Origin: Candidatus Woesearchaeota archaeon
GTDB taxonomy: Archaea > Nanobdellota > Nanobdellia > Woesearchaeales > JABIAG01
Assembly (NCBI GenBank): GCA_018653365.1
Contig: JABIAG010000001.1
Span: forward strand, 634,586 to 698,585
DNA: 64,000 nt
Direction: 5' to 3'
Shown here: in pieces, positions 1 to 64,000 of the stretch
How the letters are laid out: each line of letters opens with the position of its first letter
Position numbering within the stretch: position 1 is the stretch's first letter
Made by a program: the position numbers and the translations under genes
Notes under the pieces: model-generated
Databases searched by the model: none
What the model was told of the DNA's origin: nothing
What the model saw: the letters and a program-made list of their open reading frames with translations, nothing else

Positions 1-478
1 CCCGATCATTACCCTGCATGTAATCTGGATTAACATCATCAAATTGTTTCTTGTAAAATGAAAGATTTTCTTGCTCTTGCTGAGTTATAGTACCCTGTTG
101 AGCCTTTTCAACAAGACCTCTTACCTTATCATAAGTTTCCTCTCTTGCCAAAGAATAATTTCCAATACGACTATTAATCTCTTCTTGTGTTGGTTTGGGT
201 GCAGTTTCAGCCTTATCTTCTAACGACTCTTCCTTTTTTTCATCACGTTTAACATCTTCTTTTTTATCATCAAATAAATCTTCAACATTAACCTTTCTCA
301 ACTCAGGCTTTTTTATTCTTCTAACAACCTCATCAATCTCTTCCTGTTCAACATCATGAACAGATTGTTTTATGAGTTCTTCAGCCTCCTCTATCTCTTT
401 CTTATCCTCTTCTTGTAATTCTTTTAACCGTTTTAGTCTTTCTTTTGGCGAAAGTTCTTTAAGTTCATCAAGTGACAT
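1..478 (-). CDS. hypothetical Lys/Glu-rich protein, N-terminal part only (gene continues past the left edge)
   Basis: Absent from the ORF track because no stop lies in the window. ATG at 478-476, then open frame MSLDELKELSPKERLKRLKELQEEDKKEIEE... down to position 1. No domain recognised. Confidence 0.5.
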   Translation of the reverse strand, partial: MSLDELKELSPKERLKRLKELQEEDKKEIEEAEELIKQSVHDVEQEEIDEVVRRIKKPELRKVNVEDLFDDKKEDVKRDEKKEESLEDKAETAPKPTQEEINSRIGNYSLAREETYDKVRGLVEKAQQGTITQQEQENLSFYKKQFDDVNPDYMQGNDR

Positions 479-517
479 GATAAGAATATACGTATTAAAT
501 ATTTAAAGTTATAGTAT

Positions 518-958
518 TTATAATTGAAAGTATGGTTCCCAAACTCTAAACTCTCTTTCACCTTCTTTAGGGCAATCAGAACGATGTATCACACATCTCA
601 TAACTCTATTTTCAGCCAGGGCTGCCTCAACTGAATCGTCCCCAAACATTCTCCGAATAGTTCCAGGAACACACTCTAAAGGATTTGTACGCCGACCCGT
701 AACATCCATTATTTTATCAACCACTTTTTCTCCTTCATACGCAGCAACAACAACGCACTGACCAACTAAAGAATTAACAAGCAAAGGAAAAAACGGCTTT
801 TCTCTATGAGGTGCATAATGAGCTTCAACAGTCTCCCGACGAAGATTAGCTACAGCAATATCTGCTATTTTTTCACCACAAGGATCCAACATTCCCAACA
901 TAAACCCAGCAACACCAACCTGACTTGGGTATATCATAACAGTACTTATTTCAACCAT
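518..958 (-). CDS. ndk: nucleoside diphosphate kinase
   Basis: HYAPHREKPFF, TNPLECVPGTIRRMFG and VIHRSD match the NDK motifs HY..H..KPFF, TNP...PGTIRGDF and N.IHGSD (catalytic His). Confidence 0.85.
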   Translation of the reverse strand: MVEISTVMIYPSQVGVAGFMLGMLDPCGEKIADIAVANLRRETVEAHYAPHREKPFFPLLVNSLVGQCVVVAAYEGEKVVDKIMDVTGRRTNPLECVPGTIRRMFGDDSVEAALAENRVMRCVIHRSDCPKEGEREFRVWEPYFQL

Positions 959-1009
959 AACACAGAGAAATACACTAATACTTTTAAAGATTTACTCTAT
1001 TCAAATTGA

Positions 1010-2611
1010 CTACCAACTCAGCAAACCATGTGCCTTCTTATAATATTTGTAAAGTGTCCAGGCATGTTTTGCAGCTGCACCCTCTGCCTTCTTAGCATTT
1101 CCACTTTTAGAAGAACTTCCTCTCCACCAAGACATATTAAATGTGAACGGTTTGAACAATAAACCAAAACCCTCAAATAAAGAAGCAAAAGGTGTGAAAA
1201 CAGAATCTTGTCTAACTTTACCCTTAGCAGCATTCTCATCAACAACTTCAGCAATCTTGCCTCTTTTTAACACCCACTTCTTAGGTTTGTCTTTTTTAAC
1301 ATTATCTTCAGGACGCTCCTTATCATCTAAATATTTCTTAATATCTTCACCAAGCGTTTCCATTGCCTCTTTAATAGTATCATTAATTTCTTTTAACAAT
1401 TCAATATCTTCCTCTTCCTTCATCTTAACATAATTTTGCCATTGTTCCTTAGTCCAACCATATGCACGCAAATGCATCTCCGCCCTTCCCGTCATGGTAG
1501 ATCTTCTTTCTTGATGTCCAGGAACCCATTCAAGCTGGGGAACTGTTCGATACTCAAAATTAGCAATAATCACAGCATAAAAACCACTTTTATCAACAGT
1601 TTTATGAGCAAGAATTTCAACCTCAATCATCTCACCCTCAAACGCAGCAACTAACTCCGCAGAATCGCTTTTCTTAGCACTAGGCGAGAGACGTTTAATA
1701 TTTCTTAAATAAGGCTTCACCCAATTCATATACAAACGAATATTATTATAATGCTGACGAAGATAACTCTTGTAAAGCTTTCTATAGGTATTCAACTGTT
1801 TAAACGTACGGAACTTCCAACGATAATACTGAGAAAGTTTTCGTTCTAAAACTGTTTTCAGGGTATCATTACCAAACTCTTTACTAACTTTTGCAACATA
1901 ATCTGGCAAGTTTCTAATAATTTCATCTTCAGTTTTTCCAGCAACTTTAGCCTGAAAAAATAAGTTAGGCAAAGTAACAAAGTTATACTGTTGAGCCATT
2001 CCAAAAACCGAAGCAGGACTTTTAGGACCGCCCTCTACAAGATCTGCATACTGTCCTTTTAAAACAGTATCTCCATCCTGGGCTTTCTTAGGATCATCAC
2101 TAAAAGAGTCAGTATAATAACCTAACTTTTCATCAACAATATTCAAATCACGAATAAGTTGAAACATACTCTTAACCATGTCTGCAATGAACTTTAAGTA
2201 TTGGGAAGCACGATCTTGCTGTATTGAAATCCTCTGAGCAGAAATACCCCAATACGTGGACATTTCAGAAGCAGAAAACACATCAGTAATCTTAATAATT
2301 TGATCTTTTCTATACCCCTGATCAACAGTAAGCTGATTTAAAATCCAGAAATACATTTCTTCAACACTCATAGAATAATTTTCATACACTAATCGATTAG
2401 AATACGAAGATTGAGGATAACCTGTAAAACTCGGTTTTGATTTAAAAATAGAAGAATGTACCTCTCTCATCTCCATATCGGCAAGCTCCTCAAAATCACC
2501 ACCATAACTATCAGCAAATCGTTTCAACCCCTCCAGAGAGGTATCGTCAATTAGAGACCTACCTTTACTACTAAGAAATCCATACTTAACAAGTTGTTTA
2601 GCTTCAACCAT
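1010..2611 (-). CDS. hypothetical protein (533 aa), no domain recognised
   Basis: Long ORF whose start overlaps the stop of the YhbY-like gene by 8 nt. Same strand as the ndk gene downstream. Confidence 0.7.
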   Translation of the reverse strand: MVEAKQLVKYGFLSSKGRSLIDDTSLEGLKRFADSYGGDFEELADMEMREVHSSIFKSKPSFTGYPQSSYSNRLVYENYSMSVEEMYFWILNQLTVDQGYRKDQIIKITDVFSASEMSTYWGISAQRISIQQDRASQYLKFIADMVKSMFQLIRDLNIVDEKLGYYTDSFSDDPKKAQDGDTVLKGQYADLVEGGPKSPASVFGMAQQYNFVTLPNLFFQAKVAGKTEDEIIRNLPDYVAKVSKEFGNDTLKTVLERKLSQYYRWKFRTFKQLNTYRKLYKSYLRQHYNNIRLYMNWVKPYLRNIKRLSPSAKKSDSAELVAAFEGEMIEVEILAHKTVDKSGFYAVIIANFEYRTVPQLEWVPGHQERRSTMTGRAEMHLRAYGWTKEQWQNYVKMKEEEDIELLKEINDTIKEAMETLGEDIKKYLDDKERPEDNVKKDKPKKWVLKRGKIAEVVDENAAKGKVRQDSVFTPFASLFEGFGLLFKPFTFNMSWWRGSSSKSGNAKKAEGAAAKHAWTLYKYYKKAHGLLSW

Positions 2612-2828
2612 TTTTTATCGAAAAAACATTACCCACCAAAGTTCCTTTAACTTTTAATGTATCTTTTAATTCACTCGCTAACTGCTTTCTATCCTGATTT
2701 CCAAGTGCAGCCTTTAAAAACCTAACTTTAACTGATTTTTTAGCTTTTAAATGTTTCCTAATTTCAGACAATAAAGCAGAAGTTAACCCCTGTTTACCAA
2801 TCTGAACCCTAACGATGTCTTGTGACAT
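2604..2828 (-). CDS. YhbY/CRM-domain RNA-binding protein
   Basis: VQIGKQGLTSALLSEIRKHLKAKKSVKVRFLK resembles the YhbY core (vqIGK.GlT..v..ei...L..hELiKvk.). Confidence 0.65.
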   Translation of the reverse strand: MSQDIVRVQIGKQGLTSALLSEIRKHLKAKKSVKVRFLKAALGNQDRKQLASELKDTLKVKGTLVGNVFSIKNG

Positions 2829-4515
2829 GTTCTTGCCTCCGTTGTAGTTCGTGTAAATTTTCCAACTTGTTTTTCATAATTTCTTTAACATTGAATTTTG
2901 CTTTCTTAACCATCAAAGACAGATGTTTGCCCCCAACATAACGTGGAATAATAACATAATCGGCACCTTCTTTATATAATTTAAGCGCACCATCAACAGT
3001 TTCAGAAGTAAGAAAAATAAACCCTCGCTTATTAATTTCTTTAAATCTTCTTATTAAAAGTGCACTAGCCTGCATATCAGGAACAGTTGAAATAATCAAT
3101 TTACACTCCTTTAAATGTAAATTATCAAGAAGATCGGAATCAGTAACATCCCCATAAACACAATTAACCTTATCCTCCCTTAATTGTTGAATAACCTCTG
3201 GATTAAAATCGACAACAACAGGTATATCCTTCAACTTCTTCAGGGTTTCAAGGATACTGAATCCCAACCTATCATATCCAACCAACAGAACAAACTTCTT
3301 TCTAAACGTTTTAGGAAGATACGCAAGAGACATTTCCCTCCCTGTTTTGACAAAAGGAGAAAAAGGACGTTTAAGCTTAGAAAATATAATATTTCTATGT
3401 TGAGTAAGATAAGACGTTAAAGCAATAGTAACAATGGCAATAATCACAATCGAGGCAAAAAGATCTTGAGAAATCTGCTTGGTTGCAATACCAAAAAATG
3501 CCAGGATTAAAGCAAACTCAGAAACTTGTGATTGAGAAATTGCAGTAAGAAATGAAACCCGAGGCATATAACCAAACGCTTTTACTAAGAAAAATGTGAT
3601 TAAAGGCTTTGCCATAATAATTAAAACAAGGAATACAATAGTTGGAACAAGTAATGATGAAAGCTGTGTAAGAGGCAGCAACATTCCTAAAGAGATAAAA
3701 AAAAGCATTGCAAAAAAATCTTTTAACGGAGAAATTCTTGAAATTATTTCCAGATTATACGGTAAGTTAGCTAGTGCCAAACCTGCAATAAACGCCCCAA
3801 TCCCAAGAGCCTCTGCTGAAATGAAAAATCCAAACAAAGAAGCAAAAAAGAGACAAAGTGCAATTGCCGTAATCAATAACAATTCTTGTGACTCTGCAAC
3901 AAACTTGAAAAGCTTTGGAAAAACAAATTTTGAAAGCAAATAAACTCCTCCCAAAATAGCCACAATAATCAGAGCCAACCAACCCAGCCTACCAATGGAA
4001 AAATCTTGATAGGATGAAAGCAAAATAAAAGCAACAATTGCAAACACATCCTGAACTATTAACAAACCCAAACCAATCTTACCATGCAAAGAATCCAATT
4101 CATTTTTATCAGAGAGCAATTTAACAATAACCATAGTTGAAGAAAAAGATAAAACTAACCCCATATAAACCGAACTTATACTTGTAAAACCAAACGCTTT
4201 TGAAACAGCAAAACCTAAAGCAAAAAGTAAACCCACTAAAATCGAACCACCCAAAATAGAAACCTTAGTAACATTCTTTAATCTAGTGAAATCTAGTTCT
4301 AACCCTGCAATGAAAAGTAAGAAGACAATTCCAAATTGTGAAATTGCAGAAACAAAAGCATCATTATGAAGTATATTAAAAACAGGAACTAATAAAATAC
4401 CCGTAATAATATAAACCGGAATTAATGGCTGCTTAAACATCTTAGCAAAAAAAGCTAAAATAGCCACTGCAACAAAAATTATTGTCAAATCTAAAAAAAT
4501 ACTACCTGTCAGCAT
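2809..4515 (-). CDS. CPA2-family monovalent cation:proton antiporter with C-terminal TrkA-N/RCK domain (Kef-like)
   Basis: About 12 hydrophobic segments. N-terminus KQPLIPVYIITGILLVP is typical of CPA2. C-terminal Rossmann segment FVLLVGYDRLGFSILETLKK. Confidence 0.85.
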   Translation of the reverse strand: MLTGSIFLDLTIIFVAVAILAFFAKMFKQPLIPVYIITGILLVPVFNILHNDAFVSAISQFGIVFLLFIAGLELDFTRLKNVTKVSILGGSILVGLLFALGFAVSKAFGFTSISSVYMGLVLSFSSTMVIVKLLSDKNELDSLHGKIGLGLLIVQDVFAIVAFILLSSYQDFSIGRLGWLALIIVAILGGVYLLSKFVFPKLFKFVAESQELLLITAIALCLFFASLFGFFISAEALGIGAFIAGLALANLPYNLEIISRISPLKDFFAMLFFISLGMLLPLTQLSSLLVPTIVFLVLIIMAKPLITFFLVKAFGYMPRVSFLTAISQSQVSEFALILAFFGIATKQISQDLFASIVIIAIVTIALTSYLTQHRNIIFSKLKRPFSPFVKTGREMSLAYLPKTFRKKFVLLVGYDRLGFSILETLKKLKDIPVVVDFNPEVIQQLREDKVNCVYGDVTDSDLLDNLHLKECKLIISTVPDMQASALLIRRFKEINKRGFIFLTSETVDGALKLYKEGADYVIIPRYVGGKHLSLMVKKAKFNVKEIMKNKLENLHELQRRQEHVTRHR

Positions 4516-4574
4516 TAACTCACCTCTCCTATGCCTGAATATTGCACTAATGGTTTAAATAGTTTGTTATTTTA

Positions 4575-5390
4575 TTACTTTTTCATTTTAAAACTTCCTG
4601 CAGGGAGAGCTCGAATTATCTCATCCAAGTCACCATCAAGAACGTGTTGAATCTTTTTTGCAATAGATGATGCCTTTTCCTCACCCTGAAGTAATTGAAC
4701 TGATTGAGTGCAGTGCTTCTTGATTGCATCACAAGGACCTGCCATGATTGCGTTATCTTTTGTAAGTCCAATACAAAGATTTGTTTTATTCTCAACATAA
4801 GTAGTCTTACCATAAATCATAAACGCGCCCTTAGCTAAATGGGTTGTTCCAGACTCTTGTTTCTTCGATACTTGTTCAGGATCAACATAAAACACATCCT
4901 GAGACTGCAATCCTAATTTCCAAGCACGAGAGAAGGTTGCTGTTGCATCTGCCACCTCTCTTAAAGTTGCTTTAGTTGGCTTTTTATTTTTTGTTTTCAG
5001 TACAAAAAACGGACTCCCTGCCATATCAGTATGAAATACCAAATCACCAGGTTCTGCATGCTTTTTAATCACAATCTCATTAGAGGTTGCATCTCTTCCC
5101 CCAACCACAAGAAGATTAGTTGAGGTATAAAACCATCGAAACTTTTCAAACCACTCTTTTTTTCGATCTTTAAATTTTGCTTCTTGTTCTTGCCTTTCTT
5201 TTTCTTTCTTTTCAAACAGGTCTTTTTCTTTTAGAAGTTTAGTTAATTCTTTTTCTGTTTTTTTAACAACCTCTTCAGCCCCAATAATTTTTCTTTTAGC
5301 CTTCTTAGACTTCTCAAAATAAATCGCAGCATTCTGATTTACAGTTTTATTAAGATCAATAGTAACATCCATACAAACTAATAACCTCAC
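4575..5390 (-). CDS. NFACT-R (DUF814) domain protein, short Rqc2/FbpA-like
   Basis: WFEKFRWFYTSTNLLVVGGRDATSNEIVIKKHAEPGDLVFHTDMAGSPFFVLK matches the DUF814 core. The true start may be the internal Met (MDVTIDL). Confidence 0.7.
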   Translation of the reverse strand: MRLLVCMDVTIDLNKTVNQNAAIYFEKSKKAKRKIIGAEEVVKKTEKELTKLLKEKDLFEKKEKERQEQEAKFKDRKKEWFEKFRWFYTSTNLLVVGGRDATSNEIVIKKHAEPGDLVFHTDMAGSPFFVLKTKNKKPTKATLREVADATATFSRAWKLGLQSQDVFYVDPEQVSKKQESGTTHLAKGAFMIYGKTTYVENKTNLCIGLTKDNAIMAGPCDAIKKHCTQSVQLLQGEEKASSIAKKIQHVLDGDLDEIIRALPAGSFKMKK

Positions 5391-5412
5391 TACAATTTAA
5401 AGTTTACTGAAG

Positions 5413-5862
5413 TTACTGCATCACAAACAGAGGAGAAGACTGATCAACCTGTCTAAACGTAGAATCACAAATACTAGAACCAATTTGAGGAATAACTTTA
5501 ACCTCATAAACACTCGAAATTTTCTGCGTATCAATCAGGAGATTCATAACACCCACTTCGTAAGGAAGGATGGTTTGAGAAATTCTTTCAGAATAACCCT
5601 CAGTGTAAGATTCATCAAATAGTTTAATCAAAAACCCATCAATCTGAAAATCACCATTATCCACAATAATTTTCAATTCGTTAGTGTTTTGATTATAATT
5701 AACTCTCTTTAAATCATAAGAAACTTCACTACAAGAAGCAGACAAAGGATCTGCTTGAGAAACATAATCTTGTCCAAGACTCATAACAATAGAACCTAAA
5801 GCAACAGAAACTGCAATAAGAAAAATAGTTGCAATCAACGGTGAAACTGCTCTCTCATTCAT
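5413..5862 (-). CDS. archaeal type IV pilin-like protein (class III signal peptide)
   Basis: N-terminus MNERAVSPLIATIFLIAVSVALGSIV matches the archaeal pilin N-terminal motif (rAvSPvIg...). ATGA start/stop overlap with the upstream small membrane ORF. Confidence 0.75.
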   Translation of the reverse strand: MNERAVSPLIATIFLIAVSVALGSIVMSLGQDYVSQADPLSASCSEVSYDLKRVNYNQNTNELKIIVDNGDFQIDGFLIKLFDESYTEGYSERISQTILPYEVGVMNLLIDTQKISSVYEVKVIPQIGSSICDSTFRQVDQSSPLFVMQ

Positions 5863-6056
5863 TTATGTCTTGCCTCCTCAAAAAATACTAAACATCCCAC
5901 AAGGACGATTACTGAAATAATTGCTTTACTAAAGCTAAAACCCCCTTCAACAGGAGCTGTCGCGTGACCGGTGTAAGCTCGTACAAGCAGCATACCTCCA
6001 AAAGCAATAACCAAAGCAATCAGAGCGAATGCATAGTGATGCTTCACATGATCCAT
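5859..6056 (-). CDS. small membrane protein (2 TM)
   Basis: Two hydrophobic helices. Stop overlaps the pilin start (ATGA at 5862-5859). Confidence 0.5.
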   Translation of the reverse strand: MDHVKHHYAFALIALVIAFGGMLLVRAYTGHATAPVEGGFSFSKAIISVIVLVGCLVFFEEARHK

Positions 6057-6130
6057 AAAAAAACAATTGCAGAGCTAATATATAAACTTTTTTAAAAGTT
6101 TACGTGCAAAATCAAGTAAGAATATCAAAT

Positions 6131-6171
6131 AAAAAAAATAAAAAATGCTCAGAAACATTTAGTTTCTGGCA
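6131..6171 (-). terminator. hairpin plus U-tract terminator-like element, copy A of a conserved element
   Basis: On the minus strand: GUGCCAGAAAC-UAAAU-GUUUCUGAGCA followed by UUUUUUAUUUUUUUU. It begins 14 nt after the stop of the 6186..6542 gene. A near-identical element lies at 34037-34070. Confidence 0.6.
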
Positions 6172-6185
6172 CGACCAAAGTCGAA

Positions 6186-6542
6186 TTATTTAGTTTTAGA
6201 TAAGCGCCAAACATTCTTAATACAAACTACAATCACTGCCGGAACAGTAAAAGCAAGCATTGCAGAAAATAGGTCAGCTAAAACAAATCCAACATATGCA
6301 ACAGATCTTAGTAGAGTAATGCTTAAAGAAGCAACAATTACTAAAACTACTGTTGTTAACAAAAACTCTCTTGTTTCTTTACCTGTAATGTTAACCATAC
6401 CAACAACTATACCTAACAAAATCAATAAAGAAGTTAGTGCTGTTTGTGTGCCTGTACTAAATTTTGCCGAACTAGCTATTCCTAAAATAATTGCTAAAAG
6501 AATACCTATAACGAAAGAATAATGTCCAAATCTTTTATCCAT
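6186..6542 (-). CDS. membrane protein (about 4 TM)
   Basis: 118-aa hydrophobic ORF followed by the terminator-like hairpin. Confidence 0.6.
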   Translation of the reverse strand: MDKRFGHYSFVIGILLAIILGIASSAKFSTGTQTALTSLLILLGIVVGMVNITGKETREFLLTTVVLVIVASLSITLLRSVAYVGFVLADLFSAMLAFTVPAVIVVCIKNVWRLSKTK

Positions 6543-6645
6543 TGTGTATCACCCCACTCATTATCAAAAGGCAACATATATAAATGTTTATAACTATGTT
6601 AAAGTAATAATACAAATTTATAAATAAACGAGTGTAAGAAAAAAG

Positions 6646-7992
6646 ATGGGTGTTTTTAAAGATAAAGAATCTGCTTTTGGAGCGTATGACGTTAGAGGCA
6701 TATATCCGACTCAAGTAAATGAATGGTTAGTGCAACAAATTGCAAACGCATTTCCATCCATTGTAAAAACAAAGAAAGTATTAGTTGGATACGATGCAAG
6801 AAATTCTTCAAAAGATTTAGTAAACGCAACAATCGAAGGGCTTAGACTTACAGGAGTTGATGTTTATGACATCGGACTTTGTACCTCGCCCAAATTTTAT
6901 TTTGCTTCTGCATTTTATAACTTCAAGGGAGGGATAATGATCACCGCATCCCACAACCCAAAAGACCAAAACGGAATGAAATTTGTAACAAGCAAAGCAT
7001 TTCCACTCTCATTCAAGCAATTAAAAAAACTTGAAAGTAAAGTGAGAGAGAAATTAAGAATTACAAAAAAAAAGGGGCAACACATAAAACTAAATTCTGA
7101 TGAAGAATATGAAACATTTCTAAACTCAAATTGCAAAATTAAACGCAAACTAAAAATTGTTATTGATGCAAGCAACGGACTTGGCGGAAAAGAGATAGAA
7201 AAAGCATTAAGTAAACAAGACCTAATAAAATTAAACTTCAAACCTGATGGGAATTTTCCTGCACACACTCCAAACCCAATAAAAAAAGCGACCTTAAAAG
7301 AGTTAATAAAAACAGTTAAATCACGAAAAGCAGACCTTGGCCTGGCATTTGATGGAGATGCAGATAGAGTAGTATTTATTGACGAAACAGGGACGCCAAT
7401 AAAGGGAGATTACATAATGGCATTGTTTATTGATGAACTTGCTGAGAAAAAAGACAGGATAGTTGTAGATTTACGATTAAGCAAGATACTAGAAGAACTT
7501 GCTAAAACAAAAAAAGCCAAAATAGTTAGAAGCCGAGTTGGACACACCTTCTTAAGTAGAATAATGCGAAAGAAAAAAGCACTATTAGGCGGAGAACTAT
7601 CAGGGCACTACTATTTTAGAGAAAACTACTATGCTGACTCAGCACTCCTAACCACATTAAAAGTATTAAACATCCTATCTAAAAATAAAAAACCCCTCTC
7701 TTTACTAGTGAAAAAATTTCAAAAAACATTCCTTTCAGATGAAATTAACTTCGAGGTAGAAGATAAAGAAAAAGTGCTGAAAAAGTTTAAACAATTTGAA
7801 GGAAAGAAAAACTATCTAGATGGAGTAAGCGTAGTTTGTGAAGATTATAGATTTAATGTTAGAAAATCAAACACCCAAAACTTAATTAGATTCAGAGGGG
7901 AAGCAGAAAGTATGGCCGAACTTAAAGAGACAATAAATAAAGTAAAAAAAACAGTTGGTGTTTCGTATAAAAAAATCAGTTATCACTTTTAA
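6646..7992 (+). CDS. phosphomannomutase/phosphoglucomutase family (alpha-D-phosphohexomutase)
   Basis: Active-site loop ITASHNPKDQNGMKF and metal loop GLAFDGDADRV. TATA-like TTTATAAATA about 30 nt upstream. Confidence 0.9.
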   Translation: MGVFKDKESAFGAYDVRGIYPTQVNEWLVQQIANAFPSIVKTKKVLVGYDARNSSKDLVNATIEGLRLTGVDVYDIGLCTSPKFYFASAFYNFKGGIMITASHNPKDQNGMKFVTSKAFPLSFKQLKKLESKVREKLRITKKKGQHIKLNSDEEYETFLNSNCKIKRKLKIVIDASNGLGGKEIEKALSKQDLIKLNFKPDGNFPAHTPNPIKKATLKELIKTVKSRKADLGLAFDGDADRVVFIDETGTPIKGDYIMALFIDELAEKKDRIVVDLRLSKILEELAKTKKAKIVRSRVGHTFLSRIMRKKKALLGGELSGHYYFRENYYADSALLTTLKVLNILSKNKKPLSLLVKKFQKTFLSDEINFEVEDKEKVLKKFKQFEGKKNYLDGVSVVCEDYRFNVRKSNTQNLIRFRGEAESMAELKETINKVKKTVGVSYKKISYHF

Positions 7993-8045
7993 TAATTGCT
8001 GCACAAACCATAAAAACATAAAAAGCAACCAATCAATTTTTAATC

Positions 8046-9281
8046 ATGTACATAGCAGACTTACATATACACGGAAGATTTTCTAGAGGTACTTCAAAAG
8101 ATCTAACAATAAAAAATCTAGAAAAATATGCAAGACTAAAAGGTACAGACCTACTTGGAACAGGGGACTTTACTCATCCTGAATGGATAGAAGAAATAAA
8201 AGCAGACCTAACAGAACAAGGAAACGGAATTCTTGAAACAAAAACAGGTTACCCCTTCCTACTAACAAGTGAGATAGCGCTAGTTTATACAGACGAAGGC
8301 AAGGGGAGACGAGTACACAACATAATTCTTGCACCAGATCTTGGAACAGTAGAACAGATAACTGAATGGTTAAAATCAAAAGGAAGAATAGACTATGATG
8401 GCAGGCCCATCTTCAAAATTCCTTGTGAAGAATTCGTTGAAAAATTAACAGAAATAAATCCAAAAGTTGAGGTAATACCTGCACACATTTGGACCCCCTG
8501 GTTCAGCATGTTTGGATCAAAATCAGGATTTGATACTGTAAAAGAATGTTTTAAAGATCAAACACACAAAATACATGCAATAGAAACAGGCCTGAGTAGC
8601 GATCCACAAATGAACTGGAGACTAAGCCAACTAGACAAGTACACCAAAGTTAGTTTTTCCGACCTACATAGTTTTTGGCCCTGGAGAATGGGAAGAGAGG
8701 CAACATTATTCAACGGAGAAAAGAGTTATGATTCGATTTTGACACAACTAAAAGAAAACTCAATTCAGGGAACAATAGAGGTTGAACCTGCATATGGAAA
8801 ATATCATTACGATGGACACAGAAATTGTAATGTAGTAATGTCCCCAAAAGAGAGTCAAAACGCAGGCGGGCTTTGTCCGAAATGTGGAAAACAACTAACA
8901 ATTGGGGTAGAATACCGAGTAGAAGAATTAGCTGATCGTGAAGAAGGATACGTTCCAAAAGATGCTCCTGAAGTTTTCAAACTAATCCCCTTATCTGAAT
9001 TAATCTCTGCAGTTTACAAAAAAGGAGTTGCAACCAAAACAGTTTGGGAAGTCTACAACTCCTTTGTTAAAGACAAAACAGAATTTGAAATATTATTAAA
9101 TGAACCCTTTGAAGAACTTGCAAAAATAGATGCAAAATTAGCTAAAGCAATCATAATGAACAGAGAGGGAAAAATAAGAGTTAAACCAGGATATGATGGA
9201 GTTTATGGTGAACCCTTATTTAATGGAGAAAAAATTAAACTAACAAAAGCACAAGAGAAACAAGAAAAATTAAATTGTTAA
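8046..9281 (+). CDS. PHP-domain nuclease, endonuclease Q-like
   Basis: N-terminus ADLHIHGRFSRGTS...LLGTGDFTHPEW is PHP-type and resembles my recollection of archaeal EndoQ. C-terminal zinc ribbon CPKCGKQLTIGVEYRV. Confidence 0.55.
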   Translation: MYIADLHIHGRFSRGTSKDLTIKNLEKYARLKGTDLLGTGDFTHPEWIEEIKADLTEQGNGILETKTGYPFLLTSEIALVYTDEGKGRRVHNIILAPDLGTVEQITEWLKSKGRIDYDGRPIFKIPCEEFVEKLTEINPKVEVIPAHIWTPWFSMFGSKSGFDTVKECFKDQTHKIHAIETGLSSDPQMNWRLSQLDKYTKVSFSDLHSFWPWRMGREATLFNGEKSYDSILTQLKENSIQGTIEVEPAYGKYHYDGHRNCNVVMSPKESQNAGGLCPKCGKQLTIGVEYRVEELADREEGYVPKDAPEVFKLIPLSELISAVYKKGVATKTVWEVYNSFVKDKTEFEILLNEPFEELAKIDAKLAKAIIMNREGKIRVKPGYDGVYGEPLFNGEKIKLTKAQEKQEKLNC

Positions 9282-9411
9282 AAAAGTAAAAAAGTTTATA
9301 CCGTCTCATTGCATTCATAGAATAAATTTTTTACCAAAAATTTATACGCCATCACTGACGTTCTGTGCCTAAACTTTTAAAAAAGTTTATAAACTATAAA
9401 TTCTAAAATAT

Positions 9412-9711
9412 ATGATGGTAAACAAAAAAAATCCACTAAGCAGCTTAATTTCTGACATGGTAAATGAAGCCATAATAAGTTTTGTAGGTACAATAAGAAC
9501 CCAGGTACTAAAACCGTTTCCAAACCTAATCAAAAAAATATCAAAAAAAGTAATGCAAAAATATGTTATAATGGCTGTATTCGGACTAGCAGGAATACTC
9601 CTAATCGGATTCGGAATTGCAGAATACCTATATCAATGGCTCTATGAATGGGCATACATACTAATTGGTTTACTACTCATACTAATTGGGTACTTACAAT
9701 TTAAGAGGTGA
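9412..9711 (+). CDS. small membrane protein
   Basis: 99-aa ORF with two C-terminal hydrophobic helices. Ends in TGA. Confidence 0.5.
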   Translation: MMVNKKNPLSSLISDMVNEAIISFVGTIRTQVLKPFPNLIKKISKKVMQKYVIMAVFGLAGILLIGFGIAEYLYQWLYEWAYILIGLLLILIGYLQFKR

Positions 9712-9714
9712 AAA

Positions 9715-9855
9715 ATGGCAAAGAAAAAAGCAACAAAAGGTGCAGTAAAAAAAGTAATGCAAAGTAAAGCAGCTCAAGACCTAATTAAAAAAGAGAGAGC
9801 AATAATTGGTGATCTGCTAGTAGAACTTGGAAAAGCACTAAAGAAAAAGAAATAA
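9715..9855 (+). CDS. small Lys-rich protein (46 aa)
   Basis: Below the ORF-track cutoff. ATG at 9715 is preceded by GAGGTGA, which overlaps the previous stop. Sequence MAKKKATKGAVKKVMQSKAAQDLIKKERAIIGDLLVELGKALKKKK. Confidence 0.4.
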   Translation: MAKKKATKGAVKKVMQSKAAQDLIKKERAIIGDLLVELGKALKKKK

Positions 9856-10233
9856 TTATTTTATAATCAATCTTCCTTTATTTTGTTCTTTTATTAAACC
9901 ATACTCAAAGGTTCCTTCTTTGGTTGCTTTAAAATAAAAGTTAGCGCGTCCATTAACCAAACGCTCCTCACCATAACCTTCTACCAAAAAAACATCAGTT
10001 CGATTATCATGATCAAAAACATTCAAAATAACAATAGAGTTCTGTGGAATATTAAGTGAATCAGGATTGATCACACCACTATTTAATTCAACAGTAAACT
10101 CACTAGCATAAACTGCATCAGAAGAAACAATGTTTCCAGTGATTCCACTAGTTGTAGTCTGACCCTCAGATGAACATCCAACTAACAAAAGAATTGGTAA
10201 TAATATCAATAAATACTTCATTTTGTCCCCCAT
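9856..10233 (-). CDS. putative lipoprotein, cupredoxin-like beta-sandwich without obvious Cu ligands
   Basis: Signal peptide ending in the lipobox LLVGC|SS. The remainder (IPQNSIVILNVFDHD...EGTFEYG) resembles cupredoxin-like domains but lacks the ligand Cys. Confidence 0.6.
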   Translation of the reverse strand: MGDKMKYLLILLPILLLVGCSSEGQTTTSGITGNIVSSDAVYASEFTVELNSGVINPDSLNIPQNSIVILNVFDHDNRTDVFLVEGYGEERLVNGRANFYFKATKEGTFEYGLIKEQNKGRLIIK

Positions 10234-10274
10234 ACTTAATGTAAATAATTAGATTTTATAAAGATTATTATACT

Positions 10275-10598
10275 TTACTGTATTTCGACCTTTTTCAATC
10301 TCATACCAGTAGCTTGAACAGAAACATACTTACATTCACCACACTCATACCTAAAGTCAGTTTTTTTAGTTAACTTCTTACCCGTCATTTTAAACTTAGT
10401 AATAGCTTTACGTGAGAATCGTCCTCGGTTTCCCATTCCAATACCAACACCTCTATTACGCAGGCTCTGTCTTTTACGACTTCCCCAGGTTTGGTGATGA
10501 GTAGCATTCAAACCCTTTCTTTTAGCCTGAGATACCTTATGTGGAGTGTGTTTTTTACACTTTGGACATAATCTTTTCATCTGTTTAGGTACTTTCAT
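10275..10598 (-). CDS. rpl44e: 50S ribosomal protein L44e (eL42)
   Basis: CPKCKKHTPHKV...ECGECK zinc ribbon and basic composition typical of L44e. Confidence 0.9.
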   Translation of the reverse strand: MKVPKQMKRLCPKCKKHTPHKVSQAKRKGLNATHHQTWGSRKRQSLRNRGVGIGMGNRGRFSRKAITKFKMTGKKLTKKTDFRYECGECKYVSVQATGMRLKKVEIQ

Positions 10599-10633
10599 AG
10601 GTTAAAGAATTTATGGATGGTTTATAAAGGTTT

Positions 10634-11257
10634 TTATTCAACAACCTCGACGCAACCTCGTTTAATAAGAATATCTGCAACTTTTTTAGGAAAAGTGCCC
10701 ATATCGTCCTTAACAAAAGGTCCCAACATTTCCATATCTGGAGAGGCAAACTCTGGAGTGTCTTCAACAAATTTAAGATTTAACTCTTTTACTTCCTCTT
10801 TAGGTTCAGCATCAACACTAACCGTGGGCATCTCAGCATTCAACAACTTCATCAAAATATCTTGCCTACTAACATCGAGAGTCTTAACCAAAGAATCATA
10901 TAGTAATCTTTCCTCTTTTAACAAAGTAGTTTCATCAATTAATGGAGATTGAGTTCGAGATTTATTCATTGCCATCTCAATAACCTTCTTCTCCCTCTGC
11001 TCATAAAGATCTCTTAAAATCTTTTTAATATTAAATAATTGTTTCTCAGCGCTAAGCTTTTCCTCCTCAGCAAACAAGGTACTCTGATCAGTATTAGCAT
11101 CAAGAATTGCTTTCTTCTTAACAAGATAAGAAATAACATTCATCAAAAAAGAGTCATCTAACAATTGTAACTCTCCCCGATTCTTTTCTCGTCTAAAGAT
11201 TTCAAAAAGAGTCTCATAAGTTATGACTACTTCGTCTTCTTTTTTTTCATCCCCCAT
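10634..11257 (-). CDS. GINS subunit-like protein (Gins51/Gins15-type), putative
   Basis: ITYETLFEIFRREKNRGELQLLDDSFLMNVISYL and LYEQREKKVIEMAMNK resemble the GINS A-domain pattern (Y..L....r.E....L..L...F; R..KI...A). By-eye match only. Confidence 0.45.
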   Translation of the reverse strand: MGDEKKEDEVVITYETLFEIFRREKNRGELQLLDDSFLMNVISYLVKKKAILDANTDQSTLFAEEEKLSAEKQLFNIKKILRDLYEQREKKVIEMAMNKSRTQSPLIDETTLLKEERLLYDSLVKTLDVSRQDILMKLLNAEMPTVSVDAEPKEEVKELNLKFVEDTPEFASPDMEMLGPFVKDDMGTFPKKVADILIKRGCVEVVE

Positions 11258-11346
11258 ACCGAAACGAAGAAGAAGGGAATATTTAAAGTTTTACATTCTT
11301 GAAACTGAGGAAAAGTTTTATAAACATTCAATCCCCATTTAATCAT

Positions 11347-12537
11347 ATGCAATTTGAATATGAAGACATAAAATTCAAACAAGAAAAAGAGGGTGTAAAT
11401 GCAATATTCTTAGAAATCTTCAGCTTTAAGATTAAGAATGAAGAATTAGAACGGTTAGGAACGTATTCAGTAAACAAAGGCAAAATAGTCTTTAAAACAA
11501 ACATTAATGAAAGAAAGTTTGGCGAACTAATCAACAAAGGGTTTAACTCACTAACTAATCTAACAAATGGCAAACCTACAACATACATTCACAAGAACTC
11601 AGGCATTCCACTAATGGGCAACGTCTCATTTGGTATAATTGACCGCGGAACCAACATACTAGAAATAAAACCAATCACATCATGTAATCTGGACTGTGTA
11701 TTTTGTTCGGTAGATGAAAATAGAAGGATAAGAGACTTTGTAGTTGAAGCAGACTACTTAATCGAAGAAATCAACAAACTAATTGCTTACAAAGAGTGCA
11801 ATGAGATGGAAATACATGTAGGTTGCCAGGGAGAGCCCCTACGTTATTCCAAACTAACATATTTAATAAAAAAGCTACGTCACAACAAAGCAATAAAACG
11901 TGTCTCAATGGACACAAATGCGACCTTTCTGACAGAAAACAAAATAGATGAACTAATCAATGCAGGATTTACACGATTAAACATATCACTAAACGCAATT
12001 GATCCCGTATTAGCTACTAAAATGGCAGGCAAACCATACCAAGTAACAAACATATTGAATGCGATCAAGTATGTCGCAAGTAAAAACATAGAGGTAGTTG
12101 TGGCCCCAGTAATAGTAAAAGGACTAAATGATGAAGAATTGGAGAATATTGTAAAATTTGCTAAAAACCTAAATAAAAAACAAAAAGCACCCCTATTAGG
12201 GGTACAAAAATATCTTTACTATCCAAAAGGCAAAAAATTGAAAGAAGAAGAATGGGACCCGTTCTTTGAACGCCTAAAAAGATTAGAAAAAAAACATACA
12301 ATCAGACTAATATTGAAAGAAACAGATTTTAGTGTAATTAAGACAAAAGAACTCCCAAAACCATTCAAGAAAAAAGAAATAATCGAGGCAGAAGTTAAAT
12401 GTGAAGGAAGATTAAAAAATGAAAAGATTGCGGTCGCTCAAAACAGAACAATATCATTCACAGGACCTGCTAAAAGCAAAGCAAAACTCAAAATAACAAG
12501 AATAAAACATAATATTTACAAAGCATCAATTAACTAA
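11347..12537 (+). CDS. radical SAM domain protein
   Basis: CNLDCVFC (CX3CX2C). I prefer the ATG at 11347 over the track's TTG at 11299, because TATA-like GTTTTATAAAC lies about 30 nt upstream of 11347. Confidence 0.8.
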   Translation: MQFEYEDIKFKQEKEGVNAIFLEIFSFKIKNEELERLGTYSVNKGKIVFKTNINERKFGELINKGFNSLTNLTNGKPTTYIHKNSGIPLMGNVSFGIIDRGTNILEIKPITSCNLDCVFCSVDENRRIRDFVVEADYLIEEINKLIAYKECNEMEIHVGCQGEPLRYSKLTYLIKKLRHNKAIKRVSMDTNATFLTENKIDELINAGFTRLNISLNAIDPVLATKMAGKPYQVTNILNAIKYVASKNIEVVVAPVIVKGLNDEELENIVKFAKNLNKKQKAPLLGVQKYLYYPKGKKLKEEEWDPFFERLKRLEKKHTIRLILKETDFSVIKTKELPKPFKKKEIIEAEVKCEGRLKNEKIAVAQNRTISFTGPAKSKAKLKITRIKHNIYKASIN

Positions 12538-13059
12538 GATTTCTTTCTGCTGAGCAAAAAAGACTTCCATAAAATCTGACAAAGGCAAGGCATAATCATA
12601 GTAATTTGCAATAACTCTCGAAGCTCTACGCGTATCCATTGCAGAATAACCTGCAACAACAACAGAAAACCTATTCTCAAACTCATAAAGCTTGATCATT
12701 CCAGTATTTGGAGGTATGGCATCTGAACAAGAAGGAGGAAAACCCATGATCTCAGCAGTAACCCCATTAGCACAAGGTCCTCCAACAGAAATTAAGTTCT
12801 CACTAGTAAAATCTTCCACCTCAGAAGCAAGAACTGCCCTCAGCCCATGAAAAGACTGATTAGTAGTTGGATTGTACTGTAAAGACGTAGCTATCTCAAT
12901 AGCACCAATAGTATCAGAAGCAATAGCAGTGTCTCCCACCACAATCTTCACATTTAATGTATTCCCATTAACAAAAAAGTCAGGATAATCCCTCAAAGTA
13001 AAAGATAAAACTGAAGGCACCATTACAAGTATCAATAATAAAACAATGAACTTTTTCAT
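12526..13059 (-). CDS. secreted mini-paralog of the S-layer protein (N- and C-terminal segments fused)
   Basis: Signal peptide. DYPDFFVNGN...VVGDTAIASDTIGAIEIATSLQY and VGGPCANG...AGYSAMDTRRASRVIANYYDY align with the two ends of the 805-aa protein next door. Confidence 0.8.
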   Translation of the reverse strand: MKKFIVLLLILVMVPSVLSFTLRDYPDFFVNGNTLNVKIVVGDTAIASDTIGAIEIATSLQYNPTTNQSFHGLRAVLASEVEDFTSENLISVGGPCANGVTAEIMGFPPSCSDAIPPNTGMIKLYEFENRFSVVVAGYSAMDTRRASRVIANYYDYALPLSDFMEVFFAQQKEILVN

Positions 13060-13143
13060 AGTAATACTGAGAAAGAGGTAGTTTATAATTTTTTTGCTTT
13101 AGAAGTATAATAAAAAAAAAGAAAAAAAGAAAAGGTTTTACCC

Positions 13144-15561
13144 TTATTCTACGGTTGCCACAACAATATTGCTAAAGTCTGTTCCAGAAACAACAACTTC
13201 ATCACCCATTAGGTCATAATCGTTGTAATTTGCAAGAACTCTTGAAGCTCTTCGTGTGTCGATTGCGTCGTATCCGTTAACTAACATAGCAACATAGTCA
13301 CCATATTCTTTCAGTTTCACAACTGCGGTGTTAGCTTCTGGTGCTCCTTCAGAACATGTTGCTGAAGTAACTCCTAGGAATTCAGCTGCTTTTTCGTTAG
13401 CACATGGTCCACCTACTATGATAGAATTTTGTGCTGACAAACTATCCACTTCGGATGCTAGTTTAGCTGTTCCAACTGCAATCTTTTTATCTGCTCCACC
13501 CATTCCGCCACCAAGAACTGATGCTCCTACTGGAGAAACGAATACATTAGCATATAATTCCTTTTCAGGGAACAATGCTTTAGCAGATCTTTTGTTTTCA
13601 TTGTCGTAGTCAACTCTTGTACCGTAATTAGTGTAGTACACTTGGTCGTTGTTACTATCTGCAACCTTATCAACAGCAGCGTAAGATGCTTGTCTTAGGG
13701 TTGGGGTTTTGATGTTTAACTCGTCATCAGAGGTATCAACATACACGATGAATTCTATCTCGTCTCTTGGATCTTCTGTTCCAGTAGATGAGTCAACTTC
13801 ACCTTCACTTTCGTTAATACTAATTGTTAAATTAGATATAACTCCAGCAGCGCCGGTTGTATTCTCTGTGGTTCCGTTTAAACCTATTCCAGTTAGTTCA
13901 ACATATCCTTCGTATTCAGTATACATAACTTCATCTACGTCAACAACAACACTTCCTGCAACTGCACTGAAATTAATCCAGTAACTGTCAGGTTCTACTG
14001 CTAGATTTACGGTAGGACCGCCTGCAGGTAAATTCATAGCAACAAAGTCACCATTAATTGAATTACTTGTTGTTTTTGAACCGCCGTATGTAACGTCTTT
14101 CAAAGTTGTTTTGTTGTCACTTAGGTCTATGTCATCAACTTCAATAACGTGAAGTTCTTTTCCTTCAATTACAAGGAATCGAGCTCCTTCACAATCAGTT
14201 ACAGCACCAGATCCCAGACATACTCCGCCTGCAAAATAGTATCTATCTTCTGCATCAACAGATGTTCCGAAGAAAAGTGCATCATCCAAAGAATCACAAT
14301 TTCCTTCACAGAAGAACGGTAAACTTATTGCTTTTCCGTCTATGTTGTTAAATTTCAAGGTCAAATCATCTCCTGAAATACCCATATCAATTTCTGTGGT
14401 TTTTGCCACAATATTAGCAAACTTAATTTCGAAGTTTCCTAAAACAGGGTCTGCCATACTTTCGCCTTCAGCTAGATAAACTTTATCTTCTGGTGAGTAC
14501 CAGATGCTCATAGACTCAAGTTGACTTTCACTAGATTCTTTGTATTGAACTTCGGATCCGTCAATTTTTTTACCATTGATGTTAACCTTTTTGTTTTGTT
14601 CTAAAACAATTTCGGTTGCTCCCAAGTTTACTTCACAAACGTCTGTGTCTTTTGTATCTGAGTGTACAACAATTGCGTCGGTAACTCCGATTTCAACACC
14701 ATTAACTTTTTTGGATGATCCTTTATCAACCCATTGAAGTGTAGCATCAACCATGATTCCACATTTATCTTCATTTTCGTTAACGTCTACAAGTTCAACT
14801 TCATGTTCTTCTCCACCAACAATTCTTGTTATTGGAGTTCCTTGTTCAAGCCAAACAGTTGTGTCGCCAGCTTGCATGGTTAACTTATCGATTTTTCCTG
14901 TAGAACTAACTTTTGCAGCAGTTATTGTGTACAAGTTTCCTTGTATTTCAATTTTTGCTGTTTCTAAATCAGCATTTGTTGTTGTTTGGGATGTATTATC
15001 GAATTCCATGTAGTCATCAAATTCCAAAGTATAATTGTACATTGGGAAATTATTTGATCTACTGAATACCATATATAATCCACCATTTGCAGCATCGTCG
15101 TCATCTTGAGCAAGTTGTAGCTCTCCTGTTCCGTCGATAAAAGCAATTTCTTGTGTGTAGGATTCATCGTTGTCAGTATTACCTTCACTTTCTTCGAAAA
15201 CTCCGTTTCCAAGAACTGTTGGTAAATCATCTCCGTCTAATGAGGTATCAACATCATAAATACTTTCATTTATGTTTAATTGATCTCCAGATGCTGAAAT
15301 AGCAACTCCATCATCAACAGAAACTTCTGATGCTCCGCCACTATATTGTAGACCTGTTGCAATATCAATTGCGCCAAGTGTGTCGGCAGCTATAGCATTA
15401 TCTCCTAATACTATTGAACCTTGGAACTCTCCTCCGTTAATAAATAGCGGACTTGGGTAGTCACTTAGGTCAGCAGCCATTGCACCTAGAACTGTAGCTC
15501 CTAGCATGGAAGCCCCTATTCCCAATGCAATCATTTTTTTTATTGTTTTTTTCACTTTCAT
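13144..15561 (-). CDS. S-layer (surface layer) protein
   Basis: Signal peptide MKVKKTIKKMIALGIGASMLGATVLGAMA. Acidic, Thr/Ser/Asn/Gly-rich 805-aa protein. Strong SD (GGAGGTG) and a long leader. Terminal segments recall methanococcal-type S-layer N/C domains. Confidence 0.8.
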   Translation of the reverse strand: MKVKKTIKKMIALGIGASMLGATVLGAMAADLSDYPSPLFINGGEFQGSIVLGDNAIAADTLGAIDIATGLQYSGGASEVSVDDGVAISASGDQLNINESIYDVDTSLDGDDLPTVLGNGVFEESEGNTDNDESYTQEIAFIDGTGELQLAQDDDDAANGGLYMVFSRSNNFPMYNYTLEFDDYMEFDNTSQTTTNADLETAKIEIQGNLYTITAAKVSSTGKIDKLTMQAGDTTVWLEQGTPITRIVGGEEHEVELVDVNENEDKCGIMVDATLQWVDKGSSKKVNGVEIGVTDAIVVHSDTKDTDVCEVNLGATEIVLEQNKKVNINGKKIDGSEVQYKESSESQLESMSIWYSPEDKVYLAEGESMADPVLGNFEIKFANIVAKTTEIDMGISGDDLTLKFNNIDGKAISLPFFCEGNCDSLDDALFFGTSVDAEDRYYFAGGVCLGSGAVTDCEGARFLVIEGKELHVIEVDDIDLSDNKTTLKDVTYGGSKTTSNSINGDFVAMNLPAGGPTVNLAVEPDSYWINFSAVAGSVVVDVDEVMYTEYEGYVELTGIGLNGTTENTTGAAGVISNLTISINESEGEVDSSTGTEDPRDEIEFIVYVDTSDDELNIKTPTLRQASYAAVDKVADSNNDQVYYTNYGTRVDYDNENKRSAKALFPEKELYANVFVSPVGASVLGGGMGGADKKIAVGTAKLASEVDSLSAQNSIIVGGPCANEKAAEFLGVTSATCSEGAPEANTAVVKLKEYGDYVAMLVNGYDAIDTRRASRVLANYNDYDLMGDEVVVSGTDFSNIVVATVE

Positions 15562-15628
15562 CTAAACACCTCCGTGTTTGATTTTAATGCCTTTATCGGC
15601 TTTGTTTTATCACCTGAAACCAACACCA

Positions 15629-15637
15629 TATTTAAAG
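15629..15637 (-). promoter_or_regulatory. TATA box of the S-layer gene (leadered transcript)
   Basis: Minus strand reads CTTTAAATA about 70-75 nt upstream of the ATG at 15561. GGAGGTG lies 6 nt before the ATG. Confidence 0.45.
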
Positions 15638-16065
15638 ATTGTGGCGTAAATACCTATACACTCACAATTCTTCTATGACGAAGTTTCAAGTATTTCACTA
15701 AGGTCTAAATAATCATTTATAAGCTTTTCGCAACTTTTTGTGCGATGTTGGTGAAATCATACTGGAGAGCGCCCGTAGTGGCCGAATTCGAAAAAAAGAC
15801 ACATTCATCACTCAAAAATAGTACAACGAAGGAGGTGTGTTTTTTGAAGTTTATTTAAAAAGAGACAGTATTTGTTTTATAAATAAACTGATATTGAAAG
15901 CAACATCTTAACTCTTAAACTGAAAACATCCAAATAAACTAAAAAAACCAACCCCAAAATTCATACTATATAATATAGTATAAGTGAAGTTGGCATAAAA
16001 ATAAACATGGTTGACACCCAAAAGTTCTCGCTTCGCTTGAACACAAAAAATTAGAAAATAATAAA

Positions 16066-16149
16066 TGCGGGGCACAGGGCTCGAACCTGCGTAGGCACTA
16101 AGCCAATAGGGCCTAAACCTATCCCGTTTGACCACTCCGGCAACCCCGC
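16066..16149 (-). tRNA. tRNA-Leu, anticodon TAG, type II (long variable arm), CCA not encoded
   Basis: Reverse complement is GCGGGGTTGCCGGAGTGGTCAAACGGGATAGGTTTAGGCCCTATTGGCTTAGTGCCTACGCAGGTTCGAGCCCTGTGCCCCGCA. It has a 7-bp acceptor stem, anticodon stem ATAGG/CCTAT with loop TTTAGGC, a long variable arm and a T-arm GCAGG-TTCGAGC-CCTGT. Confidence 0.9.
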
Positions 16150-16173
16150 GTATATAATATAGATAAATGCGTT

Positions 16174-16184
16174 TATTTATAAAA
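16174..16184 (-). promoter_or_regulatory. TATA box for tRNA-Leu
   Basis: Minus strand reads TTTTATAAATA, centred about 30 nt upstream of tRNA position 1. Confidence 0.45.
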
Positions 16185-16242
16185 TTATTGATTGACATTC
16201 ATTCCAAACATTTAAATATATCATATATAATATAGTATAGAG

Positions 16243-16788
16243 ATGAAAAACACCAAACCAACTCATCAGGAATATGTTCATCCTAAAACAATACTACAAC
16301 AACATTCTGCAGCCAAACATGCAGGAATGCTAACCCTATTCTTTGGACACTTAGTAAAAAGCAAAATAAAAACAAAAGCCTTCGGATTATTTATGATCAG
16401 TCTATTATTTGCAATAGCAATACTATTCTTTTCAGTCATTCCAACCCAAACAGTAGTTGTTGGATTTAAAAATTCGGGATTCGTAAGCCATTTACTATCT
16501 TATTTCATACTATCCTTTCTAATAGCAATGTATCTAAAAGAGAAAAAAGCAAGATTTGGCAAAGGATGGGGCCACTTCATAAGCGGAATAATCAAATTTA
16601 AAGAAGAAAACATAATAAAAATCATACTCAAAGCAGCAATAATCTCGGGATGTTACGGAGTCTTAATTGAAATCATACAATATCACGTGCCCTATAGACA
16701 CTTCCAATACTTAGATATGTTAGTTAACTTTACTGGAGCATTCTTAATATTCGTAATATTGCCATTTCTAATAAGAAAAGATGATTAA
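16243..16788 (+). CDS. VanZ-like membrane protein
   Basis: SHLLSYFILSFLI and GVLIEIIQYHVPYRHFQYLDMLVNFTGAF match the VanZ family pattern (H...Y..L..l ... E..Q.fvpgR....D...N..G). Confidence 0.65.
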   Translation: MKNTKPTHQEYVHPKTILQQHSAAKHAGMLTLFFGHLVKSKIKTKAFGLFMISLLFAIAILFFSVIPTQTVVVGFKNSGFVSHLLSYFILSFLIAMYLKEKKARFGKGWGHFISGIIKFKEENIIKIILKAAIISGCYGVLIEIIQYHVPYRHFQYLDMLVNFTGAFLIFVILPFLIRKDD

Positions 16789-16817
16789 TTGTCAATTATA
16801 ATTAATTTAAGAACTAA

Positions 16818-16985
16818 CTAATCCTTTTTTTGCCAAGAATAAGATCTCAGTTTAGCAGAAGCACCATAACCACATGAACTACAAACTTTTTTTCTCATAA
16901 GATAGGTACGTTTACCACACCGTCTACAATGAGTGCAAGTAATTTTCCCCGACTTTTTTCCCATAGAAGGTGTTCCTTTAGTCAT
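16818..16985 (-). CDS. rpl37e: 50S ribosomal protein L37e (eL37)
   Basis: Missing from the ORF track (55 aa). Hand translation: [55 protein letters not shown], the L37e zinc-ribbon signature. Starts 3 nt after the Sm gene stop. Confidence 0.9.
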
Positions 16986-16988
16986 TTT

Positions 16989-17216
16989 CTAATCCTGCGG
17001 TGCAATAAAGATAATAGTATCTCCTCTAATAAAGAGTTTACCCAATTGTCTCTTAGTCTCTCCGTTTTCTCTTTCTTCTGCATTATCAAGAACAGTATTA
17101 ATGTGAATGTCAAAAGCTACTAGATTTCCAATAAATTGTTTGCCGTTTTTTAATTCAACGATTACTCTTTTGTTTCTTGCGTTGTTAAGTGCATCTAAAG
17201 GTCTTGATGTTTCCAT
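16989..17216 (-). CDS. Sm-like archaeal protein (SmAP/LSm)
   Basis: Sm1/Sm2 motifs: RVIVELKNGKQFIGNLVAFDIHINTVLDNAEE and LFIRGDTIIFI. The Sm-L37e gene pair is typical of archaea. Confidence 0.9.
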   Translation of the reverse strand: METSRPLDALNNARNKRVIVELKNGKQFIGNLVAFDIHINTVLDNAEERENGETKRQLGKLFIRGDTIIFIAPQD

Positions 17217-17312
17217 TTTAATTTATGAAATAATTAGCCCTATTTAAAGCTTATTATTTTTAGATTAGAGCAAAGGATAAGATTTATAAATGCTCTATTT
17301 TTTCTCTATACT

Positions 17313-17684
17313 ATGATTTCAAGAAAAAGATCAAAAAGGAAAAGTTCCGGCGGATTATATACTGCTTCACGTAAAAAAAGAAAAAGTGAATTAGGCAGTG
17401 TTCCGACTACAACCAAACTTGGAGAGGTTAAACGAAGACTGTCAAGAGTACTTGGTGGAAATGTTAAAACCCGAAATGTTCAAACAAACGTTCTAAATCT
17501 TTTTGATGGAAAAACTTATGTTAAAGCAACAATAAAAAATGTTACAGAAAACAGTGCTAACAAAAACTTTATTCGACAAAACATTCTAACTAAAGGCGCT
17601 ATTGTTGAAACCGACAAAGGTAAAGCAAAAATAACTTCTCGACCTGGACAAACAGGCAGCTTAAACGGAATTCTTATTAAATAG
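17313..17684 (+). CDS. rps8e: 30S ribosomal protein S8e
   Basis: SKRKSSGG...RKKRKSELG N-terminus and size are typical of S8e. TATA about 30 nt upstream. Confidence 0.85.
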   Translation: MISRKRSKRKSSGGLYTASRKKRKSELGSVPTTTKLGEVKRRLSRVLGGNVKTRNVQTNVLNLFDGKTYVKATIKNVTENSANKNFIRQNILTKGAIVETDKGKAKITSRPGQTGSLNGILIK

Positions 17685-17725
17685 AATAACGAAATATTTA
17701 TTAAGTGCTTCCCCGAAAAAAGGGT

Positions 17726-19795
17726 ATGAAAAAACTATTATGATTTATTACCTTTCTAATCCTCTTAACCACAATCACATATGCAACACAAGAAATTAGT
17801 GTATTAAGTACCCCAAAAGAAACATACCACCTTGGCGAAGAACTAAATAGCGAAGTATCCTTCACAAATAATGAAACAAAACAAGCAGTAGCAAGTATCG
17901 CACTCGTCTGTGACGATGTTGATTTTGAATTCTACAGACAATTATTCACAAGTTCAACACAGAAACAAATAATTCAGGGACCAAAAATAAGCGTAACAGA
18001 CGAACTAAATGGAGAGTGTTATGTACTTGCATCACTCCAAGACCTACTTGGTAAAACACTAACACAAGATAGAACAGATGCATTTACCATCACCAACACA
18101 TTAAACATACAATTAGAGGTTACACCAAGTTCAGTAAGACCCACAGAACCAATACAAATAACCGGAACCATCGATAGAGCGGGAGAGTACACTCTAACAA
18201 CAACACTTAATCAAGAAACAAAAAAGTATGATGTAACTGAAAACGTCGACATAAGCTATGGACTACCAAACGATTTAGAACCTGGAAATCATGTAATTCT
18301 TATTTCTGCAAATGATGAGGAAGGCAACATCGCAGAAGAAGAACTAATCATTACTATTAAACAAGTACCCACTGAATTAACAATACAAGAAATTAATGAC
18401 ATACTACCTCCTGCTGATGCAAGAATTGAGACAAAACTAATTGATCAAGCCGGTGAAGAGATGAGTTCACCAATTACTGTTCTAATTACTTACCCTGATG
18501 AAACAAACAAAGAGGTAACCTCAACAACAGGAACAACCCTCAATCTTCCAATTGGAAATACAGACTTACCCGGACAATACAATCTTAAGATCACGTCAGA
18601 AGAGTTATCATCTGAAAAAACATTTCAGGTACTAGAAAAGATCGAATTAGATGCAGCCATAGAAGGTAATGAATTACTAATATCTAACTTAGGCAATGTT
18701 CTCTACGAAGAAACAATATTTCTTGAACTAGAAAAAGAGGGCAAGATGATCACCCTTGTTTTGAAAAGTGAAATAGAAGTTGGTGAGAAAGAAACATTTG
18801 ACATAGGAACAAAAACCGAAGACGGAACTTACAACCTTAAACTAACAACAAAGGCACTAGAAAAAGAGTGGTCCAACATAGTTATAGAAGATCATCGAAA
18901 TGGGGTAAAAAAAGCAAAAGACGGACTTTATTCAATAACCGGGGCATTAACCTGGAACTCAGAAAATGGATCTAAAACTCCAATGTATCTTGTTATTGTA
19001 GCCATAATCATAATTGTGTTAGCAATAGTATTTCATCAAAGAGTGGGAAGTAAACTAAAAAAAGTAATAAAAAAACAAGATGAAGCCCCAACCAAAACCG
19101 AAACAGTACAACTCAAAAATGAATTATTCAGCGAACAACAAAACAACAAACAACTACAAAAAATAATTGAACAATACATAGACAAACAGGTTGTTAAAGA
19201 ACATTTACAAGATGGCAATACTGGAATGACAAGAAAAGAAATTTCCGTATTGTTCACAGACATGAGAGGATTCTCAAAATTATTTGGGGAATTCCAAGAC
19301 GAAGAAATAATCCAACTATTAAACTCTTACTTTGAAAAATCAAGTAAAACAATCAAACAACATGGCGGACTAATAAACAAATTTATTGGCGATAGTGTAA
19401 TGGCACTATTCAATGCAACAAAACCACAACAAGACCACGTAATGCAAGCAATTTGTTCAGCACTAACACTACAAGAAGAACTAAAAGAACTAGATACAGA
19501 ATTACAAAAAAAAGGATATCCCTCTCTCAAAGTTGGCATTGGCATCTCAACTGGAATGGCAAGTGTTGGCTACTTAGGCGGGAAAGAAAAACTTGAATAT
19601 ACTGCAATAGGAGTACCAGTAAATACTGCATTCCGAATGCAAGGAAAAGCGCAAACTGGAGAGGTAATCATTTCTGAAGCAACCTACAAACGAGTCAAAG
19701 ACAAAATTGAGGTTGAAGAAATAGGAGAGGAAGAATTCAAAAACATACAAGGAAAAATAAAACTATTCAGAGTTCTGAGTGTAAGACATTCTTAA
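17726..19795 (+). CDS. membrane-anchored class III adenylate/guanylate cyclase with a large extracellular beta-rich domain; in-frame TGA at 17741-17743
   Basis: Catalytic motifs VLFTDMRGFSKLF, FIGDSVMALF and GISTGMASVGYLGG...YTAIGVPVNTAFRMQ. TM helix MYLVIVAIIIIVLAIVF. The frame is open from 17744, with no ATG before 18461. MKKLL-TGA-FITFLILLTTITYA reads as a signal peptide interrupted by one stop. Confidence 0.7.
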
Positions 19796-22303
19796 AGTTC
19801 CAGTAGATCTAATTGTGGGAGTTGAGGTATCAGCCAAAGGTTTTCTAGCAGTAAAAGAAAGATCATCCACTAAAGCTCGAATTGAATCATTTGTAATCAC
19901 TGCATGAGACATTCCGGTTGCAAGCGGATTATTAAACATGAACTGATTTAACTCTGCCCCAAACTCACCCAAAGTCTGATAACGCTTGGCAGGATCAGGA
20001 TGTAATGCCTGTCTTAAAGCATCATTCAAATAGTTTGTTTCAGGTTGAGAAAAAAAACTATTTTCAAGAGGAGTTATAGGCTGAAACACGCAACCTGCAA
20101 CCTGCTTGCAAACTACATCTCGCTGAGTAATAACACTGGAAAGCGCACCTGCCTGGCTTTCAACAAAACGTGTAATTAAATCCTGTTGAGGGTTCTTATA
20201 ACGCAAAATTTCCTCCACAGTCCGAGCAAGAGCATAAACATCTGCACTCTGTTTTACGCCATTAGGGTCATCAAATTGTTCAGGAGGCATGTACGCTGGA
20301 GAACCAAAAAACGCCCTATAATCAACATCCCCCACAAGTCTACCCCCAAAATCAGTCAAAACTGCTCTGCCATTAGAGGTAACAAAAAGATTTTCCGGTT
20401 TGATATCGCGATGCACCCCCGCATAATCAACGCGACAAATTCTCTCAGCCAAAAATGCAATAACCCAAGGATCAAAGAAATCAAAACCCACAGATTTGGC
20501 ACGTCTTAAAGTTTGAGCACGCACCATGAGCTCTCTTAAATTTTGTCCATCTAAATATTCCATTGGAACAACACGTAACTCTACACCCTCTGAACTCCCC
20601 CATAAAAAGGGCTGTTCTGTAGCAACACAGAAGGGAGAGGTAATGTCAATTGCTGCTGCCTCACTAAAAAATGCCTCTTTACGTTTAGCAGGCATGGATA
20701 ACTTAGCTACCTTACAAGCAACCCTTCGCGACATATTACCTGAACGCTGACTAGCCTGCCAAACTTCACCCTCCTGACCTTTACCCAATAAATGTTCTAA
20801 ACAATAAGTCATGGTCGCTTTAAAATCTGAAACAGAAGAAGATTTGCCTTGTTCCAACCGAGTCAACGCAGGAGTAATATAATGTAAATCACCCTCTTCA
20901 GGAGAAGCAACAAGTCTTGCATTTAGAGGTACGTTCGGACCCAACCCATAATTATGCTTTAGACTCCAACGACGATTACCCCCCAACCAACAATCATCCC
21001 GACCAGTATTATAAGTAAAACCAACAAGTTCTGACAAAAAATCTTGAGGGTTAGCATAAGTACCATTTTGCAATCCATCCAACAAATTAGCAAGAGTGCT
21101 TTTAACTTTGGAAGATTCATCAACAAACCGACCAAGTTGTCTAGAGGTTATACCCCCTGTTTTGCTTCCACGAGTAACCATAAAACCAAAAAGATCACCC
21201 AAACTTTTCATCGCAAGTTTAGGATCATCACGCTGAGAACCCCACAAACTTGCAAGATCTACACGCGTATAACCATCAGAACCAGTATAACAACATTCAG
21301 GCGTGACACAACAAAAGTACTCTGCACTAAACGCCTCTCTTAATGCTTCTGTAACCTTTTGAACATCAAGTAAAACTTTAGCCAACCAGGTTTTCTTATC
21401 AGGTACTAATCCACGATCAACAAATTCCTTTAATGTTAAACCACCATGATATGGTTTGACTGCATACCACCTATCCCCATTACGAACCACCTTATCAACA
21501 GGCAAGACAGGTTCCCATGCCATGTCTTCTTGCATAGAACCAACAAGATTTCGCCACTCAATATTAGCCACTAAATCTGAAACATCATCAAGCAGAACTC
21601 GTCTCTGAAACCTTCTCGAACCCAATTCTGGACCACGTTCAACAGCAGGAAAGGGTCCGTCTCCAGGCTTATCTAAAAAATAAGTGTTCTCAGTTTCAAG
21701 CGGATGCTGACGTAAAAGACCAAAAAAAGTATGCAAATGAGTATCTAACCCCTCGGCCTGTCCCAACTGTTGAACAATCTCAAAAAATGGAAGAAACGCA
21801 GGATAAACTTCAGAAGTAAAATAGGCAACGCCCGCATTAGATGCTCTTGCCCCTCTTAACGCACCCACAACACACATCTCTGCCTGTCGTTCAGGAGAAA
21901 ATTGATTAGTTAAACAGAAACCCTTTGATGCTGCGACCGGAATTCTACCAAGCAAACCAGACTGATTTGTTCCGGGCTCAAAATACTGTGGAAGATTTCG
22001 CACCAACATAGATCTTAGTGTTGAAGTTATTTGATCCTCCCCCAAATCATGACCTGCATCCATCTGATCATTTGCCTGCTTAAGAATTCTTAACAGGTCC
22101 ATGCCCACAGAATAACAAGAAAGTGTTTCAGTAAGATCCGGTTGAAACCTAGAGGGGGCTGGTTTAGAGGGAACAAAACCCCTATGAATATTTCCAACAT
22201 CCCACAAAACAGATTTAATCGCTTCAATATCAAAAGATAATTCATTACGTAGTGCTTCTGTCGCCCGAACACTATCACATACTAACTTATCTTCAGAGTT
22301 CAT
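19763..22303 (-). CDS. Hanks-type Ser/Thr protein kinase with about 500-aa uncharacterised N-terminal region
   Basis: GKGQEGEVW...VACKV (G-loop/VAIK), VHRDIKPENLFV, LTDFGG and GSPAYMPPEQ. Visibly more GC-rich than its neighbours. Confidence 0.85.
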   Translation of the reverse strand: MNSEDKLVCDSVRATEALRNELSFDIEAIKSVLWDVGNIHRGFVPSKPAPSRFQPDLTETLSCYSVGMDLLRILKQANDQMDAGHDLGEDQITSTLRSMLVRNLPQYFEPGTNQSGLLGRIPVAASKGFCLTNQFSPERQAEMCVVGALRGARASNAGVAYFTSEVYPAFLPFFEIVQQLGQAEGLDTHLHTFFGLLRQHPLETENTYFLDKPGDGPFPAVERGPELGSRRFQRRVLLDDVSDLVANIEWRNLVGSMQEDMAWEPVLPVDKVVRNGDRWYAVKPYHGGLTLKEFVDRGLVPDKKTWLAKVLLDVQKVTEALREAFSAEYFCCVTPECCYTGSDGYTRVDLASLWGSQRDDPKLAMKSLGDLFGFMVTRGSKTGGITSRQLGRFVDESSKVKSTLANLLDGLQNGTYANPQDFLSELVGFTYNTGRDDCWLGGNRRWSLKHNYGLGPNVPLNARLVASPEEGDLHYITPALTRLEQGKSSSVSDFKATMTYCLEHLLGKGQEGEVWQASQRSGNMSRRVACKVAKLSMPAKRKEAFFSEAAAIDITSPFCVATEQPFLWGSSEGVELRVVPMEYLDGQNLRELMVRAQTLRRAKSVGFDFFDPWVIAFLAERICRVDYAGVHRDIKPENLFVTSNGRAVLTDFGGRLVGDVDYRAFFGSPAYMPPEQFDDPNGVKQSADVYALARTVEEILRYKNPQQDLITRFVESQAGALSSVITQRDVVCKQVAGCVFQPITPLENSFFSQPETNYLNDALRQALHPDPAKRYQTLGEFGAELNQFMFNNPLATGMSHAVITNDSIRALVDDLSFTARKPLADTSTPTIRSTGTLRMSYTQNSE

Positions 22304-22428
22304 ACTTTATTATGTGAAAATGTGTTTTTAAACATTTATAGCATACAATGCAACCATAAAAGTGTAATTACCACCCATAAGTAACAAAGATGCGAAAGAT
22401 TTATATATTTAAGCACATTTAGTACCTT

Positions 22429-23289
22429 ATGGTGAAACTCCCCCCATTCATAACAGAACCTGGAATCGCACTTGACACTGAAACTCAATATCATGAACTT
22501 TATGAACTTATCCTCTCAACAGGTACAAGCTTAACGATTCAAATTGAAGAACTAAGCGGCTACCCCCCCACATATAGAATAACACATTATGCTTCAACCC
22601 CACCCCAATTCGCACTACGACAATCACATAGCATAGCAGATGAAAATGAAAAAGGCGTTCTGGATGAGCTTCTTAGAACATTTCAGAGCAATTATACTCG
22701 CCAAGGATGCGACGTTTCACGAAACGGACAATCTGTGCTAATAACCCCCATCGAAACAAGAAACTTGCCCGAATTAATAGATGACTTAACTGAAGGACAA
22801 ACACATAAAATATTAAATGCCTGTTTACCTTACCAAGAAAGAGAACGCAAAAGAGCCCACACTCGAGCACAAACCGCATCAAGGGCAGACATAGGCCACG
22901 TAGAAGGAATTTATGGAACAAACCACCTAATTAACACAATTACAAAAGAAAAAGTTCCACTTAAAGTTGCCAGAGCAGCACTCCACATCCTATTTCCAAA
23001 AAAAGATTATGAACCCAAAGATCTTGAACTACCTCAAACAATAACCTATCGCCAAATAAAACAACTTAAAGAAGCACTAGGGGGAGAAACACAACCCCTC
23101 AATCCTGAACTGGCAGATAAAACTTATGATCCCACAAGAGTGATCTTTCATTTTGCAAAAGATCCAACTCTACCTCACGGAATTGATGACATGCGACGCA
23201 TGACAAACATATTATTCCTAAAAAGAACGCAATACCACCCAGGACAACAATCACTTCCAGGTTTTGAAGACGTATGTAATCTAGATTAA
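22429..23289 (+). CDS. hypothetical protein (286 aa), GC-richer ORFan
   Basis: Divergent from the kinase gene. TATA-like TTTATATATTT about 30 nt upstream. No domain recognised. Confidence 0.6.
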   Translation: MVKLPPFITEPGIALDTETQYHELYELILSTGTSLTIQIEELSGYPPTYRITHYASTPPQFALRQSHSIADENEKGVLDELLRTFQSNYTRQGCDVSRNGQSVLITPIETRNLPELIDDLTEGQTHKILNACLPYQERERKRAHTRAQTASRADIGHVEGIYGTNHLINTITKEKVPLKVARAALHILFPKKDYEPKDLELPQTITYRQIKQLKEALGGETQPLNPELADKTYDPTRVIFHFAKDPTLPHGIDDMRRMTNILFLKRTQYHPGQQSLPGFEDVCNLD

Positions 23290-23820
23290 TTCTCCTTCAC
23301 ACATGCCCTGAATTCCAGCAGCATTACCCTCATCAGCATCAAGATGTAAAGCCAATTTTGCATTTTCTTTTATTCTAACAGGAATGTCATGAAATGTCAT
23401 GGGTCGGGTGTTGTCAACTCTAACAGAAACTAACTGTCCATCCTTCAAAGAAAGCCTTTTTGCATCCTCTTCAGAACAATGCAGATGACGCTTAGCAATA
23501 ATTATAGGAACCTTAACAGAACCCAACTCAGTTGAAATTTCAGCAACAGGAACATCAGCCACATCTCCTGAAAGTCTAAGCTCTGCCTTGTGTTTTAGAT
23601 TTCTAGCATCAGTATGAGAAATTTCCAGTTGAGAGTGAGCTCGAACTGGTCCAAGGACTCTTACCTCAAGATTTTGAAAACTGACCTTCTCTTCTGCAGC
23701 AAACTCTCCAGGCTGAGAAAGATCCTTTAATTTTGTTAAAGCATAATCCTTGCCAAACAATACTTCAAGATCATCCTTACAAAGATGAACATGTCGATTT
23801 GAAACCTCAACTAAAACCAT
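23281..23820 (-). CDS. pduL: PduL-type phosphotransacylase (phosphate acetyl/propanoyltransferase)
   Basis: Duplicated PduL motifs: VEVSNRHVHLCKDDLEVLFG...LSQPGEFA...VRVLGP, and IIAKRHLHCSEEDAKRL...LHLDADEGNAAG. Confidence 0.75.
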   Translation of the reverse strand: MVLVEVSNRHVHLCKDDLEVLFGKDYALTKLKDLSQPGEFAAEEKVSFQNLEVRVLGPVRAHSQLEISHTDARNLKHKAELRLSGDVADVPVAEISTELGSVKVPIIIAKRHLHCSEEDAKRLSLKDGQLVSVRVDNTRPMTFHDIPVRIKENAKLALHLDADEGNAAGIQGMCEGELI

Positions 23821-24005
23821 GAAGTACTGGAGTAAAGAACTCTATATAAATTTTTGTTTTAAATGCATTCTTTCGCCAATGCCAAGCGAAGTGGGTCTCC
23901 CCTTGGTCGAGCCCACATTTTAAAAAATTTTGTTTAAAATACTGCTTAGAAGGTTCCCTTTAACAAAACGCAAGATTTAAATAGAAACTAAACGATAAAA
24001 TACAT

Positions 24006-24368
24006 ATGTTCGGATTAGGCAAAAAAAAAGAAGAGGACAACTTACCTCCAGAAGGTGATACGCCCTTTCCTCCAATGGATGGTGAAGGAAAATTTCCCCC
24101 ACCAGAACAAGCATTTGATGAACCCACTCCATTGGATGGATTGTCAAAACCAGAATTTCCCTCAACTCCAATGGAAACTCCACAAACCTCATTTGAAATA
24201 CAAAAACCACAACCACTTCAACCAACACAAGCTGCACCACAATTAACTGGGGACAGAATTGAAATTGTTATTGCTAAAATAGATGCACTCAAATCAATGA
24301 TGGAAGTACTAAATCAAAGAATAGCAAATATAGAATCCAGGTTAGCACAAAATGAAAGAAGATGGTAA
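24006..24368 (+). CDS. hypothetical protein, Pro-rich N-terminus plus C-terminal coiled coil
   Basis: 120-aa ORF with TATA about 30 nt upstream. Overlaps the lspA start by 17 nt. Confidence 0.55.
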   Translation: MFGLGKKKEEDNLPPEGDTPFPPMDGEGKFPPPEQAFDEPTPLDGLSKPEFPSTPMETPQTSFEIQKPQPLQPTQAAPQLTGDRIEIVIAKIDALKSMMEVLNQRIANIESRLAQNERRW

Positions 24369-24789
24369 GTTTATTCTTTTTGCTTTACTGATAATAATTG
24401 TTGATATTATAACAAAACAATTAATTGTAATATTTAATCCAAATTTGAAACTATTGCCCTTTTTCTCCTTAATATATGTTAAGAATACTGGCGCAGGATT
24501 TGGGATATTAAGTGGAATGAATGTGTTGTTAATTGTTATTTCTGTTTTAGTATTAGTGGGAATAGGGTATTACTATAAGAAAATTCCCAAAGAGAGTTGG
24601 GTGTTGGTTGCATCCGGGTTGATAACTGGAGGCATCGTTGGTAATTTAATTGATCGTGTGTTCAGAGGGTTTGTTGTAGACTTCTTAGACTTCTTTGTTT
24701 CTAGTTGGCACTGGCCAGCATTTAATGTTGCAGATAGTGCATTAGTAATTGGAGTGGTGATATTAATTATTTATTACTGGAAGAAATAA
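24352..24789 (+). CDS. lspA: lipoprotein signal peptidase (signal peptidase II)
   Basis: VKNTGAGFGIL and WPAFNVADSALVIG contain the two catalytic-Asp regions of LspA. Four TM segments, 145 aa. Confidence 0.8.
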   Translation: MKEDGKFILFALLIIIVDIITKQLIVIFNPNLKLLPFFSLIYVKNTGAGFGILSGMNVLLIVISVLVLVGIGYYYKKIPKESWVLVASGLITGGIVGNLIDRVFRGFVVDFLDFFVSSWHWPAFNVADSALVIGVVILIIYYWKK

Positions 24790-24820
24790 CTTTAAAAGAT
24801 AATAAAGAGTTCTTAACCAT

Positions 24821-25072
24821 ATGGAGACAGTGATTGCAGAAGTAAGACAAGAAAGAACCTATATGACTTGTTGTGTTTATTCAGCAGAAAGAGTTGTTGT
24901 TAGTTCAACCCCCACCCGAAGAGTAACCGAGGACCAAAATGCAGAATTACTCTGTACACTCAAAACAGGAATAGGTAAAGGCGATAGAAAACTTGCAAAA
25001 AGAATAAACCAAGAACTTGCAAGAACAAGATATACACAAAGAATAAGACCTGAAAATGTTTTCTTTATTTAA
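24821..25072 (+). CDS. hypothetical protein (83 aa), GC-richer
   Basis: ORF with CTTTAAAAG TATA-like box about 30 nt upstream. No domain recognised. Confidence 0.45.
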   Translation: METVIAEVRQERTYMTCCVYSAERVVVSSTPTRRVTEDQNAELLCTLKTGIGKGDRKLAKRINQELARTRYTQRIRPENVFFI

Positions 25073-25700
25073 GACAATTATGTTTCTTTAATTTTAGTTC
25101 CTTAGCTTCGGTTTCAGTTATAACCTTCTTATTCTTAATCCGTTTAGCCCACTCACAAGATTCAGCATGATAATATTTTGAGGAAGGTGAATAGATTAAC
25201 TGATCCTCTTTTAACTCATCGAACTCTTGCTCCAATGCACGTTTTTCTTCTACCAAGTTTGCCAACTCTTTTTTCAACTTATCAGTTTTATCCTCAGAAG
25301 GTACTGGCGGAACTAAATCTGTTTTAATTGAAAGTGTAGAAACAATAAACGCAATTATGTTGAGCACGATTAAAATAAAAACCGCCATTGAACTACTTAA
25401 AACAAACAATCCAACCGTGTAAGCGATTAAAAAAGCGAATAAAATCATTAATAAGAACCATGCCCATCTCTTTTCTTCCCCAATACCAATCAAAGAAAGC
25501 ATCGAAATAATTATGAAAATGGAGAATAAAACAAGATCTAATGATTTAAACGATTCAGAAATTAGTTTAGTAGCGATAAATGCAAAAGTAAGAGCTAAGA
25601 CAACAAAATTGAAATAATATGTTAATTTCCCCACAGCCATAAAGAAAAGAAAAGAAAAATAACTTATAAAGATTTCTATGGAGGAGAATACGCTTGCCAT
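25065..25700 (-). CDS. membrane protein with cytoplasmic coiled coil and a C-terminal Cys/His motif
   Basis: About 5 TM helices, then KKELANLVEEKRALEQEFDELKE, then YYHAESCEWAKRI...KKHNC (metal-binding-like). Confidence 0.6.
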   Translation of the reverse strand: MASVFSSIEIFISYFSFLFFMAVGKLTYYFNFVVLALTFAFIATKLISESFKSLDLVLFSIFIIISMLSLIGIGEEKRWAWFLLMILFAFLIAYTVGLFVLSSSMAVFILIVLNIIAFIVSTLSIKTDLVPPVPSEDKTDKLKKELANLVEEKRALEQEFDELKEDQLIYSPSSKYYHAESCEWAKRIKNKKVITETEAKELKLKKHNCLK

Positions 25701-26626
25701 TCCTCACTTGTTTGTGATGCCAACAAGTTTGTCTTGAATAAAGACTCCATTGCCAATCTTGCAGAAGAGTCATACTCCCCAAAAACCAACATTTTACCAC
25801 TAGCTTCGGCCAGACCATCCATAAAAACAGATAGTGAGATAATTGAAGAAGCAGTAAGTTCGCCCTCCCTTAGTTGATCCCTAAGAAACCCATCATAAAC
25901 CTCAGCAAGTTGAAGATATAACTTAAGATTCTTCCTACTATCAACATACCTTACTACGTTCTGCTGGGTAATCATTCGCCTCAAACCCTGCTTGTTAATT
26001 TCAGCAAAACAAACACCCAAATCTTCTTCACAAGTTGCAATTGCAACCTCCAAACCATCCCTTCGCTTAAGATTTTCATCAAACTCAACATCAGTATGAT
26101 CAGAACTTGCTACCAAAGTTTGCATAGCATCAAACTGTTCACTAGCCTGAACTCTCAACCCAGATGCAGTATCATACCCCCTCTTTGCCAAAACATAACC
26201 CGAAATTGCCTCATCACGTTCTGCTTCCAAATCAGTTATTGCCTTATCAAACGCCTTAACCACTCCATTTATTGCTCTTGAACCCGATGCAACATTAGTG
26301 GAGGCATCTCTTAACCTAGAGAGTATTTCCGGCATGTACTTTTCAAACTGCTTTTTAATTTCTGCCGAAACATTCTGATTAACTCTTCGATAAAGCCCCA
26401 GAGTTTCACCAAACCGTCCCCAAATAGGAAGTCTTACAAAACCACCATGGACATCCATGTGTTCAACCACCTCAGCAGGATTGTTCTTTTCCAACGAACC
26501 CTGAATGCTCTGAACAGAACCTCGTAAAACCGAGTAATCAATAACCAAGGGATGTTTAACCTTTGAGGGAGTCTGAACCTCAGATTTTGAAACGAGTTTA
26601 TCAACCAACTCCAAATCAACATTCAT
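25676..26626 (-). CDS. hypothetical helical protein (316 aa), GC-richer
   Basis: Start overlaps the upstream ORF's stop by 4 nt. Stop overlaps the downstream ORF's start by 25 nt. No domain recognised. Confidence 0.6.
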   Translation of the reverse strand: MNVDLELVDKLVSKSEVQTPSKVKHPLVIDYSVLRGSVQSIQGSLEKNNPAEVVEHMDVHGGFVRLPIWGRFGETLGLYRRVNQNVSAEIKKQFEKYMPEILSRLRDASTNVASGSRAINGVVKAFDKAITDLEAERDEAISGYVLAKRGYDTASGLRVQASEQFDAMQTLVASSDHTDVEFDENLKRRDGLEVAIATCEEDLGVCFAEINKQGLRRMITQQNVVRYVDSRKNLKLYLQLAEVYDGFLRDQLREGELTASSIISLSVFMDGLAEASGKMLVFGEYDSSARLAMESLFKTNLLASQTSEEWQAYSPP

Positions 26627-26868
26627 CTTTTCACCTCAGCAAGAGCGTGCCTAACCCTATCAGGATCTTCCTGCAATAAATAAGTCAACATATTTTCTGG
26701 GTCTGAATGTACAAAAGTTTCTCCGTCTCGATTGTAAATAACATCCGCTCCTCGCGCTGTTTCCACCTCATACTGTTCAGGTAAAAACTGTTCTACAACA
26801 TAAACTGCTCCACCAACTAAACTACCTGCTAAAGTTAAACCACCGACTAGAGTTGCTAATCGTCTCAT
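26623..26868 (-). CDS. small single-pass membrane protein (81 aa)
   Basis: N-terminal TM segment LATLVGGLTLAGSLVGGAVYVV. Overlaps both neighbouring genes. Confidence 0.5.
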   Translation of the reverse strand: MRRLATLVGGLTLAGSLVGGAVYVVEQFLPEQYEVETARGADVIYNRDGETFVHSDPENMLTYLLQEDPDRVRHALAEVKR

Positions 26869-27304
26869 TTTTCACCTCCGGACTAAAAAAGTCTGTTAAT
26901 TGTCTAAAATTTTCATTTTGGTATTCCTGATTATAACGATGAAGTCCGCCACTGACTCTCTTTCTCAGGTAATTAAATCCAGATTTCATCCCGGTGTAAA
27001 CAACCTCACACTGTTGATCAATTGCATCATCCAATAATGTACCACAAATCTTTTGACGCTCTGAATCAGAAAGAGAGTTATAACCCATTTTGACTAGATA
27101 TGCTTGGTCTTTTGGAGTTAATGTATTCCAAAACTCATCAATAGATAGGGGAGTTCTGACAGGGGTTGTGACTGCTGGTTCTTTTACTTGCGGTTCAACT
27201 GCCGGTTGTCTAAACTGTCTTGCTCCAAAAAAAAGAGCTGTTGCAGTAGCGCCAATTATTAAAAACTTTGCTGGTCCCTCAATGACATAACTTCCGAATC
27301 TCAT
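26822..27304 (-). CDS. single-pass membrane protein (160 aa)
   Basis: TM segment AKFLIIGATATALFFGA near the N-terminus. First of three overlapping minus-strand ORFs. Confidence 0.55.
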   Translation of the reverse strand: MRFGSYVIEGPAKFLIIGATATALFFGARQFRQPAVEPQVKEPAVTTPVRTPLSIDEFWNTLTPKDQAYLVKMGYNSLSDSERQKICGTLLDDAIDQQCEVVYTGMKSGFNYLRKRVSGGLHRYNQEYQNENFRQLTDFFSPEVKNETISNSSRWFNFSR

Positions 27305-27446
27305 GATATTATATTAGAGGGAGTTTTAATAGATTTTTTTGAGAGAAAGTCGGAAAGAATTAGTTAAAGAATGTAGGTGTTTCTATATCCCTGTAAGAGT
27401 TTCAAGAACAACTTTACTTATTGAAAGATTTTCAAGAATGTTAGAA

Positions 27447-27632
27447 CTAGCGTCGAGGTAGTTTTTCCGTTTCAACTTGAGGTAATAAAGGAAGATTTGC
27501 AAATAACTCTCCCACCTCAGGAGTTTGTGTAAGATCATAAACAAATATTGGTTTAACCTCAAAAGTATCTAGAATCTCGACAGTGCCATCCTGTCTTTCA
27601 ATACCAATTTGATACACGTTATTATCAGGCAT
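27447..27632 (-). CDS. hypothetical small protein (61 aa)
   Basis: CTTTAAAAAC TATA-like box about 26-35 nt upstream on the minus strand. Confidence 0.4.
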   Translation of the reverse strand: MPDNNVYQIGIERQDGTVEILDTFEVKPIFVYDLTQTPEVGELFANLPLLPQVETEKLPRR

Positions 27633-27664
27633 TAGTGAAGGAAATGTGTAGAAGTTTTTAAAGA

Positions 27665-28354
27665 TTACTTACCAAAGTTACGTTTTCTTTCTTTGAATTC
27701 AGCAATTAATTCTACTAAACGTTCTTTAGAAAATGCAGGCCAGTGTTCTTTAATAAAAAACCACTCAGAATATGCACTTTGCCAGGGAAGAAAGTTAGAT
27801 GTTCTCATCGCACCCCCAGTTCTAATAACCAGGTCAGGTTGTTTGTTTAAGTATAAAAGATTAGCAAATTCTTCTTCAGTAATTGGTTTGCCTAATGCTA
27901 TTGCTTTATTTGCGGCTTGAACGATCTCTTCATGACCCCCATAAGCAACACACAAATTAAAAGAATGTTTGGTGTAATCCTTAGTTTTAGCTTCTACCTC
28001 TTTCATAACTTTCTGAAGGTCTTCAGGAAATAAATCTAATTTACCAATGAACCTAACCTGAATTTCATTATCATGAATTTCTTTAGATGTTAGCAATTCA
28101 GAGAAATATTTCTTCATGATATTGAATAAGGATTTGGTTTCTTCTTCAGAACGCTTGAAGTTTTCAGTAGAAAAACCATAAACAGTAATGTCTTTAATGC
28201 CCAACTCAACACACCATTTAATTGATTTTTTAAGAGTTTTAGCTCCATGATGATGGCCCATAAGCTTAGGGAGTTGATTCTCAACAGCCCATCTTCGGTT
28301 ACCGTCCAATACAAATGCTACGTGTAAGTCGTCCATAGAGAGAGTTTTACTCAT
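27665..28354 (-). CDS. uppS: cis-prenyltransferase (undecaprenyl/di-trans,poly-cis-decaprenyl diphosphate synthase family)
   Basis: HVAFVLDGNRRWA, ITVYGFSTENFKRS, IRTGG..R.SNFLPWQSAYSE. Confidence 0.9.
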   Translation of the reverse strand: MSKTLSMDDLHVAFVLDGNRRWAVENQLPKLMGHHHGAKTLKKSIKWCVELGIKDITVYGFSTENFKRSEEETKSLFNIMKKYFSELLTSKEIHDNEIQVRFIGKLDLFPEDLQKVMKEVEAKTKDYTKHSFNLCVAYGGHEEIVQAANKAIALGKPITEEEFANLLYLNKQPDLVIRTGGAMRTSNFLPWQSAYSEWFFIKEHWPAFSKERLVELIAEFKERKRNFGK

Positions 28355-28417
28355 TCATATATAAAACTAATGGTTAATAGCACAATCTTTTAAAATGCGT
28401 ATTTGTTCCTCTCCCTT

Positions 28418-28993
28418 ATGAACTATGAACTATTTGGGAGAAGGGTAGAGGCATACTTATTATCAGAATCTCCTCGAACAGTAGTAATAGATGTACTACA
28501 AAAAATGGAGGATTGTCCAAGAAGAATACCTCTTGGCGCACGAGACATAGCATGCAGTTGGGATTGCGGTGAAAGTTTTGCATTAGTTTATTATGATGCA
28601 GACAGACAACAAATATTTTCTAGAGGGTTACTTTTAACTGAGGAAGAGGTCCAATTAAGAGAAAAAACAGGCAAATTAAGAACCATTACAGTAGTTGGTG
28701 ATAAAACCGGATGTTCATATGATGGAGATCGAATGACAATCCAGGGTGCAGTAGAGGGGGGAACTATCCTGCCCGGATGTATTATTGCAATGGCTAAACC
28801 AACAGGAAAAGTTGGAAATCCAGAAGTAGACAGATTCTTTGATTATATTGCGACCCACACAAGAGAGGTCCTAGAAAACTGCGGGATAACCATAACTAAA
28901 CATCAGGGCATAACACAAATTATCACAGCATATCCAAATCAAATTAGATCTTCGGAAGACAGCAAAAACAGGAGAAGAGCCGGGTCAAACTAA
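28418..28993 (+). CDS. hypothetical protein, GC-richer ORFan
   Basis: I prefer the ATG at 28418 (TATA-like CTTTTAAAATG about 25 nt upstream) over the track's TTG at 28403. No domain recognised. Confidence 0.55.
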   Translation: MNYELFGRRVEAYLLSESPRTVVIDVLQKMEDCPRRIPLGARDIACSWDCGESFALVYYDADRQQIFSRGLLLTEEEVQLREKTGKLRTITVVGDKTGCSYDGDRMTIQGAVEGGTILPGCIIAMAKPTGKVGNPEVDRFFDYIATHTREVLENCGITITKHQGITQIITAYPNQIRSSEDSKNRRRAGSN

Positions 28994-29005
28994 AGATTTA
29001 TGAAT

Positions 29006-29896
29006 TTAACGCGTCAGAGCAGCAATTTTAGAATGATAAATTACTGGAATGTTTTTTTTAAACCGTCCAACTCTCGTTAAAACTCTACAACTCATACCAC
29101 GGGGAACTTTAAGATCAACTGCAGGTTGTTCTGATAACAAACCTTCATTAAAAGCAGGTACCCATAATTTAGTATAATCTTTTGTTGGTTCGGGATCCGC
29201 ACCCATCAGAATTGCCAACCCAGTTATGGGATCATGATGCTTTTCTATTTCGCTTATAGCCGCCATAAAAAGATTCTTGCCCTCTCTCAATCCGCGATCT
29301 TCCAGAATTCTAGAACAAGTGTCGTAAATACTCCAATAAAACAAACAGTTCAGGAAAGCAGCCCAATTAGAAGGTTTTGCCCCAGTAAGTTTTTTTGCCA
29401 AACTTTGCACCCCTACCAATTGCTCTTCTTCAACTCCCCCATTATTGGACGAGGCAACAACATCCCAGTATAACGGGAGGAGTTGTGGACCAATCTGCCT
29501 TCTCAATCGGATCCATGATTCAACCTTCTTTTGTCGCCGACAAGTCCAATCCGCAACAGCAGATGCCATGTTCTCTTCAATATCAATATAACCCAAGCCA
29601 TAATGGCCTTCAAACCCCTCAGCCTGCACTCGCTTGTGCCAGGCCTCATGAGCCACAGTATGTTTATCTTTAACAAAAAGTTCAGTACCCCTTGGACCAT
29701 AAAATCCCAGCACCTTAACAAGAGTTGCCTCGAAACCCTTACGTTTCATATAAGACAATGTTGAACTAGAAAAATCATCAAAAACATCAGTTAATGAAGC
29801 AGAGTCCCGTCTAATAGTAACTCTGGTACCGATTCTCGCACCAACACTCTTACAACAATAAATTAGATTAGCAGCTTTCTCTGTCATAACTATCAA
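29006..29896 (-). CDS. hypothetical protein with HExxH motif (possible metallopeptidase-like)
   Basis: VAHEAWHKRV contains HEAWH. Nothing else recognised. GC-richer. Confidence 0.55.
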   Translation of the reverse strand: MIVMTEKAANLIYCCKSVGARIGTRVTIRRDSASLTDVFDDFSSSTLSYMKRKGFEATLVKVLGFYGPRGTELFVKDKHTVAHEAWHKRVQAEGFEGHYGLGYIDIEENMASAVADWTCRRQKKVESWIRLRRQIGPQLLPLYWDVVASSNNGGVEEEQLVGVQSLAKKLTGAKPSNWAAFLNCLFYWSIYDTCSRILEDRGLREGKNLFMAAISEIEKHHDPITGLAILMGADPEPTKDYTKLWVPAFNEGLLSEQPAVDLKVPRGMSCRVLTRVGRFKKNIPVIYHSKIAALTR

Positions 29897-29972
29897 CTAG
29901 AGATAATATGCCGCAATATAAAAACGTTATTGAATCTCTTACCAAAACTTTATAAACGTTTTATTCTTTGTT

Positions 29973-31226
29973 TTGAATATGGTAAAACCCGGAGATTCAG
30001 TTGTTGTAATCACACAGGATGAAAGAATAGAGGGAATGTATTTAGAAAAACCTGCACTATTAAAACAAGACACTATTATTATTAAGTTAAGTAGTGGATA
30101 TAATATTGGAATAGATAAAGATAAAGTAAAATCAATAAGAGTTGTGAAAGAGTATGTAAAACCACGTTCTAAGAATAAAGAAATAAAACAAGATTCTAAA
30201 CTACCTAATGTTTCAGTGTTATCTACGGGGGGAACCATTTCTTCCAAAGTAGATTATAATACTGGTGGAGTAATTGCAGATTATTCTGCTGAAGATTTCT
30301 TAGAAATGTGTCCAGAATTATCTAATGTTGCAAATTTGAAAGCAAAAAAAGTAATGGGTATGATGACAGAGAACATAACTTATGATGAAATTTCTAAAAT
30401 AGCTATCGAGGTTGCTAAAGAATTAGAAAAAGCAGATGGAGTTGTTGTAACCATGGGAACAGATATGCTTGGGTACATTGCTGCTGCTCTAAGTTTTTGT
30501 TTAGATGTTAACAAACCCGTTATTATTACCGCTGCCCAGAAAAGTATTGATAGAGGTAGCAGTGATTCATTCTTTAACTTGATCTCTAGTGTTAATGCAG
30601 CTGCAAACTTCAATGGAAGTGGAGTGTATGTTTGTATGCATGGTTCATCTTCTGATGATTATTGTAATTTGATAAAGGGAGTTAAAGTGCGTAAGATGCA
30701 TACTTCACGAAGAGATGCATTTCGTTCAATAAATGAGAAACCAGTTGCTCAAATTTACGGTGAGGGAGAGATTAAAGTTGTTAATGATAGTTTTGAAAAA
30801 AGAGGTATGGGAAAAACAAGTGTTAAGAATAAGTTTGAAAAGAAAGTGGGACTTGTTTACATCTATCCCGAGATTAATGTCGAATTATTTGATGTTTATA
30901 TGGATTACAAAGGAATTATATTAATGGGAACTGGATTGGGACATGTACCTCAAACAATTTATCCCGGAATTAAAAAGTTAATAGATAAGGGAGTATTTGT
31001 AGGAATGACCTCTCAATGTTTGTATAGTCGTGTTTCTTCTACAGTGTATTCAGGGTTACGTGAAATAAAAGCACTAGGTGTTGTTTATTTAGAAGATCAA
31101 TTACCCGAAACAGCACTAATGAAATTAAGTTGGTTATTGGGTAATGGAAAAGATGTTAGTTTAATGACTTCAGACCTGAAAGGTGAGATGAATGATAGAA
31201 TAGAGTATGATACGTTTCTAATTTGA
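29973..31226 (+). CDS. gatD: Glu-tRNA(Gln) amidotransferase subunit D
   Basis: Asparaginase-type VSVLSTGGTISSKVDYNTGGV and VVVTMGTDML with the archaeal GatD N-terminal extension. 417 aa. Confidence 0.85.
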   Translation: MNMVKPGDSVVVITQDERIEGMYLEKPALLKQDTIIIKLSSGYNIGIDKDKVKSIRVVKEYVKPRSKNKEIKQDSKLPNVSVLSTGGTISSKVDYNTGGVIADYSAEDFLEMCPELSNVANLKAKKVMGMMTENITYDEISKIAIEVAKELEKADGVVVTMGTDMLGYIAAALSFCLDVNKPVIITAAQKSIDRGSSDSFFNLISSVNAAANFNGSGVYVCMHGSSSDDYCNLIKGVKVRKMHTSRRDAFRSINEKPVAQIYGEGEIKVVNDSFEKRGMGKTSVKNKFEKKVGLVYIYPEINVELFDVYMDYKGIILMGTGLGHVPQTIYPGIKKLIDKGVFVGMTSQCLYSRVSSTVYSGLREIKALGVVYLEDQLPETALMKLSWLLGNGKDVSLMTSDLKGEMNDRIEYDTFLI

Positions 31227-31784
31227 ACACTTTTTAACTTCTTCTAAATCAAAAGTTTTCGGACATTGTTTATTACAATCAATGTCTCTGGTTTGTTTAC
31301 ATAATTGACGTGCGTAAACTCTTTCTTGAACACACCCAAAAGGTTCAAAACCTTTCTTTCCACAAAAATCATCAGAACAATTACCCCTTACAGAATATTT
31401 TCTAACTCTAGAACAAACAAACTGAGTATCAAAATTAACATCACTAACAGTAACATCTGCCTCTGCCCAGGTTCTCGTACCAAAATCATATGCTTTGAAA
31501 GTTATCAACCCAGTTTTAGGGGGCCTGTAAGTAACCACCCGAGCAGCTAGCGGAGAGAACTTTTCCTTGTTTAGATTGAAAATAAGACCTTCGGTTTTTA
31601 TATGACCAAACCTTCTAGACTCTGAAAAAACATTAACATAACGATAAGTACCATCCCCACTCGGAGTAACAGTTATGGTAACTTCCTCACCCAAAGTAAT
31701 TACAGATTTAGAAGTAGAAATTTCAGTAGCAGAGACAAAGCTAAGGGATAACAACAACACTATAAGAATAATCCACCTCTTCAT
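31218..31784 (-). CDS. secreted protein with Cys-rich C-terminus
   Basis: Signal peptide MKRWIILIVLLLSLSFVSA. Ten Cys in the last about 70 residues. Confidence 0.6.
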   Translation of the reverse strand: MKRWIILIVLLLSLSFVSATEISTSKSVITLGEEVTITVTPSGDGTYRYVNVFSESRRFGHIKTEGLIFNLNKEKFSPLAARVVTYRPPKTGLITFKAYDFGTRTWAEADVTVSDVNFDTQFVCSRVRKYSVRGNCSDDFCGKKGFEPFGCVQERVYARQLCKQTRDIDCNKQCPKTFDLEEVKKCSN

Positions 31785-31826
31785 TTACACCTCTTTTTTA
31801 TCTTATTGGAAGATGTGTTTAAAAAT

Positions 31827-32504
31827 TTATTGGTGGTTAAGAGAAATTTTTCCAAAGTTGTAGAGTTTATCTTCCATTGGAATTATGACCTCAACTTCTT
31901 TAAGATCTTTTAGAAAGGGATCATTAATTGCTTCTCTTGTGATGTCAGTACCCTCAGTAGTTTGAAGAAAAGAGGGAAGAACATACAAAGTTTTATCTTG
32001 ATAATTAGCTTTAAGAAAACACTTGTACTTTTCTGACTTTGCTTCATCCTTCAAAGTAATAGCAGGGTGTAGATGAGCAATGATTATTGTGTTCTGTTTT
32101 ATATCCACTAGTTTATTACCATGACAGATGTAAATGTCATCAGTAATGTAATGATCAACTATTTCCACATTTCTTTTGTTTGCAATTGGACCAATAACCT
32201 TGTCATGATTGCCCTTTATTATGATAAGTTTAGAGTTTTCAGTAATTAAATCAATTATCTTCAGGGTTTCTCTCCACTCCTGTTCAGAGATAGTACCAAA
32301 CTCGTGTTTTATGTCTCCGTTAATGATTACTGTTTCAGGATTTGTTTGTTTTAATAGTTTTGTTAGACGGTTTTTTAACTTGTTAAATTGCAATCTTGGA
32401 ACTAGAACCCCTTGTTTGTTTAATGCTTCTTCATAGCCAATGTGCAGATCTGCGATTATGAGCGTTTTGTTTGCTAATATCCCCAGATCAATTAGTTTAA
32501 TCAT
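31827..32504 (-). CDS. calcineurin-like metallophosphoesterase (archaeal SbcD/Mre11-related small phosphoesterase family)
   Basis: IIADLHIGYE, INGDIKHEF, IKGNHD, AHLHPA. Confidence 0.8.
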   Translation of the reverse strand: MIKLIDLGILANKTLIIADLHIGYEEALNKQGVLVPRLQFNKLKNRLTKLLKQTNPETVIINGDIKHEFGTISEQEWRETLKIIDLITENSKLIIIKGNHDKVIGPIANKRNVEIVDHYITDDIYICHGNKLVDIKQNTIIIAHLHPAITLKDEAKSEKYKCFLKANYQDKTLYVLPSFLQTTEGTDITREAINDPFLKDLKEVEVIIPMEDKLYNFGKISLNHQ

Positions 32505-32565
32505 ATGAGTAGTAGAATGTATATTATTAAAAAGCTTTTTAAAGCAAGTTTGAACCCTTGAATTT

Positions 32566-32898
32566 ATGACCCCCTTAGAAGTCGGACAGAGTTATAGTCG
32601 AAGAGAAATATTAGATCGTGGAGCAATCAATTTAGGAATGTTTTCAGATTGTTTAATGTATAAACAAGGAGAAGATACTCTATTTTTTCGTGCTAACAAG
32701 ACTCAGGGAACAATGTGGGGAACACCATGTTACACAATACTGATTTCAGATATGGAACATAACATGGAAGAAAGAATGCCCTTAGTTACAGTCCTCGGCC
32801 CATCCAGACGTCAAGCCATTTTGCTAGCTAGTCCAGTTACTGCTAAAGACCCATCCAGACGTCAATCTCCTTTGCCAGTGTTGCCAGATCGTCCATAG
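32566..32898 (+). CDS. hypothetical protein (110 aa), GC-richer; 3' end uncertain
   Basis: TATA-like box about 28 nt upstream. The last 56 nt overlap the convergent wHTH gene and contain a 16-bp direct repeat. Confidence 0.4.
   Translation: MTPLEVGQSYSRREILDRGAINLGMFSDCLMYKQGEDTLFFRANKTQGTMWGTPCYTILISDMEHNMEERMPLVTVLGPSRRQAILLASPVTAKDPSRRQSPLPVLPDRP
32799..32865. repeat. 16-bp direct repeat CCCATCCAGACGTCAA, two copies 51 bp apart
   Basis: Copies at 32799-32814 and 32850-32865. TTGCCAG is also duplicated at 32871-32887. Confidence 0.7.
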
Positions 32899-33247
32899 AA
32901 GAGGCCAAATCTTTTTTAATTTCATTAATTACAATTTCTAAATTTTCTTCTCTAAGATAATAACGGTTTCTTATGTTAACAGCAATACCTGCATCCATAA
33001 GTTTGTTAAGATGATGAACAACAGTTCCTCTTGTTAAACTAAGTTTGTACGCTAATTCATCACTTGACAATCCAAGCTTTTGTTTAGCTGCCTTAAGAAG
33101 TTCTAAGAAAATTCGGTAACAAGATTTATCTTTATCTCTTAATCCAAAAAGACCTAGTGCCGATCCAAAGTATTGAAGATCTTTGTTAACATCAGTTTCT
33201 TTAGGTTTTCTAACCTGGATGATAGTAATCTTTCTACTGAACCTCAT
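32843..33247 (-). CDS. winged-helix (ArsR/TrmB-like) transcriptional regulator
   Basis: SSDELAYKLSLTRGTVVHHLNKLMDAGIAV is a classic HTH recognition segment. Confidence 0.7.
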   Translation of the reverse strand: MRFSRKITIIQVRKPKETDVNKDLQYFGSALGLFGLRDKDKSCYRIFLELLKAAKQKLGLSSDELAYKLSLTRGTVVHHLNKLMDAGIAVNIRNRYYLREENLEIVINEIKKDLASSMDDLATLAKEIDVWMGL

Positions 33248-33294
33248 GGTGTGTTTATAGTAATGTAGTTTAAATAAGTTTTGGTGTTTGCGAA

Positions 33295-33999
33295 TTATCT
33301 ATAAAATCTCTCAAGAATTTCTTTAATAATCAAAATAGCAGATAGTAAAGAAGATACACCAAATGCTATGGCAACACCCTGTTGTTTTCTTATATCTCTA
33401 ATACCAATTAAATCAAAGTAATGGACTGTGTTTTCAGTACGTTCAAACTCTACGGCAACCTCTTTTATACTATTGGATTTTGCGATTTGCATATAAGAAA
33501 AGTTAGGAATACAATTACCAGTACACTTGTAATTTTTACCCAGGTCAAAAGATACTTTTGGAATTGTGCCTGCTAATTTTGTTTTAGTGTGCGAGAAAAC
33601 AAACGTTCCAGAGGGTTCAATAAACATTTTGTAAGTTACCTCAAATTCCCCTGCTTTTATAGGAGTGAAAGAGATCACAGAACCCTTCTTCTTAAAATCC
33701 ACATTAGCATCGACATTAGAAATTTTGGTGGGAAGTTCAATATTAACTGTGGGCTTGCCTAGATAATCTTCTTCCGCTATTGCAAACGTTATTTTCCCTT
33801 GACTTTTTGTGAAATCGTGATATATTTTTAGATCACTAACCGTGTCAGCAACAGTTGAATCTAACTCCACACCATAAAGGTAACGTTGCGGAGGAATGTA
33901 TTCGTCTATGTTTGCTATATAATTAAAAGAAACTATTGAAATAATAATTAAAACTAATAAAAATAGAATTTCAACAGTAATAGCTCGACCATTTCCCAT
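33295..33999 (-). CDS. membrane-anchored or secreted protein, possible pilin-like N-terminus
   Basis: MGNGRAITVEILFLLVLIIISIV (short charged segment then hydrophobic helix) plus a C-terminal TM helix. Lies upstream of the wHTH gene on the same strand. Confidence 0.55.
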   Translation of the reverse strand: MGNGRAITVEILFLLVLIIISIVSFNYIANIDEYIPPQRYLYGVELDSTVADTVSDLKIYHDFTKSQGKITFAIAEEDYLGKPTVNIELPTKISNVDANVDFKKKGSVISFTPIKAGEFEVTYKMFIEPSGTFVFSHTKTKLAGTIPKVSFDLGKNYKCTGNCIPNFSYMQIAKSNSIKEVAVEFERTENTVHYFDLIGIRDIRKQQGVAIAFGVSSLLSAILIIKEILERFYR

Positions 34000-34036
34000 A
34001 ACCTATATTTTGTATAGTATATATAAAAATGTTTTT

Positions 34037-34070
34037 AAAAAAAATGCTCAGAAAGCTATGCTTTCTGGCA
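34037..34070 (-). terminator. hairpin plus U-tract terminator-like element, copy B
   Basis: Minus strand reads UGCCAGAAAGC-AUA-GCUUUCUGAGCA followed by UUUUUUUU. It lies 30 nt after the acidic micro-ORF stop. Flanks match copy A and the stem-top changes are compensatory. Confidence 0.6.
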
Positions 34071-34099
34071 CCCAGAATCGGGAAATAAAAAAAGTGCGA

Positions 34100-34171
34100 T
34101 TACCAATCATCGCTATTGTCATCGTTGCTAGCATCGTAGTCGTCATCATCTTCAAACATTATATGTTTCAT
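34100..34171 (-). CDS. micro-ORF, 23-aa polyacidic peptide
   Basis: GGAGGT lies 7 nt upstream of the ATG. Sequence MKHIMFEDDDDYDASNDDNSDDW. Below the ORF-track cutoff. Confidence 0.35.
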   Translation of the reverse strand: MKHIMFEDDDDYDASNDDNSDDW

Positions 34172-34182
34172 GGTTTGACCTC

Positions 34183-34221
34183 CTATTTCTTTTTAGCTTT
34201 CGCTTTAGTTTTTTTAGCCAT
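34183..34221 (-). CDS. micro-ORF, 12-aa polybasic peptide
   Basis: AAGGTGAG lies 3 nt upstream of the ATG. Sequence MAKKTKAKAKKK. Its stop TAG is embedded in the SD of the next micro-ORF. Confidence 0.3.
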   Translation of the reverse strand: MAKKTKAKAKKK

Positions 34222-34280
34222 TTACTCACCTTTTTTTCGTTATTTCCTGAGTAACAGGAATCGCGGTGTACAATTTAACA

Positions 34281-34293
34281 AGTATTTAAATGT
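34281..34293 (-). promoter_or_regulatory. TATA-like box for the micro-ORF unit
   Basis: Minus strand reads ACATTTAAATACT, 60-72 nt upstream of the ATG at 34221 and downstream of the helicase stop. Confidence 0.35.
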
Positions 34294-34326
34294 TATGTTT
34301 AATAAAAAAGAAAGAATAGAAAAAAA

Positions 34327-35523
34327 TTAATGAGAAAACCGAGGTCGTCTACTTCTACCACGATGTTGGTTAGAAGCAACAACTCTTGCTATCTTAATTC
34401 TGCTTAATTCTGGAGTTTGAGTTTTATTAATCTCAAATTCCCTATATTCACTCTTAACTCTACCAAAGTTATCATGATCATAGTCACAAAGTAAGTTAAT
34501 TACTTGTCCTTGTTCTCCTGCTCTTGCAGTTCTTCCAATCCTATGAACGTATTCTTTAGGACTTTTAGGAATGTCATAATTGTAAACGTGAGAAACGTTA
34601 TCAATATGTAATCCTCTAGCTGCAACATCAGTACAAACTAAAACGCCAAACTTACCATCATTAAACATTTCTAATGATTTGTTTCTTTTGTTTTGTGTAA
34701 ACCCGCCATGAATTGCGATTGATTTAATCCCATTCACTTTAAGAGTTTTCGCTACAAAATCAACAGTTTTTCTAGTATTACAGAAAACCATTACTAAACC
34801 ACGATCTTCTTTTTGTAAAAGATGTGTTAGTAAAGAAAGTTTAACATTTCTTTGAACGTCATAATAAACTTGTGTAAGCTTAGTTGGATCTACCATTTTC
34901 TTAGCAGAAACTTTCAAGGGTTCTTTCATATACTTTTGTGCAAGTCTTTTAACTTCACTAGGCATAGTAGCTGAAAAGAATAATGTTTGTCTATTAGTTG
35001 GACATTTTGTTATAATTCTTTCAACATCTTCAATGAAACCCATATCTAACATATGATCAGCTTCATCTAAAACTAAAAGTTTTACCTTATCTAGGTTAAT
35101 TGTTCTTCTTTCTAAGTGATCTAAAAGTCTTCCTGGTGTTGCAACAACAACATCAGCCACCCTTAAATTCTTAATTTGTGGTTCAATTCCCACACCACCA
35201 TAAACTGCCATAATATGTAGTTTACTTGATAGTTGTTTTAACATAGTTTTAACCTGCTCTGCTAGTTCTCTAGTAGGGGTTAACACTAATGCTTGAACTC
35301 CGTGTTTTGGTACGGAATGTTCAACAATACCTGCTCCGAAAGCAAGTGTTTTACCTGAACCTGTTGCTGATTCTCCAATAACATCCATTCCGTTCATAAT
35401 TGCAGGAATAGATTCTTCTTGAATCTGTGTAGGTTCTGTGAATTTTAGTTCACGTATTTTTGCGAGTGTATCATTACTCAATTTAAAGTCGTCAAATTTC
35501 ATTTTATATTTCTCCGAAAGCAC
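34327..35523 (-). CDS. DEAD-box ATP-dependent RNA helicase
   Basis: SATGSGKTLAF, PTRELA, VLDEADHMLD, FFSATMP, HRIGRTARAG. Confidence 0.9.
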   Translation of the reverse strand: MLSEKYKMKFDDFKLSNDTLAKIRELKFTEPTQIQEESIPAIMNGMDVIGESATGSGKTLAFGAGIVEHSVPKHGVQALVLTPTRELAEQVKTMLKQLSSKLHIMAVYGGVGIEPQIKNLRVADVVVATPGRLLDHLERRTINLDKVKLLVLDEADHMLDMGFIEDVERIITKCPTNRQTLFFSATMPSEVKRLAQKYMKEPLKVSAKKMVDPTKLTQVYYDVQRNVKLSLLTHLLQKEDRGLVMVFCNTRKTVDFVAKTLKVNGIKSIAIHGGFTQNKRNKSLEMFNDGKFGVLVCTDVAARGLHIDNVSHVYNYDIPKSPKEYVHRIGRTARAGEQGQVINLLCDYDHDNFGRVKSEYREFEINKTQTPELSRIKIARVVASNQHRGRSRRPRFSH

Positions 35524-35685
35524 TTATTATAGAAAAAGCGAAATGATTTAAACAAAAAATTTCTCATATTCGGTTAAATTTTTTGAAGTTCAAAATGTAA
35601 GCATTTTAAACACTCAGGTGCTCTCTCTTCATGCTGTCTTATTAATTATCAGGGGTTGGAGTTGGTTTATAAAGCTTTCGGTTTG

Positions 35686-35913
35686 TTACTGTGTAGTGGT
35701 TAAACTTTCACACGCAATTCCATCATTATTACTATCTAAATGATGAACATCTTCATCACACAGATCAAATACTTCTTGTGCGGCCTCTTGTGAAGTAAAA
35801 TTGTTGCAGTTGTACAGGTCTTCTTGACAGGTACTTACTGGCTCACTAGCAAATATTAAAACAATCAATACCACAAAAATCAGAAGCAATATTGCTAACG
35901 CATACGGTTTCAT
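35686..35913 (-). CDS. secreted Excalibur calcium-binding domain protein
   Basis: Signal/TM segment, then CNNFTSQEAAQEVFDLCDEDVHHLDSNNDGIACESL (DxDxDGxxCE). Confidence 0.7.
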   Translation of the reverse strand: MKPYALAILLLIFVVLIVLIFASEPVSTCQEDLYNCNNFTSQEAAQEVFDLCDEDVHHLDSNNDGIACESLTTTQ

Positions 35914-35951
35914 AATTATAAATTAGTAAAAGAATATTAAAATGTTTTTAA

Positions 35952-37688
35952 TTATGCATTGCCCCTAGCACCATTAACATACTTAGTTGGGGTGTAATTC
36001 ACTTTATGGCCCAGATAATCATACTCGTCATGAGGAAGCACCATTAGAAGAATAGTTTTATCCCGTTCAATCACATAAATTCCTCGCCAATGGTGAGGTA
36101 ACTTTATCTTAAAATAGGTGCGCTCACCAAGATAACTAAAAATTCGACTTAAGTTATCCTGGGGTCCTTCTTTAACCTTCTTAATAGGTTTAGTTCCAGG
36201 TGGGTTTTTTAATCTTAATAACCTCTCTGCTCGACTTAAAACATCTTCGGGGGCGTTTTTAACAGAGAATGCAACCTCAACAGGTTCTACTTCATCCTCA
36301 GACAATAATGCTACCTGCTGTTCTAAATCAGAAACCTGGTCTTCTAAATCATCTACACGTTTCTGACTAGCTTCATATGCAGTAGTAACTTCAGCACATT
36401 CTAATTCTGCTTTTCTTGCTTGTTCTTCAACATAAGTTAACCTACCAAGATCTCTTTGAACATCAGCAAATTCTTGCGCTCTAGAGGTCTTGTGTTTTTC
36501 CACTGCCGCTGCAACAGTTTTCTCTCGGCTAGCATGAACGTCAGCCAATTCTTCCCTAAGAGCTGCCTCACTCTCCTTGTGACTTCTTACTTCTGATTTC
36601 AAATATGCAGTTCTTCCTGAAAGTGACTCAATCTGCTTACCTTGCTCACGTGACTGTCTTGTTACCTCTTTTAATTCAGCTTTCATTCTATCATAATCCT
36701 CAGTTATTTCAGCACCTTTCTCTAAAACATACTTTGAAAGAGTTGACTGTAAACCCAATTGCGTATCTAAACTCCTTTCTTTTTCAGCTTCAGACAGAGT
36801 ACAAATGTCAAAAGGCAAACCATGCTGAATAGCCCACTTCATTTTTTCTCCAGTAACTAAAGAATATAGTGCCTCCCACTTACCAAAATGAGCCTTTCTA
36901 GAAAACCCAATAAAATGTGTTAGCAAAGAGAATTTTAATTCTGGGACTGCCAAAGAACTTGTGGGATGAGCACTCAATTCTCCAGAACCAAAAGCCTTAT
37001 GCCAGCCCGCAACAAATCCCTCATCTTCAAGCATCTTATACGAAAAAACTCTACTTGCATCAATACACGCCTTATGACGATTCATTAAACAGAGCAATAA
37101 CCTTCCCTGAGTTTCAGCTATAAAAGAGGGAACTTCAGTTCCTTCATTAAGTCGAGTTCTTGCTTTACCAGACAATCTAAACCCTGCCTCATTAAACTCT
37201 TCAGACCAATGATCATAAAATGTCGTGGGCGAATAAATTAAATTAATGATATCATCAACATGACCCAGAGTCGCTTTTCTTTTCTTCTTTCTAGATAGTG
37301 TTCGACCTGCCTTAGAAACAGCCCGACACAACCTAGTTGTCAGTCCCACATAATTATCTGCTATTAAAGATTTAATTAGGGGCGCGATCTGCTCTTCTCC
37401 CGAACAATTATTTCTAACTAAATTTGCAAATACATCTCTTGGGAAAAAAGAATCTGTTCTGACACCATCCTTATCAATTATTGCGCGTTGAAGTGCCTTA
37501 TCAGCTGTTTCGGCAAGAGCATCTCCCCGAACATATTCAATCCTTAACTTGTAAGGTACTTTAGTAACCATACATGCGGCAACTAAAGCTGCCTGTTTAA
37601 CTGGATCCTCTTGAGGATTTGGGTTAAATTCAATAGGGAAATTCCCGTCTACAAGTAAGTTATCTAAACCTGTCACTATCTCGGTCAT
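35952..37688 (-). CDS. large coiled-coil protein with possible RelE/ParE-like C-terminal module; GC-richer ORFan
   Basis: Heptad-rich stretch of about 150 aa (KAELKEVTRQSREQGKQIESL...DDLEDQVSDLEQQVALL). The C-terminus HHWRGIYVIERDKTILLMVLPHDEYDY resembles the RelE/ParE beta-strand pattern (YRiiY.i......v.vl.v.hR..vY). Confidence 0.6.
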   Translation of the reverse strand: MTEIVTGLDNLLVDGNFPIEFNPNPQEDPVKQAALVAACMVTKVPYKLRIEYVRGDALAETADKALQRAIIDKDGVRTDSFFPRDVFANLVRNNCSGEEQIAPLIKSLIADNYVGLTTRLCRAVSKAGRTLSRKKKRKATLGHVDDIINLIYSPTTFYDHWSEEFNEAGFRLSGKARTRLNEGTEVPSFIAETQGRLLLCLMNRHKACIDASRVFSYKMLEDEGFVAGWHKAFGSGELSAHPTSSLAVPELKFSLLTHFIGFSRKAHFGKWEALYSLVTGEKMKWAIQHGLPFDICTLSEAEKERSLDTQLGLQSTLSKYVLEKGAEITEDYDRMKAELKEVTRQSREQGKQIESLSGRTAYLKSEVRSHKESEAALREELADVHASREKTVAAAVEKHKTSRAQEFADVQRDLGRLTYVEEQARKAELECAEVTTAYEASQKRVDDLEDQVSDLEQQVALLSEDEVEPVEVAFSVKNAPEDVLSRAERLLRLKNPPGTKPIKKVKEGPQDNLSRIFSYLGERTYFKIKLPHHWRGIYVIERDKTILLMVLPHDEYDYLGHKVNYTPTKYVNGARGNA

Positions 37689-37740
37689 TACTTAAAGTAG
37701 TCCGACGGTATTTAAAAAAGTTTAGCAAAAATAAGCACAA

Positions 37741-39054
37741 TTAAAGCAAAGTCAACATATGCTCTCTAAAGAAGTTCATTGATCGTGGAAACGTATTAAC
37801 CTTCAAAATAGTCTTTTGATAATTATCCCTTAACTTAGCAGCTTGCTTTTGTGTTAAACCTGATTTAACCTCATAAGTTAGATTTGGTTCTAGAACAGTA
37901 CGAGGATGTTCAGTGATAGATTTAATTTGAAACTTATTTGGGTTGGAAAATATTTCCGTATTCTTTTGCAAACCAAAAACAGAAAAAGAAACTAAATCTA
38001 TTGGATTAGTTTCAATTAATTTAATTGATTCCAAGAATTCTTCTTTGGTTTCAGAAGGAAATCCCGCAATCATGTACACAACGTTCTTTATGCCTGCATC
38101 GTGAGAGTTCTTTAAAACAGTTTGAATATCTTTAACATTAGTTCCTTTATTTATTAATTTAAGAATTCTGTTACTAGCTGATTCAACCCCCCACATAATC
38201 ATCTTTAAACCAGATTCTCTTAAAATTGTTAAGGTGTTAAGGTCTAGGTCTATTGTTGGTTTTAGCTGACAGGTCCAAGAAATGTTTAATGGCTTGAATG
38301 CTTTGGCTAATTTTAGTAATCTAGTTTTGTGGATCATATCATCAATTAAGAAAAAATGCTTTTGTTTAGATGAAATAATTGTTTTTAGGATGTCTTCAAT
38401 AGGGAGTTCTTGATAAGGTTGCTGATTGTAATGAGTACAAAAAGTACACTTCTTATAATAACAAGAAGAAGACGTTTTTAGTGGGATAACTGGATGCGGG
38501 GTGAAGTATTCATCTAGGTTATAAATTGAAAAATCAGGAACTGAAGGGAGAGTGTTGGTCGTGTTTAAGTAATTTAATAATTCAGCTTCATCACTTAAAT
38601 ACGTTGAGAGCTTCTTTAACTTATCATTCACTGCAGGCCCACCAATAACCGTTGGAATGTTTAGTTCTCTTAGTAATGCAGTTGCGTAAAACGCCTGACT
38701 TGAATAAACAATACTGAACGCGACTAGGTCAGGTTTTTGCTCTTTTATCTTATTTAATAATTCGTTGAACAATTCTGGCTTTTCTCCGTTTACCACTTTC
38801 TTATTGTTTTCAGAATAAACTTTTCCGGACTCTTTAGTAAACTTAGAAGCAACCTCTTCATAATCATCCCAATTAGTTTGTTTACAGTATTTTTTGAACT
38901 CGGGAAACTTTAACTTATGAAATTCTAAGTTTAGGTCAAGTACGGTTATGTTATGATCAGTATTGGCTTTTAAAACCGAATGTAAATGCGTTAAAGAATA
39001 GGGAGGAGTAACAGGCGTACAAAAAGGAAGATATACCAATAATATGTTTTTCAT
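37741..39054 (-). CDS. radical SAM protein with N-terminal B12-binding-like domain (class B-like)
   Basis: N-terminus ILLVYLPF...PPYSLTHL and the DLVAFSIVYSS Rossmann-like segment. The cluster motif is CYYKKCTFC, i.e. CX4CX2C rather than CX3CX2C. Confidence 0.75.
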   Translation of the reverse strand: MKNILLVYLPFCTPVTPPYSLTHLHSVLKANTDHNITVLDLNLEFHKLKFPEFKKYCKQTNWDDYEEVASKFTKESGKVYSENNKKVVNGEKPELFNELLNKIKEQKPDLVAFSIVYSSQAFYATALLRELNIPTVIGGPAVNDKLKKLSTYLSDEAELLNYLNTTNTLPSVPDFSIYNLDEYFTPHPVIPLKTSSSCYYKKCTFCTHYNQQPYQELPIEDILKTIISSKQKHFFLIDDMIHKTRLLKLAKAFKPLNISWTCQLKPTIDLDLNTLTILRESGLKMIMWGVESASNRILKLINKGTNVKDIQTVLKNSHDAGIKNVVYMIAGFPSETKEEFLESIKLIETNPIDLVSFSVFGLQKNTEIFSNPNKFQIKSITEHPRTVLEPNLTYEVKSGLTQKQAAKLRDNYQKTILKVNTFPRSMNFFREHMLTLL

Positions 39055-39134
39055 ACTTATTGTTAAACTGATTAGATTATAATAGTATTGGTTGAATGCC
39101 CCAAAAAAAGAATTAAAAAGATAGATGTTTATGT

Positions 39135-39773
39135 TTAGACAACGTTAGATTCAATAATTTTACAAATATTTTTAACAGTTTCCTCAAAGTCCCCTGAATT
39201 ATCAACCTCAACAACATTATGATCTGAAACCCGTTCATAAATTAGATCTCTTTGCTTGTAAATTGATCTCATGTCATCTGTGACAGTCTCCCCACGTTCA
39301 CAAAGACGCGCCTCTTGCACTTCAGCAGGCAACTTTAACATAATTGTTAAATCAGGCTTCTTAAGGGGTTTTAGTAATTCACCCATCCAATCAATTAATT
39401 CGGAAATACTTTTAGACTCGTAATCAGAAAGGATTTTTGGAATTTCACAAGAGAAAACACTTGCGACATGACGATCTTTAAGAATAATTTTATTACTACT
39501 CAACGCAGGAATTATGAACTTTTCATTAAAATAAACCAGATCGGAAAAAACTAAGGAAAACCCATACATTGACAAAGGACCCTTCTCTTTTGGAACCAAA
39601 AAAGAATCTTGTTCAAGCAAAGTCTGAAGTGCAACTCCAACTTCTGAATCAGAAAACTCCGCTAATTTTAATATCTCTCGCCCACGCTTTTGCAGTTCTT
39701 GACTTACCGCCTCAATAAGTGATGACTTGCCACAAGCATCCAATCCTTCAAAAGCAACCAAAAGACCCGACAA
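39135..39773 (-). CDS. thymidylate-kinase-like P-loop kinase 1
   Basis: LLVAFEGLDACGKSSL (P-loop), DRHVASVFS and PDLTIML..P..VQEARL follow the Tmk pattern. I propose the TTG start at 39773, 1 nt after the upstream TGA. The track's ATG at 39896 would overlap the upstream gene by 122 nt. Confidence 0.65.
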   Translation of the reverse strand: MSGLLVAFEGLDACGKSSLIEAVSQELQKRGREILKLAEFSDSEVGVALQTLLEQDSFLVPKEKGPLSMYGFSLVFSDLVYFNEKFIIPALSSNKIILKDRHVASVFSCEIPKILSDYESKSISELIDWMGELLKPLKKPDLTIMLKLPAEVQEARLCERGETVTDDMRSIYKQRDLIYERVSDHNVVEVDNSGDFEETVKNICKIIESNVV

Positions 39774-39774
39774 C

Positions 39775-41925
39775 TCAACACCCCTCAAGAATGTTCCTAA
39801 CCTCTGATGTGATTCGGTTGTATTCTGCAGAATCTTTTGTCGCCCAACAAGAGGCATCATGTTCAGTAAGAACAACAGGCCCTTCACTAACCTCAACTAA
39901 AAAATTAAACTGTCTTACAGACTTACCACTTCCAGAAACATAGTCAAAAGAACCAACATATGATTTAAAATCTTGAACATCCAACCCAGTCTCTTCTTTA
40001 ACCTCTCGCACAGTGCCCTCTTTTAATCCTTCCCCTGGATTTAAATTCCCACTTGGCAGTTCATAAATTCCCCCCATAAAGTCTGAAGAAGGCCGGTGTA
40101 ATAACAAGAACTTACCCTCGCGTTTTATTACTGCGCCTACAACAAGTTTTTGTATTCCTTCCTCCTCAGACACTTTTATTAATTCAGTAATGGTTTCATC
40201 CAACATTTTTGGTTTTAAGAGAGCTTTGTGGCTTTTTATAACTTTCCTAAATGCCCTAATATATTCTTCGACAAGCTCTAAATCATCCAAATCATGCCAA
40301 ACAGGAATCTTAAGAGCGTTCTTGTAAAAGCTTTCCGCATGAGGCATATCTCCCCACGTATAGTTTAACTTCCCATCATAATTTGGAAAAAGCTTTTCGG
40401 GCTGTTGCAATAACGGTAATAGGTTAAGAGCTCCAGTTGATCCCGGATGGTCCAATTCACAACACCCTTCAGCCAATAACGCATCATAAAACGTATCAAA
40501 TGGCAAACCATCTAACTCCGCGGAAACGTATTGAATTGTAAAAGCATACCAACTAGGGTCTTTATCTTCAAAGTCCGGAATGTGAATCCCTTTTAACCCC
40601 TTTAACCCCTCAACAAGTCGCGATGCAATAATCCTCCGCGTCTCAACTAATTCCTCAACAGACTCCAATTGTTCGTAAACAATAGCAGCAGCGATAGGGT
40701 GAATTCTGAATTTTAATCCCATTCCCGTAACTGCGTATTTGTAATATTCTGAATCTTTTGGAATCTCATTCTTACAACGCTTGTTATAATGGCCCAATAA
40801 TAAAGCGCGATGAAAAACTTCGTCATTGTTTGTTATTAAACAACCTCCTTCCCCCCCTGTAACAGTTTTAGGACCTTGAATGCTGAACGCGGCGGCATCG
40901 CCAAAGGTTCCAACGAACCGACCTTTATACTTAGCAAAATGTGCATGGGAACAATCTTCCAATAACAAAAGATTATTTTCTTTAGCAATCTTAACAATCG
41001 CATCCATATCGCATGGAACCCCCCACATATGTGTAATAATAATCGCTTTAGTCTTGGAAGAAATCTTCTTTTTAATCTCTAACGGATCTATATTCCCATC
41101 TGCATTACAATCTGCCAAGACAGGTATTGCCCCTGTAAAAAAAAGCGGAGTAATAGTTGCATGAAACGTATATGCCGGACAAATAACTTCATCCCCCTCC
41201 TTTAAATTTGCAGCAACAAATAAAGAGTGTAAAGCAGAAGTTCCTGAATTCGTTAGTAATGCGTGTTTAACCCCATAAATCTTACAAAACTTATCCTCCA
41301 ACTCCTCAATAATCCCTGATCGATCATAAATTGAAATGTTTGAATATAACTGTTTCTTTACTGCTTCTTCTGTTCGCTTTGAAATTATTGGCCAAGAATA
41401 ATGTGAATGAATACGCGTTACAACCTTTTTTCCACCCAGGATTGCTAATTTATCTTCATCCAAAAAACCATTCAAAAATGTTAGTTGTTGTTCCCTATAC
41501 TCTTTAACATCTGAAGCGAAGGGCGAAGAAGAATTAATCTTAGATATCACCTCTTTTAACTCCATAAACTTGCTTCCTTCCCAATAATCTTCAACCTCCT
41601 CAACTGAAGAACAGGATAAGACTTTTCCAAAGAAAAAATACATGTTGTCCCCTTTATACTTCAAATAACGTGCTTTTTGTTTTTCTGTTTTAGCCCAGGT
41701 ATCTCCCCAAACAGTTTTTAATTGACCCAAGCTCCCAACAATCTTTACATTAAACCCAGTCTCTTCAAGCGTTTCACGAATCATTCCAGTTTTAACATTC
41801 TCATTATCAATCCCGCCTCCTGGAAAGATGATCAGACCATTATCTTCCTTAGCGAGGATCTCACCCTTATCATTAAAAAAATACCCTTCACAATTTTTTC
41901 GTAAAGGCAATAAACCTCTGTTCAT
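39775..41925 (-). CDS. tri-domain fusion: NUDIX - DegT/DnrJ/EryC1/StrS-type PLP aminotransferase - NUDIX
   Basis: Nudix box 1 GGGIDNENVKTGMIRETLEETGF. Aminotransferase LLTNSGTSALH...FSIQGPKTVTGGEGG (PLP Lys). Nudix box 2 SGNLNPGEGLKEGTVREVKEETGL. Confidence 0.8.
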   Translation of the reverse strand: MNRGLLPLRKNCEGYFFNDKGEILAKEDNGLIIFPGGGIDNENVKTGMIRETLEETGFNVKIVGSLGQLKTVWGDTWAKTEKQKARYLKYKGDNMYFFFGKVLSCSSVEEVEDYWEGSKFMELKEVISKINSSSPFASDVKEYREQQLTFLNGFLDEDKLAILGGKKVVTRIHSHYSWPIISKRTEEAVKKQLYSNISIYDRSGIIEELEDKFCKIYGVKHALLTNSGTSALHSLFVAANLKEGDEVICPAYTFHATITPLFFTGAIPVLADCNADGNIDPLEIKKKISSKTKAIIITHMWGVPCDMDAIVKIAKENNLLLLEDCSHAHFAKYKGRFVGTFGDAAAFSIQGPKTVTGGEGGCLITNNDEVFHRALLLGHYNKRCKNEIPKDSEYYKYAVTGMGLKFRIHPIAAAIVYEQLESVEELVETRRIIASRLVEGLKGLKGIHIPDFEDKDPSWYAFTIQYVSAELDGLPFDTFYDALLAEGCCELDHPGSTGALNLLPLLQQPEKLFPNYDGKLNYTWGDMPHAESFYKNALKIPVWHDLDDLELVEEYIRAFRKVIKSHKALLKPKMLDETITELIKVSEEEGIQKLVVGAVIKREGKFLLLHRPSSDFMGGIYELPSGNLNPGEGLKEGTVREVKEETGLDVQDFKSYVGSFDYVSGSGKSVRQFNFLVEVSEGPVVLTEHDASCWATKDSAEYNRITSEVRNILEGC

Positions 41926-42551
41926 TTTAACACCTCATGTTTAACCAAGCCATAAATTTCATCAGCAATAATACGCTCATCCCTCTGTCCATCAACACGA
42001 ATAAATCTTGTGTTTCTTAACGTTGAGGGTCGTTCACTTCCCATTATTCTCTCATAAGCACCTTTAAAGTTTATTAATTCGCCAAGATTCTCGTCACATA
42101 ACCTTCCTTTACGGTTTTCGATTCGCTCAAATGCTTGTTCAGGTTCAACATCCAAAAACAAAACCGTTCTAGGCACTGCTGAAATCTCAACCAAGTCCAA
42201 AAACCAAAATGGAAGTAGATCTAGGTGACTTGCATATGCAGTAACAATAGACCTATCTGCAATAAGCACGTTCCCTTCACCAGATTTGGCCTTTTTATAA
42301 CTTGCTCTTGACGACAACGCATACAATGTTTCTTGAAAGTACCGCGATTGTCTTACGCACCTTATTGGTGCAGGAACATCTTCAGAATAACATGCCTTTA
42401 TCATATTCCCCCAAAAGTTATCCTTGGCAGTATAATGCCAGAAACGGACAGGCATTAATTCCTCAACTAATCGTTTTATTAACAATTCTGCCTGCGTGGT
42501 TTTGCCTGAACCATCAATACCCTCAAAAGCTAAATCAAAGTACTCAATCAT
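41922..42551 (-). CDS. thymidylate-kinase-like P-loop kinase 2
   Basis: FEGIDGSGKTTQAELL, LIADRSIVTAYAS, VLFLDVEPEQAFERI. ATGA overlap with the downstream fusion gene. Confidence 0.7.
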   Translation of the reverse strand: MIEYFDLAFEGIDGSGKTTQAELLIKRLVEELMPVRFWHYTAKDNFWGNMIKACYSEDVPAPIRCVRQSRYFQETLYALSSRASYKKAKSGEGNVLIADRSIVTAYASHLDLLPFWFLDLVEISAVPRTVLFLDVEPEQAFERIENRKGRLCDENLGELINFKGAYERIMGSERPSTLRNTRFIRVDGQRDERIIADEIYGLVKHEVLK

Positions 42552-42553
42552 TT

Positions 42554-43657
42554 TTAAGCAAAATAATCCTCCATAACCTCATCACGTCTAACATCAACAG
42601 TCGAACAATGAATACCCCCACCAAACAATTCACTATGTCTTAGCCTAAACGGAATTGGTTCAAATCCAGCACGTTCTAATGCCTTAATTGTTAATTCTGC
42701 AGTATCTCGAATGAGAACTCGCCTTTCATCTAAGGAAATAACATTTACACTCATACCAACATTAGTTGCCATCTGTAAATGATCATCAGGATAATCAAAA
42801 TCTGTTGATTTATCAAAGATCGGAATTACATCCCATCTTTGAAGTTCGTCAGGCAACTGCTGATAAAAACCATGCATGGCACCTTCATTAACTAACAATT
42901 TTCCAGGCGCAAGAGGAACCAAATGTCCATCAATGTGCGTATCACAAAGACGAATTGGATGAACGCGATAAGAATCCCCAAGATGACGCTGTAACCAGGT
43001 TGCTCCCAGTTCATGATTCATAGTCCCAACATTCATAACCACATCCCTACCAAACTTCAAACAGTTTGCAGCATCAAAAGCGATGTCTAAACTTTCAGGC
43101 AGGTCTTCGGGTTGCCTTATTGGATCGTGTAAGTTCTCTTTCCAATAAGAAAAATCAAGTGAATCTTCCCTCATAGAAGGCCGCGGAGCCACAGTCCATT
43201 TTGCACCCGCCCTAAAATACTCCATAAAAACATTTCTTAAAAGTAAGTGCTCAAAATATCTCTTTCGATTTGTTGGGGGGGACTCAATAACCTCGTTCCC
43301 AATACAAAAATACATATCTCTTGGTGAATCGCACCCAGTAGTGTAAGACTCAAAATGAGGAGTCTTAACTGCCTCAATCGCATCTAAACGTGCGGGACGA
43401 CGAACCACTATGCCTTCACCCTCTAAAAGAGCCTGCATTGCATCAAGATCTTCCTGTCTTTCATCAAGATATCTTTGATCAATCTTATGTGGATCATCTC
43501 GATCAGCAAATTTGCCATCACGATTCTCATACATAAACCTAAACGTTTCATCAATGCCCTGCATGTTAAAATTAACACAAGACCCAATAATTATTTCACG
43601 TAACGGGGCCCATTCAGTAAATACATTCACTCTCTGATTGTTTGTTTGTCCATTCAT
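42554..43657 (-). CDS. amidinotransferase (glycine / inosamine-phosphate amidinotransferase family)
   Basis: N-terminus VNVFTEWAPLREIIIGS and C-terminus ELFGGGIHCSTVDVRR (catalytic Cys) match AGAT/StrB1-type enzymes. Start taken at the MNGQT Met. Confidence 0.75.
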   Translation of the reverse strand: MNGQTNNQRVNVFTEWAPLREIIIGSCVNFNMQGIDETFRFMYENRDGKFADRDDPHKIDQRYLDERQEDLDAMQALLEGEGIVVRRPARLDAIEAVKTPHFESYTTGCDSPRDMYFCIGNEVIESPPTNRKRYFEHLLLRNVFMEYFRAGAKWTVAPRPSMREDSLDFSYWKENLHDPIRQPEDLPESLDIAFDAANCLKFGRDVVMNVGTMNHELGATWLQRHLGDSYRVHPIRLCDTHIDGHLVPLAPGKLLVNEGAMHGFYQQLPDELQRWDVIPIFDKSTDFDYPDDHLQMATNVGMSVNVISLDERRVLIRDTAELTIKALERAGFEPIPFRLRHSELFGGGIHCSTVDVRRDEVMEDYFA

Positions 43658-44561
43658 TTTTCTTTTTATAAGGACAAGAACTCCCAAGATAACTTAAAGC
43701 TAACCTAATCTTATTAATTAAATTGAGTTCTGCTCTGTCCTTAATTTCCTCCAAAATATTTATCATTTTTAATTGCGACCTGCAAGGCTTAATCTCGCCT
43801 TGCGGAGTAACAAAAAGATCATTATATTTTCTACAAAACTTACACGGATGACTAATCTCCTCTGCAAATGCACAAAAAATTCTACTTAATCGCACATGAA
43901 GTTTGCCCCTTAAAAAATCAATTGTTCTGTTACCTGCATCCACACGCTTAAATTTTAACTTGTTCAACAACTTTTTAAAATCAGAAATCGAATAAAATCC
44001 TTCAGCAGTCTTAGGAAACAATTCTACAAACTTGACAGACGCATTAAGTTGTTTAGCCAAGGTGAAGTACTCTTCCAGGGATTCTTCAGAGGTGTTAACC
44101 CCATTAATTATTGTTGCATTAAGCCTAATCTCAACTTGAGGATGGGCTAACCTAAACAAAAATAACCCATCCAATACCTTGTCAAAAGAATCCTTTTGGC
44201 ACACTAACTTTTCATAAACCTTCTTATCTAATGAATGAAGAGAAATGTTTATTCTATCAATGTATTTACCAATTTCAAGCTTGTCTTTCAGAAAAAACCC
44301 ATTAGAAGTTATTACAATCTTACCCCCTTGTTTCTTTATTTCTTTTGCTATCTCAACTATATCGGATCTAACCAAAGGTTCGCCACCAGTAAGAGTCACA
44401 TCAGTAAATCCAAACTTTTTTTTCCCAGTTTTAAACAAAACCCCGTAGTCCTTAGATGAAAGCAAATCAGCATTAACATTCTTGATCCCTTCACCATGAC
44501 AGAAAACACAATCGTAATTACAACGCTTAGTTACAACAAATCTAAACTCTCGCTGAGCCAT
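43614..44561 (-). CDS. radical SAM enzyme, MoaA-like (with C-terminal Cys motif)
   Basis: FRFVVTKRCNYDCVFCHGEG, VTLTGGEPLVRSDIVEI and C-terminal CKFCRKYNDLFVTPQGEIKPC resemble the MoaA N- and C-terminal clusters. Confidence 0.7.
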   Translation of the reverse strand: MAQREFRFVVTKRCNYDCVFCHGEGIKNVNADLLSSKDYGVLFKTGKKKFGFTDVTLTGGEPLVRSDIVEIAKEIKKQGGKIVITSNGFFLKDKLEIGKYIDRINISLHSLDKKVYEKLVCQKDSFDKVLDGLFLFRLAHPQVEIRLNATIINGVNTSEESLEEYFTLAKQLNASVKFVELFPKTAEGFYSISDFKKLLNKLKFKRVDAGNRTIDFLRGKLHVRLSRIFCAFAEEISHPCKFCRKYNDLFVTPQGEIKPCRSQLKMINILEEIKDRAELNLINKIRLALSYLGSSCPYKKKNEWTNKQSESECIY

Positions 44562-44678
44562 TTAAACCGTTAATGAGTGAACGTATTTAAAAGTAGTTTA
44601 CGAGGATTAAATAGTTTTCTCAGAAGAGTTTAGAATTAAACAAATTTTTAAACCATTTAAGAGTTTAGTTAAACAAAC

Positions 44679-45851
44679 TTAAAAACCCGCTTCAAAGTTA
44701 ATTTTAACACCTTTCACATTACGTTTAAGCTTTCCCGCAGAATCCAAACGCAAAAATCCCTGAGATTTAAGTTTACTAACATACGAACTGATTGTGGCTA
44801 TGGATTTTTTTAGTTCCCTTGAAACTTCACTGATTGTCTTTGTTCCATCAGCAAGAAGCAGAATATCCAGCGAAATTTTACTTTTAAGAAGGCTACCTAC
44901 TTGATTTGCTTCTTCAGGTTTAGAAATTGACATAACAGACTCATCAAACTCGTTACTATTTTTTAAATAGGTTTCTTTATGTTTTAACAAATACGTGAAT
45001 ACCAATTCAGAAAGTTTTTCGACCACGTCCTCTTTGGACTTCAACTTACTCCAATCCTTCTTTCCATCAAAATAATTAAGGAGTTTAAAATAATCTTCAA
45101 GAGGATTACCTGCATGCATTAAAATATCTCTTATTTCTTCAAGATCCATATTCCATTCAGGAACACGCTCATCAAAAACAACATAAGGTACGGGCGCCAT
45201 CAACAAAAAACAAGGTTTGGTTTTAATTAATCCCTCTTCCATCATCTTTTTTCTAGTTGCCACATACAACTTCTTTTTATAATAATCAGAGAACACCAAA
45301 TCAATAGTTTCGATATCATCCTCAGGACACAACTTATTAAAATAAGTTGAAAAAAACAAATCAATAGAAATTTGAAAGATGTGAGAACATTTTCTAAACT
45401 CACTAAAATCGCCAACAGGCAAACGCGCAAGAATAGAAAAGAATTCTTGAAACAAATTATCCTCTTTGTATAAAACCAAACGTTTCCAAAGATCAGATGC
45501 CTTATACAAAAAAAACTCATCTTCCTTAAAACCAACAGATCTTGCAATCCCCTTAATCTCATGAAGATTGTTCTCAATAAATTCGTCTTTATCCTTAACA
45601 ATATTAGCACAATACTTCTTAAAATAAGGATTCGCTAAAGCATTCATATCCCACATCAAAAGATATAACCTACAATCCAAATCTTTCAGAAACTTATACA
45701 ATTCCTCAAGCATAGCAATAACATCGTAATTTGGAGTTACATAAGTGAAAGAACACAATACATTAATTTTAGAGCCTTTCTTCAAAACAGAAACCTTTTG
45801 CTTAAAATCTTCCAGGTCTTCATCAAATATTTTTGTTGGAACTCCAAACAT
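44679..45851 (-). CDS. wHTH-containing protein with an N-terminal domain resembling a degenerate class I (TyrRS/TrpRS-like) aaRS core
   Basis: C-terminus TISEVSRELKKSIATISSYVSKLKSQGFLRL is a winged HTH. The N-terminus aligns by eye with archaeal TyrRS (RLYLLMWDMNALAN vs [13 protein letters not shown]) but lacks the HIGH and KMSKS motifs. Confidence 0.6.
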   Translation of the reverse strand: MFGVPTKIFDEDLEDFKQKVSVLKKGSKINVLCSFTYVTPNYDVIAMLEELYKFLKDLDCRLYLLMWDMNALANPYFKKYCANIVKDKDEFIENNLHEIKGIARSVGFKEDEFFLYKASDLWKRLVLYKEDNLFQEFFSILARLPVGDFSEFRKCSHIFQISIDLFFSTYFNKLCPEDDIETIDLVFSDYYKKKLYVATRKKMMEEGLIKTKPCFLLMAPVPYVVFDERVPEWNMDLEEIRDILMHAGNPLEDYFKLLNYFDGKKDWSKLKSKEDVVEKLSELVFTYLLKHKETYLKNSNEFDESVMSISKPEEANQVGSLLKSKISLDILLLADGTKTISEVSRELKKSIATISSYVSKLKSQGFLRLDSAGKLKRNVKGVKINFEAGF

Positions 45852-45961
45852 TCAAGAGAGTAACTTAATACTACTTAAATAGTTTTCTATAATTGGTTAA
45901 ACAAATTACTAAAACGTTTAAGTAAGGTTATAATTCAAACAAGGGTTATTCTGAAAAAGAT

Positions 45962-46552
45962 TTAACTATTCTTAATTACGTCAATAAGTTCAGGGAAAGT
46001 TTCTACTTTGAAATGACCGTTTTTGTCTTTTAAAACATGAATTGTTGCGTTAGGTAAACGTTCTTTATACTTTTCTATTTGATCAGGAGGAACAATTGGG
46101 TCATCTTCAGAAAAGAAGAAAATAGGGTTTAATGCGTTAAGTTTAGAGAGAGCTTCACTTAGTTCAAAACCATTACACAACTCTTCATCAGGCAATGAAT
46201 CATCAAAAGGTGCACCGACCAAAATAAGAGCTTTAATCTTTTTAGGAAAGATGTTTTCTGACAGGTATCTTGTTAAGAATATAGAACCTAATGAGTTGCC
46301 GATGATGATAAGGTTATCTTCTAATAAAGGGATGAAGCGTTCAAAGTAAATCTTCCATTCGTTGTAGTGTGCATTAAAATCATTTGGAAACTGAGGTTTA
46401 ATAATTTTATAGTCAGGTAGTTGAGCTTTAAGATATTCTCCACTCCAACTTATTCTTTCATCAATATCAACATCTAATGTTTTCAACCAATCTAAGTATC
46501 TCTCATTAGAACTAAAGGTCATACCTCCGTGAACAAAAAATATTTGATTCAT
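45962..46552 (-). CDS. alpha/beta hydrolase (YdeN/RBBP9-like serine hydrolase)
   Basis: FFVHGG, nucleophile elbow IIGNSLGS, C-terminal DKNGHF. Confidence 0.7.
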   Translation of the reverse strand: MNQIFFVHGGMTFSSNERYLDWLKTLDVDIDERISWSGEYLKAQLPDYKIIKPQFPNDFNAHYNEWKIYFERFIPLLEDNLIIIGNSLGSIFLTRYLSENIFPKKIKALILVGAPFDDSLPDEELCNGFELSEALSKLNALNPIFFFSEDDPIVPPDQIEKYKERLPNATIHVLKDKNGHFKVETFPELIDVIKNS

Positions 46553-46591
46553 GATGTTATCAATAGTGAGAGTTTAATAAAGTTTTATAAT

Positions 46592-46930
46592 TTAGTTGAA
46601 TCCCCTTGGAACGTGAGGAGCAGGTCCACAATACCCTGGCGTCAAAATCAAATCAGGTTTAGCCATGCCCGTTTCCCGCATCATTAAATCGCCACTAGTT
46701 AATCTTGCTGAAAGCGATACATCAGGAGTTGGAGGAGCACACTGCCAAAGAGGTTTAGGTTCAGGAGGCATACAACTCAAAAGTGTAGATACAGAAGATG
46801 CCCGAGAAGTAAGTCCAAAATCAAGAGTTTCTCTAATACGCGCATCACGATCCATACCTGCCTGCATCTGCTCCACCCGTTCCATTATTGTTAAAATTGG
46901 CATTCCATTAACATCATATTGTCTCATCAT
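46592..46930 (-). CDS. hypothetical protein (112 aa), GC-richer ORFan
   Basis: GGAGG and a TATA-like box upstream. No domain recognised. Confidence 0.45.
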   Translation of the reverse strand: MMRQYDVNGMPILTIMERVEQMQAGMDRDARIRETLDFGLTSRASSVSTLLSCMPPEPKPLWQCAPPTPDVSLSARLTSGDLMMRETGMAKPDLILTPGYCGPAPHVPRGFN

Positions 46931-47019
46931 TTTAATTTTCCTCCAATATTAATAGGGAAACTTTAAATAGCATAATAACTTAATGTAATTATAATAACAC
47001 AATTTGTTTAAAATGTAAA

Positions 47020-47667
47020 ATGGTATCAATAGCACACCTAGTAAAACAATGGCTAAAAGAAAGAGCATTCATAGATGAATACCTAAAAGAAGGATTGATC
47101 AACTATGGAGCACTAGCAGAAAAAATACAACCCGAAATAGAAGCAGACCTAGGAAAAGTCAAACTTCTAACCATAGCAATGGCACTAAGAAGATATGCAG
47201 AAACTTCTAAAAAAGAAAAAGTGTCTACACCCTCATTCAAAAACTTTGAACTATCCATGAAAGGCAACTTATGTGATGTTTGCGTTTACAAATCACCACA
47301 CCTATTCAAAAAACTTGAAGAAATCTATAAATTAGTAGATTATAACAAAGGAGACACACTAAACATAATACACGGAAACCACGACGTATCAATACTAATA
47401 AACGAAAAGTTTGAAACAAAACTAAAAAACATACTAAAAGGAGAAAAAATACTACACGCAGAAGAAAATCTAGTAGCACTAACAGTAAAGTTTGGAGAAA
47501 GCGTACTCTACACACCAGGCGTAGACTTCGAACTTATCAAACAACTAGTAATAGAAAACGTAAACCTAATAGAAATAGTATCCTCAATGATAGAACTAAG
47601 TTTTATCATAAATAAAAAAGACGCATCCAAAGGATATAGGGCATTGCAAGAGTTTATTGAAAAGTAA
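47020..47667 (+). CDS. HTH plus ACT-domain protein (predicted amino-acid-responsive regulator), paralog 1
   Basis: KEGLINYGALAEKI matches KKGLINYSALARLI of the 60552 paralog. Same length and layout. Confidence 0.55.
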   Translation: MVSIAHLVKQWLKERAFIDEYLKEGLINYGALAEKIQPEIEADLGKVKLLTIAMALRRYAETSKKEKVSTPSFKNFELSMKGNLCDVCVYKSPHLFKKLEEIYKLVDYNKGDTLNIIHGNHDVSILINEKFETKLKNILKGEKILHAEENLVALTVKFGESVLYTPGVDFELIKQLVIENVNLIEIVSSMIELSFIINKKDASKGYRALQEFIEK

Positions 47668-47670
47668 CGT

Positions 47671-48825
47671 TTAAAGCAATTCAGTCTTTAAGATATCTTT
47701 AGAAGGAATTGATGCTTTAAGCTTCAATTCCCACATGCCATCAGGCTTGTTAATATCTAAACTTTCTTTTTTTGCTTGAACTAATGCTTCATCCAACCCA
47801 ACCCTGTTTGTAATCACTGTCTGATTAACCAAACTCAAAAAAACATCAAAATCACCCATGCACTGTTTGAATTTACGCGGAAGCGCCCTATAAATCGGTT
47901 TGCTTCGAGGATTCAAATATAATAAAACAGGTTTATGATCTTTCATTTTTTGCTTAACAACCTTAATGAAATACTGTAACCTTTGCTTATCTCTCAAACT
48001 CGCAACCTTGTCCGATCCGTCTTCTTGAATCTTTTCAGCAATCCTAAGAGGAAACTCCAATCGTTCAGGTCCTCTCCGAGCAAATCCCTCTGCGGCCTCC
48101 TTTTCATGCGTAATACAAATTTCTATCATATCAGACGTTCTTTTTGAATCAGCAATTCTTTCATAAAACCTCAAAAGCGAACTCTCAATAAATTGGATAT
48201 TGGGTTTAAGCCCATCCCGTTTTATGTTATCCAAACCTGCAGAAGAGGTACCATGATAAAATATAATGTTACTAATTTCTTTTTCCCAAAAATCCTTAAT
48301 CTTACCCAACCTTTCTTTTTCAAAGTTTTCAAGTTGTGAAAAGAAAGAACGCCCCCGTTGAAGCAGTTTATTTCTGAAGTAACTCGAAACGACCCGCAAC
48401 CCAGAAACGTTTTCAGATTCTAACTCATTTGCTATTCCAAAAACATCAGAAGACTCTGCAAACTCTTTTTGTTTTGTAATACTCCCACTTATAACAATTA
48501 ATGCGGCATTAAGGTCTTCTAGATCCTTACGAAAATCATAAGTCACTTGACTCCACAAACGTGTACCAAGATCCGTGCACAATTTTTCTAAATCTAGTAA
48601 TAACACTTCTTGTTTGTCTATCAAAGGAAACTCTGCTTCCTCTTTACCCACAAGCTTCAACAATCTTGTTTTGGACTTATTTACTCTTTTCCCTTTACGA
48701 ATTTTAGCAATTAGGCTTTCTTTTTGTTTATAAGAACCCTCAAGAATTACAACCGTTTGAAACGTGGAAGTTATCTCAGTTAATAATACTGATTCTTCCA
48801 CAACTTTTTTCTTAAAAAACAACAT
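47671..48825 (-). CDS. hypothetical protein with a possible ADP-ribosyltransferase-like (Tpt1/PARP-type HGT...GLKP) segment
   Basis: IIFYHGTSSAGLDNIKRDGLKPN resembles the hYHGT....l..I...GL.P segment I recall from KptA/Tpt1 and PARP catalytic domains. Nothing else recognised. Confidence 0.55.
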   Translation of the reverse strand: MLFFKKKVVEESVLLTEITSTFQTVVILEGSYKQKESLIAKIRKGKRVNKSKTRLLKLVGKEEAEFPLIDKQEVLLLDLEKLCTDLGTRLWSQVTYDFRKDLEDLNAALIVISGSITKQKEFAESSDVFGIANELESENVSGLRVVSSYFRNKLLQRGRSFFSQLENFEKERLGKIKDFWEKEISNIIFYHGTSSAGLDNIKRDGLKPNIQFIESSLLRFYERIADSKRTSDMIEICITHEKEAAEGFARRGPERLEFPLRIAEKIQEDGSDKVASLRDKQRLQYFIKVVKQKMKDHKPVLLYLNPRSKPIYRALPRKFKQCMGDFDVFLSLVNQTVITNRVGLDEALVQAKKESLDINKPDGMWELKLKASIPSKDILKTELL

Positions 48826-48857
48826 AAGAACATTTCTTTAGTTTAAATATATTAATG

Positions 48858-50045
48858 TTACTTTTTTTCAGCCAACATACCCATGTCTTTTCTTAACCTA
48901 TTCATTTTCCTAATACCTTTTCCCAAATGAAAAACGGCATTTGTACGTGAAGTTATTGCAATTAAAGGAGTTATTCCATGTTTCATACACACAGATTCAT
49001 ATTCTCTTAACAAAGTCACATGATTTAACTTTGCCATTGTCTTTATTGGCATTCTTTCAAACTTAAAAATTGTTGCAGGAATCGCAGGAGCAACCTTATA
49101 AGTTAAAGGAATTAACGCGTTTTTGTCACCAATAATCTTAGAAACAAGAGTGTCAAATGAACCCCTTGCACATAACACAAGTTCAGCCAGGTCCGATTTT
49201 CTAAATGGAACAGGACTCTTCTTGTAAACTCTTTTAAGAGATCCAAATTCTAACGCTGTTAAAATAAACTCAAAAGATGCCTTCATTTCAGAAATGTGCT
49301 TCTCCCCAACTTGAATCATTTCATCACATGACCTCGCTTCAATAACAAACTTTTCTATAAAAAGTGCCATACCCTCCCAACAAATACGCAATTTAACTTC
49401 TTCAACCAACTTCCTAACGTTTATATATGCTTGTAAAACATATTTTTGCAACGTTTCTAAATCTTTCACCTTCTTTCTTTCTAAATGTTTAAGGCCTGCC
49501 AACTCTCTTTTCTCTCCCCCAGAAATCCTTTCCAACCTTGCAATGTTTTTTTTTCTTATCTGTTTGGAATTACTCATATGATAATGGCGTAAATGAACCA
49601 ATTCATGAATTAAACAGGCCAACAAAGTTTTTCTAAAATTATCTTTCGCTCTCTCTCTAATATTTTCAGGCTGCTCTGAATGAGACTGAAGTAATTCTAA
49701 ACTAAAAACGTCCTCAATATTTAAATAAATTACATCCTTGCTTTTATCAAGATCATCTATAACAACCTTACCAAGTTCAAGAGATGAATTGTGAAGTTTT
49801 TCTTTTACTTTTTCTCGAGACACCTTTTTTTCAACTTTAAACACTATGTCAACATCATTAAACACGAACCCAATCCGTTTTGTCTTTAAAACAACACTCA
49901 TAATCTCATTAAGAAGTCTGCCATCAATTAATGAAAACACCAAGCCTCGTTTATAATTGGCCCAAAAACGAACAGTACAATTATCATACTGCATTTCATT
50001 AAGTAAGCTATAACGCAATCTTTGAATTAAACTCAGATTAGTCAT
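48858..50045 (-). CDS. hypothetical protein with HExxH plus a downstream Glu (gluzincin-like motif)
   Basis: LIHELVHLRHY and, about 75 aa later, WEGMALFIE. Confidence 0.55.
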   Translation of the reverse strand: MTNLSLIQRLRYSLLNEMQYDNCTVRFWANYKRGLVFSLIDGRLLNEIMSVVLKTKRIGFVFNDVDIVFKVEKKVSREKVKEKLHNSSLELGKVVIDDLDKSKDVIYLNIEDVFSLELLQSHSEQPENIRERAKDNFRKTLLACLIHELVHLRHYHMSNSKQIRKKNIARLERISGGEKRELAGLKHLERKKVKDLETLQKYVLQAYINVRKLVEEVKLRICWEGMALFIEKFVIEARSCDEMIQVGEKHISEMKASFEFILTALEFGSLKRVYKKSPVPFRKSDLAELVLCARGSFDTLVSKIIGDKNALIPLTYKVAPAIPATIFKFERMPIKTMAKLNHVTLLREYESVCMKHGITPLIAITSRTNAVFHLGKGIRKMNRLRKDMGMLAEKK

Positions 50046-50119
50046 ACAAATACAATTATGTTTATGTATATAAACATTATCTAATTAGAAAGGAATATTA
50101 TTCTTAGACTAAAACTCAC

Positions 50120-50512
50120 TTACTTAGTATGTCTATAACAGTAATCCTTGGATCTGCCCTCTAAGGTGATCTCTTCACACAATTCCGGATTGTGAGTAGT
50201 CACTGCAATCCCTGCCAAACAAGAGTTTTTTCTGGTTTCGTTAAGATTAGTTTTACAAAGATTAACATCTTCTAAATTTATTGCAACCTTAAAAATACAT
50301 GATTCTTTAGCATTAAGATCAACCAAAGCAGCACTTACCAAACCGACTTCACTAAAAACAATCAGGTTACCACAATCATCAAACAAGGGTTCACGATTTT
50401 GACCAACATAACCAGAATCACTAACAGACATACCTCTTTGAAAATCTTGATTGGCTGCAGCACGAAGACTTTGATGTGCACCAGCTAATGCCTGTCTCTC
50501 TTCATAATTCAT
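50120..50512 (-). CDS. hypothetical protein (130 aa), GC-richer ORFan
   Basis: ORF only. Several Cys in the C-terminal half. Confidence 0.45.
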   Translation of the reverse strand: MNYEERQALAGAHQSLRAAANQDFQRGMSVSDSGYVGQNREPLFDDCGNLIVFSEVGLVSAALVDLNAKESCIFKVAINLEDVNLCKTNLNETRKNSCLAGIAVTTHNPELCEEITLEGRSKDYCYRHTK

Positions 50513-50563
50513 ACGCTTGCTAATGTAAACAATTATTTAAAGCTTTATTATTTAAATAAGAAC

Positions 50564-51277
50564 TTATTCTAAACTTAGTAATTTATCCTTTTCTAAAACT
50601 TCTTCATGATATTGATTATCTTTCCAATAACACTTGTAAGCGTTAGCTTCAGGTTTAGAAGAAATAATTTTGTATTGGTTGTTTTCTTTTACTAAAGCAG
50701 CACACTCATCTAATGCTATGCCAATTGAACCATTTCTTAACAATTCCTTAAATGGTTGCGCTCTTTTCTCAGTATCATAATGAGGACAGTTTGTGAATGG
50801 AATAAAGTTTAACCCTTCAACATCGCACCACTCATCTTTTCCTTCCATAATTAACGAATCAGACAACCCATCTTTAAACCAACAGATAGAACCCGCACTC
50901 AAACCAGAAAGAACAATATCATCCTTTAATGCATCCTTTAACAAATGGTCAACACATCTTTCTTTCCACAATTTCATCATCTTCTTAGTATTGCCCCCAC
51001 CAACATAAATAATATCAGCTGCAAGAATTGCATCTCTAATCTCTTCATCAGAAGGATTCTTAGTCAAGTACAAAACATCAGTTTGACAACCCAACCCACT
51101 AAAATAACCTTTTACAACATCATAATAAGATTCAGAATCTCCACTAGCAGTAGGTAAAAATAATAACAAAGGATTGGGTTTGTTTGTGAGTTTGATTATT
51201 TCTTTATCTATACTTTCTGTTTCAATCTCGGTTCCTGGCCTTCCTATTTCGCCACCACCAATTGCTACAATCTTCAT
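50564..51277 (-). CDS. peptidase S51 family (dipeptidase E/cyanophycinase-like)
   Basis: MKIVAIGGGEIG, IYVGGGNT, nucleophile region LSGLSAGSICWF. Confidence 0.75.
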   Translation of the reverse strand: MKIVAIGGGEIGRPGTEIETESIDKEIIKLTNKPNPLLLFLPTASGDSESYYDVVKGYFSGLGCQTDVLYLTKNPSDEEIRDAILAADIIYVGGGNTKKMMKLWKERCVDHLLKDALKDDIVLSGLSAGSICWFKDGLSDSLIMEGKDEWCDVEGLNFIPFTNCPHYDTEKRAQPFKELLRNGSIGIALDECAALVKENNQYKIISSKPEANAYKCYWKDNQYHEEVLEKDKLLSLE

Positions 51278-51338
51278 AACAGTTACGAAGAAGAACGATT
51301 TAATAAATGTGTTGCTTTTAGACGATAAATTCAGGAAT

Positions 51339-51349
51339 CTTTATAAAAG
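51339..51349 (+). promoter_or_regulatory. TATA box for the radical-SAM operon (divergent region shared with the S51 peptidase gene)
   Basis: CTTTATAAAAG lies 23-33 nt upstream of the ATG at 51372. Confidence 0.45.
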
Positions 51350-51371
51350 TAGCTCCATTAATATTTATAAA

Positions 51372-52739
51372 ATGAAACGAGTGGCTTTGGTTTATCTGCC
51401 TTACTCGGATATTATTTTTGGGTCTGAGAAAAGCACGAAAGGAATAACCCCTCCACTCGGATTGCTCTACCTACAATCTTATAACAAAGACTTTGCTAAC
51501 ATAAAAGTTTTTGACGGCGAAATTTACGATTCTATAACCGGCCTAATTAACGCAATTAAAATATTTAATCCAGAAATCATAGGCGTTACCTTGCTTACCT
51601 CAACGTTTCCGCGTGCAAAAGAATTCATTTCCCAATTTGATAAACGAATAACACGAATTGCAGGAGGACCATATGCCACCGCACGCCCAACAGAAGTTCT
51701 ACAACACTTTGACATAGCTGCGTCTGGAGAGGCCGAACAAACCCTCAGAGAAATAATTCAAAACAAGCCATTAAGAGATATAAAAGGGATCTATTACAAA
51801 GAAAACAACAAAATAAAGAAAACAGAAAAAAGAGAACCAATAACCAATCTCGATCATCTTCCTCAAATTATCTGGGAAGACGTAGACCTATCCAAATATC
51901 AACAATCCTATGAAAGAGGAAACTTCTCAAACGTAGGGGCAATAATGACCTCCAGAGGATGCGGATTTAACTGTGACTACTGTTGTAGTGAATCAATGTA
52001 TGGAAGTAACGTAAGATTTAGATCAAATACAAACATAATTGAAGAGTTAGAAACACTAAAAAAAAACCACAATGTAAAGTTCATAGAATTTTGGGACGAC
52101 ACATTTACTTTAGGCTATAAGAAAAGAACCGAACTGTTTACTTATTTGAGAAAAAAAGGCATTCATTTCAGTTGTAATGCTCGCGCAGACACTGTTGATG
52201 AAGAGTGCATAAAAATATTAACTAAAGCTGGATGCAAAAACATATTTTTTGGCATAGAATCAGCAAACCCAAACACATTAAAAGACCTTGGACGGAGCAT
52301 GGATCAGAATAAAATAACCAATGCATTCAAACTTGCAAAAAAATATGGACTTAAGACAATAGGGAGTTTTATGTTTGGAGCCCCAAATGAAAACCTAGCA
52401 AGTGTACACCAAACAATTGCACTAGCAAAAAAACTTAATCCAGACAGAGTACTGTTTAACATTGTAACTGCCCATCCCGGAACTAAACTATACAAAAGAT
52501 GTGTTGAAGAAAAAATAATTCCCAGGTACAAAGTAGATCCACAGAAATACGCAAAAGAACCAATAGGGGTTCCTTCGTCCTGCAAAAATATTAATCGAGA
52601 GAAACTCCAAAGACTAAAGTTCCAAGCTTACAAAGAATATTATGTTAGGCCTAAATTCATAATTTCACAATTACTTAAATGTAGAAGTATAACCGAGATA
52701 AAAACATTAATTGATTTAACAAAAACATATAAAAAATGA
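51372..52739 (+). CDS. class B (cobalamin-binding domain) radical SAM enzyme
   Basis: N-terminus VALVYLPY...PPLGLLYLQSY, GVTLLTS, and cluster motif SRGCGFNCDYC. The track's start at 51174 is rejected because it overlaps the S51 gene and the promoter. Confidence 0.85.
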   Translation: MKRVALVYLPYSDIIFGSEKSTKGITPPLGLLYLQSYNKDFANIKVFDGEIYDSITGLINAIKIFNPEIIGVTLLTSTFPRAKEFISQFDKRITRIAGGPYATARPTEVLQHFDIAASGEAEQTLREIIQNKPLRDIKGIYYKENNKIKKTEKREPITNLDHLPQIIWEDVDLSKYQQSYERGNFSNVGAIMTSRGCGFNCDYCCSESMYGSNVRFRSNTNIIEELETLKKNHNVKFIEFWDDTFTLGYKKRTELFTYLRKKGIHFSCNARADTVDEECIKILTKAGCKNIFFGIESANPNTLKDLGRSMDQNKITNAFKLAKKYGLKTIGSFMFGAPNENLASVHQTIALAKKLNPDRVLFNIVTAHPGTKLYKRCVEEKIIPRYKVDPQKYAKEPIGVPSSCKNINREKLQRLKFQAYKEYYVRPKFIISQLLKCRSITEIKTLIDLTKTYKK

Positions 52740-53605
52740 CTACAAAAAGCTTTGCATACAATGCTAAAACACACGTGTTTAGTTTTGACCCTGCAACAGA
52801 AGGATTCTTTAACCTAGCTATGCAAATAACAAAAAGATGTGGGCTCAATTGTTTACCCTGTTGTGAATCTGACCCCACAAGCGAACTACAAACTCCAGAA
52901 TTGGTTACAGTCGTAAAAAGATTAGAAGAACACGCAGTTAGAAGAGTGTGCTTAACCGGAGGAGAACCAACAATAAGAAAAGATTTTGTTCAAATAGTCA
53001 ATGAATTATATAATGCGGGCATAATTGTTACACTGGCATCAAACTGTTACCAAATAATTCCCTCAATCCCAGAAATTCAGGGAAAGGTTGCAAACATTCG
53101 AGCAACACTGTTTGGCACAAAAACAACTCATGACAACATTACAAAACAACCAGGAAGTTACAGAAAACTCCAAAACGCGGTATCTCAATTATTAGAAGCA
53201 GAAATTCCAGTTTATGCTTGTATGACCTTAATGCAGTCAAATTTACAAGAACTAGAACAGGTCTGGCAAACCTGCCAAGAGTGGGGGATTGAAAAACTAC
53301 TTACTTTTTCCTTAATGAACAAAGGAAGAGGGAAAACAATATTTGAAAGAGAGAGGGTCACAGATGCTGAGGTTCAGAGACAATTAAAAACAGTGACTGG
53401 CAATATATACTGGACAAATTTTATGCGTGAAGGACAGTGTGCAATGATCCAACCAGATGGCAACCTAATTGCTACTCCCTGTTATTCAGAACCAACAGGA
53501 GTGAAAGTTGTGGGTAGTGTTTTGAAAGAACCACTTTTGGCCCTATGGCAAAAATATCCTTACAAAAAGAACTATTTAGCGTATTACGGAGAAAAAACAG
53601 AATGA
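52736..53605 (+). CDS. radical SAM enzyme with short twitch/SPASM-like C-terminus
   Basis: KRCGLNCLPC, VCLTGGEPTIRKDF, C-terminal CAMIQPDGNLIATPC...VGSVLKEPLLALW. ATGA overlap with the upstream gene. Confidence 0.8.
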   Translation: MTTKSFAYNAKTHVFSFDPATEGFFNLAMQITKRCGLNCLPCCESDPTSELQTPELVTVVKRLEEHAVRRVCLTGGEPTIRKDFVQIVNELYNAGIIVTLASNCYQIIPSIPEIQGKVANIRATLFGTKTTHDNITKQPGSYRKLQNAVSQLLEAEIPVYACMTLMQSNLQELEQVWQTCQEWGIEKLLTFSLMNKGRGKTIFERERVTDAEVQRQLKTVTGNIYWTNFMREGQCAMIQPDGNLIATPCYSEPTGVKVVGSVLKEPLLALWQKYPYKKNYLAYYGEKTE

Positions 53606-54723
53606 TAAAAAAAGAACAAAAAACTGAACGCATCACAGCATACACGTTCAGTGCACAAAAAGTAACAGACTTAACAAAAGCACACACCCTACTTTGTAAA
53701 GCATTCAAAGAGAGACCAATAGGTACATATGGAGGGGTGAACACAGACACGCTTTATGAAGCAATAACAAGAAAAGGATATGACATAACCAGAGAAGAGA
53801 TTTGTGCAAAAGATGATGAAGATGTAGGATTACACATGCCAAACTTCTGGCCAATAAATATAGGAGAGTGGGCGATGAGCATTGCAATGTATTATTCTTA
53901 CATGCAAATGAGGTACACTTCAGGATTTCCCACATTTCCTTCATGGAACCGGCAAGCAAGAACAGAAATTGGGTGGGAAAGCACAATAGAGGTTTATGAT
54001 TTGAATAGGCTCACAAAAAGACTAGAAACAAATGAATGGCCCTTTTTTAGTAGCCCCCTGACTCTAACTGAATGCATGAGACATTTAGAAGGTTGGCAAA
54101 TGCGAAGATTAAATGCTTACAAAGAGTATTCTAGAAAAATTGAAGCATGGGCAAAAAAGCAACCATTTTATGACGCTACAGAATGGCATTTAGGAAGAGA
54201 ACAAAGCAAAAGACTAATGCAAAAAACAGGACAGATAACAAATGTAAGATACTGTGTAAAAAGATTCTGGCAAGACGTTCTTACCCAGAGAGAGTTGCAA
54301 GAAGGCGATCGCGAATTAGATATTGTAACTCCTTTATTTTCACAAGATAGAATGCCTGACCTAATGTTAGTTGGTGAAGACTTCTTCGAAACAGATGGAA
54401 GATTCACCCCTTTTGACCCAGAACAACACTCCACACTAACATTTAAATACAATTTTCAAAGCAGGGTGGAACATACCAATCCCGTTAGAAAAGAGGATCC
54501 CAAACAACACAATTATATGACTGCACAAATAGCAACAGAACAACATCCCCACACCAACGTTGTACTACTCTCCTTTGATCCACAGCAAAGAAAATTATTC
54601 AAATTAATAAAAGAAGATGGAACAAAAGAGGGATTAAGCTTAGAAGTTATTTTGGCATCTGCCGCCTGTCTAGATTATTTAGGTGTTAACATACTCAAAG
54701 AGGTGGAAACATGTCTCTCGTAG
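53602..54723 (+). CDS. hypothetical protein (373 aa), aromatic/Trp-rich ORFan inside the radical-SAM operon
   Basis: ATG at 53602 forms an ATGA overlap with the upstream stop. No domain recognised. Confidence 0.65.
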   Translation: MIKKEQKTERITAYTFSAQKVTDLTKAHTLLCKAFKERPIGTYGGVNTDTLYEAITRKGYDITREEICAKDDEDVGLHMPNFWPINIGEWAMSIAMYYSYMQMRYTSGFPTFPSWNRQARTEIGWESTIEVYDLNRLTKRLETNEWPFFSSPLTLTECMRHLEGWQMRRLNAYKEYSRKIEAWAKKQPFYDATEWHLGREQSKRLMQKTGQITNVRYCVKRFWQDVLTQRELQEGDRELDIVTPLFSQDRMPDLMLVGEDFFETDGRFTPFDPEQHSTLTFKYNFQSRVEHTNPVRKEDPKQHNYMTAQIATEQHPHTNVVLLSFDPQQRKLFKLIKEDGTKEGLSLEVILASAACLDYLGVNILKEVETCLS

Positions 54724-55703
54724 TTCCAAAGAAGTATTTTATGATGACCACGAGAAGATGTAATTGTGATTGTGATTACTGCTACGCTTCACCAGACAAT
54801 AGAGATATGTCTGAAGAGGTATTAACCACCAGCACTAGACAAATAATGAAAACAGTAGCTAAACCTTTGTTCATGTGGTACGGCGGAGAACCCATTCTAA
54901 GAGCTAGGGGGTTTTTTGAGAAAGCAATAGAACTTCAAGAAGGAAAAGCTAGAAACTTAATCCAAACAAACCTCACGTTAAACAAACCAGAACTACTAGA
55001 ATTTCTTTTAGAAAACTCGTTTACAATTAGCACAAGCATTGACGGGCCAAGAAGACTACATGACCTTAGAAGAAGATACTGCTCAGGAAACTCAAACTTT
55101 TCTGACATTGAAACTAATCGGGCATTATTACAAGAAAAAGGTTATACTCCTTGGGCAATATGTGTAGTATCAAAAACTAATGTTGCACATCCTGAAGAAA
55201 TCTTTGATTTCTTCTACGAAAAAGGTCTTAACATAAGATTCTGCCCAACAACAACCGCAGAAGTTAATCCCGTTGATTACATCAAGTTTATGCAACGCAT
55301 TCATAAAAAATGGCAACAAAAACCTGAGATCAAAATTTCTAATTTCTCTAAAGCGCGACAAACAGTTATTACTGGAACCCCGCAAGAATGTGACAATATG
55401 TCAAACTGTCTTGAAAACAATCTTTGCATTGATGTTGATGGACAAATTTATCCTTGCAATAGATTTGCAGGAAACCAAGAGTTCTCACTTGGAGAGGTAG
55501 AGAACGGAGTTTTAACTGCTTTAAATTCTAAAAAAGGAAGAGAACTAGCCGAACGCACAACAAACTGCGAACACAATTGCACTACCTGCCTAAACGGAGG
55601 ATGTATGTTTAATGCATTATCCCAACATGGAGATTGGAAAACTGTTGACGATTTTTGCATTGCGAACCAAGAACTGCTAAATATTGTGAGGCAAGATGAG
55701 TAA
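54711..55703 (+). CDS. radical SAM/SPASM-domain enzyme (anSME/peptide-maturase-like)
   Basis: RRCNCDCDYC, WYGGEPIL and the SPASM-type C-terminus CIDVDGQIYPCNRF...LGEV...CEHNCTTCLNGGC. Confidence 0.8.
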   Translation: MSLVVPKKYFMMTTRRCNCDCDYCYASPDNRDMSEEVLTTSTRQIMKTVAKPLFMWYGGEPILRARGFFEKAIELQEGKARNLIQTNLTLNKPELLEFLLENSFTISTSIDGPRRLHDLRRRYCSGNSNFSDIETNRALLQEKGYTPWAICVVSKTNVAHPEEIFDFFYEKGLNIRFCPTTTAEVNPVDYIKFMQRIHKKWQQKPEIKISNFSKARQTVITGTPQECDNMSNCLENNLCIDVDGQIYPCNRFAGNQEFSLGEVENGVLTALNSKKGRELAERTTNCEHNCTTCLNGGCMFNALSQHGDWKTVDDFCIANQELLNIVRQDE

Positions 55704-56484
55704 TTACCCAGTAATTAATAATGTGATGGGACATCTGGAAAGAGATGAATCTGCAGATTTCGGAGAACACAATCTTGAAAGTTGTAGCATATGTCGAGAG
55801 TTAAAGCATGAAAAAAATATTATTTGTGGATCAGAAAGGTTTGTAGCCTTCCCAGACATAGGACAAATCGTCGAAGGATATGTTCAGGTTGTAACAAGAT
55901 GGCACAAATTACAAGAAGAACTAACCTCCGTTGGACAGATCCCCTCAGAATGGATTCCTGAACTGCAAAAGTTTATTGTTGCAATGCAAGAAGGTGTAGA
56001 AAGCATTTATGGTCCCTCGATCATATTTGAACATGGCGAGGTCCCAACATATAGAAAAGATGGAAGGATAAGAACAGTTCACATGCACATGCATATCATT
56101 CCAACCAACCAGTCCCTACTAGACCAGATTACAAACAGCAACATATTTACAGTTAAACCAATCGATGATTTAACTCCTCTACGCGAAAAATCTGCTTCGG
56201 GTGAACCGTACTACTTTTATCAAGACCTAAACAGACAAAACTACTTACTTGAATTTGGAGAAGAATTACCATCTCAAATATTACGAAAGTTGGTGAGTGG
56301 ATTACCAAAGGTTACAGAAAGAAATCAACACTGGTTAAAAGAAAACCAATCAGAAGTTCAACTTAATAATTGTTGGGAATGTATGGCATTCAGACCCGCA
56401 GACAGATTTTATGCAACAGTAAGAAAATTAAGGCAAGAATATTTAAATAGGAATACTAACACAACTCAAGCAGAGGTGAAATAA
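55696..56484 (+). CDS. HIT-superfamily protein with C-terminal extension
   Basis: Histidine triad VHMHMHIIP. Upstream CSICRE...FVAFPDIGQIVEGYVQVV is typical of HIT/GalT-like folds. Confidence 0.7.
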   Translation: MSNYPVINNVMGHLERDESADFGEHNLESCSICRELKHEKNIICGSERFVAFPDIGQIVEGYVQVVTRWHKLQEELTSVGQIPSEWIPELQKFIVAMQEGVESIYGPSIIFEHGEVPTYRKDGRIRTVHMHMHIIPTNQSLLDQITNSNIFTVKPIDDLTPLREKSASGEPYYFYQDLNRQNYLLEFGEELPSQILRKLVSGLPKVTERNQHWLKENQSEVQLNNCWECMAFRPADRFYATVRKLRQEYLNRNTNTTQAEVK

Positions 56485-57018
56485 ATGATAACACACGAAG
56501 AAGCATTAGACTTACTAAAAAAACACGGAATTGAGGGGTTTGTACTAAAACACGTTCTCAGAGTAAACCAGATTGCAGTTTATTTAGCTAAAAAGCTAAA
56601 AGAAAAAGGAGAGAGTGTTAATGTTGAACTTACAGACATTGCAAGCTTGTTACATGACATTGGGAAAAAATTAGCAGACTCCACACCAATGAACCACATA
56701 GACGCGGGTGTAAAAATACTAAATGATGAAGGAATGAAAGAGATTGGTGAAGTAATCAAAAAACATTCAATTAATGCAATAGTTGAAGAAGACAAAATTC
56801 CAACTACATGGGAAGAAAAACTGATCTTCTATGCTGACAGACGAGTAATAGAGGACAAAATTGCAAGTCTTGATGAAAGAATCACAGATCTAAAAACTAG
56901 ATACCCAGATATTGAAAAGTTCTTAGGAGAAGCTGTTCCAAAAATTAAAAAGCTAGAAGAAACAATATTCAACATACTTGACATTTCAAAAGACCTAACA
57001 GAGTTAAAGAATGACTGA
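56485..57018 (+). CDS. HD-domain phosphohydrolase (HDIG-like)
   Basis: HVLRV...LLHDIGK...YADR. Its ATG directly abuts the upstream stop. Confidence 0.8.
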   Translation: MITHEEALDLLKKHGIEGFVLKHVLRVNQIAVYLAKKLKEKGESVNVELTDIASLLHDIGKKLADSTPMNHIDAGVKILNDEGMKEIGEVIKKHSINAIVEEDKIPTTWEEKLIFYADRRVIEDKIASLDERITDLKTRYPDIEKFLGEAVPKIKKLEETIFNILDISKDLTELKND

Positions 57019-57661
57019 CAGAACAGAATTACTAAAAGAATATGTAGCAGAAATACAAACAAAAGAAAGAGTTTGTGCGGCACACTCTTTTGATCACACC
57101 TTAAGAGTTCTTGAAAACATAAAACAAATGTTAAAATATTCTGACGTAGACCCAGAACAAGCACTTGCAAGTGCTCTGTTACATGACATAATCAGACCAC
57201 CATATAGGGAAAAAGGGGGGAAAGAACACGCAGAACTAAGTGCAAAAGAAGCCAGAAAAGTATTACCTAAATTCGGATTTGACCAAGAAAGCACAAATGC
57301 AATAACACAAGCAATACGCGAACACAGCGCAACCAAGGACGTTAACAGGGGAGAATTATCCCAACTACTCTTTGAAGCAGATAAACTAGACACCTTTGGG
57401 AAAACCGGACTCGAAAGATGGATGTGTTTAGGCAAAGGAGATGGACTATCTCAACAAGAAATTTTAGAAGGAATATTAAAAATACAACTCAAACTATTAG
57501 TATTTAACACATTTAAAAACAAATATGCAAAAGAGGAACTCAAAAAAAGAAAGAAAATGCTATTTGATCACATAAAAAAAGAAATTGGAGAAGGCAAATT
57601 TGAACATATAGTAAACAACTTTGACTCAAATTACGACCCATACGCACACCTAATCAAATGA
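57011..57661 (+). CDS. HD-domain phosphohydrolase
   Basis: HSFDHTLRV...ALLHDI...EADKLD. 8-nt overlap with the upstream gene. Confidence 0.75.
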   Translation: MTDRTELLKEYVAEIQTKERVCAAHSFDHTLRVLENIKQMLKYSDVDPEQALASALLHDIIRPPYREKGGKEHAELSAKEARKVLPKFGFDQESTNAITQAIREHSATKDVNRGELSQLLFEADKLDTFGKTGLERWMCLGKGDGLSQQEILEGILKIQLKLLVFNTFKNKYAKEELKKRKKMLFDHIKKEIGEGKFEHIVNNFDSNYDPYAHLIK

Positions 57662-58050
57662 AACAAAAAATATCTGTAGGAGGAATGCTAGTTAAAGATG
57701 GAAAGGTATTAGTTGTAAGAAGAAGTAGTGTTGAAGAGGTGTTATCTGGCTATTACGAATTACCTGGAGGCAAGGTCGAATTTGGCGATCATCCAGAAGA
57801 GACCGTTGTTAGGGAGTTTAAAGAAGAAACCGGATTGGATGTTTCAGTAATTAAGTTGTTTAAAGTGTTTACTTATGTCATTGGTGAGAATCACACTGTT
57901 GAACTAGTTTACATTGTTTCTGGAGAGGGAGAGGTTGTTCTGAGTGAAGAACATGATGATTACAAATGGGTTAGTGATGTAAATGATTTACAAATGACTG
58001 AAAAAATGAAAAAAAATATTAAAGAAGGGCTAAATCTTCAAATTATTTAG
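57658..58050 (+). CDS. NUDIX hydrolase (MutT-like)
   Basis: Nudix box [28 protein letters not shown] overlap with the upstream gene. Confidence 0.85.
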
Positions 58051-59242
58051 GACCCAACTTCAACCTCAAAGCATTTAGTTTAATGAAACCCTTAGCATCA
58101 GTCTGGTCATAACCACCCAACTTGTCCATACTTGCAATATTTTCATTATACAAAGACTTATCAGACTCTCTGCTTGTAACAAAAGCGTTCCCTTTGTATA
58201 ACGTTAGGTACACCTTACCATCAACATTAATCTGGCTCTGGTTAACAGCAGACATGAGAAAATCCATCTCAGGACTGAACCAAAAACCGTTATATATAAG
58301 TTCAGCAATCTTAGGCATTAACATATCCTTCAAATGACAGACTTCTCTATCCAATACCAACCCCTCAATGTCTTTGTGAGCTATAAGTAGAATAGTTCCA
58401 GCAGGAGTTTCATAAACCCCACGAGATTTCATCCCAACAAACCTATTTTCTACTAAATCTATTCTTCCAATTCCATTCTCAGAACCAAGCTTGTTAAGAT
58501 ACTGAAAAAGTTCCAAAGAACCAGTAACAGTGTTGTTCTCATGAGTAACACTAACAGGAATTCCCTCTTTAAACTCTATCATAATCTTAGTCTCCTTATC
58601 AGGAGCGTTTAATGGAGAGGTAGTTTTCTTAAACATATCCTCTTTAGGCTCATACTTTGGGTCTTCTAACTTTCCAGCCTCATAACTAATATGCATAAGA
58701 TTATCATCCATGCTATATGGCTTCTCAGCAGTAGACTCTATAGGAATCTTGTGTTTGTGTGCATAATTAATCAGATCAGTTCTTCCCTTGAACTTAGCTA
58801 GAAATTCAGGATCTTTCCAGGGACTAATTATTTCAGCATCAGGAACAAACTTCATAATAGTTAACTCAAATCTAACCTGATCATTCCCCTTACCAGTAGC
58901 ACCATGAGCAAAAATATTAGTAGATTCTTTCTCTGCTATCTCTATATGCTTCTTTGCTATAATTGGTCTAGCCAGAGAGGTACCTAAAAGGTACTTGCCT
59001 TCATAAACTGAGTTGGCTTTCAGGGCCTGAAAAATATATTCTTGAACAAACTCCTCTTTCAAATCTTCGATGTAAACTTTAGAAGCACCAAGTAAAAGTG
59101 CTTTCTCTTTAGCCTTATCAAAATCCTCTTCTTGACCCACATCAGCCACATAACAAACAACTTCATATCCTTTATTGATTAACCAATGCAAAATAATTGA
59201 GGTATCCAAACCACCAGAATATGCCAATATTACTTTTTTCAT
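58043..59242 (-). CDS. argG: argininosuccinate synthase
   Basis: [23 protein letters not shown], size 399 aa. Confidence 0.9.
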
Positions 59243-60429
59243 TTTATCCCTCCAAACTTTAATCCAATCTTTTTGTATGATTCTCTAAACGGCATGCCCT
59301 GTTTTACTAGTTCATAAGTTTCTTGCGTTGCATACATTTCATCTGTTATTGCCTTTTCACAATTACTTTTGTTTATTTTCAGGTTAGGTACTACCGACGC
59401 AATAATTACCAAACACTCTTTAACCAACTCAAAAGATTTCATCAACGGTTCTTTTGTCAACTGAGTATCTCGATTATAACCAAAAATAAGATTCCCAATC
59501 AAACTCTTAATCTTAAATTCTTCACCTAAAACAACATGATACTTTGCTCTTATTAATTCAACCACGTCCAAATTATTCTTTTGGGGCATTATAGAACTAC
59601 CAGTACAAAACTCAGGAGACAATTCAATATAACCAAACTCTTTCATACCAAATAACATTAAATCTGTTGTGAATTTATTCAGATCAAACATAATTGCAGA
59701 AATAACATTCAAAATCTGAGCTTCAAATTTACCCCTGCTCAACTGACAATAAATTGGGTTCTCCATCACCTTAGAAAAATTCAATTCTGCAGCAGTCATG
59801 CTTTTATCAATCTTAAATACAGGAACACCGAACCCAGCAGCACTCCCAAGAGGATTTTGATCTATCAATTTAGTGATGGCATCAAGCAGGATCAAGTTAT
59901 CATTCATTGAATCTTTGTAGCTTACAAGCCAGGTTTTAACATTAGTAGGCATTGCCTTCTGCATATGCGTATACCCCGGCAAACCAATATCTCCATTTGA
60001 CTTAATGGCAGTATCAATTACCTCTGTGAATTTTTTAACTAAGTCGATAATATTCTTTAATTCCTCCTTCTCATACAAACGCAAGGCGGTTAAAACCTGA
60101 TCATTTCTTGATCTTGCAGTGTGAATCTTTTTTCCAGTATCGCCATATTTTTTAATCAAATAATTTTCAATAGCAGTATGACAATCCTCATCTTCCTGTT
60201 TTATCTCAAACTGACCTTTTGCATCAAGAATTAGAATGTTATTTAATCCTTTAACCAAATCCTGCAACTCCGTTTCAGAAAGTATATTGATACTCTTTAA
60301 CATTTTTGCGTGAGCTATGGACGCCAGACAATCAAACTTGACCAAATTTTTATCTAACAGATAATCATTACCTACTGTAAACTTTTCAACTTCCTTTTTC
60401 AGACCAATTCCCTTATCCCATAACTTCAT
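59239..60429 (-). CDS. argH: argininosuccinate lyase (short form, 396 aa)
   Basis: [20 protein letters not shown], signature [12 protein letters not shown]. 4-nt overlap with argG. Confidence 0.85.
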
Positions 60430-60551
60430 AGTTAAATAATATTTTAAACAAAGATTTATAATTAACGACTGAAATGAAACTTGAATGAACAGAAGTGTTC
60501 TATTTAGAACACTTTAGTAAAGTTTATAAATATGAAAGGTTTCCTCCTTAC

Positions 60552-61142
60552 ATGAAATCAACAGCAGAACAAACAACAGACTACATCAAAGAACACCCAC
60601 ACATAAAATCGTGTTTGAAAAAAGGCCTGATAAACTATTCAGCACTGGCTCGTTTAATATCAAAAGAATTGAATATTGATAAGAAAACATCCAAAGAGGC
60701 TATTCTTATTGCAGCAAGAAGGTTTCAACAAAAGATTAAAAAAGAGTTTGGATATGATCGCGATATCAAAAAGTTACTATCTACCTCTGAAATAGAGGTA
60801 AAGAATAAAATCAATGTTTATGTTGTTGACAAAAACGTAAAAGTAGATGCAATAACACTAGAAGGATCAGAAAATAATACAGTGATAGTATCAGACAAGA
60901 ATAAGTGTTTAATTGAGAAAAAATTCAAGAATAGCATAATTAAGAAGCATACAGACCTAGTCTTAATAATAATCAAATCCTCAAAAGACATTGAGAGCAT
61001 TCCAGGAGTAGTAGCATACATAACCTCACTATTCTCAGAAAACGGAGTTAATATCGTGGAATTTTTATCTTGTTGGACAGATACGTTGTTTGTAATTGAA
61101 GCTAAAGATTTGCACAAAGCCATAGAATTCTTAAAGTTTTAA
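60552..61142 (+). CDS. HTH plus ACT-domain protein (predicted amino-acid-responsive regulator), paralog 2
   Basis: ACT-like C-terminus IPGVVAYITSLFSENGVNIVEFLSCWTDTLFVIEAKD. I use the ATG at 60552 because TATA AAGTTTATAAATA lies inside the track's longer ORF. Divergent from argH. Confidence 0.6.
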   Translation: MKSTAEQTTDYIKEHPHIKSCLKKGLINYSALARLISKELNIDKKTSKEAILIAARRFQQKIKKEFGYDRDIKKLLSTSEIEVKNKINVYVVDKNVKVDAITLEGSENNTVIVSDKNKCLIEKKFKNSIIKKHTDLVLIIIKSSKDIESIPGVVAYITSLFSENGVNIVEFLSCWTDTLFVIEAKDLHKAIEFLKF

Positions 61143-61208
61143 GATGAAATTATTCTAAAACACAATATTCAAGAATCTTTATAAAAAAATAAACAATTCT
61201 ACCCACGT

Positions 61209-61772
61209 ATGACCTATGATCCCACAAGAGATAGAGCTCTTCTCTGGAGAAATCAAGATAGGCAACACTCTCCTGGAGCTGAAGAAGCATTCAGCGCAGT
61301 TCAAGATTATATCCGGGAAAAAATGGAAGAACTTGGAATAACAGCAAACCAACTTGCAAACCACATTCATAGAAAAATGGAACTTGCTCCTTCATCTTGC
61401 TACCAAAAAATCACTGCAGCAATGCGTGGCAACATCTGCCCTTCCCCAAATGCGGGGTATAAAACAATTTCAACCATACTTAACAGAACATCCATCCTTC
61501 TTTATGCACTTCAATTAGAGGAAACTGATCCTTTAGTGAGACAGATGAAAGAAGCTTGGCCAAATTTTGAATTTCCTCCTCTTTCAGGTAAAAAAAGATT
61601 TAGTCGAACAACAAGCCTCCCAACTAAACCCCAAAAAAGTCTCGCCGAAGAAGAAACTGACAAAATAGCTGGGAAAATCTTACGTCTCACATACCGCGAC
61701 AGAAGAGTTGTAAACAGTTTAGTTAATTCCATGCTCCGACCAGATAATCAACCTTCAACACAGCAGTATTAG
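61209..61772 (+). CDS. hypothetical protein with possible XRE-like HTH; GC-richer
   Basis: MEELGITANQLANHI resembles an HTH. Nothing else recognised. Confidence 0.45.
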   Translation: MTYDPTRDRALLWRNQDRQHSPGAEEAFSAVQDYIREKMEELGITANQLANHIHRKMELAPSSCYQKITAAMRGNICPSPNAGYKTISTILNRTSILLYALQLEETDPLVRQMKEAWPNFEFPPLSGKKRFSRTTSLPTKPQKSLAEEETDKIAGKILRLTYRDRRVVNSLVNSMLRPDNQPSTQQY

Positions 61773-61789
61773 AAAAGTATCAGAAGTTC

Positions 61790-62500
61790 TCATAATTTAA
61801 ACAAGAAATTATTCTTAGACCAAAACCATAACACAGGATGCATTTGAATAGGGGTAATGTTTGATCCTTTAAGTGCCTCTCTCCATATGTTAGATATTTG
61901 TTCTTTAGATTCGTTTCCTTTTATTACACCTAACTTAATAGAACACTTAGTGATATGAGTATCAGGAGCTATTTCTATTAAGTTAGAGTTATTCATATTT
62001 AAGTTACAGTATTGGTTTAATATAAAACACCAGTAATTGAAAATCTTAGGTCCACTTAGGTAGGGAAAACCTTTCTTGTGTTTTATTTGTAATAATTGTT
62101 TTAGAGTCAAATAATCTGGATTTTTTAAAAGATTAGAAAGAGTAGAGAAATTAGTTGTTATGGTTTGTGCTATAGTCTTCCAGTTATGAGTGTGTTTGTT
62201 AGGTTGTAATGCTAGTTTATGTTTAGATAGTAATTGTTGTAATTGGTTAGTATCCATGTTGGAAACTTCTTTAAGATTGAATACTATGTTAGTAGTTGGA
62301 TCATTGTACGTAGCTAAAGCAGCTTTCCATAAAGCGTAACTATCCCTTTGGTAGTTTAAAGACATAGGAAGAGTGAAGTAGATTAGTTTAGACTCTTGGT
62401 CTTTGAATACTGGATGAGAATCTTCGGGCATGATTGTTTGACCTAGACTGCCATCTTTGTAGGCTTGTAGAAGGGTTTGGCAGGATTGGATTAATGACAT
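61790..62500 (-). CDS. HhH-GPD superfamily DNA glycosylase-like protein (AGOG-like layout)
   Basis: FPYLSGPKIFNYWCFIL (HhH-like), IAPDTHITKCSIKLGVI (compare vDtHv.Rv..rlG) and C-terminal TPIQMHPVLWFW resemble my recollection of archaeal AGOG/EndoIII-type glycosylases. No Fe-S Cys cluster. Confidence 0.45.
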   Translation of the reverse strand: MSLIQSCQTLLQAYKDGSLGQTIMPEDSHPVFKDQESKLIYFTLPMSLNYQRDSYALWKAALATYNDPTTNIVFNLKEVSNMDTNQLQQLLSKHKLALQPNKHTHNWKTIAQTITTNFSTLSNLLKNPDYLTLKQLLQIKHKKGFPYLSGPKIFNYWCFILNQYCNLNMNNSNLIEIAPDTHITKCSIKLGVIKGNESKEQISNIWREALKGSNITPIQMHPVLWFWSKNNFLFKL

Positions 62501-62634
62501 TGTTATAAGCAGATGGATTAGATATATAAACCTACTGTCAATTGCTCTTTGTTTAATTTATTAACCTGAATGTAATTAAGGGCGGATTTAATTAAATAGA
62601 AATGTTTTTAAGGAGATTTAGTTTTTATTGACAT

Positions 62635-63675
62635 ATGAAAGACATAATTGCGGTGGATCTATTCTGTGGAGCAGGAGGATTAACCCGCGGCCTTTTAGAT
62701 GCTAAAATCAAAGTAACAAAAGGATTTGACAATAATGAAAACTTTAAAGAGACCTATGAAAAGAATAATCCTGGCACCGTTTTTAGTTCAAAGGACATAT
62801 GTGATTTAACAGGTAGTGAAGTCTTAAAAGATCTTGATTTAAAAAACAATTATCTTCTTCTGGCGGGGTGTGCACCATGCCAACCGTTTTCAAACATTAA
62901 TAAAAAAGAAGTTACAAAAGATAACAGAAAATTCCTATTACTTGAATTTGGAAGATTGGTTGAAGAAACCAAACCCGACTTTATTTTTATTGAAAATGTT
63001 CCTGGACTAGCAACAGGTAAAGGTAGAATAATATTTGAAACATTTAAGAAAAAACTTAAAAAAATGAAGTATCATTTTGATTATAACGTTGTTGATGCTA
63101 AAAGTTATGGCGTTCCACAAAAACGAATGCGTTTAATCCTTTTAGCTTCGGCACATACCCCCATAAAGTTCCCAAAACCCACGCATGGGAAAGAAAAATC
63201 GTTAAGTTCTTATGTCACAGTACGAGATGCGATTTCTTCCTACCCTGCAATAAAAGCAGGAGCTAAGCACAAAACAATATTTAATCATAACACCCGAAGT
63301 TTATCCACCATCAATAAAACCAGGTTAGAACATATTAAAAAGAATGGAGGTTCAAGATTTGACCTGCCAGACGATTTAGTGTTGGATTGCCATAAGAAAC
63401 ATAATGGACATTCTGATGTTTACGGAAGAATGTGGTGGGATAAAGCATCACCAACACTAACTTGCAAATGTACGAGTATCTCAAATGGAAGATTTGCTCA
63501 TCCCACTCAGAAAAGAGGAATTAGTGTAAGAGAAGCTGCTGCTCTTCAAACATTTGATGACAATTATCGATTTTATGGTACCCTAACAAACAACACAATA
63601 ATGGTGGGAAATGCCGTTCCGCCTCTCTTAGCAAAGAAAATTGGGATAGTATTTTTAAATAAAGACTCATTCTAA
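62635..63675 (+). CDS. dcm: DNA (cytosine-5)-methyltransferase
   Basis: Motif I DLFCGAGG, IV PCQPFS, VI ENVPG, VIII QKRMRL, IX REAAALQTF, X GNAVPP. Confidence 0.9.
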   Translation: MKDIIAVDLFCGAGGLTRGLLDAKIKVTKGFDNNENFKETYEKNNPGTVFSSKDICDLTGSEVLKDLDLKNNYLLLAGCAPCQPFSNINKKEVTKDNRKFLLLEFGRLVEETKPDFIFIENVPGLATGKGRIIFETFKKKLKKMKYHFDYNVVDAKSYGVPQKRMRLILLASAHTPIKFPKPTHGKEKSLSSYVTVRDAISSYPAIKAGAKHKTIFNHNTRSLSTINKTRLEHIKKNGGSRFDLPDDLVLDCHKKHNGHSDVYGRMWWDKASPTLTCKCTSISNGRFAHPTQKRGISVREAAALQTFDDNYRFYGTLTNNTIMVGNAVPPLLAKKIGIVFLNKDSF

Positions 63676-63681
63676 ATCCAA

Positions 63682-64000
63682 ATGTTAAAAGAAAAACAGT
63701 ATCCTGAATTAATTCTGACTTTCACTCCAAATACAATAGAACATTTAGGCGTGAGGATGTATTCAACAGCCCCCCCCGTAATTGCCGAATTGGTAGCAAA
63801 TTCGTATGATGCGGATGCAACCGAAGTCCACATCCATTTAAAAGACAAGGTTAAAAAAGAAATTGTTATATCTGATAACGGCCACGGCATGTCTTTTCAA
63901 GACATTAATGACAAGTTTTTAAGAATTGGAAGAAATCGCAGAACTGAAGAAGAAAGTCAAACATCCCCAAAAGGAAGAAAAGTAATTGGGAAAAAAGGAT
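63682..64000 (+). CDS. GHKL (HATPase_c) ATPase, MORC/MutL-like, N-terminal part only (continues past the right edge)
   Basis: Hand translation: MLKEKQYPEL...VIAELVANSYDADATEVHIHL...ISDNGHGMSFQDINDKFLRIGRNRR. N-box E..N..DA and G1 box DNGHGM. Starts 6 nt after the dcm stop. Confidence 0.7.
   Translation, partial: MLKEKQYPELILTFTPNTIEHLGVRMYSTAPPVIAELVANSYDADATEVHIHLKDKVKKEIVISDNGHGMSFQDINDKFLRIGRNRRTEEESQTSPKGRKVIGKKG

Follow-up and report, generated by a model that had tools for sequence, protein, structure and literature searches.

Six neighboring minus-strand genes of a Candidatus Woesearchaeota archaeon encode a MoaA-like radical SAM enzyme, an amidinotransferase, two Tmk-like kinases, a NUDIX-aminotransferase-NUDIX fusion and a B12-type radical SAM enzyme, which raises the question of whether they form one pathway and on what that pathway acts. 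The initial annotation grouped all six and proposed a pathway either to a streptidine-like aminocyclitol or aminosugar or to a modified nucleotide. Here, we put it at somewhat better than even, reasoning from the logic of aminonucleoside pathways, that the operon makes a guanidino-deoxynucleotide antimetabolite.

All six open reading frames and every junction described for them, including overlaps, gaps, the TTG start and the 80-nt spacer, were found in the window, that is, the whole 64,000-nt stretch of DNA analyzed (Table 1). The ATG of B at 43657 lies 44 nt within A, whose stop codon occupies 43614-43616, and gene calling done independently on another assembly yields the same 367-aa product of B. 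B and C are spaced by 2 nt, C and D share a 4-nt ATGA overlap, and the 80-nt spacer ahead of F holds TATTATAA about 30 nt 5' of the ATG. Profile and full-length matches agree with the proposed domains: Radical_SAM (best family MoaA), amidinotransferase, two Thymidylate_kin and NUDIX-DegT-NUDIX, the last with both of its NUDIX boxes intact and the PLP lysine in place. The operon comprises A to D and probably E, with the regulator-like gene up390 adjoining it.

Table 1 Features of the minus-strand cluster and its upstream region (window coordinates).
Feature	Coordinates	Strand	Remarks
up390	44679..45851	-	390 aa; N-terminal TrpRS/TyrRS-like (class Ic aaRS) fold of ~300 aa and C-terminal winged helix-turn-helix
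Intergenic promoter region of the A-E operon	44562..44678	-	TTTAAATA box ~25 nt 5' of ATG
A, MoaA-fold radical SAM	43614..44561	-	CNYDCVFC and four invariant C-terminal Cys
B, L-arginine-type amidinotransferase (AGAT/StrB1/HsvA/SxtG family)	42554..43657	-	Full-length match, E ~1e-58 (range 4e-58 to 2e-51)
C, Tmk-like P-loop nucleoside-monophosphate kinase	41922..42551	-	P-loop FEGIDGSGKT, DRS motif
D, N-terminal NUDIX (~residues 1-155)	41461..41925	-	Intact GX5EX7REUXEEXGU box
D, central DegT/DnrJ/EryC1/StrS PLP aminotransferase	40231..41400	-	Pfam 252 bits
D, C-terminal MutT-type NUDIX	39775..40176	-	Best named matches NudG and MutT
E, second Tmk-like kinase	39135..39773	-	Thymidylate_kin 53.8 bits; candidate TTG start at 39773, 1 nt past the TGA of D
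F, B12-type radical SAM	37741-39054	-	CYYKKCTFC (CX4CX2C)

The arrangement is more than chance. A conserved core of up390, MoaA-fold radical SAM, amidinotransferase, Tmk-like kinase and NUDIX-DegT-NUDIX is found again in six or more DPANN lineages, with identities of 40-78%. Locus L087 keeps the order of up390 followed by A to D (49-78% identity), and L084, L001/L007, L008, L083 and L086 have it in partial or rearranged form. L084 carries B, C, the N-terminal NUDIX, DegT and the C-terminal NUDIX; L001/L007 and L008 have B, the N-terminal NUDIX, up390, an NDK-like gene, the radical SAM gene and DegT, followed in L001/L007 by a NUDIX gene and supplemented there by NT5C, while the L008 contig ends in DegT. 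In L086, up390 (52%), B (72%), C (40%), the N-terminal NUDIX (52%) and DegT (53%) are present without the radical SAM gene, and a secondary-alcohol dehydrogenase of the GFO/IDH/MocA class, to which RifL also belongs, lies directly upstream of DegT. In this single lineage, the gene order suggests that the dehydrogenase can take the place of A. A distant Clostridial branch (31-34% identity) has the radical SAM and a GFO/IDH/MocA-like gene together without DegT, so the two are not simply interchangeable family-wide.

B itself is 72-78% identical in L001, L008, L083, L084, L086 and L087. It is confined to DegT-bearing loci, regardless of the oxidant found there (the L083 contig stops before the DegT position), and in the syntenic loci it is always accompanied by an N-terminal-type NUDIX, a separate gene beside B in L001, L008, L083 and L086 and a fused domain in L087. 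The catalytic motifs FDAA(D/N), HID and HC(S/A)T are retained on alignment. With co-localization conserved and these motifs kept, neither of the two outcomes named initially as refuting the proposal was seen. HsvA, SxtG, StrB1 and AGAT are all equally distant from B, so similarity does not reveal its acceptor.

The grouping stands for A to D, whose order is conserved; orthologues of C hold the same place in L084 (42% identity), L087 (49%) and L086, and L013 has a NUDIX-Tmk fusion. E is coupled to D here, but has no counterpart at the equivalent place in L087, L086 or L001; it is probably an operon member in the 64-kb window only and could instead be a housekeeping Tmk. F does not belong to the unit. 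It is a ubiquitous DPANN gene with more than 120 orthologues (51-65% identity); elsewhere its neighbors are RNA-modification genes, and the four contexts inspected are unrelated. Its inclusion as a GenK/Fom3-like tailoring C-methylase is not supported. Its non-canonical cluster motif is retained in 120 of 120 orthologues.

Chance-adjacent housekeeping genes, namely a true MoaA, true Tmk enzymes and a sugar aminotransferase, would fit the best named family matches, which are MoaA and dTMP kinase, but this explanation is already contradicted and extremely improbable. A scores 150 bits against an NCBIfam cut-off of 325 for MoaA and lacks the Mob_synth_C domain and the CX2CX13C motif in profile and motif checks; C and E reach 52-55 bits against a dTMP kinase cut-off of 83; no Moco gene occurs in any syntenic locus examined; and gene order is kept across at least six lineages, with domains fused in others. 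A is not MoaA despite its MoaA fold (its model superposes full-length at TM 0.74), fold being the only membership test on which the two agree, and the initial rejection of a plain molybdopterin role is supported. The other fold and profile matches, DesII, BlsE, viperins and AbmM, act on nucleotides or nucleotide-linked sugars. Four invariant cysteines (C230, C243, C260 and C296) could supply every ligand of an auxiliary cluster, as in BtrN-type dehydrogenases.

The family of A is rare, with approximately 100 representatives, and its members are fused to or adjoin DegT aminotransferase, NUDIX, HD, CYTH or cytidylate kinase. Fusions comprise a 716-aa radical SAM-DegT protein of Clostridia (P0266, P0342), cytidylate kinase-radical SAM (P0285, P0286), radical SAM-NUDIX (P0315, P0359) and radical SAM-HD (P0302), and neighbors include MutT-type NUDIX, CYTH, HD, NT5C, NDK-like and Tmk-like genes. 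In nearly every family locus a NUDIX, CYTH (ExExK motif) or HD gene lies at most two genes from the radical SAM gene, and a MutT-type NUDIX like the C-terminal domain of D accompanies it in most. These fusions and nucleotide-type neighbors favor the modified-nucleotide reading. The substrate is likely to be the nucleotide itself and not a sugar linked to one, so the nucleotide-activated intermediate proposed initially says too little about its role.

A streptidine-like route to a guanidino-aminocyclitol or aminosugar phosphate matches the enzyme classes step by step: alcohol oxidation (BtrN-type radical SAM or StrI/NeoA-type dehydrogenase), transamination (StsC/BtrR type), phosphorylation and StrB1-type amidination. 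StrB1 is among the best matches of B (2.6e-57), 2-deoxy-scyllo-inosose aminotransferases match the DegT domain at 1e-38, and the exchange of radical SAM for NAD-dehydrogenase in L086 has a precedent in BtrN versus NeoA. We nevertheless consider this route unlikely, given that the kinases belong to P-loop types (Tmk, Cmk or NDK) and are neither APH-like nor sugar kinases, the MutT-type NUDIX, CYTH, HD and NT5C partners all act on nucleotides, a cytidylate kinase-radical SAM fusion exists, and A is closest to MoaA, not BtrN, in fold and profile. No inositol-phosphate or 2-deoxy-scyllo-inosose synthase, inositol monophosphatase, sugar nucleotidyltransferase, 4,6-dehydratase or glycosyltransferase was found in any syntenic locus. 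The PDB relatives of the DegT domain are sugar and inosose aminotransferases (1e-46 to 1e-38), and in this PDB comparison it is no closer to any nucleotide-specific aminotransferase than to these.

Tailoring of an NDP-sugar in the manner of DesI/DesII/DesV, in which a surface glycan would receive an amino- or guanidino-deoxysugar, NUDIX domains would hydrolyze NDP-sugars and Tmk-like kinases would supply dTDP, is very unlikely. The usual substrates of DegT enzymes are NDP-keto-sugars, this one has its best named NCBIfam matches in PseC, WecE and DesI types, DesII is a structural match of A, and phage homologues of B lie among glycosyltransferases. Those NCBIfam matches are all far under equivalog cut-offs, the phage homologues are just 25-34% identical and in another context, the NUDIX domains of D are nearest to (d)NTP pyrophosphohydrolases, and approximately 12 syntenic loci hold no sugar-1-phosphate nucleotidyltransferase, 4,6-dehydratase, glycosyltransferase or flippase. 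Quite unlikely, too, is a modified nucleotide that is no toxin but a nucleic-acid hypermodification precursor, cofactor or signal, whose triphosphate the kinases would regenerate for incorporation or signaling. An operon with kinases and pyrophosphohydrolases does recall phage DNA-hypermodification and nucleotide-signaling systems, homologues of B adjoin radical SAM genes in Campylobacter and cyanobacterial phages, and a dedicated ligand-sensing regulator would suit a signal. Against it, none of the loci has a linked gene for a polymerase, transglycosylase, base-exchange enzyme or effector, IMG/VR viral contigs lack the radical SAM family bar weak partial matches, and NT5C in L001 suggests that a free nucleoside is released.

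For the preferred guanidino-deoxynucleotide, the Tmk-like kinase or kinases would phosphorylate what is probably a pyrimidine nucleoside monophosphate, giving the di- or triphosphate. A would take a ribose hydrogen to give a keto-nucleotide, by a BtrN-like oxidation that removes two electrons from a ring hydroxyl or by a BlsE/AprD4-like radical dehydration, by analogy most likely at the 3' position. The DegT domain would transaminate the ketone to an amino-deoxy-nucleotide, and B would move the amidino group of arginine onto the new amine. The two NUDIX domains may strip pyrophosphate, either to create the true acceptor for B or to detoxify or export the product. Kinases and NUDIX hydrolases work in opposite directions, and their relative order is not fixed by the evidence; the cluster in the 64-kb window holds no monophosphatase or exporter gene. 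The product would serve as a chain terminator or NTP mimic, against intracellular viruses or as a secreted nucleoside. In a search of defense models, A weakly resembled pVip (1.6e-21), the C-terminal NUDIX PDC-S07 (3e-19) and E VakA (2e-11), with only generic core regions covered. We know of no natural guanidino-ribose nucleoside; if the proposal is right, small symbiotic archaea turn an ordinary nucleotide into an amino-, then a guanidino-substituted analogue.

The upstream gene up390, absent from the initial cluster yet conserved, is kept beside it in L087 (63% identity), L001/L007 (55%), L086 (52%) and L008 (51%). A sequence search of the PDB gave no match, residues 331-367 match HTH_5/HTH_24, and the top Foldseek matches of its AlphaFold model (pLDDT 86.6) are all TrpRS/TyrRS (E 3e-9 to 1e-7). 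As a candidate regulator of the operon, up390 would act in response to a ligand. A paralogue flanks a cluster of a PDC-M51-like kinase and a B12 radical SAM. Two GTTTA-N2/4-TAAAC palindromes in the promoter spacer, at 44663 and 44628, are weak candidates for operators; the window holds five against 1.7 expected. The corresponding spacer of L001 contains GTTTAAATAAAC. What keeps this evidence weak is that the 8-mer TGTTTAAC occurs 10 times against 5.3 expected.

The proposed logic has parallels in known aminonucleoside pathways. In Photorhabdus, adgB-E, homologous to pur10/pur4/pur7/pur3 of the puromycin pathway, make 3'-amino-3'-deoxyguanosine from GTP, and its triphosphate terminates RNA chains (PMC9239236). 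Pur10 is an ATP dehydrogenase that depends on NAD and whose amino terminus resembles RifL (PMC11641026). Both pathways run from NTP through keto-NTP and amino-deoxy-NTP to NMP, which the logic of the operon matches; here, the ketone would be formed by the radical SAM enzyme A, and the arginine-dependent amidinotransferase B would add a further step.

The six minus-strand ORFs that the initial annotation had grouped as one cluster, here A to F, were recovered at the same coordinates, and so were the junctions between them. The ATG of the amidinotransferase gene B lies 44 nt within the 3' end of the radical SAM gene A, 2 nt separate B from the Tmk-like kinase gene C, an ATGA overlap joins C to the fusion gene D, and a candidate TTG start of the second kinase gene, E, lies 1 nt past the TGA of D. 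Independent gene calling on another assembly gave the same 367-aa B product. The 80-nt spacer before F has a TATA-like box and contains TATTATAA, and the cluster motif of F reads CYYKKCTFC, with CX4CX2C present in 120 of the 120 orthologues examined. The domain calls made at first reading stand at the family level but not at the level of function-specific (equivalog) models, all of which scored far below their cut-offs. By locus comparison, the gene upstream of A (up390) is a further conserved member of the unit.

Coordinates of the cluster genes and the upstream gene in the window
Gene	Position	Strand	Description
up390	44679-45851	minus	390 aa, TrpRS/TyrRS fold and winged helix
A	43614-44561	minus	radical SAM, 315 aa, CNYDCVFC
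B	42554-43657	minus	amidinotransferase, counted from ATG
C	41922-42551	minus	Tmk-like kinase
D	39775-41925	minus	NUDIX-DegT-NUDIX, 716 aa
E	39135-39773	minus	second Tmk-like kinase, counted from TTG
F	37741-39054	minus	B12-type radical SAM

Judged by profile scores, domain content and gene context, A is not MoaA. It scored 150.4, 124.7 and 136.9 bits against the equivalog models TIGR02668, TIGR02666 and NF001199, for which the cut-offs are 325, 284 and 231, and both A and its family lack the Mob_synth_C domain (PF06463) that is present in true MoaA matches. Neither moaC nor any other Moco gene is listed in the loci examined around the family. Hence, a plain molybdopterin role is as poorly supported as was first suggested. 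By both fold and profile, MoaA is the best match of A (E 3e-24), and the two have in common the N-terminal CX3CX2C, a retained R17 and a predicted C-terminal Cys-ligated cluster domain. However, T56 stands where MoaA carries R71, and instead of the auxiliary cluster motif CX2CX13C with its three Cys, A has C-X12-C-X16-C-X35-C (C230, C243, C260 and C296), which is invariant across the family. The best Foldseek match of the AlphaFold model (pLDDT 91) was MoaA (2fb2/1tv7; TM 0.74 over 325 columns, full length), followed by DesII, BlsE, viperins and AbmM, all enzymes with nucleotide or nucleotide-linked sugar substrates. A profile search of 1.84 billion representatives at E ≤ 1e-30 returned 297 proteins, with approximately 100 full-length members, which makes this a rare family. 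Homologues of A, from DPANN archaea, CPR bacteria and Clostridia, group separately (E below 1e-45) from true MoaA sequences, which appear only at about 1e-24. Genome pipelines name the family members 'GTP 3',8-cyclase'.

The remaining enzymes have their expected active-site features. D matches the DegT model PF01041 at 252.5 bits (gathering 19.8), has the PLP-binding lysine motif SIQGPKTVTGGEGG in its translation, and falls below the cut-off of every function-specific DegT equivalog (PseC, WecE, DesI and others). Its NUDIX domains (PF00293, 78 bits in two stretches) both have an intact box (GX5EX7REUXEEXGU), GGGIDNENVKTGMIRETLEETGF and GNLNPGEGLKEGTVREVKEETGL. B has no match in a Pfam search, but over residues 9-366 it aligns to HsvA, SxtG, StrB1 and AGAT at E 3.8e-58 to 1.8e-51. 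Its motifs FDAAN, THIDGH and GGIHCSTVDV correspond to FDAAD, MHIDTT/LHIDTT and GSFHCATLDV in HsvA/SxtG, and we take them, from what is known of AGAT, to be the sites of the Cys-His-Asp triad. The catalytic triad on which the initial annotation had made its reading of the cluster depend is therefore kept on proper alignment, with the Asp, His and Cys motifs all in place. C and E contain P-loops and match Pfam Thymidylate_kin at 52-54 bits (gathering 27), yet at 52.0 and 54.7 bits, respectively, both are below the cut-off of 83.25 for the Tmk equivalog TIGR00041. E is coupled to D in the window only and may be either an operon member or a housekeeping Tmk. In L087, the closest syntenic relative, the position of E (7113-8430) is taken by two genes, an extra NUDIX of 125 aa and another radical SAM that is more MoaA-like (316 aa, CNFKCYYC).

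The unit without E and F recurs in relatives. L087 encodes up390, A, B, C and D, with the same triple fusion, at 63, 55, 78, 49 and 62% identity to the window, and a partial version (L084) has B, C, the N-terminal NUDIX, DegT and the C-terminal NUDIX. Rearranged loci (L001/L007 and L008) hold B, the N-terminal NUDIX, up390, an NDK-like kinase, the radical SAM, DegT and the C-terminal NUDIX, the last being followed by an NT5C deoxyribonucleotidase in L001/L007, while the L008 contig ends in DegT. In L086 the order is up390 (52%), B (72%), C (40%), N-terminal NUDIX (52%), a GreA/B-like gene, a GFO/IDH/MocA dehydrogenase and DegT (53%); the radical SAM is missing, and the secondary-alcohol dehydrogenase lies directly upstream of DegT, in this single lineage. 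DegT and NUDIX, united in D, are linked in most A-family loci. B was found only where DegT is, with either oxidant and always with an N-terminal-type NUDIX (the L083 contig stops ahead of any possible DegT). The CPR loci encode, between radical SAM and NUDIX, a conserved protein of 183-186 aa (L003:7139-7699 and L009:10912-11463, both minus strand); it has no Pfam match and by eye resembles nucleoside 2-deoxyribosyltransferase/Rcl-like Rossmann proteins.

Two types of substrate had been suggested at first reading, a streptidine-like aminocyclitol and a modified nucleotide. A-family loci contain cytidylate kinase-radical SAM, radical SAM-DegT (716 aa, Clostridia), radical SAM-NUDIX, radical SAM-HD and NUDIX-Tmk (L013) fusions, and immediate neighbours in other loci are MutT-type NUDIX, CYTH (with the ExExK motif), HD, NT5C and NDK-like genes. 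No sugar nucleotidyltransferase, 4,6-dehydratase, glycosyltransferase, inositol synthase or 2-deoxy-scyllo-inosose synthase was present in any locus compared. The kinase and NUDIX fusions and the nucleotide-type neighbours thus favour the modified nucleotide, and the lack of a cyclitol synthase in these loci speaks against the aminocyclitol; the scaffold appears to be the ribose of a nucleotide rather than a cyclitol. The kinase types hint at a pyrimidine.

A is the sole redox enzyme in the window's operon. Given this, the need of D for a ketone, the exchange of oxidants in L086 and the Clostridial radical SAM-DegT fusion, we infer that A makes a keto-nucleotide. It would do so either by a BtrN-like two-electron oxidation or by a BlsE/AprD4-like radical dehydration. 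The L086 dehydrogenase and the four C-terminal Cys, which might fully ligate an auxiliary [4Fe-4S] cluster as in BtrN-type enzymes, favour the former but do not tell the two routes apart. The 50 top structural matches listed for A do not include BtrN. In a distant Clostridial branch the radical SAM and a GFO-like gene occur together and DegT is missing. D would then transaminate the ketone to an amine, and in its simplest role B would amidinate this amine, much as inosamine phosphate is amidinated by StrB1, and so produce a guanidino-deoxy-nucleotide. Like the kinases associated with viperins, those of the operon (Tmk-like) and of other loci (Cmk or NDK-like) would provide the phosphorylated forms or restore them.

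In the distant Clostridial branch of the A family (MAGs L018-L027, 31-34% identity), the radical SAM and a complete LysR regulator form one protein of 609 aa. The fused gene is followed by CYTH-like, GFO/IDH/MocA-like and NUDIX genes without an aminotransferase (for example, L018:9068-13574), and in L017 and L024 it adjoins a radical SAM-DegT fusion cluster.

F does not belong to the cluster as initially proposed. No F homologue was found in the loci syntenic with the cluster, and orthologues lie in unrelated contexts: there are more than 120 (51-65% identity) in Woesearchaeota and Nanoarchaeota, and the four contexts inspected (L067, L068, L069 and L089) contain no cluster genes; F was accordingly rejected as a tailoring methylase. 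L068 and the window share a DEAD-helicase neighbour of F. Directly downstream of the orthologue, two loci have an RluA-type pseudouridine synthase; two have Dus close by, and in one Methyltransf_30 is the adjacent gene, while in the homologue P0123 it is fused. These neighbours point to a role in RNA modification for the F family, which is very widespread in DPANN. The B12-binding Pfam match of F is under gathering (23 versus 32.1). E and F were also considered, and rejected, as a PDC-M51-like pair of kinase and B12 radical SAM: the matches are weak (1e-10 and 3e-9), F orthologues have no kinase neighbour, and the B12 radical SAM of L085, a locus with a PDC-M51B-like kinase, is dissimilar to F. 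A second B12-binding radical SAM in the window (51174-52739, plus strand, 521 aa; B12-binding 3e-12, Radical_SAM 1e-24) is unrelated to the cluster.

As modelled (pLDDT 86.6), up390 has a TrpRS/TyrRS fold over approximately 300 residues, followed by a winged helix, and its top Foldseek matches are all TrpRS or TyrRS (E 3e-9 to 1e-7). A PDB sequence search gave no match, and a profile comparison with MjTyrRS was insignificant (E 0.33). By eye, TPNY and VPEWNM occupy the HIGH and KMSKS positions, and the motifs are lost. An active aminoacyl-tRNA-synthetase-like ligase, analogous to Pur6, is therefore unsupported, and from the predicted fold we read up390 as a putative ligand-sensing regulator descended from a tRNA synthetase. 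GTTTA-N2-4-TAAAC palindromes or their TGTTTAAC core occur at 44628, 44663 and 45896 in the window and at L001:9567, that is, in both promoter-proximal spacers of the cluster, including that between up390 and A, and, in a Pacearchaeota relative, in the corresponding spacer. Their enrichment is weak, and the winged-helix protein up390 may use them as operators. In L085 (4902-9245), a 414-aa up390 paralogue is oriented divergently to a gene cluster with a B12 radical SAM, CYTH, a kinase and a GreA/B-like gene, the kinase matching PDC-M51B at 5e-36 and VakA at 3e-21. With a paralogue beside this nucleotide cluster, up390-like regulators may accompany several nucleotide-modifying DPANN systems. A GC-rich island at 46600-46930 (44-49% GC versus approximately 33% in the flanks) has two ORFs antisense to each other, each about 100 aa long; it has no Pfam or Rfam match, and its folding does not exceed that of shuffles (z 0.5 and 1.6).

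Several roles are conceivable for the product. It is possibly a cell-autonomous antiviral chain terminator, in line with the similarity to the pVip, VakA and PDC-S07 models and the built-in kinases; it could also be a secreted nucleoside antibiotic, for which the NT5C gene in L001 and the precedent of 3'-amino-3'-deoxyguanosine (ADG) speak, or possibly another kind of metabolite. A viral origin was rejected, given that IMG/VR viral contigs gave only weak 80-residue radical SAM matches, the A family being essentially absent from them, and that phage homologues of B have 25-34% identity and lie in glycosyltransferase-rich contexts. One of these homologues, in Campylobacter phage CP220 (L070, 68923-83972; 34% identity), is set among a run of six radical SAM genes with glycosyltransferase-like and PAP2 genes. 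The other, in Synechococcus phage S-SCSM2R (L071; 25% identity), lies among DegT-like, radical SAM, 2OG-oxygenase and glycosyltransferase genes that have been termed antibiotic genes (PMC12801897). PHROG 25854 matches B at 6e-48.

The most far-reaching version of the proposal, which we regard as tentative and on balance doubtful, is that a 3'-guanidino-3'-deoxynucleotide or nucleoside is a natural product of DPANN archaea, formed by an oxygen- and NAD-independent sequence of radical SAM, aminotransferase and amidinotransferase under a Trp/Tyr-tRNA-synthetase-derived regulator, and that the radical SAM-DegT-NUDIX family of CPR bacteria and gut Clostridia is a widespread, hitherto overlooked source of chain-terminating aminonucleotides, used against viruses or rival microbes. 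We know of no guanidino-deoxynucleotide or -nucleoside from nature. If the main reading, a guanidino-nucleotide pathway, is correct, the chemistry of puromycin and 3'-amino-3'-deoxyguanosine would extend to CPR bacteria, gut Clostridia and symbiotic archaea of very small size, with a radical SAM standing in for an NAD-dependent dehydrogenase, and reduced-genome organisms would invest in nucleotide antimetabolites even while relying on hosts for their nucleotides. The main reading predicts a guanidino-substituted nucleotide that may terminate polymerase chains or mimic an NTP, offers concrete functional hypotheses for a rare MoaA-like radical SAM family, and would make the tRNA-synthetase fold, fused to a DNA-binding domain, a new sensor domain.

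Among known systems, the puromycin pathway uses the NAD-dependent ATP dehydrogenase Pur10, the aminotransferase Pur4, the Nudix enzyme Pur7 and the phosphatase Pur3 (PMC11641026), and adgB-E of Photorhabdus make 3'-amino-3'-deoxyguanosine from GTP, the triphosphate of which is an RNA chain terminator (PMC9239236). The likeness to Pur (puromycin, A201A, cystocin) and Adg is one of enzyme classes and logic: an oxidant, a DegT aminotransferase, a Nudix NTP pyrophosphohydrolase and, in some cases, a monophosphatase work directly on an NTP. The GFO/IDH/MocA oxidant of L086 and the NT5C nucleotidase of L001 are extra parallels. However, the window has a MoaA-fold radical SAM in place of a Pur10-type (GFO/IDH/MocA, NAD) oxidant, and it adds NMP kinases, an amidinotransferase and a second NUDIX, the latter two without a Pur/Adg counterpart; the hosts are DPANN, CPR and Clostridia rather than actinomycetes and Photorhabdus.

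The pVip systems likewise pair an NTP-directed radical SAM with NMP kinases that are co-encoded or part of the same protein, as in the Cmk-radical SAM fusions of the A family, and the expected output is again a chain-terminating nucleotide. The PADLOC pVip and VakA models matched, with pVip matches spanning residues 8-165 of A only, the N-terminal radical SAM core. Viperins lack the conserved C-terminal Cys-rich MoaA-like domain of A, and pVip releases ddh-NTP, whereas the product proposed here would be further transaminated and amidinated. BlsE/BlsH (blasticidin S), DesII/DesI-DesV and AbmM are also MoaA-related or twitch radical SAM systems working on a nucleoside- or nucleotide-linked sugar ring (cytosylglucuronate, TDP-sugars and CDP, respectively), and BlsE/BlsH and DesII/DesV have a DegT-family PLP partner, as here; they lack NUDIX and amidinotransferase and have no close sequence identity to A. 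Streptidine and 2-deoxystreptamine pathways, with the dehydrogenase StrI/NeoA or BtrN, the aminotransferase StsC/BtrR and the amidinotransferase StrB1, offer the same order of ring-alcohol oxidation, transamination and amidination of a phosphorylated amine. StrB1 is a full-length homologue of B, and the alternation of radical SAM and NAD-dehydrogenase, here A versus L086, is there BtrN versus StrI/NeoA. The kinases and hydrolases here are, in contrast, nucleotide-type, and A is closest in fold and profile to MoaA, not BtrN. Full-text literature searches turned up no account of a system of radical SAM, DegT and NUDIX, with or without amidinotransferase. From the closest known systems the unit differs in its proposed oxidant, a MoaA-fold radical SAM, in having an amidinotransferase, a second NUDIX and a putative regulator with a tRNA-synthetase fold, and in its DPANN, CPR and Clostridia hosts.

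Follow-up and report, generated by a model that had tools for sequence, protein, structure and literature searches.

Which substrate is handled by an operon that joins three radical-SAM (rSAM) enzymes and HIT, HD and NUDIX proteins to a 373-aa protein first described as an ORFan? The eight genes lie on the + strand at 51372-58050 of the window, i.e., the whole 64,000-nt stretch of Candidatus Woesearchaeota DNA under analysis. Read from the sequence, every junction has a gap of 0 nt or less. We find 4-nt ATGA overlaps at 52736/52739, 53602/53605 and 57658/57661, a 13-nt overlap at 54711/54723, 8-nt overlaps at 55696/55703 and 57011/57018, and a stop at 56484 that directly abuts the ATG at 56485. 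Coordinates and overlaps are exactly as in the initial annotation, and the gene caller of the public record uses identical starts for the operon ORFs. Gaps of 0 nt or less are observed for 7/7 cluster junctions but for only 5/34 (about 15%) same-strand junctions elsewhere in the window, a background that stems from a crude gene call and covers same-strand junctions outside the cluster only. When junctions are assumed to be independent, the chance of seven tight ones out of seven is about 1e-6. Seven tight junctions against this background argue for a single co-translated unit.

Upstream, 94 nt precede the first gene (51278..51371, + strand), with AT-rich TATA-like boxes about 24-33 nt before the ATG (CTTTATAAAAG) and abutting it (TTTATAAA). 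From the letters we infer a candidate archaeal promoter that would yield a short-leader or leaderless operon transcript; comparable boxes are expected anyway in a genome of 35% GC. The region 52736-56484 had been called GC-richer, and a difference does exist (0.375 vs 0.351 and 0.344 for the flanking operon genes), but it is small and without significance. Since it is smaller than one SD of GC across 1-kb pieces of the window (0.353 +/- 0.027) and GC3 is nearly equal, it carries no information.

With one exception, the motifs and domains first described for the operon genes are present according to Pfam and sequence reading. The class B (cobalamin-domain) enzyme, B12-rSAM for short (51372..52739, +, 455 aa, motif CGFNCDYC), matches the Pfam families B12-binding (47 bits) and Radical_SAM (88 bits). 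Its best NCBIfam models are HpnJ (2.8e-53) and BchE (4.8e-41), all far below cut-off, and its best PDB matches are AprD4, 9ccb and TsrM. The exception concerns the small rSAM (52736..53605, +, 289 aa, motif CGLNCLPCC, Pfam Radical_SAM 43 bits), whose supposed twitch-like C-terminus does not hold up: no conserved auxiliary-cluster cysteines are found, and a single C-terminal Cys is conserved among orthologues. It matches NirJ, AhbD, SkfB and MoaA-like NCBIfam models, all below cut-off, and best SkfB in the PDB (1.8e-16).

The third, SPASM rSAM (54711..55703, +, 330 aa, motif CNCDCDYC, Pfam Radical_SAM 51 bits and SPASM 24.4 bits) is anSME/DynA-like, with NCBIfam matches to DynA (5e-52) and anSME (3.5e-44), both below cut-off. 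Its nine C-terminal Cys, in a pattern conserved among orthologues, are enough for two auxiliary clusters, and it has no N-terminal RRE. Its best models, i.e., DynA, PapB, TIGR04083 and CbpB, are peptide maturases, as would suit a RiPP cluster with rSAMs that process a small ribosomal peptide, whose gene could lie close by or at a distance. We regard this as very improbable. The unseen peptide precursor once suggested has no room in the operon, which lacks intergenic space and offers only the 94 nt upstream. Neither is a small ORF conserved across the five lineages discussed below, nor was an RRE or leader-binding domain found by Pfam; the operon has neither protease nor transporter, and its hydrolase set is atypical for RiPPs.

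The HIT-like nucleotide hydrolase or transferase (55696..56484, +, 262 aa, motif HMHMHIIP) belongs to a very rare family (4 clusters) with a family-specific C-terminal domain and the conserved motifs CSICRE, FEHGE, TxHxHxHIxP and WxCMxFRPADRF. Its sole Pfam match is CwfJ_C_1 (22.5 bits, just above the cut-off of 21), next to weak HIT-family matches in the PDB (0.015-0.03). HD phosphohydrolase 1 (HD1; 56485..57018, +, 177 aa, Pfam HD 47 bits) is of TIGR00295-like or HDIG type, the NCBIfam HDIG domain scoring 37.6 bits, above its 27.6 cut-off. HD phosphohydrolase 2 (HD2; 57011..57661, +, 216 aa, Pfam HD 51 bits) yields a BLASTP E of 0.18 against HD1 and, judged by sequence, is of a different HD subfamily and no recent duplicate. 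The last gene (57658..58050, +, 130 aa) encodes a MutT-like NUDIX hydrolase (Pfam NUDIX 68.9 bits, Nudix box read from the sequence, NCBIfam MutT 2.5e-16 and below cut-off, PADLOC PDC-S07 2.5e-21); at its 3' end it runs 8 nt into the convergent argG. None of the NCBIfam pathway models reaches its cut-off for the operon proteins, the matches being far below. That is, no profile assigns any curated pathway, which agrees with the initial view that this is not the Moco, PQQ, mycofactocin, queuosine or viperin set.

What, then, is the 373-aa protein (53602..54723, +)? It is no ORFan, as homologues with 29-50% identity occur in 49 distinct loci. The family is real but very rare: a profile search of 1.84 billion representatives returned just 30 clusters. 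Those that could be placed are from DPANN archaea and CPR bacteria; the initial annotation had guessed that the family reaches into CPR. The sequence has no match in Pfam, NCBIfam, PADLOC, PHROGs or PDB, and no member of the family occurs in 2.9 million viral contigs or in PHROGs. The AlphaFold (AF2) model of the protein is confident (pLDDT 88.1, pTM 0.88), yet Foldseek matches it to nothing in PDB or BFVD; as modelled, the protein has no recognisable fold. Resemblances to PP-loop proteins and ADP-ribosyltransferases were rejected as statistically insignificant. G44, D72, L77, P80, G124, E130, W223, L227 and P252 are invariant throughout the superfamily. Of the protein's initial description as Trp/aromatic-rich, the first half stands (2.4% Trp vs 0.9% for the window, the top value of 49 window proteins), while aromatics overall are only modestly raised.

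We also compared the gene neighbourhoods of the family, noting that two family motifs served as seeds for choosing the loci, so that the sample is biased. As the initial annotation had anticipated, gene order recurs in archaeal MAGs: small rSAM, 373-aa protein, SPASM rSAM and HIT-like protein follow each other in five archaeal lineages, with proteins 41-50% identical and the small rSAM always directly upstream of the 373-aa gene. These clusters usually also hold B12-rSAM and HD genes, the former upstream in 4/5 lineages (orthologues at the same position in loci L001, L009 and L034), the latter downstream wherever the contig allows. L001 and L009 each have an HD1 orthologue (62% identity) at the corresponding place, and L001 has an HD2 orthologue. 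B12-rSAM and HD genes are absent from L005-L007 and are therefore peripheral. The NUDIX gene at exactly this operon position is window-specific.

In another archaeal branch, the 373-aa family is combined with a different rSAM (rSAM352), an AK/CMK-like P-loop protein resembling NMP kinases and an HD protein, weaker HD2 relatives closing these clusters. CPR loci hold the family without rSAM, beside an APH-like kinase, a guanylate-kinase-like protein and NUDIX, the commonest CPR partner, and sometimes NT5C or HAD; several of the CPR NUDIX partners are fused to an HD_3/YfbR-like 5'-deoxynucleotidase. Counted over the 49 loci, the partners are an APH/ELK-fold kinase (26), NUDIX (25), a guanylate-kinase-like P-loop kinase (21), HAD (5) and NT5C deoxyribonucleotidase (3). 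Nucleotide-phosphate partners thus recur in three architectures, and what all related clusters share is the 373-aa family.

Across loci with or without rSAMs, the common denominator of these partners is nucleotide phosphate chemistry, which lends independent support to the early suggestion of a nucleotide-linked substrate. Since the constant partners of the family handle nucleotide phosphates, a nucleotide-directed pathway is our best reading. We tentatively propose that the operon encodes a small-molecule pathway on a nucleoside or nucleotide, a substrate class that we infer, centred on the 373-aa protein as a new enzyme family. In the proposed order of steps, this protein would bind or transform a (deoxy)nucleotide-type substrate, with the carboxylates D72, E130 and D236 plus R250 and Trp residues as candidate active site. 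The small and the SPASM rSAM, coupled either side of its gene, would perform radical chemistry on that substrate, and the B12-rSAM may add a further step, e.g., methylation or sugar-ring rearrangement. The HIT-like, NUDIX and two HD proteins would control how intermediates and product are phosphorylated or nucleotidylated or, alternatively, clear competing or toxic nucleotide species. We also count in favour that P0040, a distant HIT-like relative, adjoins a Metallophos phosphoesterase gene. On the other hand, the window's eight-gene operon has no kinase, the 373-aa protein lacks a recognisable nucleotide-binding fold, HIT, HD and NUDIX enzymes act on polynucleotide ends too, and the SPASM rSAM's nearest relatives (anSME, DynA, PapB) modify proteins or peptides.

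The last point leads to the main rival, i.e., protein maturation. Here, the adjacent rSAMs would modify the 373-aa protein (by cross-link, formylglycine-type oxidation, methylation or a derived cofactor), and the matured protein would be the working enzyme, still nucleotide-related. Analogues would be anSME with sulfatases, QhpD with QhpC, and B12-rSAMs with methyl-coenzyme M reductase. We consider this possible but doubtful. The 373-aa gene is flanked on both sides by rSAM genes, with stop and start codons overlapping at each junction, and the SPASM rSAM, without RRE like the protein-modifying anSMEs, adjoins it in every DPANN-1 locus and is the sole rSAM neighbour seen in L013. W115 and W125 of this most Trp-rich protein of the window are invariant only in rSAM-linked members, and Trp cross-linking is done by DynA/DarE-type enzymes. 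The B12-rSAM also matches the MCR glutamine C-methyltransferase model (5e-33). However, every maturase model is far below its cut-off, and two unrelated rSAM families, the small rSAM and rSAM352, are found upstream in different lineages. C68 and C158 are just as conserved in CPR members that have no rSAM, leaving no rSAM-specific Cys or Ser target. About 40/49 loci have no rSAM nearby, which implies that the 373-aa protein works without rSAM maturation.

Some features are shared with the anSME system: anSME is the closest solved structure to the SPASM rSAM (4k37, 1.2e-27), which shares the lack of an RRE, two auxiliary-cluster Cys sets and a gene beside a conserved protein of about 370 aa. In contrast to anSME loci, this neighbour is no sulfatase, has no Pfam match and lacks the C/S-x-P-x-R motif in its sequence. 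The SPASM rSAM also stays below the anSME family cut-off (151 vs 349 bits).

The polynucleotide activities of HIT, HD and NUDIX enzymes bear on a nucleic-acid-directed system, in which the rSAMs modify a base or ribose of tRNA, rRNA or DNA and the remaining proteins process ends (HIT aprataxin/DcpS-like, HD as 2',3'-phosphoesterase, NUDIX as 5'-pyrophosphohydrolase, plus kinases). CwfJ_C_1 is an RNA-debranching-associated HIT-like domain, TYW3 immediately precedes the cluster of L001, and the cluster of L002 lies between EF-2 and the S7/S12/NusA/RNAP genes; each of the two contexts was, however, seen in a single lineage. The weak top Foldseek matches of the 373-aa core domain, Tpt1/KptA and DarT (probability <=0.16), are not significant (E >= 1.1, TM <= 0.24). 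Furthermore, mononucleotides are the substrates of the NT5C, YfbR-like HD_3 and guanylate-kinase-like partners, and Pfam and NCBIfam detect a nucleic-acid-binding domain in none of the eight proteins. We thus rate this system as quite unlikely.

Specialised salvage or sanitation, i.e., degrading or recycling an unusual (deoxy)nucleotide scavenged from a host instead of making a new product, while the rSAMs undo its modification, seems unlikely as well. Queuine lyase undoes a modification in this way in queuosine salvage, and DPANN and CPR organisms, to which the 373-aa family is confined, rely on nucleotide salvage. Most of the partners serve catabolism or recycling (YfbR-like HD_3, NT5C, HAD, NUDIX, kinases), and the L002 surroundings are housekeeping translation and transcription genes. 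Yet 30 clusters are too few for a generally needed step, three rSAM enzymes are heavy machinery for catabolism, and the L005-L007 core is found among GmrSD, AAA_5, Fic and primase-helicase genes, none of them metabolic.

Known systems provide partial parallels to a nucleotide-directed pathway. The non-canonical dNTP modules of T4 hm-dC (hydroxymethylase, dNMP kinase and dCTPase) and of Z-genomes (PurZ, HD protein DatZ and MazZ) follow one logic: a base-modifying enzyme, a dedicated NMP kinase, and an HD protein or pyrophosphatase clearing competing nucleotides. The CPR set of 373-aa protein, GK-like kinase, HD_3-NUDIX and NT5C matches that logic, but the modifying enzymes are not homologous to the 373-aa family, which is absent from the viral contigs and PHROGs. 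Prokaryotic viperins (pVips) similarly link an rSAM to nucleotide kinases or hydrolases; the small rSAM has weak PADLOC pVip matches (3e-10), and related clusters carry CMK/AK-like and GK-like kinases. They differ in that viperin systems have no 373-aa family, SPASM enzyme or HIT protein, and the CPR clusters that carry kinases lack rSAMs altogether. The pVip similarity of the small rSAM is that of the generic rSAM core, and NirJ, AhbD, SkfB and MoaA score better, none at cut-off.

In the oxetanocin-A pathway, the cobalamin-dependent rSAM OxsB and the HD phosphohydrolase OxsA convert a 2'-deoxyadenosine phosphate into an antiviral nucleoside analogue (PMC9204698). Both systems combine a B12-domain rSAM and an HD phosphohydrolase in one small operon, a precedent that we count in favour of the nucleotide reading; in the literature searched, no other characterised B12-rSAM and HD pairing was found. 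The operon differs by two more rSAMs, the HIT-like, NUDIX and 373-aa proteins and the peripheral place of the pair, and OxsB was not retrieved in the PDB search with the B12-rSAM, which is closest to the AprD4, 9ccb, TsrM, HpnJ and BchE proteins named above.

The nucleotide-directed pathway could serve to make an antiviral or antagonistic nucleotide analogue, a modified DNA or RNA precursor, or could be a specialised salvage route. If this reading is true, the operon of this small-genome archaeon would represent an undescribed nucleotide-modifying pathway, whose 373-aa protein is found again next to nucleotide kinases and hydrolases in other tiny archaea and bacteria.

The operon at 51372-58050 on the plus strand is real, conserved and unusually tightly coupled, with known enzyme superfamilies surrounding one rare protein family. 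Its gene order is a B12 radical SAM enzyme (B12-rSAM), a small rSAM, a 373-aa protein, a SPASM rSAM, a HIT-like protein, HD1, HD2 and NUDIX. The coordinates of the eight ORFs and all their junctions are as given by the initial annotation, i.e., three junctions overlap by ATGA, two by 8 nt and one by 13 nt, the remaining one being a direct abutment, and the ORF starts are identical in public gene calls (NCBI GCA_018675265.1, JABGYM010000008.1). Based on a crude gene call of the window, 7/7 same-strand junctions inside the cluster have a gap of at most 0 nt vs. 5/34 outside, such that the packing is well above the local background. The 94-nt spacer 5' of the operon holds TATA-like boxes, which are weak evidence at a genome GC content of 35%, and the 3' end overlaps the convergent argG by 8 nt. 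The window has an archaeal signature, i.e., the closest homologues of the cluster come from Woesearchaeota, Nanoarchaeia and other archaeal MAGs, and an S_layer_C protein is present in the window. The GC enrichment reported for the central genes stands numerically (0.375 vs. 0.351 and 0.344 for the flanking genes) but not as a signal. That is, with GC3 equal and a difference smaller than one SD of the spread across the window, the enrichment carries no meaning, and horizontal transfer as deduced from GC is rejected on these grounds.

Elsewhere in the window, a second radical-SAM cluster occupies 35952-41925 on the minus strand. It encodes a 716-aa DegT/DnrJ-type aminotransferase with a fused C-terminal NUDIX domain (39775-41925, minus strand) and a 437-aa radical SAM protein (37741-39054, minus strand), beside a 253-aa ORF and a 578-aa protein without Pfam match, and may perform NDP-sugar-type chemistry. 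Two 215-aa paralogues on the plus strand (47020-47667 and 60495-61142; 29% identity, E 4e-13) flank a 13-kb stretch that contains the operon and argG/argH; the paralogue at 47020-47667 yields only sub-threshold Pfam matches to ACT_9 and DUF7523. Three consecutive proteins without Pfam match (384, 395 and 130 aa; 47671-50512, minus strand) are encoded just upstream of a peptidase S51 gene and the operon. Finally, the translation of a 346-aa ORF (62635-63675, plus strand) shows C5 DNA-methyltransferase-like motifs (FCGAGG, ENVPG).

For a radical SAM enzyme, we required the CxxxCxxC cluster motif along with a PF04055 score beyond the Pfam gathering cut-off of 29.5 bits. All three rSAM genes of the operon are recovered as annotated, with 88.3, 43.0 and 51.2 bits and the motifs CGFNCDYC, CGLNCLPC and CNCDCDYC, respectively. 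With regard to subclasses, an N-terminal B12-binding domain ahead of the rSAM core (PF02310, 47.4 bits vs. a cut-off of 32.1, residues 22-128) again points to a class B, i.e., cobalamin-dependent, enzyme for the first gene. The SPASM assignment, for which a SPASM domain at the C-terminus should provide the Cys that ligate auxiliary [4Fe-4S] clusters, also holds, as PF13186 scores 24.4 bits (cut-off 21.5) and nine C-terminal Cys are largely kept among orthologues. A twitch domain would show as a conserved C-terminal Cys set ligating one auxiliary cluster. Among five orthologues of the small rSAM, only one C-terminal Cys (in GQCA) is conserved, and where the window protein has its second Cys, the others have Tyr. 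The small rSAM is thus not the twitch enzyme it was taken for, since the auxiliary-cluster Cys are not conserved. Below threshold, NCBIfam relates the B12-rSAM to HpnJ and BchE (best solved relatives AprD4 and TsrM), the small rSAM to NirJ, AhbD, SkfB and MoaA (best solved relative SkfB), and the SPASM rSAM to DynA, anSME and PapB (best solved relative anSME).

The HIT assignment was judged by the histidine triad HxHxHxx (x = hydrophobic) inside a HIT-fold domain, and it is borne out. The window protein reads TVHMHMHIIP, where TxHxHxHIxP is invariant in four aligned orthologues, and CSICRE and FEHGE are conserved as well. Pfam CwfJ_C_1 matches marginally (22.5 bits vs. a cut-off of 21) and PDB HIT proteins match only weakly (0.015). 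A single-sequence search with the HIT-like protein retrieved itself alone and a profile search just three further clusters. Its only distant relative, the protein P0040 (ERZ1426824), shares 31% identity; the P0040 gene overlaps a Metallophos phosphoesterase gene by 8 nt, followed by an MFS transporter, i.e., another HIT-phosphoesterase pairing is observed there. For the remaining genes, Pfam agrees with the annotation of two HD genes and one NUDIX gene (HD, HD, NUDIX), where HD1 and HD2 are not duplicates of one another.

The profiles assign these genes to no curated pathway, in agreement with what had been claimed from the sequence: all NCBIfam matches of the operon are far under their cut-offs. 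For the Moco, PQQ, mycofactocin, heme d1/heme b and queuosine pathways, we considered equivalog models above cut-off together with pathway partner genes. MoaA scores 60 vs. 325, PqqE 41 vs. 381, MftC 57 vs. 265 and NirJ 74 vs. 515, which rejects Moco, PQQ, mycofactocin and NirJ; QueE, QueC and QueD are not among the matches listed, and partner genes of the Moco, PQQ, mycofactocin, heme d1/heme b (NirJ/AhbD) and queuosine pathways are absent from the operon. An anaerobic sulfatase maturase (anSME) would have to exceed the cut-off of its equivalog model and neighbour a sulfatase that bears the C/S-x-P-x-R target; it is rejected given 151 bits for TIGR03942 (cut-off 349) and no sulfatase domain in the operon. 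A RiPP role is among the less likely explanations. It would involve a gene for the precursor peptide and, in most cases, a domain of the RRE/PqqD type that binds the leader, but the operon leaves no intergenic room, a small ORF conserved across lineages was not found, and the operon proteins show no RRE or PqqD Pfam match.

A known anti-phage system is rejected as well, i.e., PADLOC reports generic matches only, for NUDIX (PDC-S07), the B12-rSAM (PDC-M51A) and an rSAM (pVip, weak), and its signatures do not match the 373-aa and HIT-like proteins, for which PHROGs hold nothing either. A prokaryotic viperin (pVip) is recognized by an rSAM of the viperin family that passes the model cut-off, in most cases accompanied by a nucleotide kinase; here, the matches are weak (3e-10 and 2e-8), non-viperin models score better, nothing reaches the cut-off, and the operon has no kinase. 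The nearest functional analogies are OxsB/OxsA, pVip-kinase pairs and the phage modules for non-canonical dNTPs. OxsB/OxsA combine a B12-rSAM with an HD phosphohydrolase to make oxetanocin-A (PMC9204698). The same pairing of B12-rSAM and HD domain is present in the window operon, although OxsB and OxsA were not retrieved from the PDB at E <= 1e-3 when querying with its B12-rSAM. The literature searched does not describe this gene combination.

The label 'ORFan' does not hold for the 373-aa protein (53602-54723), for which the first search already gave 8 homologues at 33-50% identity. Still, the family is very rare: when all 1.84 billion representatives are scanned with an HMM, 30 clusters only are retrieved. 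Motif-seeded scans provided 19 genomic and 31 metagenomic loci; those named by organism belong to DPANN archaea and CPR bacteria (Saccharibacteria, Paceibacterota, Doudnabacteria, Parcubacteria), and viral contigs gave zero matches. The AlphaFold2 model is confident (pLDDT 88.1, pTM 0.88). With this model, the top Foldseek matches have E 0.89 in the PDB and E 0.93 in BFVD, neither being significant, and the separately modelled core domain does not give a significant match either (best E 1.1). Profile searches against PDB sequences, Pfam, NCBIfam, PADLOC and PHROGs are empty, and nothing consistent results when weak Pfam matches (E <= 10) of 23 family members are counted as votes, or from the family profile against PDB sequences. 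Judged by profiles and predicted structure, the family is without detectable sequence or fold relative, and the odds of the central protein being novel are considerable. Invariant throughout the superfamily are G44, D72, L77, P80, G124, E130, W223, L227 and P252, with N47, C68, G76, W83, N116, F149, P152, L155, D236 and R250 being nearly so. Such a pattern would suit the active site of an enzyme better than a structural protein or peptide precursor.

A PP-loop ATP pyrophosphatase, in which beta-1 of an adenine-nucleotide alpha-hydrolase fold is followed by an SGGxDS loop, is rejected. TYGGVNTD aligns with the PP-loop of ArgG, but at an hhalign probability of 1.5%; three GMP-synthetase Foldseek matches at E = 8-9 are gone with the core-domain model; and the equivalent loop is FGD in CPR members of the family. 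The ADP-ribosyltransferase/Tpt1-like matches of the core domain (E >= 1.1, probability <= 0.16, TM <= 0.24) are an unproven lead. Distant family forms of 510-556 aa (P0021, P0022, P0024, P0025, P0027, P0029) have an N-terminal extra region of ~190 aa and are without the TLTECMR cysteine, which the close family conserves. They offer no Rosetta-stone clue: the extension has no Pfam match and the contexts are uninformative.

Across the 49 distinct family loci left from the motif-seeded retrieval after duplicate removal, three architectures recur. The first (DPANN-1; the window and the loci L001, L009, L034 and L005) is built on the core small rSAM, 373-aa protein, SPASM rSAM and HIT. Recurrence of the eight-gene order is thereby confirmed in part, i.e., the four-gene core is kept in five lineages, but the terminal NUDIX is window-specific. 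The B12-rSAM is found upstream in 4/5 lineages, and HD1 (62% identical) and HD2 follow downstream wherever the contig continues. A further locus, L013, holds a pair of SPASM and 373-aa protein. The second architecture (DPANN-2; L002, L011, L014) combines a different rSAM of 352 aa (CPLECSYC) with the 373-aa family protein, a P-loop AK/CMK-like kinase and HD; L011 and L014 also hold a NirJ-like or W-cofactor-maturase-like SPASM rSAM and a PAPS-reductase-like protein. The third (CPR; ~30 loci) is without rSAM and comprises NUDIX, the 373-aa family protein, an APH/ELK-fold kinase and a guanylate-kinase-like kinase, with HAD and NT5C deoxyribonucleotidase genes in some loci. The CPR NUDIX partner often carries an N-terminal HD_3/YfbR-like 5'-deoxynucleotidase domain (L025:8817-9899; also L045, L053 and others), i.e., HD and NUDIX activities are fused there and separate genes in the window.

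With regard to genomic context, the window operon is surrounded by metabolic genes and L002 lies in an EF-2, S7, S12, NusA and RNAP region. In L005:1-15861, L006 and L007, the core rSAM-373-aa protein-SPASM-HIT, joined by an FBP_C zinc-finger protein, is found among GmrSD, AAA_5, Fic, HTH and AEP primase-helicase genes, unlike in the window; these surroundings resemble a mobile element or a defence island. Given such differences, the lineages do not share a consistent setting, be it defence or housekeeping.

The sole feature common to all architectures is the presence of neighbours whose chemistry is the addition or removal of phosphate or nucleotidyl groups at (deoxy)nucleotides, and the rSAMs are lineage-specific and interchangeable. 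Our preferred but tentative reading, which falls somewhat short of an even chance, is thus a small-molecule pathway directed at nucleotides, with the 373-aa protein as a new enzyme or a substrate-presenting subunit. The rSAMs would provide radical tailoring, and HIT, HD and NUDIX would govern the phosphate state or remove by-products; in kind, we class the operon as a putative radical-SAM tailoring cluster acting on nucleotides. Specialised salvage as well as nucleic-acid modification or repair are less likely. The main rival, which we consider rather unlikely, is a maturation of the 373-aa protein itself by the anSME-like SPASM enzyme, perhaps with the help of the other rSAMs. The anSME-like architecture of the SPASM rSAM and the position of the 373-aa gene between two rSAM genes fit such a maturation, and two Trp of the family are conserved in rSAM-linked members only; however, the majority of members have no nearby rSAM, both conserved Cys are equally kept in rSAM-free members, and no rSAM-specific Cys or Ser target was found in the protein. 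Extending the favoured nucleotide-directed pathway, the 373-aa protein might represent a new enzyme fold that, with interchangeable rSAM/kinase partners, yields a previously unknown modified (deoxy)nucleotide (an antiviral/antagonistic analogue or a modified-DNA precursor) in episymbiotic DPANN and CPR organisms, with the pathway exchanged between domains; this reading is possible if doubtful.

For the most part, DPANN archaea and CPR bacteria have not been cultured, and many of their genes lack an assignment. The operon is a concrete, testable unit in this respect, i.e., it is conserved and co-translated, its partners point to nucleotide chemistry, and its central protein has a confident model yet no match among solved or viral structures. 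Should the operon make a new nucleotide analogue, the short list of rSAM nucleotide tailoring systems (viperin, OxsB/OxsA, 7-deazapurines) would be lengthened, and a novel compound of the antiviral type or a novel DNA/RNA modification could be gained. If the rSAMs mature the 373-aa protein, a new post-translationally derived catalytic centre would result. The distribution shared by DPANN and CPR would add one more case of gene exchange between two ultra-small-cell radiations.
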